A stretch of 64,000 nt of DNA from Balanoglossus misakiensis (taxonomy: Eukaryota; Animalia; Hemichordata), in NCBI GenBank assembly GCA_040954595.2, contig CM082591.2, forward strand, positions 7,182,047-7,246,046, written 5' to 3'. The notes under the pieces were generated by a model that saw only the letters and a program-made list of their open reading frames with translations, ran no database searches and was not told the DNA's origin. The position numbers and the translations under genes were made by a program. Numbering within the stretch: the stretch's first letter is position 1; each line of letters starts with the position of its first letter. This document shows positions 1-64,000 of the stretch, in pieces.

Positions 1-3000
1 CTTCCCTGGACTGAAGGAACTGACAAACATCCAACATGTAGTCGGATATTCTCCAAAGACACAGAATGCAGCCAAAGCAATCCACGAAAGTCTCTTCCCT
101 GAAGCCAAACTTCATCAACTCCATCTTCCAGATCCACCTCCTGGAGTATTATTTGTGTATGACGACTGGAACAAAGAAGATTGTGGCTTGACTGGGTTTC
201 ACAGAACTCTTGTACAAGATTTCTCTGCAAGAAAAGTCAAAGAAGAAACACCTGTTAACGCCTACTCCACATTTGTTGGTGTCAAAGTCAGTGATGACCA
301 GAAGGCAGATGCTGCCAAGTGTCGGGTTAAATTGATTCCAGCACAACAACTAGAAGGAATTGAACCAGATGAAGACAAGCCAGAATTAAAGTGGTTGATG
401 TATCATAAAATCTACTTTCCTGACTTACAAAAGTTAGAAAACATCCAGTATGTTGTTGGTTATGCTCCAAGAACTGGATTGGCTGCTGCCAATATCAGAA
501 AAAAATTGTTTCCTGATGCAGAATTAGTGATGATCAACCATGCCTATGAAGAACGCAACTGTCTGTTGAAACAACCAAAAGGGAAGTTTAGTGAAATGAT
601 GCTAAAGCTGGCCAGTGAAGCTGACATCATATTCTCAATTGGTCCAAGTATGTATGAGCATTTCAAGAATGAATACCGGGCTACCTTTGATGGCAGGGAA
701 CTACACATGATCCCTCATGCAGAGATTTTTCCCAGACCTGCTGAAGTCTTTTTCAGAAAAGACCCAACGTTCCTAGATGGAGTGACTACTCACAGCATAC
801 TGACATACGGGCAGATTGATACACAAGAAGCCTTGGACAGATGTGAGACAATAGCAGCTGCTATTGGAAGTGCAGCAAACATGGTGAAAGACTTTCACAA
901 CAAACTTCTGAATTGGTCAATACGGGGAGCAGGTGAGGCTGAACTGAAGCATATTCTACAGCAGATGAACAGCAATCATGTAATGGCATATCGTCACCCA
1001 GATTACTCAGAAAAGACCTTAATGATATCAGTGCATCAATCTCACAGTTGTCTTCCTGTCTCTGTCTACAAGGACTATCCATATAGCGGTTTAGAATCTA
1101 TAGCAGTTGGACTACCAACCTATCCTGATGAATATTCCCAGCTTGGAAAGTTAGTCAAGAAATACTTTCCATACTACGCAGAGAGATTTGTAGTGTCACA
1201 CTCATCTGATAAGATTTCGGAGAAGATAATATGGAGTGTCAAGAAGACCAGGTTAGCTTTTGAAGAAGCTAAGGAGCTGAAGAAGGCTTTCATGGAGAGT
1301 GAAGATGTCAAAAAGAGTTATGCAACATTTGCCAGTATGTTGACACCAAAGGGAAGAAAACAACAGGAAGATGAACATGACCAACGCACTAAAAAGGACA
1401 AACAAAATGCAACAGGTACAGTTTAAGTAATCTTATGTTTGGTTAAGGATTCATGGTTAAGTTTTCTTTATTCTTTAACTTCAAGGCTGGATGTCTGCAC
1501 TTTGAATTCAATCCTCATTCAGATAGTGTTGCAGCATGTTAATAAATAATGTGGCTCTATAAAGTTTCCCCATAACAATACCCCAACTGTACTATTTTGT
1601 TGTTGTTGAAAGACCAGATCTAAATGCACTGGTATATGAGGTATATACCGGTATGAGGTATGATATTTTGTGTTCTATTATCAGTTTAAACTTTTTTTTA
1701 GCCAGCTAATCATTCAAACAATGAGTTTGCTTCAAACATGTCATACAGCTTAGGGCGACGTTTTTATTTTCTGTGTTTCTCATCTCCCGACCGACCGTAA
1801 ATTTCAGCTCCGACATGAAAATAAAAAAAACTGTTTTATTTGCGCCGACTCTGAGCCTGAGGCGATCATCCTAGCAACAGCGCCCCCAACGGCTAATGGT
1901 GAGATTTTGCAAATATGACGTCATATTCATCATGGCGGTCGTTTCGGACCATGGCTGAAGCCATCGAGGCCGGAGGAAAGAAATTGTAGATAATGAAAGG
2001 ACAGAGCATTAAAGAGAAAGACAAGAAATTATAGTGACTAAAAGGACAGAGAGCACAAAACACTGGACTGAAAGATAAGAAATTGCAATGACTGAACAGC
2101 CAGAACATTGAACAGAAACAAATAGGCCTACACATTTGTTTGTAATGGATAAAACATGGAACTGAAACAGTTTTTTTTTTTTTTTGGTACACGTTTTTTT
2201 TTATTTCCCCCGCCCGCCCTGCCTGACTATTCCTCTGGAGATGAGAAACAAATAAAAAAAAGGGTCATTCTTATGTACTTCTACCATTCTGAAACAGCAA
2301 TTGCAGTTCCAGTCCAGCCAGATGGAGATGTTCGTCAACAAAATCCAACAACAGCAGAGCAGCAGACACCAAGTCAACCACCAGCAAAGAGAACAGCTGA
2401 AGAAGCATTGAATGACACAAACCGACAAACTACGAAAGTCCACATTAAGGAATTGGATGAAACGGATACAAGTATGACAGCAGAGCCGCTACAAAACACA
2501 GAAAACCATGATGACACAACAATTACAATCCATCTCGGACTGGATGAAAATGCCTATCAGCAGCATCTACGAGACGAAACACCGAACGAGGCAATGCAGC
2601 AGGCGGCTTCTGCATCTTGGGACAAATGCAAACAGGGGTTGGAGAGAAGAGCAGCTGAAGTGGTAACCAACGGTGATGACATCAACAAAGTCAAGAAGGC
2701 CTGCACTGATAAACTGGGTGAAGTGGACATAACCAATATGGAAACAGGGTCTCTGCAAATCACAGCCGACATGCGTAGACTTTATAATCTCTACAGATTG
2801 CGGGGAAGCTGTCTTGAAGATTCAAGAAGTTTAGCCAAGGCATTAGAACCAATCTTGATGACAGATGAAATGAGAAAGGAGGCCAACAGAACTGGAATTC
2901 CACTACAGTTGACAGCAACATATGACCAAGCTAGGTTTGATGAACTGGAACTATTCTTTCTGAACAGTAAGTTTTGTTTATCAGATATGGCTATAATAAA

Positions 3001-6000
3001 ACTCTCAGATTATTGATTAAACCAGAAAAAATTGGTTGCAATTGCCTTCCAAAAGAGATTAAAATCTTTCTGAAGCATGGTATTTAATTTATCAAGTTGA
3101 TTTGACAAAGATTTCATATCAACATTTCTACTCAATGTACATGTAACTTGTTTGACATATAGATGAAATAGGATAACTTAAATTTTCAATGACTTCTGTG
3201 TGTATACGTAATTGTTGTAACAGTAACAGATATGATTTCCTAGAAAAAATGTTTTATTTATTATCTTTCAGGAGATGGTGGAGGAATAGGACCAGTGGTA
3301 TGTAAGGACAGTGTAGACGATGAATATGTCAATGAGATACTGGCCGAGGTATGCTTTGTAATTTTAACCCTTAAAGTGCCACACCTGACCAATTGCAAGC
3401 CAAGCTGCTTTTGGATGATTATTGTCTTCCAGAGTCATGTTGACTACACAGGTCAATTTATTGTGAGTGCTAAAAAAATATGACAGTGATAGATGCATGA
3501 TGAATTTATGCACTTCATAATGTATCCGGTAAAAGGATAAAGCCTTTTATGCAGCATAACTTCCAATTTCAGGTTGACAGAACACACCTAACTTTGCAAC
3601 AGGAGGTTACAGAAAAATATGTTGATATTGAACAGACTGACCTGAAACAAAGTGAGTAATTTAATATAAATAATAGTCAAGTACTGGAAACATTTGGTAC
3701 GTACTCTAGTCCACATTTGTTCATCTTTTGACTTTCTGGTCCAGCTGTGATCAGATAAACTTGGGCATATATTTTGCTTAGAACACACTGACCACAATTT
3801 TCAAACGAACACTTATATACACAGTGGGGGATATGTGCACACACTGCACATAAGGCTTCATAAATATTCACAGATTAGAATGGATTTTTGTCTTCAACAT
3901 TTCAGTCTTTCAAATGCTCAGAGATTGGGCATGATATTTCAAATGCAATCGTAAATAATTACTGACATGAATGGTTTGTTAACAATTACACACATATTTG
4001 ACTTGTCAGTGTACACTTACACTATAATGTCCTGACTTTTTTTTTATCTGAGGGATGATGTAGGAAGGATTTTGTTGTGGCCATGATATCTGGTTATGGG
4101 TTATATTTTACATTCAACACCGTGAACCACTTATTCTTTCTTCATAACCAGCTTAATTGGATTCTTCATGTGCCAAGACTTAAAACCTGATTTTGTGCGT
4201 ATTTTGCAGGTGGGATATTATCCAAGTTGTTGTTCCTTGAGATTGATCCGACACGAGAAATCCAGAAGTCAGCTGACAAATATGCACCTCTGATACTCAA
4301 CAGTGAGCAGTGTAAAAGACAGAAAGGAAGACAGTGTGACATCATACAACTTACAGTGAAAATGACCGAGAAAGTTCAGCATATCCTATCTCACACACCT
4401 CAAGTCTTAGAGTTACTGGGTGTTAGAAGGTATCTTATGACTGACACAGAAAGGATGGATTTTACTGAAGCAGGTAATTCACAAATATGATGCAAACAGC
4501 ACATTTGCTTTACAATTTTAGGAAGTATGTTTGCTGCACTTTGTAACAAAAAGTAAATAGGAACATACACAGCTATGCACTGTGCAACATGAATGAAACT
4601 TTATAATAGTTTTGCAATATTATCATTCTCTATGTGTGATAATTATGGAACTTAATACATGTCCAAGGTTACTTGATATCAATAAAATTTATCTACATTC
4701 TACATTTCAGAGTTGGAAGATGAAATCACACTACATGGCAGACCAATTCATCCCATACCAGCAGAGTCTATCAGCTTACAAGCAAAAAGCTTACTGCCCT
4801 TTGAAGCTAGTGCAAAGCATCTCAAAGAACTGCAAAAACTGTTGGATGGGGCCCTGACAGAGAAGTCAAAAATTCAGACTGAGTCAGTTGAGAATAAGAG
4901 AAAGCTAGTTGGAGAAATCACTAAACTGCAGACTGAGTCAGTTGAGAATAAGAGAAAGGTAGTTGGAGAAATCACTAAACTGCAGACTGAGTCAGTTGAG
5001 AATAAGAGAAAGGTAGTTAAAGAAAACACTAAACTGCAGACAGAGAAGATGATTCTAGAGAATCAGTTGAAAGAAGCACTTCAGGAAAAGTCACTCTTAG
5101 AAGAGCAGTACAAACAGAAACTTGCAAGTGTTGAGAAAGTAGCCTCAACACAACTTATGGATGTCATTTCCCTGAAGCAAAGATTGAGAGATTCAGACCC
5201 TAGAAACATCCAAGAGCTGGAAACTAAACTTGACCAGCAAGAACAAACCATAACTGAGCTAAAGTCAAAATTATCCAAAATTCAGGATGAGCAATCTGAC
5301 ACTGAGCTGCAACTGAAAACTGCTAAAACTCTTCAACTGGAAGAAGATGCAAAATTGGAAACTGGACAAGGTGAGATTGATATAAATCTGCTTCGATTAT
5401 TCCTGCATCAAGAAAAATCTTCCAGCTCATATAGATTAGAAAAAAATGCAAGTTTCCATTGTTGTAAGAATTATAACCAAGTACTTAACATTTAATTATA
5501 TTTGTAGGTAAACTCACACCATCTGATGTGCCTCTCAAGAAAGATGACACAGGAGACATATCACCTGTAACCATGGCTACAAAAGATGAAGATGAGCCTG
5601 TGAAACCAGCAACAATGCAACCTGAGATGGCATCAGAAGAAACAGGAGCAGAGAAAGCCAGACATCCACAACCGGAGACAATGGGAAAAGAAGACACCGA
5701 GACTGTGGCCGAGATGACGGAAGAAGGAGTCGATGGAACTGAGACTACAGGTAGTCAAGAGATATCTGAGGATACAAAGGGAGCCAGTGTTTCAGCAGAA
5801 TCTTCTAAAACAGATTTATCAGGTATGTCCATTACATCTCAGTGTTGGAAAACAACAGTTAAGTACATATCAGTATGCTGATACTACTAAAGGGGCAAAT
5901 TGATTCAACACTTCAAGTAAAATTAATGTCTATGTCATCTCTCCACTACAGGAAGTCAAGAGATATCTGAGGATACAAAGGGAGCCAGTGTTTCAGCAGA

Positions 6001-9000
6001 ATCTTCAGAAACTGGTATGTGCATTCCATCTCAATGTTGGAAAATAACAGTTGAATACATGTGTTGATACCAAGGGATCAGTTGATTCAAAACTTCAAGT
6101 AAAATAAATGTCTAAGTCATCTCTCCACTACAGGAAGTAAAGAGATATCTGAGGATACAAAGGGAGCCAGTGTTTCAGCAGAACCTTCTAAAACAGGTAT
6201 GTGCATTCTCAGTGTTGGAAAATAAGTTGAATACGTGTGTTGATAATAAGGGATCAGTTGATTCAAAACTTCAAGTAAATGTTGAATCATTGGTTGCCAG
6301 ACTTCTACCGGTACTACCAAACTGCATTGTGTGTAAATGTATAATATAAGAAAACTTGATGACATAACATTTATGGCACTTACCAGAAACCTTGACATCA
6401 CAACGCAAATTTTTACAAGTATGAGGCAAGATGAGAATAGAGGTCTGGTCACCAACAATTCAGAGAGTTCAAAATCATTATAAGAAACTTTTCACTTGAT
6501 CAAACATAAACAAAGTAACGTCAGAAGATACCAACCTTGTCATCTTTGAATTCAACTTTGTATTCTTTGCAAGAATAGATTGGCTGTCTGGTCATTGATG
6601 AATACTTTTGTCTGTAAATTAGAAACATCAAAATGCGTGCAGATATTGACTCAATATCAATATCATGTGGATGAGATTGTTATGATCAATTCTGCAAGAG
6701 CATTTGATGGAGCATCAAGGTGTGCCAGAATAGAAAAAAGAAAAGCTATGAGCCAATTTGTGTGTAAATGTCCAATGTACAAGTAGGCTGATTATTGGCA
6801 AACAGCATAAAGCAATATAAAATAGAACAGTGGTTCAACCCTCTGTTTTGATTGGTATGGTTGAATCCATATGCAACAGAAAGGGGTGAAAGGTTCACTC
6901 TTTGTTACAGTGGCCAGAAATAAAACAACTCTGGTCCAGGGTGAAAATGCTCAATTTCTGCAATTTCAACCACTAGCTACAATCATTCAATTTCTTCATT
7001 TGACTTTTGAATTGTCATATGTAGATATTCAACAATATCAAGAAACTTTAATTTTGTTTTGATTATAAATAATCAAAAAAGGTAATTCAAATTAGGAACT
7101 TACCAATTTTTTATCCAAGTGACAATCTCGAACAGCCAGTGGTGTTGAGACAGACTATTTATCATGACTCATCCTAAGTAACTGCAGGTTTTCCATCTCT
7201 CAGATCATCTGCAATGATGTCACTATATAAGTGGTTAGGGTATATTCTTGCAAAAAAATATATCACTAAATTTCCAACAATACATTTTACTTTCCAATAA
7301 ATTCTTTAAAGTTAGAAAGGTTTACACCAATAATTTTCTCAAGGGTTTATTCACAAAAATACTCACCTGGTCAAAGAAAGTACCAGCCCTCTCGGCTAAG
7401 GAGTAGATAATTCTTCTCTGTTCACCAATATGACAATTACTGATTGAAAAGCAGACCATCTCTGGTTGGCTGGAAAAAGAAACAAAATCTTCGGCACAAC
7501 AACATTACAGATAGTATATAAAGTTAGAAATACTTTGTATTATAATAGTCTGTCAATGAAATGACAGATAGCTTTTTTCTTTATATTGCAAAGCAATAGA
7601 AATAGTTTCAGAAATTGATGTTTGTCTTGTTGCCCTGGTTTGAAAAGCTACAAGTATAAGGTAGGCAATGATCCTTGAGACATTGTTCAAGAATTTTTAT
7701 ATAAGACCCACTAATTCCAAAATTACAAGGCAAAGATTATTCCTGTACTGATCTGTTAAGATGTGTTACCATGACAACAATACTGTCACTAAATCCATTG
7801 AGCAGTTGAATAGGAACATTTTTTATGGGTTACAAAGACCATAAATAAAGTGATAATTTCAGGTAATATTTCTGCTACTTGTTTTCAAAAATAGAATTAT
7901 TAACTGATATTAACATTTTGTCCAGTTTCCATGGTTACTTGGTATTGGAAAATGTGTAGATATAGAGTACTTTGGCAGAAATATATCATGGCAATAACTC
8001 GCTAAATTTGTAAAAAAAAAGGTTTAAAGTTATATTAAAACACTAATTTTAGCACATTGCCAATGTTTTACAAAATACATTGAGGTTCAGTTGTCATGGT
8101 TACCAGTGAATAATGCTACCATCATACATTTTTTCCTAAAAATAATGGACCAAAGAATTATCCCTGAAACTCAGTTCAAGAATTGTTATGAAATGTCTAC
8201 TGAGTCAAAAGTTGCAAGTAAAAGATTATTTTTGAACTAATTTCTTTGAATGTGTTACCATGGCAACATCAACGATAGTATATCTATTGAATGGTTAAAT
8301 AAGATAGTCTTTTATGTATATTATAATATCAAAAATAGACAAAGTACATTTCCTCCTAGCTATATTGCAGAGAAAAAGAAATAGTTCAAGAAACTCATGG
8401 TTACTCTGGTTGCCATGGTTATTTGTCACTGTAAACATTGTGTAGAAAAACTACCCCTTAGTAGTTCAGTTGTCATAGCAATGATTCGTTTATTTTGTAA
8501 TATGTTTTCTCTTGTTAAAATGAACAATAAAACACTAACTCTAGCATATTCCTAATGCATTGCAATACAGCATGTGTGACCTTTGACCTTTGTTTCACCT
8601 AACAGGTCACTGGTCAGTGAGGACACTGGATGGCCAAAGTCCAAAGCCAGGGCGAAAGTTTAAATACCCGTGTGGTATGGTGTTCCATGGTGACAAACTG
8701 GTGGTGTGTGACCAAGGCAACAGGGTTGTACAGATACTGAATCAAGATTACACCTGTGACAAAGTCTTGGGAAGTTTTGATGGTCAGTTTGCAGAACCAT
8801 TCCATCCACAGGATGTAGCTGTCTCCCATGACAACATCTACTTCATAAGTGATGATGGAAATTCTCAAATTGTTGTTTGTGATCAAAACAATAAAATTCT
8901 TAGAATAATTACTCTACCTGCAGGCGTCGATGTCTGGGGCATCGCTCTACTGAATGGATTTGTTTTGGTCACTGAGGTCAAAGGTGATCGGCTACTCAAG

Positions 9001-9423
9001 TACACCCAAGATGGTCAGTATGTTGCAGAGGTTGGTGGTCGAGGTGATGGCCAAACACAATTCAATTTCCCACTCTCTGTGGTGGTCAACAGTAAGAATG
9101 TCATTATGGTGTCTGACTGTAACAATCACTGCATCAAGTGTTTTGATTCTGAATTGAAATTCTTGTATCAATTTGGTGTGAGAGGTTCAGGTCCTGGTCA
9201 GCTGTGGAGTCCAGACAGCATTGACATCGATGACGACGATAATTTGTTTGTGTGTGATTGGATGAATCATAGGATTGTGAAATGGAGATTTGATGGAGAG
9301 TGGATCTGTCACTTATTTGAAGGGGAGGTGAGACGCCCCTGGTTCCTTGCAGTCAGTGGTGACAGAATTACTGTTAGAGAGGATGGCAGAGACCAAATCA
9401 AAGTATTCTACAAGCAGACATAA
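1..9423 (+). CDS. Copy A (5'-partial) multi-exon gene: GT4-like glycosyltransferase domain, TRADD-N-like domain, coiled coil, acidic linker, NHL beta-propeller
   Basis: Frame-consistent GT-AG exons: <1-1415, 2298(or 2307)-2966, 3272-3348, 3573-3651, 4210-4473, 4711-5370, 5508-5822, 5952-6014, 6134-6196, 8606-9423. GT4-like C-terminal motif SGLESIAVGLP; NHL blades of type F-x-x-P-x-G/S...V-x-D-x-x-N-x-R/C-I. Paralogous to copies B and C. Confidence 0.85.
1750..2273. mobile_element. MITE with imperfect TIRs in copy A intron
   Basis: Ends ttagggcgacg...tttctcatctcc and ggagatgagaaac...gggtcattctta. An inverted near-copy is at ~39436-39894. Confidence 0.7.
4872..5043 (+). repeat. Three 54-nt coding tandem repeats (18 aa, LQTESVENKRKLVGEITK) in the coiled-coil exon
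   Basis: cagactgagtcagttgagaataagagaaag recurs every 54 nt; also at ~26186-26357 and ~52251-52422. Confidence 0.9.
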
Positions 9424-11965
9424 ACATCACCATGAAATACATGTCCACACGAAATCAAAAAACAGTGACATTTGGGAGAAAATTTAGAGGCTGCGGCAAT
9501 AAATTTACGATTGATTGCATGCCATGGCAACAAAGTTCAAACTGAACCAATGTCACTTTCACAATTTTTGGAGTTATTTTCCACATTTTGAAGAAAAATT
9601 CCGAACAGAAATTAATTGTACGTGCAGTCGCTACATGTACTGAGTGTAGGCAAAATAAACTGAGGGTGTTTTGAGTAATTTTTGCAGTTTATTTTGAGGG
9701 ATTTTGAGACAAGACTGTTTGAAACTGAATGCATTTCGTCAACTTGGCATGTAAACAATCAAAAATTGGGATCTTTTTTCCACATTTACAAAGCTCATTT
9801 TGGAAAAAAAATATTTCAGTCTACAGTCGCTTCATGTAACGAGTATAAACAATTCAAAACTGAGTCGTTTTGGAATATTTTTACTCGTTTTTTTCATGAA
9901 TTTTGACATGGAGGGGTCTGAAAGTTATGATGTGCACAGTCCACTTCCCATCAGATCTCCATTGCATCCGAAAGGATGAAGGCGTTTCATCAATTTTATA
10001 TGTGTGCAAAACAATTCTAAAAACTTACCTGTAAATCGCCAGAGATATATATTGTATTGTGATCTGTAAATATTTCCATTCGATAGTCCAAAATAATTGT
10101 TATTTCAAATATATATGAAGAAAGGATGCGCGACCGGTAATCTTTTAGTTTTACCGCCATTTGTTTTGAACTGTGTTGAGGGCGCACAGTTCAATGAACG
10201 AAGGGGGGAGCTTGACTTAAACGGCAGAGGGCGCTATGACTATTTCTGCTATCAGGAATAGGAATCGATTGTGCTTCACGAACATTGACATACGGTAAAG
10301 TGTGTTTTCGTCAGCGTAAAATGTATGTATGAACTTGGAGAAATATATTCATTTGAGACATATTTTAGTCGTTCTTGTAAATAATCATGTTCTCTATTTG
10401 ATATTGTAAATATCGTGGTATGTTCTTGAATTTGCTAGCAAGATAAACTTTTCACAAACTTTAATAGGTAAACTTGATGAAATGGGAACTGTAGTATAAA
10501 TATTCTCGTTGCCTTTTTCGCATTGTTGAACATAGCAGGTTTTTGTCAGCGTAAAAATGTACATATGGACCTGGAGAAATATATTCATTTGAGGCATATA
10601 TTTTAGTGTGTATTGCTCTCTATTTGATATTGTAAATATCCTGTTCTTGTTATGTTCTTGAATTTGCAATCAAGATGAAGTTTTCACAAAGGTAAACTTG
10701 ATGAAATGGTACTGCTAGATTTTCAGAACAATTTATTTTTTCTTCCTGGCCTAAGGTTGAGATTCTATTGACGACCGACCATACATGTACGGTCCAATAT
10801 GAAAGCAGCTGTCTGTGACCAACTCCAAAATTGCGCCCCCAAACACCACCACCACTACGTAGGTGATTCCAAAGTGATTCCAAAAGACGAGTTTGTATTA
10901 TTTTTTTGCCATTTCTTTATTTTCATCTAAAAATGGTCACCAAAATTGAGAATTGACAATTGTGTGCAATTTTAAAAAAGACAATAATTGTTTGTATCCA
11001 TACCTTTTCTGATGATTACTCCTGAAATTGAGAGAAGATACTTTGTAGCTGAAGGAAATATTTTCTAAAATTCTATAAATTACATATATTATAGCGTTTT
11101 GCAACTATTAGTACATTCTATATTTAAAATTAGCTTTCTGAATGTGAACATTCTAGACAAATGCATACAAATATCTGGCATAAACTCTGTAAGTTTTACA
11201 CAATGTTAGAAAAAAAGATGTTTTTCATAATTTCATAATTTTATCACACAGTTGTGAATTGAATGCATGCGCACAATTATCCCCAAACAAAAATGACTTA
11301 TCTAAAATAATGAGTGTTGCTCAGTTTTCTGTTTGATAACAGATTTGTGTTTGCTTAAAGCAAAACACACAGTTGATTCAGAAAGATATGTATTATTTCA
11401 ATAAATGCCCAGATTTGCAAATCTCAAAATTGGCCATCTTTTAACCAACTTTTTCTTAAAGCAATATTTTTCAATGTGTTGCCTTATAAAGCTCACATTT
11501 TATAACAATCAATAATAAATCTTTCTAAAAAAATCTTTGCCATGCTGATGCCATGCAGACTTTAATAAACATGATTGTAAACCATTTACATAATCCTAAG
11601 TCATATGTGCATATCCTAACTATCGATTTTAGTTCCGGCATGCTGGACTCATTTTTGTGTTGTCTGCTTGGAGATGACGCCATGTTTTGGAAGGGCGCCC
11701 TCTATAGCAAAAAGGCGTACGCAGATCAAAATGAAGCTCAACCTACAATACTAACTTCAGCTTTGAGCAGATTTTCAAAATATCCCAGCATTACGAACCC
11801 GGACATCTGCTATGGATGTACAATCATGACCAATATGCACACTATGTAAAAGTAAATCTATCAACTGCACATCATCCCACCAACCACTAAAGATAATTTC
11901 AGCCTCTCGTCTTATAAAAGATTTGAGAACAGTATGTCAATCTCAACATTATTACGTTTAATTGT

Positions 11966-12193
11966 CAGGGTTCTCAACACGCTGGTTAGCAGTGGTCAGG
12001 CTGACCAGCACTTAAGTTAAAAGCCAGCAACCAAAGGCTGCCCGCAGGTACTAAATGTATTGTCTACTCAATCCAGTCTATTGTCTTATTTTGATATGTT
12101 GATGAAGTGGTATGACTTGCAACAGTCATGAATATTAATGAGTATGAATATTAATGAGTAGCCAGCACTAAAGTCAACCATGTGAGAACCCTG
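11966..12193. mobile_element. hAT-like MITE (CAGGGTTCTCA TIR)
   Basis: cagggttctca...tgagaaccctg flanked by aattgt on both sides. Homologues at ~34755-34980 and ~58643-58813. Confidence 0.55.
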
Positions 12194-13615
12194 AATTGTA
12201 TTTGACACCAACTGATATTTTTCACATGATTTGTAATTTTCAAGAATTATTTTTCTTCAAGAATATACCACAGGTTTAGCATGTAATTGCGCATCAAACA
12301 TAAATTGTAATCTAAATTTTATCTTTAAAACTCTTAATACGATGTCTGCTTCTCTTGAATATTAAATTGTTTATAAAAATATAGCTAAAATTGCTACATT
12401 CTAGAAGACTTAATGAATAAAGTTGAAATGGCTGACATGCAATAGTCTTGCTGAACTCTCTAATTGGTGACAATTGTCAAAAAATATGTTCTTTAAAGGG
12501 TGACGATCGTCTTATGTGCATGTGTCAAACAAGTGACAGTGGCAATTTAGTTTGTGTAAATCACTCATCAATATCCATGACAACTTGTCAGAATAAGATG
12601 CAATATGAAATGTGACCATATTTTGAAATACATGTAACCAATGAACTCTGACATGAGACCATGACCACTTTTTACCTCAGAGGTTGGACACTGTTCATCA
12701 AATACCAAGAACTGCTGATAGTCTGACCACACAGAGACTACGCAAATCTATTTGAGTATTAAAGCAGCCAAATGCAAGAAAATAATTATCCTACGATCAC
12801 ATCTTTAAATGTTTATGAAAAATTTAGAAAGAAAACATGATACAATAATTTGACAAACTATTTTTACCTAGAACTGTACTCGTGTTTAGTATGCAGGACT
12901 CTATTTTAGAAAAATATATTGCATCAAAACATTCTACAACTACTAATCAACATAGAAATGCAGCATTTATTTTTGTCTATTACACAATATAAGCATCATT
13001 ATTGGCACAGTTACCCATCTTTCCATGATTTTTTGCAAGAGCATCAGTGATGCTGAAAATAGCCAGAAGTTAATGAAACATCCAGCTGTCAGGTAAAAAA
13101 GCCTGCCATTATTGAAATTCTTCAATATCAATCACATGATCTGGCCATGTGACCCACAGCATTGTCATTTCCAGGTGACGGGCAAGCAATATTTCAGCAT
13201 CCAGTAAAAGTTTTTCCGGGTATGTTTGTACATGTACTTAAAAACCGCCAGACATGTATCAGGCATGGTGCCTCATCAACCTCAACTTCAAGGCATTATG
13301 TTTGCACAGTCGTCATCAGCACCACATCGCTAAAGTTGCCCGTCAGCTGGAAATTTGAATGCCAACGTAACTGCGTCTGGGCGTGTGTGACGTCATTTGA
13401 TATTGGAGAATAATCAAATATCAGATTGGTGGATCAATGCAAAAGATGCTTTTTTATCAGCTTTAACCCTTTCACCCCTATTTCCAGTAGAAAGGTCCAG
13501 AACTGGTACAGAGAACAAGTGAGTTGAACCAAACCATGGTGAACACGGCAGTATTTGTGTGTGTGCAAAATCAAAATGACCAATAAGATGACGATTGAGA
13601 GATGTCTACAGATTT

Positions 13616-13885
13616 TCACCCATAGTCATTATGTGCATTTAGGACGATTTTCCATCCATCTTGTTCAGATCAGAATATCCATGTATCAGGCATTCTGGAC
13701 AGTGTATTCACGATGCTATCCATCTTCTAAAGATCTTGGACACAGCAATTACACACCATGTACTTTTTGTGATCTCATGACAAAATGTTCTAAAGAGTTG
13801 GCCGACTGACTTTTGTGAGTCCAATACTTTCCAGAACCTCTCTCACTTCATCATAAGCCTCTGGTTGTTCAATGGTTGGTGGAAT
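13616..13885 (-). pseudogene. Degenerate 270-nt antisense exon (unit A copy)
   Basis: Follows a ttttag acceptor; reads IPPTIEQPEAYDEVREVLESIGLTKVSRPTL*... with in-frame stops. Homologous to 36440-36709 and 60272-60541. Confidence 0.45.
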
Positions 13886-13949
13886 CTAAAATTGAATCAA
13901 AGAAATCAATCATTAGACTTTCATTTCTTTCAAGCTCCAGTAAGCTTTG

Positions 13950-14042
13950 TTAACCCTTTCACCCTCAGTTCCCTCTTCAGAGATCCAACTTTACTATATG
14001 AAACAAAGGGGTTGGACTGAACCATGATGGTGAAAAGGTTAA
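13950..14042. mobile_element. ~90-bp TTAA-flanked piggyBac-like MITE
   Basis: TTAA-CCCTTTCACC...GGTGAAA(A/G)GG-TTAA. Family members at 17893-17985, 60635-60727, 61120-61212 and partial copies at ~13463, ~36291, ~60123. Confidence 0.7.
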
Positions 14043-14162
14043 GAAGCTAAAAATTAGAAGGGTGCCCTCTTTATGAAAATCAAGCCATTCAACCCAGTCA
14101 AAATGCACACGTGGCAAAGAAAGAACAACTGATATGGTTACAGGTGTCATAATATGAACCTC

Positions 14163-14584
14163 TTAGGGATGTACACGCAGAACATAAACCGGAAACACTG
14201 CGTGTCCCGTCTTTTTCCCCATAGGATTACATTGATAATCGCTAGAAAACAAACTTCTACTATTGTCATTTTCACAAAATTTCACACATAGCTCAGTCCA
14301 GCAAATATAAATTCATTGGTCAAATAAAATATAGGGGTCACGGCGCTCTATTTTGAGATAAATTGCGTTAAAAATTTTGCCCATAGACAAACCATTGGTG
14401 AAAAATGCTGAGTCAGCAGATTTCTTCTATTATCGACCAAATTCATAGCTCTGTATTTCATAAACAAGCGCCGTGACCCCTATATTTTATCACGGATTTT
14501 CATTATGTACATACAAAGGAGATCCAAAAATCCACAATTAAAAAAATGACAATACTTTCAATTTTACTGAACGTACATCCTTAA
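14163..14584. mobile_element. Kolobok-like MITE
   Basis: Terminal ttagggatgtac / gtacatccttaa plus internal inverted repeat aaaatataggggtcacggcgct / agcgccgtgacccctatatttt. Confidence 0.6.
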
Positions 14585-14964
14585 TACAAGATTAATTTGG
14601 TATACACAGGGTTCTGCCCAAGTTGACATGAGTTCAGTCTACTCATTAATATTCATTTTCATAAATAATATTGACATAAGCAAATATGGCCGCCACTGTT
14701 GGAAAATGCAAAATACAATGAAAACATCGCATTCCCCATGTTGAAACTTCATAAACAAAGCAAAATCTCATCCACTGAGGTGTACTGCACTGAGACATTG
14801 CATTTTCATTTTTCATTGTAATATTTTTTTTAAATTGCAGCAGTTTTCAACTACTGATATTTATTTAATTTATATGGCCATTTTGTCGTAAATAAGTGTT
14901 ATCTTGATTTAGTATCAGGCTATATAATTTAAAAGACAGAATTAAAAGCACATCCAAGACTTTT

Positions 14965-16930
14965 CAGAGCTTTAGAAATTTTATCGAGTAGCAGCTCATA
15001 TGGCTAGATGCTTTGATCTGGAAGGATTAACTAACTGACTGACCAGTTTGCCACCAATGATCCAACACAGGAACATTCAGTCCCTGTTTTGCCCAGTCCA
15101 TTGTCTCATGGTCACAGTGCTCTCCAGCAACAAACAAGGCACGAAATCTGGGAAGAAATCAGAGAAGGTCACATAGTGCAAGGCGTTCACGTTCAAGCAT
15201 ACACTACAGCATAGCATCATAGACGGCTCTCTAGTTCAGAGAGTTTGTTCAGGGTGTATTTAGCAATACAGTGGTCTGGTGCTCACTGACCATAATATTG
15301 TTGATACCCTCAGAGATTCTAAGGTCACATAGTGCAAGGCGATCACATTCAAAGCTCCATTAGCTGTAACTTTTCGCTATGTTTTCAGGTATTTTTGGTT
15401 TGCGTATCTTCTTAAAACTCAGAAGCATAAGGAAATACCCAGTATCTAGTATGTTAACGCAACCTATACCACCTCTATATAGTGGCCACTTTGTAACAGT
15501 CCCTGTGCAATTAACATGTACATTCATTGACCGGTCAATAAAGGCCAGTTTAGGAAAGTCTCTTTAGTGGCCACAATAGACAGGTTTGACGGTACATGCA
15601 AAGGTATAGGGCTGACTCAGAGAAATTTCTAGAAATCCTCAAATTGACTGAATGCTTATAAAGGGACAAAGTCTCTCTCTGGTTTTCCTTTCTCCATGAA
15701 TTATGTTTGATAAAGACACTGTTTATGTTATTCATCATGTGGATATATAGTGAATCAATGATCAACCACACAAAACTTCCATCCCACTTGTATGGTATGA
15801 GAGTAAAAACTCGCCCAGTATGAATAAATGGTAAAGAATGATTATTCATTTCGGCGAGTTTTTCACTCTCAAACATAATTAATGGTGAAAGGGCGGCGAG
15901 AGAGAGACTTTGTCCCTTTAAAGCTTTACAAATTTTATCGAGTTGCAGCTCATGGGGCTTGATTCTTTTGCCTGGAAGGATTAACTAACTGACTGACCAG
16001 TTTGCCACCAATGATCCAACACAGGAACATTCAATCCTTGTTTGGCCCAGTCCATTGTCTCATGGTCACAGTGCTCTCCAGCAACAAACAAGGCACGGAA
16101 ACTGAAATCAGAGAATTTTAGGTCACATAGTGGAAGGTGATCAAATTCAAGCATACACTACAGCAGTGTTCTCCCCGGAGCACTTAAAGCATGGTGGCCA
16201 CCACTCTTTACTTTTGAGAAGACAATAGAACTTAATTAACATAACAATTAATTATATTGTTATGCAAATTAGCCATCCTCCTTTTCCCAAATACTGGGGA
16301 GAACACTGCTACAGCATAGCATCTTAGACGGCTCTCTAGTTCAGAGACTTTGTTCAGGGTGTAGTTAGTGGTACAGTGGTCTTGTATTCTCTGACCATAA
16401 TACTGTTGATACCTTCAGAGAATCTAAGGTCACATTCAAAGCTACATTCACTGTAATTTTTCGCTATGTTTTCAGGTATTTTTGGTTTGCGTATCTTCTT
16501 AAAACTCAGAAGCATAAGGGAATACCGAGTATCCAGTATGTTAACACAACCTATACCACCTCTATATAGTGGCCACTTTGTAAAAGTCCCTGTGCAATTT
16601 AACATGTACATTCATTGACCGGTCTATAAAGGCCAGTTTAGGAAAGTCTCTTGAGTGGCCACTATAGACAGGTTTGACGGTACATGCAAAGGTATAGGGC
16701 TGACTCAGACAAATTTCTAGAAATCCTCAAATTGACTGAATGCTTATAAAGGGACAAAGTCTCTCTCTGGTTTTCCTTTCTCCATGAATTATGTTTGATA
16801 AAGACACTGTTAATGTTATTCCCCATGTGGATATATAGTGAATCAACGTTCGACCACACACACCTTCCATCCCACTTGTAGACACAAGAGTGAAAAACAT
16901 GCCAAAATGAATAATATTCATTTTGGCGAG
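14965..16930. repeat. Local tandem duplication of ~0.95-1.1 kb
   Basis: ~14965-15870 is repeated at ~15920-16930; the second copy carries an extra 145-bp insert. Confidence 0.8.
16164..16308. mobile_element. 145-bp hAT-like MITE with 6-bp target duplication
   Basis: TIR cagtgttctcccc / ggggagaacactg flanked by ctacag twice. The empty site is visible in the duplicate at ~15204. Confidence 0.75.
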
Positions 16931-17083
16931 ATTTTGACCCTAATATCCTACAAACGGGATGGAAGTTGTGTGTGGTCGAACCTTGATTCACTATATATCC
17001 ACATGTAGAATAACATAAACGGTGTCTTATATCAAACATAATTAATGGGAAAAGGGCAGCAAGACAGAGACTTTGTCCCTTAA
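16746..17083. mobile_element. Foldback MITE (taaagggacaaagtc TIR)
   Basis: Long inverted arms ~16746-16882 vs ~16948-17083; internally deleted relatives at ~15659-15921 and ~61436-61707. Confidence 0.7.
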
Positions 17084-17294
17084 AAAATAATGTTAGTAGC
17101 TGTAGAGTCTTCACCTTTGTAATGGATATCTCGTCATCACTTCACATCGTGGGTCTTCCCGTCTGATGGCACGCAAAGCGGTCGGTGCAGTGAACAACGT
17201 CACCACATCATGTTCCTGTGCAACTCTCCAGAATGCGCCACAGTCAGGGGTGCCTACTGGTTTACCCTGTTACAGCACACACACACAAAAAAGA

Positions 17295-17463
17295 TACTGT
17301 AAAACACTTTATCTTTGCGAGTATTAATGTTCGCACTCTATTATTTCATTCGCTGCGTCGTTATCGTAAAAAATATTACGGGACTTTTTATTTTCACACT
17401 TTTTTGGCTCTCGCGTATTTCGCAAAAAAATTATTGCTCGCGAAAATAAAGTGTTTTACAGTA
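17295..17463. mobile_element. TA-flanked Tc1/mariner-like MITE
   Basis: tactgtaaaacactttat...ataaagtgttttacagta terminal inverted repeats. Confidence 0.65.
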
Positions 17464-20067
17464 ACTTCCTGGATATGATTTTAGAAACCTATTCAAGTGT
17501 GTAAGCAATATATTGCTGTCAAAAATTTTGCAAAATAGTTTACCCAGTATACATTATTTTACTTTCCATACAGATGATACAATAGAGGTACACAATTTTC
17601 AATTTTGCAGAAAACTTGCAAATGATATCATATCATCAGCAGAGGGTGCAAAGGGTTCCGATTACCATAGGGAACAGTTCGAAATGACTAAGATCATGTG
17701 ACGTCGTATTGATGAATCACGATCGAGGGTTCGCTGCATGGTGTGTTATAAAGGGTTCCGATTACCATATTTGCAATGACCTTTAACTGACAAACAGCTG
17801 ATAAATTTAAACCTAGCTTTGATTGATAAAGGAACTGATTATATCATAACTTATATAATGATTTAAGTAAGAAGAAATAAATTAGAAATTGTTTAACCCT
17901 TTCACCCCCAGTTATCACTTTAGAGGTCCAACCTTACCATACAAAATAATGTGTTTGGACTAAACCATTGTGGTGAAAGGGTTAAACAGTCCAACTCAAT
18001 TTGCAGCTGAAGTATTCCCCTCAAACACTACACCCAATGATTGCAAATACAACCTACCTCATAGACAATAGATGTGTTTCCATGCATCAAGGGTCCATAG
18101 CAGATATAGGAATGTCCAACTACCCAGCCGAGATCAGAAGCTGCCCACCAAACCTAGTAGGGAAAATATTGAGACAGAAAGTGAGAAATTGAGAATGCAA
18201 TTAACAGAGTCAACCATCGATGTAATGATTCTGCTAGAAAATAATAGGAGCATCTCATTTCATTACTGTGCGGGTGGATGGATGGTACTTTCCAGCGAGC
18301 AGCTGAAGGTAACTCGAAGCTGCCCACCAAACCTAGCAGGGAAAATATCGAGACAGAAAGTGAGAAATTGAGAATGCAATAAACAAGTTGTTATCACATG
18401 AACTGGCCCTGATCACCACCTGTGTGACGTAGACCAGGACAGATCAAAAATCCAGATCACCCCTGTTCTACGTCATCAACCGGAACTATTTCCATGTTTC
18501 GCCGTAGCTTTGTTGTCAAACAGAAACAGTACGGCATTTAAAATACAGAAATGAAATTTTAAAAAATGACGGTTCCATGACAATATCGCTTTGTAAGCTC
18601 AAAACGGAAAGGTGGAATTTGGAAAGAAGACAGTCGACGCAACGATCATGGACGATCGTGGCTGTCAAAGTTTTGCGTCAAACACAAAATTTACAGAACA
18701 TTTAGATTGGAAATGATGTTTGAACACACAAAATTTATGTCATGACGAAGATGACGCCAAATCTTCTAACTTTGAGTGGAGTGGCAAAAAGTAAAATTGG
18801 TCCTCCCAAACATTGAGATAATTTGCTTTTGAGTTCATAAAAATGCAACTTTGAGCTACATATTTTACAAAATTTTCTTTTGTGGGAGGGGGACACCCCC
18901 TGCCAAACCCACCCCCTCCATTCTTCGCCACATTTCATTTATTGGCTGGTTTGTCTAGTGTACCAGGCCAGACTTCTTGCCACCACATCCCACCGATGTT
19001 TACTTGAAGTGGAGTGGCAAAAGTAAAATTGGTCCTCCCCAACATTGAGTTATTTTGCTTTTATAGAGTTCATTAAAATGCAACTTTGAGCACTGTATTT
19101 TACAAAATTTTCTTATGTGGGAGGGGGACACCCCCTCCCACACCCACCCCGCAACTTTTCTTGTTTTTCCAATTCTAACAACTATTGTATTGACCTGTCA
19201 CTTTAATTTATTCATAGATTTCTTTATTGCAACAATATACTATCATATACTTAAATTACTTTAAGAAATTTATAATTGACGTGCGAGCCTCATTCCCTTT
19301 ATTGCATACAGTGTACATAGGATCAGGACGGCGAAGTTTTTCGGCGTGGGGGGGGGTCATCATATTTTTGGGCCTGTCAAAGGGGGGGGGGGTCATCATT
19401 TTTTGGTCCTGGGTGAAGGGGGGTCGGCCTGATTTTGAAAACCGATGACACAAACTTGCCAACCCCCCATCCCCCCCCCCCCCCCAGCCGTAAAAACTGA
19501 ACGGTCACTTAGGTATGTGCAGAGCTCCAATGGCAAGCGCCATGTTTTATATGAGAGTACAAGGATGGTTTATATCTACACATAGCACCTAGAGACGCCA
19601 TATTGTTTTGTTGGAACTCAATTGGAACACTGCCAAAGCATCATCACAGGGTCATTCGACACACCCTTTTGCCATATATATATAAGCAACAGTGGTGTTG
19701 AGAATCAAATCTTTCCATGTCACTGGGCAGTTCTAGCTGGTTGTACTTAGATGACTGTTCCACATGCAGTCACAGGGCTTCTGAAAACCATGGCAACAAA
19801 CTCAAAAACTGCTTTGACATCATGATATCAACATTATGAATAACCTGCTTAAGTTTGTAAATAAGTTACCAAGGAAACCATGAAAATTAGGTACTATTAA
19901 CACCTGAAGTTGCGGTGAGGATTTTGAAGAGTATAAACACCTTTAGAAGTAAAACTACAGACGACATGCCCCAATAAATCCTCATTCATACTAGCTGTTG
20001 CATTCTATTGTTGACTTGCATACAATGATAAGTAGTCTCCTTTTTTGGAAGTATCACAAACTGAACG

Positions 20068-20319
20068 TTGGTGATAGCGAATGAACTTTGACCTTGTCCT
20101 GACTGTGTCAATAAGTACCTGGGTACAACACAGATATCACATGACAACCCACACGCAGTACTCCTGTACGCCCATAACTGAACTCCGGGATTTTCTGCTG
20201 ATTTTGCCTGATGAGAATCAACTTCCTCCAAAATTTGTGGATCTGTGCATTTATTAATCTACCTGGAAACAAGCCGTGTCCTGTGGGAGGTTCAGCTGCT
20301 CTGTTACAGCTGTCAACAG
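20068..20319 (+). promoter_or_regulatory. Probable promoter / non-coding first exon of copy B (conserved at 45061-45312 for copy C)
   Basis: Marks the 5' boundary of continuous B/C identity and ends in a strong donor CAG|gtatgt. Contains a DR1-type TGAACTtTGACCT at 20082-20094. Confidence 0.4.
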
Positions 20320-20603
20320 GTATGTTGTTGTTTGAAGTTGATCATTTCAAAAGTGCAGGTCCGATTAGTCCAACCCTAAAATTCAACGCACTCTATAGTT
20401 CAGACATTTCTTGATTTGAATATCTGAACAATTAATTTCCTTTGCTTCATACACTCCAAACGTCTGTTTTAATGTATGTACACTGTTGAAGACATTAGAA
20501 CTTTCATATATGAACTTCCATTTGTTCAACATCCCTGGCAGAATAATCCCTCATTTTGTAATTCTGTCGACCACTGTATGAGAATTATTATTTATAGTCA
20601 GGC

Positions 20604-20962
20604 CAGTGGTTCCGTTAACGCGAAATCCTGCGTATTTTACACCTTTCTGACCATAATTACGCACAGACAATGATGGACGCGTACACCAGGACGCGTTGAC
20701 ATTAGCCACTAGAGATAAGGAAATTGTATTGAGCAAGGCTCACAAGCTAAAAATAACTGGACGCGCATGTAACTTTACATTAATGCACAGAAATGTTGAA
20801 ATTTTCACTCAGGCAACATTACAGATTAAACTTTGCAACACTGTACGGTGGTGTTCTGTTACAGGCTTTCAACTTCCTAGGCAATTTTGATACATTTTAC
20901 GCAATGTAAATTCTGAATGCGTATTGAAGTACGCATAGAAAAAAAATCTAACGGAACCTCTG
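20604..20962. mobile_element. hAT-like MITE in the 5' intron of copy B (also ~45598-45959 in copy C)
   Basis: TIR cagtggttccgtta / taacggaacctctg flanked by a gtcaggc direct repeat. Confidence 0.6.
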
Positions 20963-21277
20963 GTCAGGCCACTTCCAATTAACTCCAACTATTCTGTCAA
21001 TCACAGTAGGACATGATGCAACATGCAGACTATGGTTAATATTTAATCCTTCATGTTGTGGCCTGGCTTTACACTGACTGTGACCTCATTTGACCTTTAG
21101 GGAGCTTCTTTACAATCATGTCATATCACGTAGTATACCGGTAGAGTACGCAGTCATGAATATGTCAAAATACTACTGTCAAGTTTTCCCTGAAACAAAT
21201 TTCACCATCACCTACCGGTACATCAGTATTATACCGTACTGTATACTGGTATACTTCTTCCCATCAGGAATGTAATT

Positions 21278-24200
21278 ATGTCAGAACCATCTGCAGCACT
21301 GGTTGTATTGAAATCATGGGACAAGGAGGCAAAGACCTCCCAACCAACTCAAGCTAAAATCAAACATCTCAAAGAAAACACACTCCAGTCTGAGAATGTT
21401 TCTGAATTCCTTTGTACTACCCTTGAAGTTGAAGTTAGTGAAGAACAAGAGAAAGATGCAGAGAGTGTTGGTGCTACTTTGATCCCAGCTACAAAAAGCG
21501 ATTGGTTAGATCTTCATGAAGACCCCCCAGGAGTAAACTGGCTTGTTAACCATGGTACATACTTCCCAGGACTGAAGAAACTGAAAAACATCCAACATGT
21601 AGTCAGATATTCTCCACAGACACACAAAGCAGCCGCAGCAATTCATGAAAGTCTCTTCCCTGAAGCGAAACTTCATCAACTCCAACTTCCCAATCCACCA
21701 CCTGTGGCAGCATTAATGGTCATGCAAACCTGGCAGACAGAATCAGAAGATCAGACAACAACACCAACTAACAAACTTGTCACTGAATTTCGAGAAGAAA
21801 AACTGAAGCCAGATGAAGTTTCTTTATTCAACTGTACTACCCTTGAAGTTGAAGTGAGTGAAGAACAAAAGAAAGATGCAGAGAGTGTTGATGCTACTTT
21901 GATCTCAGCTGTAAGAGACAAGAGATTGGATCCTCATGAAGACCCCCCTGCAATAAACTGGCTTGTTCACCATGATACATACTTCCCTAGACTGAAGGAA
22001 CTGACAAACATCCAACATGTAGTCGGATATTCTCCAAAGACACAGAATGCAGCCAAAGCAATCCACGAAAGTCTCTTCCCTGAAGCCAAACTTCATCAAC
22101 TCCATCTTCCAGATCCACCTCCTGGAGTATTATTTGTGTATGACGACTGGAACAAAGAAGATTGTGGCTTGACTGGGTTTCACAGAACCCTTGTACAAGA
22201 TTTCTGTGCAAGAAAAGTCAAAGAAGAAACACCTGTTAACGCCTACTCCACATTTGTTGGTGTCAAAGTCAGTGATGACCAGAAGGCAGATGCTGCCAAG
22301 TGTCGGGTTACATTGATTCCAGCACAACAACCAGAAGACAACAATGAACCAGAAGATGATCAGCCACATTTAAAGTGGTTGACGAAATATCATGAAACAT
22401 ACTACCCTCACCTCAGACAGCTACAAAACATCAAGTATGTTGTTGGTTATGCTCCAAGAACTGGATTTGCTGCTGCAAATATCAGAAAAAAATTGTTTCC
22501 TGATGCAGAATTAGTGATGATCAACCATGCCTATGAAGAACGCAACTGTCTGTTGAAACAACCAAAAGGGAAGTTTAGTGAAATGATGCTGAAGCTGGCA
22601 AGTGAAGCTGACATCATATTCTCAATTGGTCCAAGCATGTATGAGCATTTCAAGAACGAATACCGGGCTACCTTTGATGGCAGGGAACTACACATGATCC
22701 CTCATGAAGAGATTTTCCCCAGACCTGCTGAAGTCTTTTTCAGAAAAGACCCAACGTTCCTAGATGGAGTGACTACTCACAGCATACTGACATACGGGCA
22801 GATTGATACACAAGAAGCCTTGGACAGATGTGAGACAATAGCAGCTGCTATTGGAAGTGCAGCAAACATGGTGAAAGACTTTCACAACAAACTTCTGAAT
22901 TGGTCAATACGGGGAGCAGGTGAGGCTGAACTGAAGCATATTCTACAGCAGATGAACAGCAATCATGTAATGGCATATCCTCACCCAGATTACTCAGAAA
23001 AGACCTTAATGATATCAGTGCATCAATCTCACAGTTGTCTTCCTGTCTCTGTCTACAAGGACTATCCGTATAGCGGTTTAGAATCTATAGCAGTTGGACT
23101 ACCAACCTATCCTGATGAATATTCCCAGCTTGGAAAGTTAGTCCAGAAATACTTTCCATACTACGCAGACAGATTTGTAGTGTCACACTCATCTGATAAG
23201 ATTTCGGAGAAGATAATATGGAGTGTCAAGAACAGCAGGTCAGCTTTTGAAGAAGCTAAGGAGCTGAAGAAGGCTCTCATGGAGTGTGAAGATGTCAACA
23301 AGAGTTACGCCAAATTCAGCAGTTTGTTGACACCAGAGGAAATAAGGGAACAGGAAGACACAGTTGACCCATATGGCAAGGATATAAATCCTGCAGGTAT
23401 GGGACATTTTAAATATTTTGCCCTCAAGGTTTTTGTTTGGGATGCAATCATGAGGTTTTAATGGTTTTTGATCTGCAAGGCTAGTCAGTGTGCCTGCATT
23501 TCTTAAAGGAACAATTTTCAATCCATGGTTCTCCCATTAGTACGGTAGATTAATTCTCCCCCAACCCAATCGTGGCTTATACTTACTAACCGTGTTTGAA
23601 TTATCACAACATTAATTTACACACTGATCTGAACTGCTTGTCTCCTTAGCTAAAAAAAAACTATCACCATGTGATCGGTTTTGATTAGGCCATGCTCATA
23701 CCAAACAGGAATTCAGATTGATTTGGTGCATGTATGTAATTTATTGTCATTATTGTCTCTGACATAATTGTTATTCTACCTGTCATCATCCATAGATAAT
23801 CCTGCTGACACAAAAATTGCAATCCACATCCAACTGGATGAAAATGTCTACCAGGAGTATCCAGCAGAAAATGAGGGCCAGAATGAGGAAAGGCAACAGG
23901 CAGCATCTACAGCTTGGAACAACTGCAAACAACAGTTGAAGAGAAGAGCATATGATGTGGTATCCAACGGTGATGACACTGAGAAAGTCAAGAAAGTCTG
24001 CACTGAGAATTTGGGTGAAGTGGAAATAACCAATATGAGATCAGAGTCACTGCAAATCACAGCCAACATGCGTAGACTTTATAATCTCTACAGATTGCGG
24101 GGAAGCTGTCTTGAAGATTCAAGAAGTTTAGCCAAGGCATTAGAACCAATCTTGATGACAGATGAAATGACAGAGGCCAACACAGCTGGAATACCACTAC

Positions 24201-27200
24201 AGTTGATAGCTACATATGACCAAGCCAGGTTTGATGAACTGGAACTATTCTTTCTGAACAGTAAGTTTTGTTTATCAGAAACGGCAATAATAAAACTCTC
24301 AGATTATTGATTAAACCAGAAAAAATTGGTTGCAATTGCCTTCCAAAAGAGATAAAAATCTTTCTGAAACATGGTATTTAATTTATCAAGTTGATTTGAC
24401 AAAGATTTCATATCAACATTTCTACTCAATGTACATGTAACTTGTTTGACATATAGATGAAATAGGATAACTTAAATTTTGAATGACTTCTGTGTGTATA
24501 CGTAATTGTTGTAACAGTAACAGATATGATTTCCTAGAAAAAATGTTTTATTTATTATCTTTCAGGAGATGGTGGAGGAATAGGACCAGTGGTATGTAAC
24601 GACAGCGTAGACGATGAATATGTCAATGAGATACTGGCTGAGGTATGCTTTGTAATTTTAACCCTTAAAGTGCCACACCTGACCAATTGCAAGCCAAGCT
24701 GCTCTTGGATGATTATTGTCTTCCAGAGTCATGTTGACTACACAGGTCAATTTATTGTGAGTGCTAAAAAAATATGACAGTGATAGATGCATGATGAATT
24801 TATGCAGTTCATAATGTATCCGGTAAAAGGATAAAGCCTTTTATGCAGCATAACTTCCAATTTCAGGTTGACAGAACACACCTAACTTTGCAACGGGAGG
24901 TTACAGAAAAATATGTTGATATTGAACAGACTGGCCTGAAACAAAGTGAGTAATTTAATATAATTAATAGTCAAGTACTGGAAACATTTGGTACGTACTC
25001 TATTCCACATTTGTTCATCTTTTGACTTTCTGGTCCAGCTGTGATCAGATAACTTGGGCATATATTTTGCTTAGAACACACTGACCACAATTTTCAAACA
25101 AACACTTATATACACAGTGGGGGATATGTGCACACACTGCACATAAGGCTTCATAAATATTCACAGATTAGAATGGATTTTTGTCTTCAACATTTCAGTC
25201 TTTCAAATGCTCAGAGATTGGGCATGATATTTCAAATGCAATCGTAAATAATTACTGACATGAATGGTTTGTTAACAGTTATTCAAATTTTTCTCTTGAC
25301 AATTACACACATATTTGACTTGTCAGTGTACACTTACACTATAATGTCCTGACTTTTTTTTAATCTGAGGGATGATGTAGGAAGGATTTTGTTGTGGCCA
25401 TGATATCTGGTTATGGGTTATATTTTACATTCAACACCGTGAACCACTTATTCTTTCTTCATAACCAGCTTAATTTGATGCTTCATGTGCCAAGACTTAA
25501 AACCTGATTTTGTGTGTATTTTGCAGGTGGGATATTATCCAAGTTGTTGTTCCTTGAGATTGATCCGACACGAGAAATCCAGAAGTCAGCTGACAAATAT
25601 GCACCTCTGATGCTCAACAGTGCGCAGTGTAAAAGACAGAAAGGAAGACAGTGTGACATCATACAACTTACAGTGAAAATGACCGAGAATGTTCAGCATA
25701 TCCTATCTCACAGACCTCAAGTCTTAGAGTTACTAGGTGTTAGAAGGTACCTAATGACTGACACAGAAAGGATGGATTTTAGTGAATCAGGTAATTCACA
25801 AATATGATGCAAACAGCACATTTCCTTTACAAAGGGAAGTATGTTTGCTGCACTTTGTAACAAAAAGTAAATAGGAACATACACAGCTATGCACTGTGCA
25901 ACATGAATGAAACTTTATAATAGTTTTGCAATATTATCATTCTCTATGTGTGATAATTATGGAACTTAATACATGTCCAAGGTTACTTGATATCAATAAA
26001 ATTTATCTACATTCTCCATTTCAGAGTTGGAAGAAGAAATCATACAACATGGCAGACCAATTCATCCTATACCAGCAGAGTCTATCAGCTTACAAGCAAA
26101 AAGCTTACTGCCCTTTGAAGCTAGTGCAAAGCAGCTCAAAGAACTAAAACAACTGTTCGATGGGGCCCTGACAGAGAAGTTCAAAATTCAGACTAAGTCA
26201 GTTGAGAATAAGAGAAAGCTAGTTGGAGAAATCACTAAACTGCAGACTGAGTCAGTTGAGAATAAGAGAAAGCTAGTTGGAGAAATCACTAAACTGCAGA
26301 CTGAGTCAGTTGAGAATAAGAGAAAGCTAGTTGGAGAAATCACTACACTGCAGACAGAGAAAATGATTCTAGAGAATCAGTTGAAAGAAGCACTTCAGGA
26401 AAAGTCACTCTTAGAAGAGCAGTACAAACAGAAACTTGCAAGTGTTGAGAAAGTAGCCTACACACAACTTATGGATGTCATTTCCCTGAAGCAAAGATTG
26501 AAAGAATCAGACCCTAGAAACATCCAAGAGTTCGAATGTAAACTTGAGCAACAAGAACAAACCATAACTGAGCTAAAGTCAAAATTATCCAAAATCCAGG
26601 ATGAGCAATCTGACACTGAGCTGCAACTGAAAACTGCTAAAACTCTTCAACTGGGAGAAGATGCAAAATTGGAAACTGAACAAGGTGAGATTGATATAAA
26701 TCTGCTTCGATTATTCCTGCATCAAAATCTTCCAGCTCATATAGATTATAAAAAAATGCCAGTTTTCATTGTTGTAAGAATTATAACCAAGTACTTAACA
26801 TTTAATTTCAAATATTTGTAGGCAAACTCACACCATCTGATGTGCCTCTCAAGAAAGATGACACAGGAGACATATCACCTGTAACCATGGCTACAAAAGA
26901 TGAAGATGAGCCTGTGAAACCAGCATCAATGCAACCTGAGATGGCATCAGAAGAAACAGGAGCAGAGAAAGCCAGACATCCACAACCAGAGACAATGGGA
27001 AAAGAAGACACTGAGGCTGTGGCCAAGATGACGGAAGAAGGAGTCGATGGAACTGAGACTACGGGTAGTCAAGAGATATCTGAGGATACAAAGGGAGCCA
27101 GTGTTTCAGCAGAATCTTCTAAAACAGATTTATCAGGTATGTCCATTACATCTCAGTGTTGGAAAACAACAGTTAAGTACATATCAGTATGCTGATACTA

Positions 27201-30200
27201 CTAAAGGGGTAAAATTGATTCAACACTTTAAGTAAAATTAATGTCTATGTCATCTCTACATTACAGGAAGTAAAGAGATATCTGAGGATACAAAGGGAGC
27301 CAGTGTTTCAGCAGAACCTTCTAAAACAGGTATGTGCATTTCATCTCAATGTTAGAAAACAACAGTTGAATACATGTGTTGATACTTAGGGATCAGTTGA
27401 TTCAAAACTTCAAGTAAATGTTAAATCATTGGTTGCCATACTTCAACCGGTACTACCAAACTGCATTGTGTGTAAATGTATAATATAAGAAAACTTGATG
27501 ACATAACATTTATGGCACTTACCAGAAACCTTGACATCACAACACAAATTTTTACAAGTATGAGGCAAGATGAGAATAGAGGTCTGGTCACCAACAATTC
27601 AGAGAGTTCAAAATCATTATAAGAAACTTTTCACTTGATCAAACATAAACAAAGTAACGTCAGAAGATACCAACCTTGTCATCTTTGAATTCAACTTTGT
27701 ATTCTTTGCAAGATAAGATTGGCTGTCTGGTCATTGATGAATACTTTTGTCTGTAAATTAGAAACATCAAAATGCGTGCAGATATTGACTCAATATCAAT
27801 ATCATGTGGATGAGATTGTTATGATCAATTCTGCAAGAGCATTTGATGGAGCATCAAGGTGTGCCGGAATAGAAAAAAGAAAAGCTATGAGCCAATTTGT
27901 GTGTAAATGTCCAATGTACAAGTAGGCTGATTATTGGCAGACAGCATAAAGCAATATAAAATAGAACAGTGTTTCAAACCCTCTGTTTTGATTGGTATGG
28001 TTGAATCCATATGCAACAGAAAGGGGTGAAAGGTTCACTCTTTGTTACAGTGGCCAGAAATAAAACAACTCTGGTCCAGGGTGAAAATGCTCAATTTCTA
28101 CAATTTCAACCACTAGCTACAATCATTCAATTTCTTCATTTGACTTTGGAATTGTCATATGTAGATATTCCACAATATCAAGAAACTTTAATTTTGTTAT
28201 GATTATAAATAATCAAAAAAGGTAATTCAAATTAGGAACTTACCAATTTTTTATCCAAGTGACAATCTGGAACAGCCAGTGGTGTTGAGACAGACTATTT
28301 ATCATGACTCATCCTAAGTAACTGCAGGTTTTCCATCTCTCAGATCATCTGCAATGATGTCACTATATAAGTGGTTACTGGGTATATTCTTGCAAAAAAA
28401 TATATCACTAAATTTCCAACAATGCATTTGACTTTCCAATAAATTCTTTAAAGTTAGAAAGGTTTACACCAATAATTTTCTCAAGGGTTTATTCACAGAA
28501 ATACTCACCTGGTCAAAGAAAGTACCAGCCCTCTAGGCTAAGGAGTAGATAATTCTTCTCTGTTCACCAATATAACAATTACTGATTGAAAAGCAGACCA
28601 TCTCTGGTTGGCTGGAAAAAGAAACAAAATCTTTGGCACAACAACATTACAGATAGTATATAAAGTTAGAAATACTTTGTATTATAATAGTCTGTCAATA
28701 AAATGACAGATAGCTTTTTTCTTTATATTGCAAAGCAATAGAAATAGTTTCAGAAATTGATGTTTGTCTTGTTGCCCTGGTTTGAAAAGCTACAAGTATA
28801 AGGTAGGCAATGATCCTTGAGACATTGTTTAAGAATATTTATGTAGGACCTACTAATTCCAAAATTACAAGGCAAAGATTATTCCTGTACTGATCTGTTA
28901 AGATGTGTTACCATGACAACAATACTGTCACCAAATCCATTGAGCAGTTGAATAGGAACATTTTTTATGGGTTACAAAGACCATAAATAAAGTGATAATT
29001 TCAGGTAATATTTCTGCTACTTGTTTTCAAAAATAGAATTATTAACTGATATTAACATTTTGTCCAGTTTCCATGGTTACTTGGTATTGGAAAATGTGTA
29101 GATATAGAGTACTTTGGCAGAAATATATCATGGCAATATCTCGCTAAATTTGTAAAAAAAAAAGGTTTAAAGTTATATTAAAACACTAACTTTAGCACAT
29201 TGCCAATGTTTTACAAAATACATTGAGGTTCAGTTTAATATTGCTACTTTTTGCTGACGATCTTGTCTTGATGAGCTGCACAATGATAGGTTTACAGAGA
29301 TTGTTAAATAAGCTTTCGGAGTATTGTAAAATATGGCAACTGAAAGTGAACCATGGTAAATCCAAAATTGTAGTTTTTAGACGAGGAGGAGTCCTTAAAA
29401 AATGTTATAAATGGTATTTGAATGGAGAAAAACTTGATATTGTACCTTATTATAAATACCTTGGTTTATTAATGTCTAGTAGTGCCATTCAAGCCAGTAA
29501 AGCTGTGTTCGCCTTAAAGCGCCACTTTGCAAACTTAGGGGACATCCCCCTTAATTATGCACTTAAAAATTATGATTGTAAGATTCTTCCGATCCTTAAT
29601 TATGCATCGGAAGTATGGGGATTCCATAATGCACATGATGTGGAAAAAGTAGAAAATAATTTCCTGCGGTTTATTTTATGTTTGAAAAGAAATACTCCAG
29701 TGAGTGCCATTAAGGCCGAGATTGGTCGTCCTGGTCTTTTGTATTATCGTCATATCAGAATACTGAAATACTGGCTAAAATTGCTCAAAACTAGACCAGG
29801 TAGTATCTTGTCAACTTGTTATAAAGTACAATATGATAGAGCAGAAAAAAATATGCATTGTTGGGCACTACAGGTAAAATAACTGTTATGTAATATGGGT
29901 TTTTCAGAAGTGTGGATGCAACAGGGAGTCTCAAATGAACATATTTTTTTTAAATTTTTCAGAGAGAGATGTAAGGATGTACAAATGCAAATTATCATGT
30001 GCGATGTTAAATCCATCCCTAAATTATTCACTTATAGTCGTTTCAAATTTAGCCCACACATGGAGGAATATTTGTGTATTATTCAACACAGGGGCTTTAG
30101 AGCAGCACTGACCCGTTTTCGTTTATCAAGTCATACCTTGCGTATAGAACAGTGCAGATGGGAAAGGATAAAACCCCCAAGATCAGAAAGAACATGTCTC

Positions 30201-32134
30201 ATATGTAATAATGGGCAAATTGAAGATGAGTATCACATGTGTTTTATCTGCCCAGCTTATACAGATTTGCGGGAAAAATTCATCCCAAGCTTTTTCCTAA
30301 ATCCTCCTGTAGAATATAAGTTTCACAAACTCATGTCAACAAATAACAAATATTTATTACACCAATTGAGTAAATACATTCTCCTTGCTTTCCAAAAGAG
30401 AGATAAATTGTTACAAGGGTAGACACGAGTAAATGCTTTGATGGCATGACATATTATTGTATTTCTACTTTGTATTTAAAGGGACAATCGGCCATATATA
30501 TACTGAATAAACATATTCAATTCAATTCAATTCAATTCAAACACCATAAATAAAGTGATAATTTCAGGTAATATTTCTGCTACTTGTTTTCAAAAATTGA
30601 ATTATTAACTGATATTAACATTTTGTCCAGTTTCCATGGTGACTTGGTATTGGAAAATGTGTACATATAGAGTACTTTGGTAGAAATATATCGTGGCAAT
30701 AACTCGCTAAATTTGTAAAAAAAAAAAAAAGGTTAAAGTTAAATTAAAACACTAACTTTAGCACATTACCAATGTTTTACAAAATACATTGAGGTTCAGT
30801 TGTCATGGTTACCAGTCAATAATGCTACCATCATACATTTTTTCCTAAAAATAATGGACCAAAGAATTATCCCTGAAACTCAGTTCAAGAATTGTTATGA
30901 AATGTCTACTGAGTCAAAAGTTACAAGTAAAAGATTATTTTTGAACTGATTTATTTGAATGTGTTACCATGGCAACATCAACGATAGTATATCTATTGAA
31001 TGGTTAAATAAGATAGTCTTTTATGTATATTATAATATCAAAAAGAGACAAAGTAAATTTCCTCCTAGCTATATTGCAGAGAAAAAGAAATAGTTCAAGA
31101 AACTCATGGTTACTCTGGTTGCCATGGTTATTTGTCACTGTAAACATTGTGTAGAAAAACTACCCCTTAGTAGTTTAGTTGTCATAGCAATGATTCGTTT
31201 CTTTTGTAATATGCTTTCTCTTGTTAAAATGAACAATAAAACACTTACTCTAGCATATTCCAAATGCATTTCAGTAGGGTACAGCATGTTTGACCTTTGA
31301 CCTCTGTTTCACCTAACAGGTCACTGGTCAGTGAGGACACTGGATGGCCAAAGTCCAAACACAGGGCGAAAGTTTAAAAACCCATGGGGTATGGTGTTCC
31401 ATGGTGACAAACTAGTGGTGTGTGACCGAGGCAACAGGGTTGTACAGATACTGAATCAAGATTACACCTGTGACAAAGTCTTGGGAAGTTTTGATGGTCA
31501 GTTTGCAAAGCCATTCCAGCCACGGGATGTAGCTGTCTCCCATGACAACATCTACTTCATAAGTGATGGTGGAAATTCTCAAATTGTTGTTTGTGATCAA
31601 AACAATAAAATTCTTAGAATAATTACTCTACCTGCAGGCGTCAATGTCTGGGGCATCGCTCTACTGAATGGATTTGTTTTGGTCACTGAGTTCGAAGGTC
31701 ATCGGCTACTCAAGTACACCCAAGATGGTCATTATGTTGCAGAGGTTGGTGGTCGAGGTCGTGGCCAAACACAATTCCATAACCCATACTCTGTGGTGGT
31801 CAACAGTAAGAATGTCATCATGGTGTCTGACTGGGGCAATGACTGCATCAAGTGTTTTGATGCTGAATTGAAATTCTTGTATCAATTTGGTGTGAGAGGT
31901 GAAGGTCCTGGTCAGCTGGGGTATCCACACAGCATTGACGTCGATGACGACGATAATTTGTTTGTGTGTGATGGGAATGCTAGGATTGTGAAATGGAGAT
32001 TTGATGGAGAGTGGATCTGTCACTTATTTGAAGGGGAGGTGACATGGCCTGAGTTCCTTGCAGTCAGCGGTGACAGAATTGCTGTTAGAGAGTCTGGCAG
32101 CGACCAAATCAAAGTATTCTGCAAGCAGACATAA
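21278..32134 (+). CDS. Copy B complete gene (~1618 aa): 2 N-terminal repeats, GT4-like domain, TRADD-N-like domain, coiled coil, linker, NHL propeller
   Basis: Exons 21278-23396, 23796-24260, 24566-24642, 24867-24945, 25527-25790, 26025-26684, 26822-27136, 27267-27329, 31320-32134 join into an open 4857-nt CDS with canonical splice sites. Acceptor at 21267; probable non-coding first exon with donor at 20319/20320. Confidence 0.88.
29236..30540 (+). mobile_element. 5'-truncated non-LTR retrotransposon (RT C-terminal half, RTE/RTEX-like) in the last intron of copy B
   Basis: LLFADDLVL reverse-transcriptase motif; one in-frame TAA at 29880-29882; C-terminal C-x2-C...EDEYH...C motif; aataaa followed by a (TTCAA)n tail at 30516-30540. 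Absent from copies A and C. Confidence 0.85.
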
Positions 32135-35100
32135 ACATCACCATGAAATACATGTCAACACAACATCAAAAACAGTGAAATTTGGGAGAAAATTTAGAGG
32201 CAGCGTCGATAAATTTACGATTGATCGCATGCCATGGCAACAAAGTTCAAACTGAACCAATGTCACTTTCACAATTTTTGGAGTTATTTTCCACATTTTG
32301 AAGAAAAATTCCGAACAGAAATTAATTGTACGTGCAGTCGCTACATGTACTGAGTGTAGGCAAAATAAACTGAGGGTGTTTTGAGTAATTTTTGCAGTTT
32401 ATTTTGAGGGATTTTGAGACAAGACTGTTTGAAACTGAATGCATTTCGTCAACTTGGCATGTAAACAATCAAAAATTGGGATCTTTTTTCCACATTTACA
32501 AAGCTCATTTTGGAAAAAAAATATTTCAGTCTACAGTCGCTTCATGTAACGAGTAAAACAATTCAAATCTGAGTCGTTTTGGAATATTTTTACTCGTTTT
32601 TTTCATGAATTTTGACATGGAGGGGTCTGAAAGTTATGATGTGCAGTCCACTTCCCATCAGATCTCCATTGCATCCGAAAGGATGAAGGCGTTTCATCAA
32701 TTTATGTGTGCAAAACAATTCTAAAAACTTACCTGTAAATCGCCAGAGATATATGTTGTATTGTGATCTGTAAATATTTCCATTCGATAGTCCAAAATAA
32801 TTGTTATTTCAAATATATATGAAGAAAGGATGCGCGACCGGTAATGTTTTTGTTTTACCGCCATTTGTTTTGAAATGTGTTGAGGGCGCACAGTTCAATC
32901 AACGAGGGGGGAGCTTGACTTCAACGGTAGAGGGCGCTATGACTATTTCTGCTATCAGGAATAGGAATCGATTTTGCTTCACGAACATTGACATACGGTA
33001 AAGTGTGTTTTCGTCAGCGTAAAATGTATGTATGAACTTGGAGAAATATATTCATTTGAGACATATTTTAGTCGTTATTGTAAATAATCATGTTCTTTAT
33101 TTGATATTGTAAATATCGTGGTATGTTCTTGAATTTGCTAGCAAGATAAACTTTTCACAAACTTTAATAGGTAAACTTGATGAAATGGGAACTGTAGTAT
33201 AAATATTCTCGTTGCCTTTTTCGCATTGTTGAACATAGCAGGTTTTTGTCAGCGTAAAAATGTACATATGGACCTGGAGAAATATATTCATTTGAGGCAT
33301 ATATTTTAGTATGTATTGCTCTCTATTTGATATTGTAAATATCCTGTTCTCGTTATGTTCTTGAATTTGCAATCAAGATGAAGTTTTCACAAAGGTAAAC
33401 TTAATGAAATGGTACTGCCAGATTTTCAGAACAATTTATTTTTTCTTCCTGGCCTAAGGTTGAGATTCTGTTGACGACCGACCCAGACATGTACGGTCCA
33501 ATATGAAAGCAGCTGTCTGTGACCAACTCCAAAATTGCGCCCCCAAACACCACCACCACTACGTAGGTGATTCCAAAGTGATTCCAAAAGACGAGTTTGT
33601 ATTATTTTTTTGCCATTTCTTTATTTTCATCTAAAAATGGTCACCAAAATTGAGAATTGACAATTGTGTGCAATTTTAAAAAAGACAATAATTGTTTGTA
33701 TCCATACCTTTTCTGATGATTACTCCTGAAATTGAGAGAAGATACTTTGTAGCTGAAGGAAATATTTTCTAAAATTCTATAAATTACATATATTATAGCG
33801 TTTTGCAACTATTAGTACATTCTATATTTAAAATTAGCTTTCTGGATGTGAACATTCTAGACAAATGCATACAAATATCTGGCATAAACTCTGTAAGTTT
33901 TACACAAAGTTAGAAAAAAAGATGTTTTTCATAATTCCATAATTTTATCACAGTTGTGAATTGAATGAATGCTCACAATTATCCCTAAACAAATATGACT
34001 TTATCTAAAATAATGAGTGTTGCTCATTTTTCTGTTTGATAACAGATTTGTGTTTGCTTAAAGCAAAACAGTTGGTTCAGATAGATATGTAATATTTCAA
34101 TAAATGCCCAGATTTGCAAATCTCAAAATTGGCCATCTTTTAATCAACCTTTTCTTAAAGCAATATTTTTCTGTGAGTGTTGCCTTATAAAGCTCACATT
34201 TTATCACAATCAATAATAAATCTTTCCCATGCTGATGCCATGAAGACCTTAATTGACATGATTGTAAACTATTTACATAATCCTAGGTCATATGTGCATA
34301 TCCCAATTATCAATTTTAGTTCCGGCATGCTGGACTCACTTTTGTGTTGTCTGCTTGGAGATGATGCCATGTTTTGGAAGGGCGCCCTCTATAGCAAAAA
34401 GGCGTACGCAGATCAAAATAAAGCTCAACCTACAATACTAACTTCAGCTTTGAGCAGATTTTCAAAATATCCCAGCATTACGAACCCCGACATCTGCTAT
34501 GGATCTACAATCATGACCATATGCACACTATGTAAAAGTAAATATATCAACTGCACATCATTCCATCAACCACTAAAGATAATTTCAGCCTCTTGTCTTA
34601 TAAAAGATCCATGAAAAATTTGAGAACAGATTTGGAAGACGATGATTATTTTGAAAATTGGTTGCGAAGGTTACAGTGTATTCAGAGCATTCAGCAGTTA
34701 TTAAACATAGATTTCACATATCATGTCAATCTCAACATTATTACGTTTAATTGTCAGGGTTCTCAACACGCTGGTTAGCAGTGGTCAGGCTGACCAGCAC
34801 TTAAGTTAAAAGCCAGCAACCAAAGGCTGCCAGTAGGTACTAAATGTATTGTATACTCAATCCAGTCTATTGTCTTATTTTGATATGTTGATGAATGGAT
34901 ATGACTTGCAACAGACATGAATATTAATAAGCATGAATATTAATGAGTTGCCAGAACTCAAGTCAACCTGGTGAGAACCAAAAATAATTATATTTGACAT
35001 CAACTGATATTTTTCACATGATTTGCAATTTTCAAGAATCATTTTTCTTCAAGAATATACCACAGGTCGAGCACAATTGAATGTAATTGAGCCATAAACT

Positions 35101-36439
35101 TCTATTGTAATCTAAGTTTTATCTTAAAAACTCTTAATACGATGTCTGCTTCTCTTGAATATTAAATTGTTTATAAAATATAGCTAAAATTGCTACATTC
35201 TAGAAGACTTAATGAATAAAGTTGAAATGGCTGATGTGCAATAGTCTTGTTGAACTTTATAATTGGGGACAATTGTCTTTGTGAAAGTCATAAAACTGTA
35301 TAGGGCGACGATCATCTTATGTGCATGTGCCAAACCAGTGACAGTGGCAATTTAGTTTGTGTAAATCACTCATCAATATCCATGACAACCTGTCAGAATA
35401 AGATGCAACATGAAATGTGACCATATTTTGAAATACATTTAACCAATGAACTCTGATATGAGACGAAGACCACTCTTTACCTCAGAGTTTGGACACTGTT
35501 CATCAAATAGCAAGAATTGCTCATAGTCTGACCCCACAGAGAATACGCAAATCTACTTTAGCATGAAAGCAGCCAAATGCAAGAAAAAAATTATCCTACG
35601 ATCACATCTTTAAATGTTTTGAAAAATTTAGAAAGAAAACATGGTACAGTAATCTAAATTTGACAAACTTATTATACCTATACTACTGTATTCGTATTTA
35701 GAATGCAGGACTCTATTTCAGAAAAATACTGCATCAAAACATGCTACAACTACTAATCTACATAGAAATGCAGCATTTATTTTTGTCTATTACACAATAT
35801 AAGCATCATTATTGGCACGGTTACCCATCTTTCCATGATATTTTGCAAGAGCATCAGTGATGCTGAAAATAGCCAGAAGTTAATGAAACACCCAGCTGTC
35901 AGGTAAAAAAGCCTGCCATTATTGAAATTCTTCAATATCAATCACATGATCTGGCCATGTGACCCACAGCGTTGTCATTTCCAGATGACGGGCAAACAAT
36001 ATTTCAGCATCCAGTAAAAGTTTTTCCGGGTATGTTTGTACATATACTTAAAAACTGCCAGACATGTAACATGTATCAGCCATGATCAGGCATGGTGCCT
36101 CATCAGCCTCAACTTCAAGGCATTATGTTTGCACAGTCGTCATCAGCACCACATCGCTGAAGTTGCCCCGTCATCTGGAAATTTGAATGCCGACAGAACT
36201 GCTCCTGAATGTGTCTGACGTCATTTGATATCGAAGAATAATCAAATATCAGATTGGTGGATCAATGCAAATGTTGCTTTTTTATCAGCTTTAACCCTTT
36301 CACCCCTATGCCCAGTAGAAAGGTCCAGAACTGGCACAGAGAATAATGGAGTTGGACCAAACCATGGTGAACACGGCAGTATTTGTGTGTGTGCAAAACC
36401 AAAATGACGAATAAGATGACGAGAGATGTCTACAGATTT

Positions 36440-36709
36440 TCATCCGTAGTCATTATGTGCATTGAGGACGATTTTCCATCCATCTTCTTCAGATCAGAAT
36501 ATCCATGTGTAAGGCATTCTTGACAGTGTATTCCCGATTCTATCCATTTTCTCTATATCTTGGACACAGCAATTACACACCATGTACTTTTTGTGATCTC
36601 ATGACAAAATGTTCTAGAGAGTTGGCCGACTGACTTTTGTGAGTCCAATACTTTCCAAAACCTCTCTCACTTCATCATAAGCCTGTGGTTGTTCAATGGT
36701 TGGTGGAAT
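36440..36709 (-). pseudogene. Degenerate 270-nt antisense exon (unit B copy)
   Basis: 90 codons: IPPTIEQPQAYDEVREVLESIGLTKVSRPTL*NILS*DHKKYMVCNCCVQDIEKMDRIGNTLSRMPYTWIF*SEEDGWKIVLNAHNDYG*. Confidence 0.45.
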
Positions 36710-36962
36710 CTAAAATTGAATCAAAGAATTCACTTATTAGACTGTCATTTCTTTCAGGCTCCAGTACCTTGATCCAACAAGCTCTTTTCTGCAGGCTTTG
36801 TTAAGAAGCTAAATAAAATGGAAGGGTGCCATCAGTAAGTTTATTCGAATGGGCCATTCTGAGTTTGAAAGTAAAAACATAAAAATAATTCAAACATTGG
36901 CAGCTAAAAATGTACATATGGACCTGGAGAAATATATTCATTTGAGGCATATATTTTAGTAT

Positions 36963-37430
36963 ATATTCCGTTGTGATGCGTAGAACACACAGGCCTGAGC
37001 GCAAAAAAAAGTTTTCCGGCAGACTCTGTAGATCGACGTTTTGTTCTAAAATATCTATGGATGCTTCCAAACACCGTCTCGTCATTTGCATATTCCGTTG
37101 GGATGCGTAGAACGCATAGGCCTGAGCGCATAAGAAAGTTATCCGGTAGACTCTGTAGATCGACGTTTTGTTCTAAAATATCTATGGATGCTTCCAAACA
37201 CCGTCTCGTTATTTGCATATTCCGTTGTGATGCGTAGAACACGTAGGCCTGAGCGAAAAAGAAAGTTTTCCGGTAGACTCTGTAGATCGACGTTTTGTTC
37301 TAAAATATCCATGGATGCTTCCAAACACCGTCTCCTTATTTGCATATTCCGTTGTGATGCGTAGAACACAGGCCTGAGCGCATGAGAAAGTTTTCCGGTA
37401 GACTCTGTAGATCGACGTTTTGTTCTAAAA
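36963..37430. repeat. 127-bp tandem repeat, ~3.7 copies
   Basis: atattccgttg starts at 36963, 37090, 37217 and 37344; whole units are near-identical with no unique spacers. Confidence 0.9.
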
Positions 37431-37466
37431 AATACATGGACACTGATATGCCACAAAAACAGTTGT

Positions 37467-37622
37467 TGGTATAATATAATAGCAATAACCACCGCATCAG
37501 TCGGGTATACACTCGATTTGGGTACAATTCGCTCCATATAGCACTCGCCTGACAGCTCGTGCTATATGTCCCGAATTGTACCCAAATCTCGTGTATACCC
37601 GCCTGCGGCGGGGGTTATTGCT
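37467..37622. mobile_element. Long terminal hairpin of a non-autonomous element (Helentron/HINE- or Crypton-like)
   Basis: ttggtataatataat followed by a ~140-bp imperfect palindrome agcaataacc...gggtatacac..gatttgggtacaattcg / cgaattgtacccaaatc..gtgtataccc...ggttattgct. Confidence 0.55.
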
Positions 37623-38205
37623 TAAAGGTCTCATGTCATGCTTTGGAAAGTTTTCATATTTCCACGTCAAAAGCTCACCTAGGGTACCTGTCTATGCATT
37701 GCCTATTGTGTCGGTTCCGAAAAATGTGCACGAATGCCGGAATTTGCCACTTTTTTTCATGCCTGTGATCAGAGAGCCACTTCGCACTCGAGCCAGGCGA
37801 AGGTATTTGCATATGGACAAACAAGTACACTACGTCGTAGTGTACCATTCTGTTTACAGTAAAGTGTAATTATCGGTCCATGAGTAATTAAGTCCACAGA
37901 CAAAGACAAGCTATATAAACAGTGTTCAAAGCAAAGGAAGCCCTTGCCTCACATTGCAGGCAGAGGATTTACAAAGGTGTGAAAGACTATTTGTCCACAT
38001 CAAGATAAGTCTTCGGCTTAACTTCGAAAAGCCGAAAAAAATCGACTGAGTTGGGTTAGGGGTACACGCCCACCCGCCACTTTTACTTGCTTGTTATCTA
38101 AGCACAAGGGGCAAAACGCATTGCAAGATAGCAACGTACGTTAACTTCAAGACCCAAATAGTGATTTTACGCGTGGTTGTATAGGGCATGGCATGAGACC
38201 TTTAA
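37622..38205. mobile_element. TTAA-flanked Kolobok-like MITE
   Basis: ttaaaggtctcatgtcatgc ... gcatggcatgagacctttaa. Confidence 0.7.
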
Positions 38206-39435
38206 ACACAGAACATTTTTGTCATTTCTTCAGTGAATTCGATTTCTATAGCTCAAAAAACACTTCGCACGTAGAGCGTTTACATTGTACTAGTATCTAA
38301 TTTTATTCCCGCCATTTTGCTCAGTTCATATACACGTGACCTGCCCCGTCGGGGGAGTCTACGCCTGGCTGGGAATGGACCAACCTCGTGGTTTGGGGGC
38401 TGTGCAGAGCATGTAGACGTAGTCGAGTTAGAGCCCGTGGTAATAGGTCAGTCAGGACGCGGCGAATCGGCTATTTCATAACATTGGCGCTGCGAGCAGT
38501 TTGCGTGCGAATCTGGAGTGAGGAAGACTTGGTAAATTGTCCAAGTATGTTACGCGGGGAAGGAGTAGAGTGGTGTTTCTGAGCTTTGACGGAATTCGGT
38601 GATTGTGTCTGGGTGAGTGGGGGCTTTTCTGGGTAAGGAAAAGTGGGATATCGAGAATTACCGGGGCCAGAAGACACTGGGCAAACTCTAAGTTTCCGCG
38701 GGGGATTTGTAGTGATATTTAGGGACGGTACCGGGGTTTTGAAGATAGTTTTCAGCGAATTTTCCGTGGATTTTCTTACTGACCACGTGGGTGAAAACGG
38801 GGCCATTGTCGTAGAGGCAGCAGTCTGCTCTTGGTTTCAACTCGTTTTTGTGAGTGGGCTGTTGGACATTCCAATTGTTGGGACTGGGGAGTTTTTGGGA
38901 ATCATTCATCTGTTTTTGATAGCGTTCAGGATTTTCTTGAATATTTTTCGGAATTTTTCAATCGCACATTTTGTTTGTTCGCGTTTACGTGTGTCGTCGG
39001 TTCTATTTTTAGCGACCCTCACTCCAGAAAAACGTGTTTCGGAGCAGCGTTCCGCGCATGCGCAGAAACTTTTCCAGCCATTTTCAGAGACATTCCGCGT
39101 TTTTTTTTTGGTGCGTGAGTGAGTGAGCCTTTCGTTTATTTTACTCCGTTTACATCTTTTATTTATCACTCGGTTCATGCGAGTGGCCTATTTATTTACA
39201 TTCGTGATTATTCTTTTCAATAAAGAACCGTTTTATATTTATCAACCTCAAGCTGGTGTTGCCTAGGACAACCAGCAGTGTGTGTCAAGTATTGTGACTC
39301 TTGAATTATTGATTTGAGTGTGTGAATTTTATTTTGGGGGACTTGGCTGTATGTTAAAAAAAATTTCCAGGGAAAGAAGTACAGCACTAACGGGCCCACC
39401 ACAGCGATTTCCCAGGTTGATTTAGCTTCCAGGGA

Positions 39436-39894
39436 TAAGGGTGACCCGTTTTTTTTATTTGTTTCTCATCTCCAGAGGAATAGTCAGGCAGGGCGGGCGG
39501 GCGAAATAAAATAAAAACAAGTACCAAAAATAAAACTCTTTCAGTTCCATGTTTTATCCATTACAAACAAATGTGTAGGCCTATTTGTTTCAGTTCAATG
39601 TTCTGGCTGTTCAGTCATTGCAATTTCTTATCTTTCAGTCCAGTGTTCTGTGCTCTCTGTCCTTTCAGTCACTATAATTTCTTGTCTTTCACTTTAGTGC
39701 TCTGTCCGTTTATTCTCTACAATTTCTTTCCTTTCCTCCGGCGTCGATGGCTTCAGCGATGAATGACACGCTGGTCTGACACGACCGCCATGATGAATAT
39801 GACGTCATTTGCAGACTGATCTGCAAAGTCTCACAATTGGCCGTTGGGGGCGCTGTTTCTAGGATGATCGCCTCAGAGTCGGCGCAAATAAATA
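39436..39894. mobile_element. Inverted partial copy of the MITE at 1750-2273
   Basis: Reverse-complement similarity to ~1835-2273; the ORF track shows near-identical spurious peptides on opposite strands. Confidence 0.7.
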
Positions 39895-40678
39895 CCCTTC
39901 TTTATATTCCGCTCTACTGTTGTATTGAGTACTTTGTATCGGACCAGTCGAACCACGTACTTCGTATAGTACATACATGTATATACAAAATACATATATA
40001 CAGACAGACAGACATGTACTCCTAAATTTTATTCTCAGAAATATTGGTTCAGTGACTTTGAATTGATCCTAGGTCAAGTTTCAATTTTGGGAGTTAACAA
40101 TCATCTCCATCATGGCACTTTATACAAATATGTACATTCCATTACATGAAATATGTAACATACAACGAAAGGTTCACGCCTCTTCTTTAGTAAACTGGTA
40201 TTTATAAGTAAATCACCTTTCACTGCCTACATTGTAAATAATTCAAGGTAAAATTCCTTGTTGGATAATAATAAACGATTCAAGCAGACCTCTCTTGAAT
40301 ACCTTATAAAAATCAATTCTTCTTAGTTCTATATATTCTTCCGTTTTCTGTACTCTTGTAAGTTGTATTCTGTGTGTAATATTCACAATCAAATTAAATT
40401 AAAATCCACCCATAAAACATAATACTGATATCAATTTTGTTCAAAGTATGTGCAATATCATGAGTCAAAATACATGGTAGTCAAATACAGCTTCTACGGC
40501 TTAGCTGGATACTCTGTTGTTGATTTCAGAATACAGAAAATAAGTCCCCCACTTAGTGTAAACTTTTCTCCCCCATAAAGTTTGAACTTGTAACACCAGT
40601 AAAAGCAACTAAGATTTATCCAATTCAATACGACAATATATAACAGAACTTTGGGTCATGTTATGTACTGTGTCAGTC

Positions 40679-41036
40679 ATTATATTACCATGGCCTGTGC
40701 GTCGCATTTTAATTGGTCGAGATGAACGACGTCACTGATCACAAATACTCAGTAATGGTTTGTTTACATGCCCGTAAATCTAAATAGTAATGTTAGCAAA
40801 CAGTTCAGTGAATACAAGTTCTGGGGCCCCTATTCTTTCGCGTAGGACATTTTCATAAATTTTGACAGTTTTCTTAAGTTCGTTGGTAATATAATGGAAA
40901 TAACCGACTTGTTTATGGGCGCGGGCTCGAGGAAAGCCAAAATTCATGGGCTCGGAAGCCTTGCCATAGAATTTGTGGCTTTCCCCTCGCCCTTGCCCAT
41001 AAACAAACGTTAATGGTCAGGGCGTCGTCCATTATT
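40679..41036. mobile_element. Non-autonomous element with sub-terminal inverted repeats and a 3' long hairpin
   Basis: attatattacca (40679) / tggtaatataat (40884), then hairpin ttgtttatgggc...gcccataaacaa. Confidence 0.55.
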
Positions 41037-41534
41037 TCTATATTCAATTGATAGTTGCTGTGGACTTCAGTGCACAACGCTAGAATTCCGAATTGTTTGT
41101 CCATCATGTAAGTATCAAACAATGAATATTGTTTTGGTGTAAACTCATAAGAAATTAAGTGCGAGTCAAGATTAAAGCCTCTATAGCTGCCAAATTTCAC
41201 ATAATTTTTTTCTACAGTAAAATACTTCAAATATATTCCCTATCCTCTAAAATCCTCACCATTAAGCCATATTACTTACATTTGTGTCAGTTTGTCATCT
41301 CTAGGCGACGCATACCACGATAGCTGTGTACTGTTTGTATGGAGGCTGATTAAATTGGTGCGGCACCTGTTTAATATACTAAGTATTCAAATTGCAACAT
41401 GCAGTCACAATCGGGCATTGATAAGGTGTTCATGTATACCTATCAGCAAGCTTATTTAGATGGACCAATTTAAGTTTGAAAATAAAATCATGCAAAAGTG
41501 GCAGCCACAGAGGCTTTAATACAAAGAATTGAAA

Positions 41535-41880
41535 TTATTATAATTATTAAGAATTGTTTAAAATACGCTACACATATGTCTCAGCGCATTGTACATAGCT
41601 AAAAGAGTAGATTAAAAAATACAAGGCTGGTAAAAATAATTAAAAGGACACAATCGAACACGTTACACATGAAACCGAGTAAAAAGGTATGTTTTCAAAT
41701 TACGCTTAAAAATATTGACACTTCTGGCGGATTTGATATCAATAGGTAAATTTTTCCATAAAATGGGTGCACAAACTGAAAAAGCTCTCTGTCCGTAAGT
41801 TTTGTTAAATTTAGCACGAGGATGAGTTAAAAAGAATTGAACACTCGAGCGCAGTTCTCGGGCTGGTACATATAAATGTA
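41535..41880 (-). mobile_element. 3' fragment of an L2/CR1-group LINE
   Basis: Minus strand 41880-41663 reads HLYVPARELRSS...YGQRAFSVCAPILWKNLPIDIKSARSVNIFKRNLKTYLF, the typical L2/CR1 ORF2 C-terminus, followed by an L2-like 3' UTR and AT-rich tail. Confidence 0.75.
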
Positions 41881-41882
41881 AA

Positions 41883-43415
41883 TCACCACAATTTTAATAG
41901 ACCGTACATTGCATAGAGCTCTTGGATTTCATCATAGATAATTTGAATAGCTGCTACAACTGGAGTGATCAGTTCGACAACTCTTTCAGGATGCTGTTTA
42001 CACAAAGTCTCCATCAACGCTCTCCTTCCCGGCAAAGTATAAACTGCAATATGAGCCATCTTGCGTATGATCCACATGTGATGTTTAGCGAGCGTTCTGT
42101 CGTACACATCAATGGCGAGCACCGCGACCTTCTTCGAATCGTCACTGTCTCGAAACCGTCGCATAAACTCCATGATGAATTCCAGCGGCCGGTGTAGCCG
42201 CATTAACGTTTTGCATCCTGAATGCAAACCGTGGTGCGATTTGCCTCTTGCTATGTTGTGTTCAACTTCATATTTCATCATGGATTGTACCGTCCTGTAG
42301 TGATCACCATGATCGGATTTTTGATGTTGTTCAAGTGTGTGGATTTTGTCCCGTAGATCTTTAGCCACAAAAGCGAAAATAGGTCCGAGTAGGTCAAAGA
42401 AACTGAAAATTAAACAAATTCAAAAGTTGTTGATGCAGAACAAAGCAGAATCGTGCAATCATTGAAGGAAATCCATATGCATGACAGGCTAAGCGTATTT
42501 GCATATTTTTCATGGGCTATAGCTCATAAAAACTGTCAACAGATGACTCTGCTCCTGATTAATTTGTTTATCAATTGACGCAAAGTACAAACAATACCTA
42601 TGCAAATACCTATACCTATGAAAATGGTATCACCCACACCAAGGTGGGCAGAAGTTGGTCCTGGCACTTTTTTTCCCATGATTCAAATTACAGTAAATGC
42701 CATATTGGTGATTCTGATAACTTTCCCTCGTTTTTGTAAAAAAAAACAAAAAACGTGCGACTTATACATGGCGAAAATGTTTGTTTCTGAAAGAGTGACC
42801 TCAAAGCTACCAAATTATGTAGAAATCAGCTAGACCGGTGAAAACAAAGTGTAAATGTACACTAGTGTTCTGCTGACATTGTATTGGGCCACACTATAGG
42901 TGGGTTATACAACACGCAGTATGAAGGTCGCCAGCGAGACTTCAAAGTGTCTCGCTTGGGATTTATGGATCTTTTGAATTGAAATGCCAGGCGAGCGCAC
43001 CCTGGACTCTACCATTCTCTGGTGGCGATGGTCAGCATTAGCGTTAGGGTATGGTTATGATTTTATTCAAAATGGCCCTATTTAAAACTGAAACTTGATT
43101 TAATTCATAAAACTAAATCACTTTAGTCATTTTAAAAACAGTCATAACAGTAACGCTAACCCTAACCCCAATGCTAACCTACGCCGCCAGAGAATGGTAT
43201 AATCCAAGGTGCCCTCGCTTGGCATTTCAATTCAAATGATCCGGATATTTATTACACATGTACAATATAGTTTTGACCAACAAAAGATCGACTTACCGGG
43301 CCAGTTCAGAATATGCAGCTAAGTACTTATCAAGAAATACAATGTTCTCCTTGGGGTGACTAGCCTTAGCTTCCTCAAGAACAACTGTCAGATCGAATGC
43401 ATTAACACCTCCCAT
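41883..43415 (-). CDS. CPTP: Glycolipid-transfer-protein-fold protein, ceramide-1-phosphate transfer protein (CPTP/GLTPD1)-like, ~212 aa
   Basis: Exons 43415-43297 (MGGVNAFDL...YLAAYSELAR, phase-2 donor) and 42402-41883 (FFDLLGPIFAFVAKDLRDKI...SGCKTLMRLHRPLEF...LAKHHMWIIRK...YTLPGR). These are GLTP-family motifs. A possible further acceptor lies ~35 nt upstream of the ATG. Confidence 0.85.
42966..43242. mobile_element. Foldback MITE in the CPTP-like intron
   Basis: ggatc.tttgaattgaaatgcca..cgag...accattctctgg inverted against ccagagaatggt...ctcg..tggcatttcaattcaaa.gatcc. Confidence 0.65.
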
Positions 43416-46283
43416 TTCCTGTGTGGTAACAGTGCGATGACCACTCTCTAAAAATAAGTGCTAGTTTGTCCGCTCGGAAGGTGCCGCTGCATGCAGTGGT
43501 ATTATTAGTCAGTGACGTCTGTAACGTTGCCTTTGTCACAAATCCGAAAATTTGCAACACTCGTATGTTCAAAAGTGATCGATTTTACAGTGTGTCGTCA
43601 CTAAACGACACGTTCTACCGTCACAAACGCCACCTATTATAAAACAACTTCCCTTTGTCCTCACTACCCATACTTAAAAATGGCTGTGCCGATATTCAAA
43701 TGCTGGTGAAATTGGCAACTGCATTTATCTGCTATAATATGGGACGGGGGTGTCATTTGGGGATAACGTTGAGACGCATATAAAAATTACATAATTTGGG
43801 ACAATAATCACTTTCATGAAAGCAATGAAAATGTCATTTATGAGCATATATTTCTTGCATATTTTAGTTTCACTTTTAATCAAAGCAGCCCCTCTTTTAA
43901 CAAATGGGACGTTCCATTCAATGGCAACAAATGCAACCTGTTGATTTCGTAACGGCGATGTGTACACTGTTTGCTGTGCCCAGCCCCATAGCCTTCTGCA
44001 ATAAAACTTTGCGGTGGTGCTATCTTGTGTTGACGGCATGTAGTCATCTCTCCTAATTATATTGTCATCATCTAATACGAACACGTGTCACTGAAAAGGT
44101 ATCTTAAAATCAAAATGAAAAACAGTATACTTTGTTTTCTATGCTGCTGACAGATTGATAGACAGCCATTTCTTATGTACTTCATGTTTAACATTCTTGT
44201 TCAAAATTAATGCTTATGTAACTGAATTCTGATATACATGTACAATGTCAATGTCACAGATATACATGATATGAATAGCATGAATAAATTTACTGCAAAT
44301 AAATTGAAATGTCAGATAAGGTTGAGATTCTATTGACGACCGACCATACATGTACGGTCCAATATGAAAGCAGCTGTCTGTGACCAACTCCAAAATTGCA
44401 CCCTCAAACACCACCACCACTATGTTGGTGATTCCAAAAGATGAGTTTGTATTATTTTTTTTGCCATTTCTTTATTTTCATCTAAAAATGATCAAAATTG
44501 AGAATTTAAAATTGTGTGCAATTTTTAAAAAGACAATAATTGTTTGTATCCATGTTTTGCCTGATAATTAGTCCTAAAATAGAAGATACTTTGTAGCTGA
44601 ATGAAATATTTTCTAAAATTCTATAGATTACATATATTATAGCGTTTTGCAACTATGAGTACATTCTATATTTAAAATTAGCTTTCAGAATGTGAACATT
44701 CTAGACAAATGCATACAAATATCTGGCATAAACTCTGTAAGTTTTACACAAAGTTAGAAAAAAAAATTATGTTTTTCATAATTCCATAATTTTATCACAC
44801 ATTTGTGCTTTGAATTGAAAAACAGCAAAATCCAGGGGGGGGGGGTCACTTAAATGTTGAAGTCCAAAAGGGGGGGGGTCATCTATTTTTTTAAATGTTT
44901 TTTTTTTTTGGGGGGGGGGGGTCACATACTTTTGCCACCGAACTTTTGCTTTTGAGTCCACAGTTTCGCGCCCTTTATTTTACAAAATTTTCTGCATCTT
45001 CTATATACTAGAAGTTTTATAAATGATGTCATGACGTAAAATGACGCCAAATCTTCTAACTTGGTGATAGCGAATGAACTTTGACTGTGTCCTGACTGTG
45101 TCAATATGTACCAGGGTACAACACACGTATCACATGACAACCCGCACGTAGTACTCCTGTACGCCCATAACTGAACTCCGAGATTTTCTGCTGATTTTGC
45201 CTGATGAGAATCAACTTCCTCCAAAATTTGTGGATCTGTGCATTTATTAATCTACCTGGAAACAAGCCGTGTCCTGTGGGAGGTTCAGCTGCTCTGTTAC
45301 AGCCGTCAACAGGTATGTTGTTGTATTGAAGTTGATCATTTCAAAAGTGCAGGTCCGATTAGTCCAACCCTAAAATTCAACGCACTCTATAGTTCAGACA
45401 TTTCTTGATTTGAATATCTGAACAATTAATTTCCCTTGCTTCATACACTCCAAAATTCTGTTTTAATGTATGTACACTGTTGAAGGCATTAGAACTTTCA
45501 TATATGAACTTCCATTTGTTCAACATCCCTGGCAGAATAATCCCTCATTTTGTAATTCTGTCGACCACTGTATGAGAATTATTATTTATAGTCAGGCCAG
45601 TGGTTCCGTTAACGCAAAATCCTGCGTATTTTACACCTTTCTGACCATAATTACGCACAGACAATGATGGACGCGTACACCAGGACGCGTTGACATTAGC
45701 CACTAGAGATAAGGAAATTCTATAGGCAAGGTTTACAAGCTAAAAATAACTGGACGCGCATGTAACTTTACATTAACGCACAGAAATGTTGCAATTTTCA
45801 CTCAGGCAACATGACAGATTAAACTTGGCAACACTGTACGGTGGTGTTCTAGCTGTTACAGGCTTTCAACTTCCTATGCAATTTTGATACATTTTACGCA
45901 AAGTAAATTCTGAATGCGTATTGAAGGACACATAGAAAAAAAATCTAACGGAACCTCTGGTCAGGCCACTTCCAATTAAGCTCCAACTATTCTGTCAATC
46001 ACAGTAGGACATGATGCAACATGCAGACTATGGTTAATATTTAATCCTTCATGTTGTGGCCTGGCTTTACACTGACTGTGACCTCATTTGACCTTTAGGG
46101 AGCTGCTTTACAATCATGTCATATCACGTAGTATACCGGTAGAGTACGCAGTCATGAATATGTCACAATACTAATTACATACTGTCAAGTTTTCCCTGAA
46201 ACAAATTTCACCATCACCTACCGGTACAGCAGTATTATACCGTACTGTATACTGGTATACTTCTTCCCAGCAGGAATGTAATT

Positions 46284-49200
46284 ATGTCAGAACCATCTGC
46301 AGCACTGGTTGTATTGAAATCATGGGACAAGGAGGCAAAGACCTCCCAACCAACTCAAGCTATAATCAAACATCTCAAAGAAAACACACTCCAGTCTGAG
46401 AATGTTTCTAAATTCCTCTGTACTACCCTTGAAGTTGAAGTTAGTGAAGAACAAGAGAAAGATGCAGAGAGTGTTGACGCTACTTTGATCCCAGCTGTAA
46501 GAGACAAGAGATTGGATCCTCATGAAGACCCCCCTGGAGTACACTGGTTTGCCAGCCACAGTATCCACTTCCCAGAGCTGAAAGAACTGAAAAACATCCA
46601 ACATGTAGTCGGATATTCTCCACAGACACACAATGCAGCCAAAGCAATTCATGAAAGTCTCTTCCCTGAAGCCAAACTTCATCAACTCCAACTTCCCAAT
46701 CCACCACCTGTGGCAGCATTAATGGTCATGCAAACCTGGCAGACAGAATCAGAAGATCAGACAACAACACCAACTCATCAGCTTGTCACTAAATTTCGAG
46801 AAGAAACCCTGAAGTCGGAGAAAGTTTCTCAATCCTACTTTACTACACTTGATGTTGAAGTGAGTGAAGAACAAAAGAAAGATGCAGAGAAATTTAATGT
46901 TACTTTGATCCCAGCTACAAAAAGCGAGTGGTTGGATCCTCATGAAGACCCCCCTGGAGTACACTGGCTTGTTAACCATAGCATTTACTTCCCAGGACTG
47001 AAGGAACTGAAAAACATCCAACATGTAGTCGGATATTCTCCACAGACACACAATGCAGCCAAAGCAATTCAAGAGAGTCTCTTCCCTGAAGCCAAACTTC
47101 ATCAACTTCAACTTCCCAATCCACCACCTGTGGCAGCATTAATGGTCATGCAAACCTGGCAGACAGAATCAGAAGATCAGACAACAACATCAACTAACAA
47201 ACTCGTCACTGAATTTCGAGAAGAAAAACTGAAGCCAGATGAAGTTTCTGAATTCCACTGTACTACCCTTGAAGTTGAAGTGAGTGAAGAACAAAAGAAA
47301 GATGCAGAGAGTGTTGATGCTACTTTGATCCCAGCTGTAAGAGACAAGAGATTGGATCCTCATGAAGACCCCCCTGGAGTACACTGGCTTGTTCACTATG
47401 ATACATACTTCCCTAGACTGAAGGAACTGACAAACATCCAACATGTAGTCGGATATTCTCCAAAGACACAGAATGCAGCCAAAGCAATCCACGAAAGTCT
47501 CTTCTCTAAAGCCAAACTTCATCAACTCCATCTTCCAGATCCACCTCCTGGAGTATTATTTGTGTATGACGACTGGAACAAAGAAGATTGTGGCTTGACT
47601 GGGTTTCACAGAACTCTCGTACAAGATTTCTGTGCAAGAAAAGTCAAAGAAGAAACACCTGTTAACGCCTACTCCACCTTTGTTGGTGTCAAAGTCAGTG
47701 ATGACCAGAAGGCAGATGCTGCCAAGTGTCGGGTTAAATTGATTCCAGCACAACAACAAGAAGAAGACAGAACTGCAGAGCCAGAAGAAGATCAGCCACA
47801 TTTAAAATGGTTGACGAAATATCATGAAACCTACTACCCTCACCTCAGACAGCTACAAAACATCCAGTATGTTGTTGGTTATGCTCCAAGAACTGGATTT
47901 GCTGCTGCAAATATCAGAAAAAAATTGTTTCCTGATGCTAAACTTGTAATGATCAACCATGCCTATGAAGAAGGCAACTGTCTGTTGAAACTACCTCCAG
48001 GAAAGTTTAGTGAAATGATGCTGAAGCTGGCCAGTGAAGCTGACCTCATATTTTCAATTGGTCCAAGTATGTATGAGCATTTCAAGAATGAATACCGAGC
48101 TACCTTTGATGGCAGGGAACTACACATGATCCCTCATGAAGAGATTTTTCCCAGACCTGCTGAAGTCTTTTTCAGAAAAGACCCAACGTTCCTAGATGGA
48201 GTGGCTACTCACAGCATACTGACATATGGACAGATTGATACACAAGAAGCCTTGGACAGATGTGAGACAATAGCAGCTGCTATTGGAAGTGCAGCAAACA
48301 TGGTGAAAGACTTTCACAACAAACTTCTGAATTGGTCAATACGGGGAGCAGGTGAGGCTGAACTGAAGCATATTCTACAGCAGATGAACAGCAATCATGT
48401 AAAAATGGCATATCCTCACCCAGATTACTCAGAAAAGACCTTAATGATATCAGTGCATCAATCTCACAGTTGTCTTCCCGTCTCTGTCTACAAGGACTAT
48501 CCATATAGCGGTTTAGAATCTATAGCAGTTGGACTACCAACCTATCCTGATGAATATTCCCAGCTTGGAAAGTTAGTCAAGAAATACTTTCCATACCACG
48601 CAGACAGATTTGTAGTGTCACACTTATCTGATAAGATTTCAGAGAAGATAATATGGAGTGTCAAGAACACCAGGTCAGCTTTTGAAGAAGCTAAGGAGCT
48701 GAAGAAGGCTCTCATGGAGTGTGAAGATGTCAACAAGTGTTACGCCAAATTCAGCAGTTTGTTGACACCAGACGAAATAAGGGAACAGGAAGACAGAGTT
48801 GACCCATGTGGCAAGGATATAAATCCTGCAGGTATGGGACATTTTAAATATTTTGCCCTCAAGGTTTTTGTTTGGGATGCAATCATGTGGTTTTAATGGT
48901 TTTTGATCTGCAAGGCTAGTCAGTGTGCCTGCATTTCTTAAAGGAGCAATTTTCAATCCATGGTTCTCCCATTAGTACGGTAGATTAATTCTCCCCCAAC
49001 CCAATTGTGGCTTATACTTACTAATCGTGTTTGAATTATCACAACATTAATTTAGACACTGATCTGAACTGCTTGTCTCCTTAGCTAAAAAAAACCTATC
49101 ACCAAGTGATCGGTTTTGATTAGGCCATGCTCATACCAAACAGGAATTCAGATTGATTTGGTGCATGTATGTAATTTATTGTCATTATTGTCTCTGACAT

Positions 49201-52200
49201 AATTGTTGTTCTACCTGTCATCATCCATAGATAATCCCACTGACACAAAAATTGCAATCCATGTCCAACTGGATGAAACTGCCTATCAGCAACATCGAGC
49301 AGAAAATGTGGGTCAGAATGAGGAAAGGCAACAGGCAGCATCTACAGCTTGGAACAACTGCAAACAACAGTTGAAGAGAAGAGCATCTGATGTGGTATCC
49401 AACGGTGATGACACTGAGAAAGTCAAGAAAGTCTGCACTGAGAATTTGGGTGAAGTGGAAATAACCAGTATGAAATCAGAGTCTCTGCAAATCACAGCCA
49501 ACATGCGTAGACTTTACAATCTCTACAGATTGCGGGGAAGCTGTCTTGAAGATTCAAGAAGTTTAGCCAAGGCATTAGAACCAATCTTGATGACAGATGA
49601 AATGACAGAGGCCAACACAGCTGGAATTCCACTACAGTTGACAGCAACATATGACCAAGCCAGGTTTGATGAACTGGAACTATTCTTCCTGAACAGTAAG
49701 TTTTGTTTATCAGATAGGGCTATAATAAAACTCTCAGATTATTGATAAAACCAGAAAAAATTGGTTGCAATTGCCTTCCAAAAGAGATAACAATCTTCCT
49801 GAAGCATGGTATTTAATTTATCAAGTTGATTTGACAATGATTTCATATCAACATTTCTACTCAATGTACATGTAACTTGTTTGACATATAGATGAAATAG
49901 GATAACTTAAATTTTGAATGACTTCTGTGTGTATACGTAATTGTTGTAACAGTAACAGATATGATTTCCTAGAAAAAATGTTTTATTTATTATCTTTCAG
50001 GAGATGGTGGAGGAATAGGACCAGTGGTATGTAACGACAGCGTAGACGATGAATATGTCAATGAGATACTGGCCGAGGTATGCTTTGTAATTTTAACCCT
50101 TAAAGTGCCACACCTGACCAATTGCAAGCCAAGCTGCTCTTGAATGATTATTGTCTTCCAGAGTCATGTTGACTACACAGGTCAATTTATTGTGAGTGCT
50201 AAAAAAATATGACAGTGATAGATGCATGATGAATTTATGCACTTCATAATGTATCCGGTAAAAGGATAAAGCCTTTTATGCAGCATAACTTCCAATTTCA
50301 GGTTGAAAGAACACACCTAACTTTGCAACGGGAGGTTACAGAAAAATATGTTGATATTGAACAGACTGACCTGAAACAAAGTGAGTAATTTAATATAAAT
50401 AATAGTCAAGTACTGGAAACATTTGGTACGTACTCTAGTCCACATTTGTTCATCTTTTGACTTTCTGGTCCAGCTGTGATCAGATAAACTTGGGCATATA
50501 TTTTGCTTGGAACACACTGACCACAATTTTCAAACGAACACTTATATACACAGTGGGGGATATGTGCACACACTGCACATAAGGCTTCATAAATATTCAC
50601 AGAATAGAATGGATTTTTGTCTTCAACATTGGATTTTTGTCTTCAACATTTCAGTCTTTCAAATGCTCAGAGATTGGGCATGATATTTCAAATGCAATCG
50701 TAAATAATTACTGACATGAATGGTTTGTTAACAGTTATACACATATTTGACTTGTCAGTGTACACTTACACTATAATGTCCTGACTTTTTTTTTATCTGA
50801 GGGATGATGTAGGAAGGATTTTGTTGTGGCTATGATATCTGGTTATGGGTTATATTTTACATTCAACACCGTGAACCACTCTTTCTTTCTTCATAACCAG
50901 CTTAATTTGATGCTTCATGTGCCAAGACTTAAAACCTGATTTTGTGTGTATTTTGCAGGTGGGATATTATCCAAGTTGTTGTTCCTTGAGATTGATCCGA
51001 CACGAGAAATCCAGAAGTCAGTTGACAAATATGCACCTCTGATACTCAACAGTGAGCAGTGTAAAAGACAGAAAGGAAGGCAGTGTGACATCATACAACT
51101 TACAGTGAAAATGACCGAGAAAGTTCAGCATATCCTATCTCACAGACCTCAAGTCTTAGAGTTACTGGGTGTTAGAAGGTACCTAATGACTGACACAGAA
51201 AGGATAGATTTTAGTGAATCAGGTAATTCACAAATATGATGCAAACAGCACATTTGCTTTACAAAGGGAAGTATGTTTGCTGCACTTTGTAACAAAAAGT
51301 AAATAGGAACATACGCAGCTATGCACTGGTGTGCAACATGAATGAATCTTTATAATAGTTTTGCAATATTATCATTCTCTATGTGTGATAATTAGGGGTT
51401 ATTACACTTATTTTGGTCGATAACGCGTTGTATTCGAGTGATGTCCGTATTTTGACGAGTTGCGCTTCGCAACGAGTCAAAATACGGACATCACGAGAAT
51501 GCGTCGCGTTATCGACCAAAATTAGTGTAATAACCCCTTTATCATACATGCCTACCTATAAAACAGTACGATTTGCGAAAATGCGCCGAGAAAAACAATT
51601 TCAAATTTGAACCGGGCGCTGGGATCACGGCAGTCGCCATGTTGTGACGTATGACGTTTGGGCCGTAGTATCATTTTAAGGGGGTTGGCAGCTTTCATTA
51701 CGATGGGCACATCCGCATTCTAAATAAAATTGTCTACGTTCTCTTTCAAAATATCATGTTAACAATTATTTTGCATTGAGAATTTCGAAGAACTAAACAT
51801 GACAAAACCGCCAGCTTTGAAAACTTTATTACAGCTTCTAATAACCGAATTTTACAACACCCCTCTCCACTAGAGTCCTATGGCTCGTGTGTCACTCGCG
51901 CGCGCAGCGAACTGTCGCGCCGAGACGCGGACGCGATATTTTCACATTGTGAAATACCGTAAAATATCTTCGGGGCGAGAACAATAGAAAGTGTTAAATA
52001 CAGGCGTTGCATGTATGATAATTATGGAACTTAATACATGTCCAAGGTTACTTGATATCAATAAAATTTATCTACATTCTCCATTTCAGAGTTGGAAGAA
52101 GAAATCATACAACATGGCAGACCAATTCATCCTATACCAGCAGAGTCTATCAGCTTACAAGCAAAAAGCTTACTGCCCTTTGAAGCTAGTGCAAAGCATC

Positions 52201-55200
52201 TCAAAGAACTGCAAAAACTGTTGGACGGGGCCCTGACAGAGAAGTCCAAAATTCAGACTGAGTCAGTTGAGAATAAGAGAAAGCTAGTTGGAGAAATAAC
52301 TAAACTGCAGACTGAGTCAGTTGAGAATAAGAGAAAGCTAGTTGGAGAAATAACTAAACTGCAGACTGAGTCAGTTGAGAATAAGAGAAAGCTAGTTGGA
52401 GAAATCACTAAACTGCAGACAGAGAAAATGATTCTAGAGAATCAGTTGAAAGAGGCACTTCAGGAAAAGTCCTTCTTAGAAGAGCAGTACAAACAGAAAC
52501 TTGCAAGTGTTGAGAAAGTAGCCGCCACACAACTTCTGGATGTCATTTCCCTGAAGCAAAGATTGAAAGAATCAGACCCTAGACACATCCAAGAGTTGGA
52601 ATCTAAACTTGAACAACAAGAACAAACCATAACTGAGCTAAAGTCAAAATTATCCAAAATTCAGGATGAGCAATCTAACACTGAGCTGCAACTGAAAACT
52701 GCTAAAACTCTTCAACTGGAAGAAGATGCAAAATTGGAAATAGAACAAGGTGAGATTTTTTAAGAATCTGCTCGATAATTCCTGCATCAGGAAATCCTTA
52801 AGTTAAATTGCCAGCTCATATAGGTAGATTTAAAAAATGCAAGTTGTCATTGTTGAAAAGATTAAACATGTAATTAACATTTAATTTCAAATATTTGTAA
52901 AATTAATGTCTATGTCAACTCTCCACTACAGGAAGTAAAGAGATATCTCAGGATACAAAGGGAGCCAGTGTTTCAGCAAAACCTTCTAGAACAGGTATGT
53001 GCATTCTCAGTGTTGGAAAATAAGTTGAATACATGTGTTGATAATAAGGGATCAGTTGATTCAAAACTTCAAGTAAATGTTGAATCATTGGTTGCCAGAC
53101 TTCTACCGGTACTACCAAACTGCATTGTGTGTAAATGTATAATATAAGAAAACTTGATGACATAACATTTATGGCACTTATCAGAAACCTTGACATCACA
53201 ACGCAAATTTTTACAAGTATGAGGCAAGATGAGAATAGAGATCTGGTCACCAACAATTCAGAGAGTTCAAAATCATTTTAAGAAACTTTTCACTTGATCA
53301 AACATAAACAAAGTAACGTCAGAAGATACCAACCTTGTCATCTTTGAATTCAACTTTGTATTCTTTGCAAGAATAGATTGGCTGTCTGGTCATTGATGAA
53401 TACTTTTGTCTGTAAATTAGAAACATCAAAATGCGTGCAGATATTGACTCAATATCAATATCATGTGGATGAGATTGTTATGATCAATTCTGCAAGAGCA
53501 TTTGATGGGGCCAAGGTGAGCCAGAATAGAAAAAAGAAAAGCTATGAGCCAATTTGTGTGTAAATGTCCAATGTACAAGTAGGCTGATTATTGGCAGATA
53601 GCATAAAGCAATATAAAATAGAACAGTGGTTCAACCCTCTGTTTTGATTGGTATGGTTGAATCCATACACAAGAAAAAGGGGTCAAAGGTTCACTCTTTG
53701 TTACAGTGGCCAGAAATAAAACAACTCTGGTCCAGGGTGAAAATGCTCAATTTCTACAATTTCAACCACTAGCTACAATCATTCAATTTCTTCATTTGAC
53801 TATGGAATTGTCATATGTAGATATTCCACAATATCAAGAAACTTTAATTTTGTTTTGATTATAAATAATCAAAAAAGGTAATTCAAATTAGGAACTTACC
53901 AATTTTTTATCTAAGTGACAATCTGGAACAGCCAGTGGTGTTAAGACAGACTATTTATCATGACTCATCCTAAGTAACTGCAGGTTTTCCATCTCTCAGA
54001 TCATCTGCAATGATGTCACTATATAAGTGGTTAGGGTATATTCTTGCAAGAAAATATATCACTAAATTTCCAATGCATTTTACTTTCCAATAAATTCTTT
54101 AAAGTTAGAAAGATTTACACCAATAATTTTCTCAAGGGTTTATTCACAAAAATACTCACCTGGTCAAAGAAAGTACCAGCCCTCTCGGCTAAGGAGTAGA
54201 TCACCAATATGACAATTACTGATTGAAAAGCAGACCATCTCTGGTTGGCTGGAAAAAGAAACAAAATCTTTGGCACAACAACATTACAGATAGTATATAA
54301 AGTTAGAAATACTTTGTATTATAATAGTCTGTCAATAAAATGACAGATAGCTTTTTTCTTTATATTGCAAAGCAATAGAAATAGTTTCAGAAATTGATGT
54401 TTGTCTTGTTGCCCTGGTTTGAAAAGCTACAAGTATAAGGTAGGCAATGATCCTTGAGACATTGTTCACGAATTTTTATGTAAGACCTACTAATTCCAAA
54501 ATTACAAGGCAAAGATTATTCCTGTACTGATCTGTTAAGATGTGTTACCATGACAACAGTACTGTCACTAAATCCATTGAGCAGTTGAATAGGAACATTT
54601 TTTATGGGTTACAAACACCATACATAAAGTTTAAAGTTAAATTAAAACACTAACTTTAGCACATTGCCAATGTTTTACAAAATACATTGAGGTTCAGTTG
54701 TCATGGTTACCAGTCAATAATGCTACCATCATACATTTTTTCCTAAAAATAATGGACCAAAGACTTATCCCTGAAACTCAGTTCAAGAATTGTTACGAAA
54801 TGTCTACTGAGTCAAAAGTTACAAGTAAAAGATTATTTTTGAACTGATTTCTTTGAATGTGTTACCATGGCAACATCAACGATAGTATATCTATTGAATG
54901 GTTAAATAAGATAGTCTTTTATGTATATTATAATATCAAAAAGAGACAAAGTACATTTCCTCCTAGCTATATTGCAGAGAAAAAGAAATAGTTCAAGAAA
55001 CTCTTGGTTACTCTGGTTGCCATGGTTATTTGTCACTGTAAACATTGTGTACAAAAACTACCCCTTAGTAGTTCAGTTGTCATAGCAATGATTCGTTTCT
55101 TTTGTAATATGTTTTCTCTTGTTAAAATGAACAATAAAACACTAACTCTAACATATTCCTAATGCATTGCAATACAGCATGTTTGACCTTTGACCTTTGT

Positions 55201-56030
55201 TTCACCTAACAGGTCACTGGTCAGTGAGGACACTGGATGGCCAAAGTCCAAAGCCAGGGCAAAAGTTTAAAGACCCAGGCAGTATGGTGTTCCATGGTGA
55301 CAAACTGGTGGTGTGTGACCGAGGCAACAGGGTTGTACAGATACTGAATCAAGATTACACCTGTGACAAAGTCTTGGGAAGTTTTGATGGTCAGTTTGCA
55401 AAGCCATTCCAGCCACGGGATGTAGCTGTCTCCCATGACAACATCTACTACATAAATGATAATGGAAATTCTCAAATTGTTGTTTGTGATCAAAACAATA
55501 AAATTCTGAGAATAATTACTCTACCTGCAGGCGTCTATGTCTGTGGCATCGCTCTACTGAATGGATTTGTTTTGGTCACTGAGGCCGCAGGTCATCGGCT
55601 ACTCAAGTACACCCAAGATGGTCAGTATGTTGCAGAGGTTGGTGGTCGAGGTGATGGCAAAACACAATTCGATCACCCATACTCTGTGGTGGTCAACAGT
55701 AAGAATGTCATCATGGTGTCTGACTGTTTCAATGACTGCATCAAGTGTTTTGATTCTGAATTGAAATTCTTGTATCAATTTGGTGTGTATGGTTCAGGTC
55801 CTGGTCAGCTGAGGTGGCCACGCAGCATTGACGTCGATGACGACGATAATTTGTTTGTGTGTGATGCAGCGAATGCTAGGATTGTGAAATGGAGATTTGA
55901 TGGAGAGTGGATCTGTCACTTATTTGAAGGGGAGGTGAGCCTCCCTTACTTCCTTGCAGTCAGCGGTGACAGAATTGCTGTTAGAGAGTTGACCAGCGAC
56001 CAAATCAAAGTATTCTACAAGCAGACATAA
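46284..56030 (+). CDS. Copy C complete gene (~1657 aa): 3 N-terminal repeats, GT4-like domain, TRADD-N-like domain, coiled coil, short linker, NHL propeller
   Basis: Exons 46284-48831, 49231-49695, 50001-50077, 50302-50380, 50959-51222, 52090-52749, 52932-52994, 55213-56030 join into an open 4974-nt CDS. The 315-nt linker exon is deleted without changing the frame. Confidence 0.88.
51395..52015. mobile_element. Copy-C-specific intronic insertion with a terminal ~143-bp palindrome
   Basis: Absent from A and B; flanked by tgataatta on both sides; palindrome ggggttattacact...agtgtaataacccc (51395-51537); ttatcatacatgc inverted against the terminal gcatgtatgataa. Confidence 0.8.
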
Positions 56031-59000
56031 ACATCACCATGAAATGCATGTCAACACGACATCAAAAACTGTAAAATTTGGGAGAAAATTTAGAGGCCGC
56101 GTCGATAAATTTAAGATTGATCGAATGCCATGGCAAAAAAGTTCAAACTGAACCAATGTCACTTTCACAATTTTTGGAGTTATTTTCCACATTTTGAAGA
56201 AAAATTCCGAACAGAAATTAATTGTAGGTGCAGTCGCTACATGTACTGAGTGTTGACAAAATAAACTGAGGGTGTTTTGAGTAATTTTTGCAGTTTATTT
56301 TGAGGGATTTTGAGACAAGACTGTTTGAAACTGAATGCATTTCGTCAACTTGGCATGTAAACAGTCAAAAATTGGGTTCTTTTTTCCACATTTACAAAGC
56401 TCATTTTGGAAAAAAAATATTTCAGTCTACAGTCGCTTCATGTAATGAGTATAAACAATTCAAATCTGAGTAGTTTTGGAATATTTTTACTCGTGTTTTT
56501 CATGAATTTTGACATGGAGGGGTCTGAAAGTTATGATGTGCAGTCCACTTTCCATAAAATCTCCATTGCATCTGAAAGGATGAAGGCGATTCATCAATTT
56601 ATGTGTGCAAAATAATTCTAAAAACTTACCTGTAAATCGCCAGAGATATATATTGTATTGTGATCTGTAAATATTTCCATTCGATAGTCCAAAATAATTG
56701 TTATTTCAAATATATATGAAGAAAGGATGCGCGACCGGTAATCTTTTAGTTTTACCGCCATTTGTTTTGAACTGTGTTGAGGGCGCACAGTTCAATGAAC
56801 GAGGGGGGAGCTTCAACGGCAGAGGGCGCTATGACTATTTCTGCTATCAGGAATAGGAATCGATTGTGCTTCACGAACATTGACATACGGTAAAGTGTGT
56901 TTTCGTCAGCGTAAAATGTATGTATGAACTTGGAGAAATATATTCATTTGAGACATATTTTAGTCGTTATTGTAAATAATCATGTTCTCTATTTGATATT
57001 GTAAATATCGTGGTATGTTCTTGAATTTGCTAGCAAGATAAACTTTTCACAAACTTTAATAGGTAAACTTGATGAAATGGGAACTGTAGTATAAATATTC
57101 TCGTTGCCTTTTTCGCATTGTTGAACATAGCAGGTTTTTGTCAGCGTAAAAATGTACATATGGACCTGGAGAAATATATTCATTTGAGGCATATATTTTA
57201 GTATGTATTGCTCTCTAATTGATATTGTAAATATCCTGTTCTCGTTATGTTCTTGAATTTGCGATCAAGATCAAGTTTTCACAAAGGTAAACTTGATGAA
57301 ATGGTACTGCCAGATTTTCAGAACAATTTATTTTTTCTTCCTGGCCTAAGGTTGAGCTTCTATTGACGACCGACCCATATATGTACGGTCCAATATGAAA
57401 GCAGCTGTCTGTGACCAACTCCAAAATTGCGCCCCCAAACACCACCACTACGTAGGTGATTCCAAAAGACGAGTTTGTATTATTTTTTTGCCATTTCTTT
57501 ATTTTCATCTAAAAATGATCACCAAAATTGAGAATTGACAATTGTGTGCAATTTTAAAAAAGACAATAATTGTTTGTATCCATACTTTTTCTGATGATTA
57601 CTCCTGAAATTGAGAGAAGATACTTTGTAGCTGAAGGAAATATTTTCTAAAATTCTATAAATTACATATATTATAGCGTTTTGCAACTATTAGTACATTC
57701 TATATTTAAAATTAGCTTTCTGAATGTGAACATTCTAGACAAATGCATACAAATATCTGGCATAAACTCTGTAAGTTTTACACAAAGTTAGAAAAAAAAA
57801 TTATGTTTTTCATAATTCCATAATTATATCACACATTTGTGTTTTGAATTGAAATGCACAATTATCCCCAAACAAAAATGACTTTATCTAAAATAATGAG
57901 TGTTGCTCAGTTTTCTGTTTGATAACAGATTTGTGTTTGCTTAAAGCAAAACACACAGTTGATTCAGAAAGATATGTATTATTTCAATAAATGCCCAGAT
58001 TTGCAAATCTCAAAATTGGCCACCTTTTAATCAACTTGTTCTTAAAGCAATATTTTTCAAAAAGCTCACATTTTATCACAATCAATAATAAATCTATCTG
58101 AACAATTTATGCCATGCTGATGCCATACAGACTTTAATAAACATGATTGTAAATCATTTACATAATCCTAAGTCATATGTGCATACCCTAATTATCGATT
58201 TTAGTTCCGGCATGCTGGACTCATTTTTGTGTTGTCTGCTTGGAGATGACACCATGTTTTGGAAGGGCGCCCTCTATAGCAAAAAGACGTACGCAGATCA
58301 AAATGAAGCTCAACCTACAATACCAACTTCAGCTTTGAGAGGGATTTTCAAAATATCCCAGCATTACGAACCCCGACATCTGCTATGGATGTACAATCAT
58401 GACCATATGCACACTATGTAAAAGTAAATCTATCCACTGCACATCATCCCACCAACCACTAAGGATAATTTCAGCCTCTCGTCTTATAAAAGATCTATGA
58501 AAATTTTGAGAACAGATTTGGAAGACGATGATTATTTTGAAAATTGGTTGCGAAGGTTACAGTGTATTCAGTGCATTCAGCAGTTTTTAAACATACATTT
58601 CACATATCATGTCAATCTCAACATTATTATGTCTAAAATTGTCAGGGTCCTCCCCATTCTGTTTGGTGGTCAGAATTATTGTGTACTCAATGCAGTCTAT
58701 TGTCTCATTTTGACATGTTAAGGAATTGGTATGACTTGCAACAGACAATACATATTAATGAGTATGAATATTAATGAGTTGCCAGAACTCAAGTCAACCT
58801 GGTGAGAACCCTGAATTGTATTTGACATCAACTGATATTTTTCACATGATTTGTAATTTCCAAGAATTATTTTTCTTCAAGAATATACCACAGGTCGAGC
58901 ACAATTGAATGTAATTCAGCATCAAACTTCAATTGTTATCAAAATTTTATCTTTAAAACTCTTAATATGATGTCTGCTTCTCTTGAATATTTAATTGTTT

Positions 59001-60271
59001 ATAAAAAATATAGCTAAATTGCTACATTCTAGAAGACTTAATGATAAAGTTGAAATGGCTGATGTGCAATAGTCTTGTTGAACTTTATAATTGGGGACAA
59101 TTGTCTTTGTGAAAGTCATAAAACATGTTCTCTATAGGGCGACGATCATCTTATGTGCATGTGCCAAACCAGTGACAGTGGCAATTTAGTTTGTGTAAAT
59201 CACTCATCAATATCCATGACAACCTGTCAGAATAAGATGCAATATGAAATGTGACCATATTTAGAAATACATGTAACCAATGAACTCTGACATGAGACAA
59301 TGACAACTCTTTAATACCTCAGAGTTTGGACACTGTTCATCAAATACCAAAAATTTGCTGATTGTCTGACCACACAGAGAATACGCAAATCTACTTTAGC
59401 ATGAGAGCAGCCAAATGCAAGAAAAAAATTATCCTACGATCACATATCTTTAAATGTTTTGAAAAATTTAGAAAGAAAACATGATACAATAATTTGACAA
59501 ACATTTTTACCTAGTTCTGTACTCATATTTAATATGCAGGACTCTATTTCAGAAAAATATTGCATCAATACATGCTACCAGTCCACCACTACTAATCGAC
59601 ATAGAAATGCAGCATTTATTTTTGTCTATTACACATTATAAGCATCATTATTGGCACGGTTCCCCATCTTTCCATGATTTTTCGCAAGAGCACCAGTGAT
59701 GCTGAAAATAGCCAGAAGTTAATGAAACACCCAGCTGTCAGGTAAAAAAGCCTGCCATTATTGAAATTCTTCAATATCAATCACATGATCTAGCCATGTG
59801 ACCCAGGGCGTTGTCATTTCCAAGTGACGGGCAAGCAATATTTCAGTATCCAGTAAAAGTTTTTCCCGGGTATGTTTGTACATGTACTTAAAAACCGCCA
59901 GACATGTAACATATATCACCATGATCAGGCATGGTGCCTTATCAGCCTTATGGCATTTCGTCTGCACAGTTGTCATCTGCACCATGTGGCTGAATTTGCC
60001 CGTCAGCTGGAAATTTGAATGCCAACGTAACTGCGTCTGGGCGCGTCTGACGTCATTTGATATCGAAGAATAATCAAATATCAGATTGGTGGATCAATGC
60101 AAATGATGCTTTTTTATCAGCTTTAACCCTTTCACCCCTATTTCCAGTAGAAAGGTCCAGAACTGGCACAGAGAACAATGGAGTTGGACCAAACCATAGT
60201 GAACACGGCAGCATTTGTTTGTGTGCAAAACCAAAATGACGAATAAGATGACGAGAGATGTCTACAAATTT

Positions 60272-62068
60272 TCACCCATAGTCATTATGTGCATTGAGGA
60301 TGATTATCCATCCATCTTCTTCAGATCAGAAAATCCATGTGTAAGGCATTCTTGACAATGTATTCCCGATGCTATCCATCTTCTATATATCTTGGACACA
60401 GCAATTACACACCATGTACTTTTTGTGATCTCATGAAAAAATGTTCTAAAGAGTTGGCCGACTGACTTTTGTGAGTCCAATACTTTCCAGAACCTCTCTC
60501 ACTTCATCATAAGCCTCTGGTTGTTCAATGGTTGGTGGAATCTAAAATTGAATCAAAGAATTCACTCATTAGACTGTCAGATTTCTTTCAAGCTCAGGTA
60601 ACTTGATCCAACAAGCTATTTTTTGTAGGACTTGTTAACCCTTTCACCCTCAGTTCCCTATTTAGAGATCCAACTTTACTATAGGAAACAATGGGTGTGG
60701 ACTGAACCATGGTGGTGAAAGGGTTAAGAAGCTAAAAATTGGAAGGGTGCCCTCTTTATGAAAAAGGCATATTGTTAATTTTTTGCAATTTTGCGCTGTT
60801 GGAGTGATGGTTGTCCTGTAAATGCAGAAGACGGCTTGAGTACTTTTAAAATGGACAGTTGAATAAATGGGTGCCACACCTGTTTATTATTTAACTTGTT
60901 CATATTTAAATATACATGTACAGCCATAATTGACTATTGGGGATTCATTGCATTACAGGATTGCAATGAATAGAATGCACTCTATGCCAATATGAAACAC
61001 TACAAACTCACAGACATATAAAAAAAACTTTTTATATTCGCGAGTGATGACAAGCTGTGCAGAGACAGATGGACTCAAACCGACTTGAAGATAATAGACA
61101 CACACTGCCATCAATCACATTAACCCTTTCACCACCATAGTTCACTCCAAACCTATTGTTTTCAATGGTACCGTTGGACCTCTAAAGAGGGAACTGGGGG
61201 TGAAAGGGTTAAGCCCTTTGATCTCACAGCCTTGGTGACCTATACTGTAACCCTAACAGTGCCAAGTCAGTAGCAAACGGTGTCATCTTCATACACTTTC
61301 ATACCCCCTAGAGTACCAGGCATGCCATGACTATGGAGAATCTGAACATGTATCATCAGTGTATTGTGAAATATTTTGACAGCAGAGTCAACATTCAGTC
61401 GCTTCTGCTACTAATTTTTTCAGGCCAAGCTGGTCTTAAAGAGACAAAGTCGCTCTCTCACTGCCCCTTTTCCATTGTTTATGTTTGATACAAGACACTG
61501 TTTATGTTAATGTTAATGGTAGAGACCGATTTTTCATTTTGGCAAGTTTTTTTCACTCTCATGTCTACAAGCAGGATGGAAGTTGTGTGTGGTTGAAAGT
61601 TGATGCACTATATATCCACATGTAGAATAACATAAACGGTGTCTTGTATCAAACATAATTATTGGAAAGAGGGCAGTGAGAGAGAGAGAGAGACTTTGTC
61701 CCCCTAAACGTGTCCGTTGGATAGATAAATCAAGCCATTCAATCCACCCGGTCAAAATACACACATGGCAAAGAAACAAAAGATATCCAACTCGGTCAAA
61801 GTATGTCCAATGGCCCATAGAGGCAATACATATTTTATCACGTTCCATACCTGGTAGGGTTAGGGATAAAGTCCTTTTTTCAGACCACAGTTCAAATGCT
61901 ATCTCACCTTAAAAGGTTGTCCATTGGCCATCGACATCAAAGTTGACCTCGAGATCTTTCCAGATGTAGTTTTCGGCAATTTTGTCACAATGACAGCTTT
62001 CTTGAATTGATTCCCGGACAATCTGCACAACTTCATTCATTATGTTGTGGTGAGACTTGTTGACATCT
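60272..62068 (-). pseudogene. Degenerate antisense gene remnant (unit C copy of the 270-nt exon plus a candidate upstream exon at ~61907-62068)
   Basis: 60541-60272 as in units A and B. The upstream AG/GT-bounded segment reads DVNKSHHNIMNEVVQIVRESIQESCHCDKIAENYIWKDLEVNFDVDGQWTTF*. Confidence 0.4.
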
Positions 62069-63957
62069 GACAAGAAAATAAAACATGCAAGGTTTCAAAG
62101 TAGAATTTCACTTTTTCACTAATGAACTCTGACCTGGGACAGAGACCTTAGGTCCAACTAGTTTTGTGTACAATCAGTACATGCACTACCGACATTATCT
62201 GTTTTGACTATTTTTTCCAGTATTTTTTTCTGAGTATCAACCATGGTTTCTTACTCAGTTCCCAAAAGCACAGGGCGCTCGATCTCAAAAAATAAAAAAA
62301 AAAATAAAAATAAATTTGTTGTTGTTGTTGAAAATAATAATGATTGATATTAAAAAGAAATAAAAAAAATAGCGTCAAGGACACTTGGTGCTCTCTCAGC
62401 ACTCTGTAGTGGATGACGAGCAGCATGTTTGGAGAACAGTGGTTTGGTATATGGGTGAAAGGAACAATTTGCAAACACCAAGGTGAAATGCTGAACTGTT
62501 TTGCTCATGTAATATTGAATGCAGCCTGATAAGGTAGGTGCTTGGCAGAGGGAAAAAACACTTGTCAAGGGCTCTGATAACTGTTTTAAATTTAGTCTTA
62601 AAAATGGCCCGCACACACAAATGGCCTCACACAAATATATTCTGTCATTTCCCCCTCAGATTTTGTATCTTATGTTATACTGATGGAATTCATTGTGTAT
62701 AATTGTCATATCAAATTGCACCAGTGAAAGCTATGAGAAATGGGTTTTGAAAAAAAACAGTGCAAGTAGAAGTACTAGTCTAAAAGTGAAAGAAATACAT
62801 TTTGAAAAAAAAAAAAATCAGACAGCATTCAAGATCAGCTGAAGTGGTTTGATAAAAAGTTCTCCATTTTCAAGTATATACTGTCATGTGCTGACTATAG
62901 TAGTGTAGGTGTTAGCAAAAAAATACATGAATTATTCAAACAGAAAGTCACCAATATGACAATTACTGATTGAAAAGCAGACCATCTCTGGTTGGCTGGA
63001 AATAGGAACAAAATATTTGGCACAACAACATTACAGATAGTATATAAAGTTAGAAATACTTTGTATTATAATAGTCTGTCAATAAAATGACAGATAGCTT
63101 TTTTCTTTATATTGCAAAGCAATAGAAATAGTTTCAGAAATTGATGTTTGTCTTGTTGCCCTGGTTTGAAAAGCTACAAGTATAAGGTAGGCAATGATCC
63201 TTGAGACATTGTTCAAGAATTTTTATGTAAGACCTACTAATTCCAAAATTACAAGGCAAAGATTATTCCTGTACTGATCTGTTAAGATGTGTTACCATGA
63301 CAACAGTACTGTCACTAAATCCATTGAGCAGTGTAATAGGAACATTTTTATGGGTTACAAAGACCATAAATAAAGTTTAAAGTTAAATTAAAACACTAAC
63401 TTTAGCACATTACCAATGTTTTACAAAATACATTGAGGTTCAGTTGTCATGGTTACCAGTGAATAATGCTACCATCATACATTTTTTCCTAAAAATAATG
63501 GACCAAAGACTTATCCCTGAAACTCAGTTCAAGAATTGTTACGAAATGTCTACTGAGTCAAAAGTTACAAGTAAAAGATTATTTTTGAACTGATTTCTTT
63601 GAATGTGTTACCATGGCAACATCAACGATAGTATATCTATTGAATGGTTAAATAAGATAGTCTTTTATGTATATTATAATATCAAAAAGAGACAAAGTAC
63701 ATTTCCTCCTAGCTATATTGCAGAGAAAAAGAAATAGTTCAAGAAACTCATGGTTACTCTGGTTGCCATGGTTATTTGTCACTGTAAACATTGTGTAGAA
63801 AAACTACCCCTTAGTAGTTCAGTTGTCATAGCAATGATTCGTTTCTTTTGTAATATGTTTTCTCTTGTTAAAATGAACAATAAAACACTAACTCTAGCAT
63901 ATTCCTAATGCATTGAATACAGCATGTTTGACCTTTGACCTTTGTTTCACCTAATAG

Positions 63958-64000
63958 GTCACTGGTCAGTGAGGACACTGGATGGCCAAAGTCCAAAGCC
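63958..64000 (+). CDS. Start of a fourth NHL-propeller exon (GHWSVRTLDGQSPK...), truncated by the window end
   Basis: Same start as the NHL exons at 8606, 31320 and 55213, with acceptor ...ttcacctaatag. The preceding 62948-63957 is a copy of the 3' part of the last intron only. Confidence 0.65.

Follow-up and report, generated by a model that had tools for sequence, protein, structure and literature searches.

Related systems

The available parts of PMC8195603 (Kaur et al. 2021) treat GT4-TRADD-N proteins as immunity-related families that are expanded in hemichordates, and as counter-invader factors. Among the rows listed from its supplement (17 of the 176 GT4 places and 17 of the 201 propeller places in file 4), a GT4+TRADD-N+beta-propeller architecture is tabulated for amphioxus, and several GT4+TRADD-N proteins for Saccoglossus. 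Given this amphioxus row, the GT4+TRADD-N+propeller architecture is already known in kind, and an acorn-worm row with an architecture like that of the genes described below may stand among the remaining places.

Here we analyzed a window of 64,000 nucleotides from the acorn worm Balanoglossus misakiensis with three tandem paralogs, A, B, and C, each ending in an NHL propeller. These genes share with the GT4+TRADD-N families (DEDD2 clade; reported from cnidarians, cephalochordates and hemichordates in the same parts of PMC8195603) the GT4-conflict domain, a putative TRADD-N-like domain, a variable C-terminal module and lineage-specific expansion. In those parts, however, the variable propellers are named WD40 and their diversity is put down to recombination, while in A, B, and C the propeller is an NHL and the diversity is best explained by point mutation under selection. 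The main text, as far as available, does not contain the term NHL; it occurs four times in one supplement file, where the two displayed occurrences are letters of alignments. Site-level selection, tandem repeats of the GT4 N-lobe, and loss of the first Glu of the GT4 motif were likewise not seen in these portions of the source.

The TRIM-NHL proteins (TRIM2, TRIM3, TRIM71/LIN-41, Brat, Mei-P26, Thin) resemble A, B, and C in the fold, in the terminal position of the NHL domain after a putative coiled coil, and in having as their ligand-binding top face the very positions that vary here. On the other hand, they have a RING/B-box, which A, B, and C do not, and they are few per genome and conserved, whereas the face in A, B, and C turns over at 2-5% silent divergence. 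For example, conservation between human and zebrafish TRIM71 is 88%, according to the accessible part of PMC9634614. The accessible sections of PMC4015489 assign the b-c and d-a loops to the top face of the NHL propeller and describe the tops of RNA-binding NHL domains as strongly basic.

Multigene families with hypervariable loops in a terminal ligand-binding domain under positive selection are also found in the fish finTRIM/btr/trim35 arrays and in TRIM5; the available part of PMC3137616 gives about 5-10% of sites as selected and C-terminal exons as exchanged. The domain in these proteins is a B30.2 sandwich on a ubiquitin-ligase chassis, in contrast to the terminal NHL of A, B, and C. We would regard the fish B30.2 TRIM arrays as the closest evolutionary analogy, with a likeness in working only.

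In fungal HET-D/HET-E WD40 propellers and in nematode and plant F-box adaptors, a repeat domain that serves non-self recognition has selection concentrated on its binding face. The HET genes differ in that near-identical repeats are shuffled within a gene, whereas A, B, and C have six divergent fixed blades and are duplicated as whole genes. A search of the literature on invertebrate NHL hypervariability, selection, and expansion, with most subscription journals outside its reach, returned no paper on selection on the NHL top face. The available main text of PMC10210618, on the antiviral response of acorn worms, has no NHL, tripartite or glycosyltransferase entry.

Organization of the tandem array

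Self-comparison of the window showed a unit of 22-25 kb present three times in tandem, with long blocks 91-98% identical between copies. All three paralogs lie on the + strand and have the same predicted domain order: GT4, TRADD-N-like domain, coiled coil, linker, and NHL, the latter in the last exon. These last exons are 8606..9423 in copy A (a six-bladed propeller of 271 aa plus the stop), 31320..32134 in copy B (270 aa, with one codon fewer in blade 5), and 55213..56030 in copy C (271 aa). Each is one open frame with TAA as the stop, and PF01436 was above the cut-off in all of them (E 8e-16, 2.4e-18, and 2.2e-10 for A, B, and C, respectively).

The gene models were built from splice signals, open frames, and one contig end. 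Gene A (2..9423) has its 5' end beyond the window edge; its predicted exons (2-1415, 2298-2966, 3272-3348, 3573-3651, 4210-4473, 4711-5370, 5508-5822, 5952-6014, 6134-6196, and 8606-9423), with the start of exon 2 set at 2298 by the AG acceptor, splice to one open frame. Gene B (21278..32134) has nine predicted exons coding for 1618 aa, with GT-AG at all 8 introns, one terminal stop, and a PF20706 match (E 2.3e-34); two extra GT4 N-lobe repeats come before the GT4 domain, and the linker between coiled coil and NHL is of low complexity. Gene C (46284..56030; eight predicted exons, 1657 aa, GT-AG at 7 of 7 introns, one terminal stop, PF20706 E 1.1e-39) has three extra N-lobe repeats and no 315-base linker exon. 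A single contig from sequencing run X3, which we take to be DNA, has a loose end in which the terminal bases of the preceding exon run directly into the start of the NHL exon, a weak hint that the last predicted splice is made.

The GT4-conflict domain PF20706 scored 119 and 137 bits against a cut-off of 26. In gene B it covers aa 285-669, in exon 1 (21278..23396); the extra lobes in front of it, in the same exon of B and C, are copies of the domain's own N-terminal lobe. The E-x7-E motif is the donor-binding motif of GT4 glycosyltransferases. We found Lys at its first Glu in A, B, and C, and Glu at this position in only 1 of 35 motif matches among the fetched relatives (isoforms uncollapsed). 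The GT4 domain is therefore likely inactive or altered, a putative pseudo-enzyme or binding module, although an Asp one place further on might substitute for the lost Glu. The GT4 query had no useful match among PDB sequences.

Exon 2 of gene B (23796..24260) was modeled as an alpha/beta ferredoxin-like domain (AlphaFold pLDDT 88). Its best VIA match was TRADD-N 1f2h (Z 6.0, rmsd 4.2, 109 aligned), but a transposase and a cadherin domain scored equally well; Foldseek placed TRADD-N at rank 4 (E 0.14, TM 0.44), and Pfam TRADD-N had no match in this exon. Judging by the model, this is a candidate TRADD-N-like domain. Exon 6 (26025..26684) consists of 18-residue tandem repeats with a heptad-like look and weak, sub-threshold Pfam coiled-coil matches, and is likely a coiled coil. 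No RING/B-box appeared in the scanned frames of exons 1, 2, 5, and 6 (gene A lacking its 5' end), and no Cys/His-rich motif in the small exons of the spliced proteins.

In 12 pairwise comparisons, the flanking introns and the downstream DNA diverged by 1.4-3.4%, in line with the first-pass annotation, which had called the neighboring introns nearly identical. Silent divergence in the NHL exon was 2.3-4.7%. With such low values, the copies appear to be young or else recently homogenized. Three sequencing runs of one sample, possibly the one from which the window comes, yielded 426, 403, and 48 contigs on 1.4 kb, numbers that fit many copies and alleles, contig depth giving no copy number.

Variation in the NHL exon and its place on the propeller

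The twelve residue triplets that the first-pass annotation had quoted from the NHL exons were all found in place on the + strand, as was its multi-nucleotide codon replacement, and many of the changes among A, B, and C are of this multi-base kind. Amino acids differed at 45 of the 271 NHL positions, with three states at 18 of them, while six more codons had a silent difference alone. By codon position (1/2/3), the variable columns numbered 23/19/8.

The AlphaFold model of the copy A domain has six blades and 24 strands (pLDDT 95.3, from a 44-sequence alignment). Foldseek matched it to the NHL domains of Thin, TRIM2, and TRIM3 with TM 0.83-0.86 (E 2e-21 to Thin); over the TRIM-NHL folds including LIN-41, TM was 0.79-0.86. 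We set the faces by DSSP-based topology and counted toward the top the b-c and d-a loops together with the two initial residues of every a strand. By this definition, 37 of 95 top-face residues were variable, compared to 2 of 46 in the bottom loops and 6 of the 127 remaining strand positions (p 5e-6), which bears out the early impression of nearly invariant strands and cores with variable loops on the ligand-binding top. All 24 codons identified as selected (see below) lie on the top face, where W, Y, R, and H make up 34% of the residues at selected sites, compared to 7% in the bottom loops; the surface had rightly been called rich in these residues. The idea that the same positions vary in every blade held up, with an uneven spread over the blades: of the 24 selected codons, 18 are in blades 4-6 and only one is in blade 2. 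An initial top-face set of 36 positions was dropped as chosen post hoc and partly circular, and the DSSP-based and LIN-41-based sets were used instead.

The available part of PMC5908797 names 14 residues of zebrafish LIN-41 as RNA contacts. Numbered by hand on the alignment, these contacts define the classes P-2, P-1, P+1, D+1, and D+2, 30 positions in total. All 18 three-state sites fall in contact-type positions (p 8e-12 even inside the top face), and a further three selected sites, 147, 192, and 194, lie earlier in the d-a loops. The residues at the 30 positions are not conserved, and their net charge is 0 in A, +1 in B, and +3 in C.

Selection on the NHL exon

For the whole NHL exon, with no site picked, the NG86 dN/dS was 2.08, 1.84, and 3.31 for the three pairs, compared to 0.28-0.64 in the GT4 and middle regions, a signal well above what chance would give. 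The M2a model fitted the NHL exon better than M1a (LRT 88.3 with single hits and 45.3 with double and triple changes allowed), with an omega of 38-43 at about 12-13% of codons and 24 codons (22 under multi-hit) at a posterior above 0.95. These values come from custom code applied to three sequences on a star tree with NEB posteriors, and the omega is imprecise. Site-wise dN/dS, with omega near 40 at about 12% of codons, thus upheld the proposal of strong diversifying selection.

The same comparison in the middle region had an LRT of 0.0. Selection on GT4 was considered as well and rejected, since its LRT dropped from 16.1 to 6.7 under multi-hit, involved about two codons with an implausible omega, and the GT4 N-lobe repeats had pN below pS in 27 of 28 pairs.

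The first-pass annotation had offered targeted diversification as the other possible cause. To separate selection from mutagenesis, the fast codon class was given a free overall rate. The silent rate of this hot class was 1.06 times the background, and the data reject a neutral fast class (omega = 1; LRT 23.6, p 1e-6, and LRT 22.4 under multi-hit). Next to selected codons, silent sites were variable in 2 of 20 cases versus 4 of 120, with no significant excess (p 0.20; 0.20-1.0 across tests). Since the silent rate in hot codons is not raised, neutral targeted mutagenesis is rejected by these codon models at p of about 1e-6. Somatic diversification, also raised earlier, found no support, the copies being separate loci in one assembled sequence.

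Relatives in Ptychodera flava

Searches with the NHL domain were dominated by another acorn worm, Ptychodera flava (47 of 54 and 29 of 31 matches, 42-69% identity); the other matches included one Glandiceps protein at 37% and protein P0055 at 74%. In the GT4 search, all 36 matches were from P. flava. The P. flava paralogs lie in dozens of copies on several chromosome-sized contigs. In a tree of the framework, A, B, C, and P0055 formed a group of their own with bootstrap 100, from which the expansion is judged to be separate in each lineage.

The P. flava propeller subfamily sits on several chassis: GT4 in 17 of the 54 matches, RING and/or B-box in 12 of the 54, and a DED in P0072. Conversely, the tails of P. 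flava GT4 proteins include NHL and TPR, and one of these proteins has a DED in front. The NHL relative P0060 led to generic NHL clusters in a structure-cluster lookup (Atlas). The GT4 protein P0011 nests among TRIM-borne domains, which suggests that the propeller may have been swapped repeatedly between TRIM and GT4 chassis; in an AU test (fast search) on the 26 rows with a known N-terminal module, TRIM monophyly was not rejected (p 0.33).

For the variability analysis, a set of 85 fetched proteins was reduced by 10 (non-P. flava or outside the subfamily) and by 23 (below 90% of the domain) to 52 domains, 48 of them distinct. This comparison used proteins alone, and its pattern is one of residue variability, not of dN/dS. 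We observed an average entropy of 2.82 bits at the 24 sites selected in A, B, and C versus 1.07 elsewhere (p 4e-14), and of 2.49 at LIN-41-type positions versus 1.40 at other top-face positions (p 3e-7). Where the framework was at least 90% identical (47 of 1128 pairs, which are non-independent), identity averaged 94% in the bottom loops, compared to 48% at the 24 sites. The net charge at contact-type positions ranged from -3 to +5 and was positive in 40 of the 48 domains.

A partial copy and gene conversion

Downstream of C lies a partial copy, D (62948..64000, + strand), with 1.0 kb of the last intron, an intact acceptor AG, and 43 bases of the NHL exon (63958-64000), which continues past the window end. 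It is 98.5% identical to 54201-55255; over 629 bases it has 6 differences from C, 12 from A, and 16 from B. No upstream exons for D were found between C and D, and the window self-BLAST gave no template repeat besides D. Orphan exons such as D could act as alternative last exons or as donors for conversion and in this way raise the number of specificities per gene, but we would not expect this to be so.

The last intron of gene B holds a reverse transcriptase (RT) remnant whose frame has a stop, with no counterpart in A and C, and a GLTP-like gene is situated between genes B and C. Differences confined to one copy can be seen in local runs; on 132 non-coding sites, a runs test for conversion mosaics gave 83 runs versus 86.7 expected (p 0.28). 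Conversion that reshuffles selected variants among the copies may be compatible with these data.

Interpretation and alternatives

What is established is the duplication, the intact predicted genes, strong positive selection that is limited to the known ligand-binding face, and the presence of the pattern in two species. We consider it fairly probable that the genes form a germline repertoire of putative intracellular pathogen sensors, probably with protein ligands. Ordinary point mutation together with very strong positive selection would diversify the propeller top face of germline tandem paralogs. A, B, and C represent no new diversification mechanism, and each copy would have its own fast-changing pathogen molecule as the predicted ligand. 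The proteins would be cytosolic (no signal or membrane stretch was seen by eye) and oligomerized by the coiled coil as in TRIM proteins. The ligand would be bound by the propeller and would more probably be a protein than an RNA, given how freely charge and aromatic residues change from one copy to the next. Signaling would run through the TRADD-N-like domain, and the GT4 domain is likely to be a pseudo-enzyme or a binding module. New specificities would be created when the 22-25 kb unit duplicates and selection then acts on about 24-30 codons.

So high an omega, near 40 across paralogs, indicates an ever-changing antagonist, and antagonists of this sort are most commonly pathogens. We infer that the variable surface recognizes something foreign. 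Selection itself names no agent, and, by analogy with LIN-41, where the selected positions are RNA binders, the pattern would fit an RNA-targeting role equally. If so, the propellers would bind RNA with differing specificities (cf. Brat and LIN-41) and track viral or transposon RNAs as an RNA-targeting defense repertoire. We find this unlikely, though worth keeping in view: hypervariability coincides exactly with the RNA-contact classes of LIN-41, the most similar solved structures are those of TRIM-NHL domains, the selected sites are often occupied by Arg, Tyr, or Trp, and the charge there is mostly positive in P. flava. Nevertheless, the RNA-contact arginines vary among copies, and the net charges of A, B, and C, as well as the P. 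flava range, contrast with the strongly basic tops of RNA-binding NHL domains described in the available part of PMC4015489. The target might instead be fast-evolving host proteins in self/non-self, gamete, or selfish-element conflict, as for the fungal HET WD40 propellers, where one face of the propeller bears the same signature of selection. The death-type chassis of the relatives (DED, TRADD-N-like) would suit this role, as would the GLTP-like neighbor, GLTP being presumably the family of a HET ligand. However, that neighbor is linked to the array by position alone, possibly by chance, and P. flava has its diversity distributed across dozens of paralogs, located on several contigs, rather than among alleles at one locus, all of which makes host targets improbable.

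A targeted mutational process that rewrites codons, be it somatic hypermutation, DGR-like templated change, or neutral micro-conversion from old donors, would account for the many multi-base replacements and for two of the six silent differences falling in conserved prolines that separate variable codons; orphan exon D might serve as the donor, and an RT remnant is present in the last intron of B. We hold such a process to be very improbable in view of the flat silent rate of the hot class and the rejected neutral model, the lack of a significant excess of silent change beside selected codons, the 23/19/8 skew over codon positions, the absence of any template repeat but D, and an RT frame that is broken by a stop and missing from A and C. 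Still harder to credit is a view of the copies as alleles or artefacts of assembly, or of the loops as being under relaxed constraint. The long near-identical blocks and the general tendency of loops to vary more than strands could be read so, but A, B, and C differ in exon number, repeat number, and insertions, and the pattern recurs in the independently assembled P. flava. Also, relaxed constraint cannot yield omega above 1, and the bottom loops are near-invariant.

Significance

Beyond pathogen sensing by this array, it is conceivable, if somewhat doubtful, that the single-exon NHL propeller is a general variable binding domain in marine invertebrates, in function a counterpart of the B30.2 domain or of the antibody V domain: a germline repertoire with dozens of specificities per genome, carried on ubiquitin-ligase, death-domain, and pseudo-glycosyltransferase chassis, that would sense intracellular pathogens.

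To our knowledge, invertebrate deuterostomes have no rearranging receptors. How they cover diverse intracellular pathogens is a question for which the A/B/C type of family provides a sharply testable case. The copies are 97% identical in the framework and differ at about 24 known surface codons, which makes it possible to map ligand specificity by exchanging a few residues; the propeller is also a natural small scaffold with defined variable positions. If the pathogen-sensing explanation is true, the RNA-binding face of developmental TRIM-NHL regulators would have been reused as a conflict surface.

Copy-number and sequence variation in the exons

The N-terminal lobe of the GT4 domain was found in tandem copies, two in gene B (21278-22124) and three in gene C (46284-47550). 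Each repeat unit was 138-143 codons long and had a variable loop at its middle. Amino-acid change in these repeats was not in excess overall. Tandem duplication was also seen among the 63-base linker exons (5744-6279 and 27058-27418), which numbered two in paralog A and one each in B and C; one more copy of this linker unit makes up the end of the 315-base exon. In two patches, 251-488 and 1236-1371, the divergence of gene A from the other two paralogs was much higher than in the remaining sequence, with 20 and 18 A-only differences, respectively. These patches are possibly tracts that originated from a more distant paralog.

Insertions and neighboring genes

The last intron of B carried a reverse-transcriptase remnant on the forward strand (29196-30422; PF00078, E 3e-7), interrupted by a stop and likely left by a non-LTR element. 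A directly duplicated segment of 260 bases flanked this remnant, with one copy at 28975-29235 and the other at 30538-30801. Within the last intron of A, an exon-like piece of another gene lay on the reverse strand at about 7365-7475, with splice signals present. Further copies were located near 28510-28615 in B and 54155-54250 in C; the piece was open in A, had a stop in B and a deletion in C.

Genes B and C flank a GLTP/CPTP-like coding exon on the opposite, reverse strand (41883-42419; PF08718, E 1e-37), for which an upstream exon was not located.

Further NHL exon sequences

Copy D, an orphan partial copy 7.9 kb beyond the stop of gene C, consisted of a last intron and the start of an NHL exon with an intact acceptor (62948-64000). 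In sequence it most resembled C. It could serve as an alternative last exon or act as a donor for conversion, or it could be a dead fragment.

In a 1,772-base contig (record 18) of sequencing run X3, made from one sample, the start of a related NHL exon was joined to a different upstream sequence. This one contig suggests that Balanoglossus misakiensis carries the propeller on another chassis, or N-terminal module set, as well.
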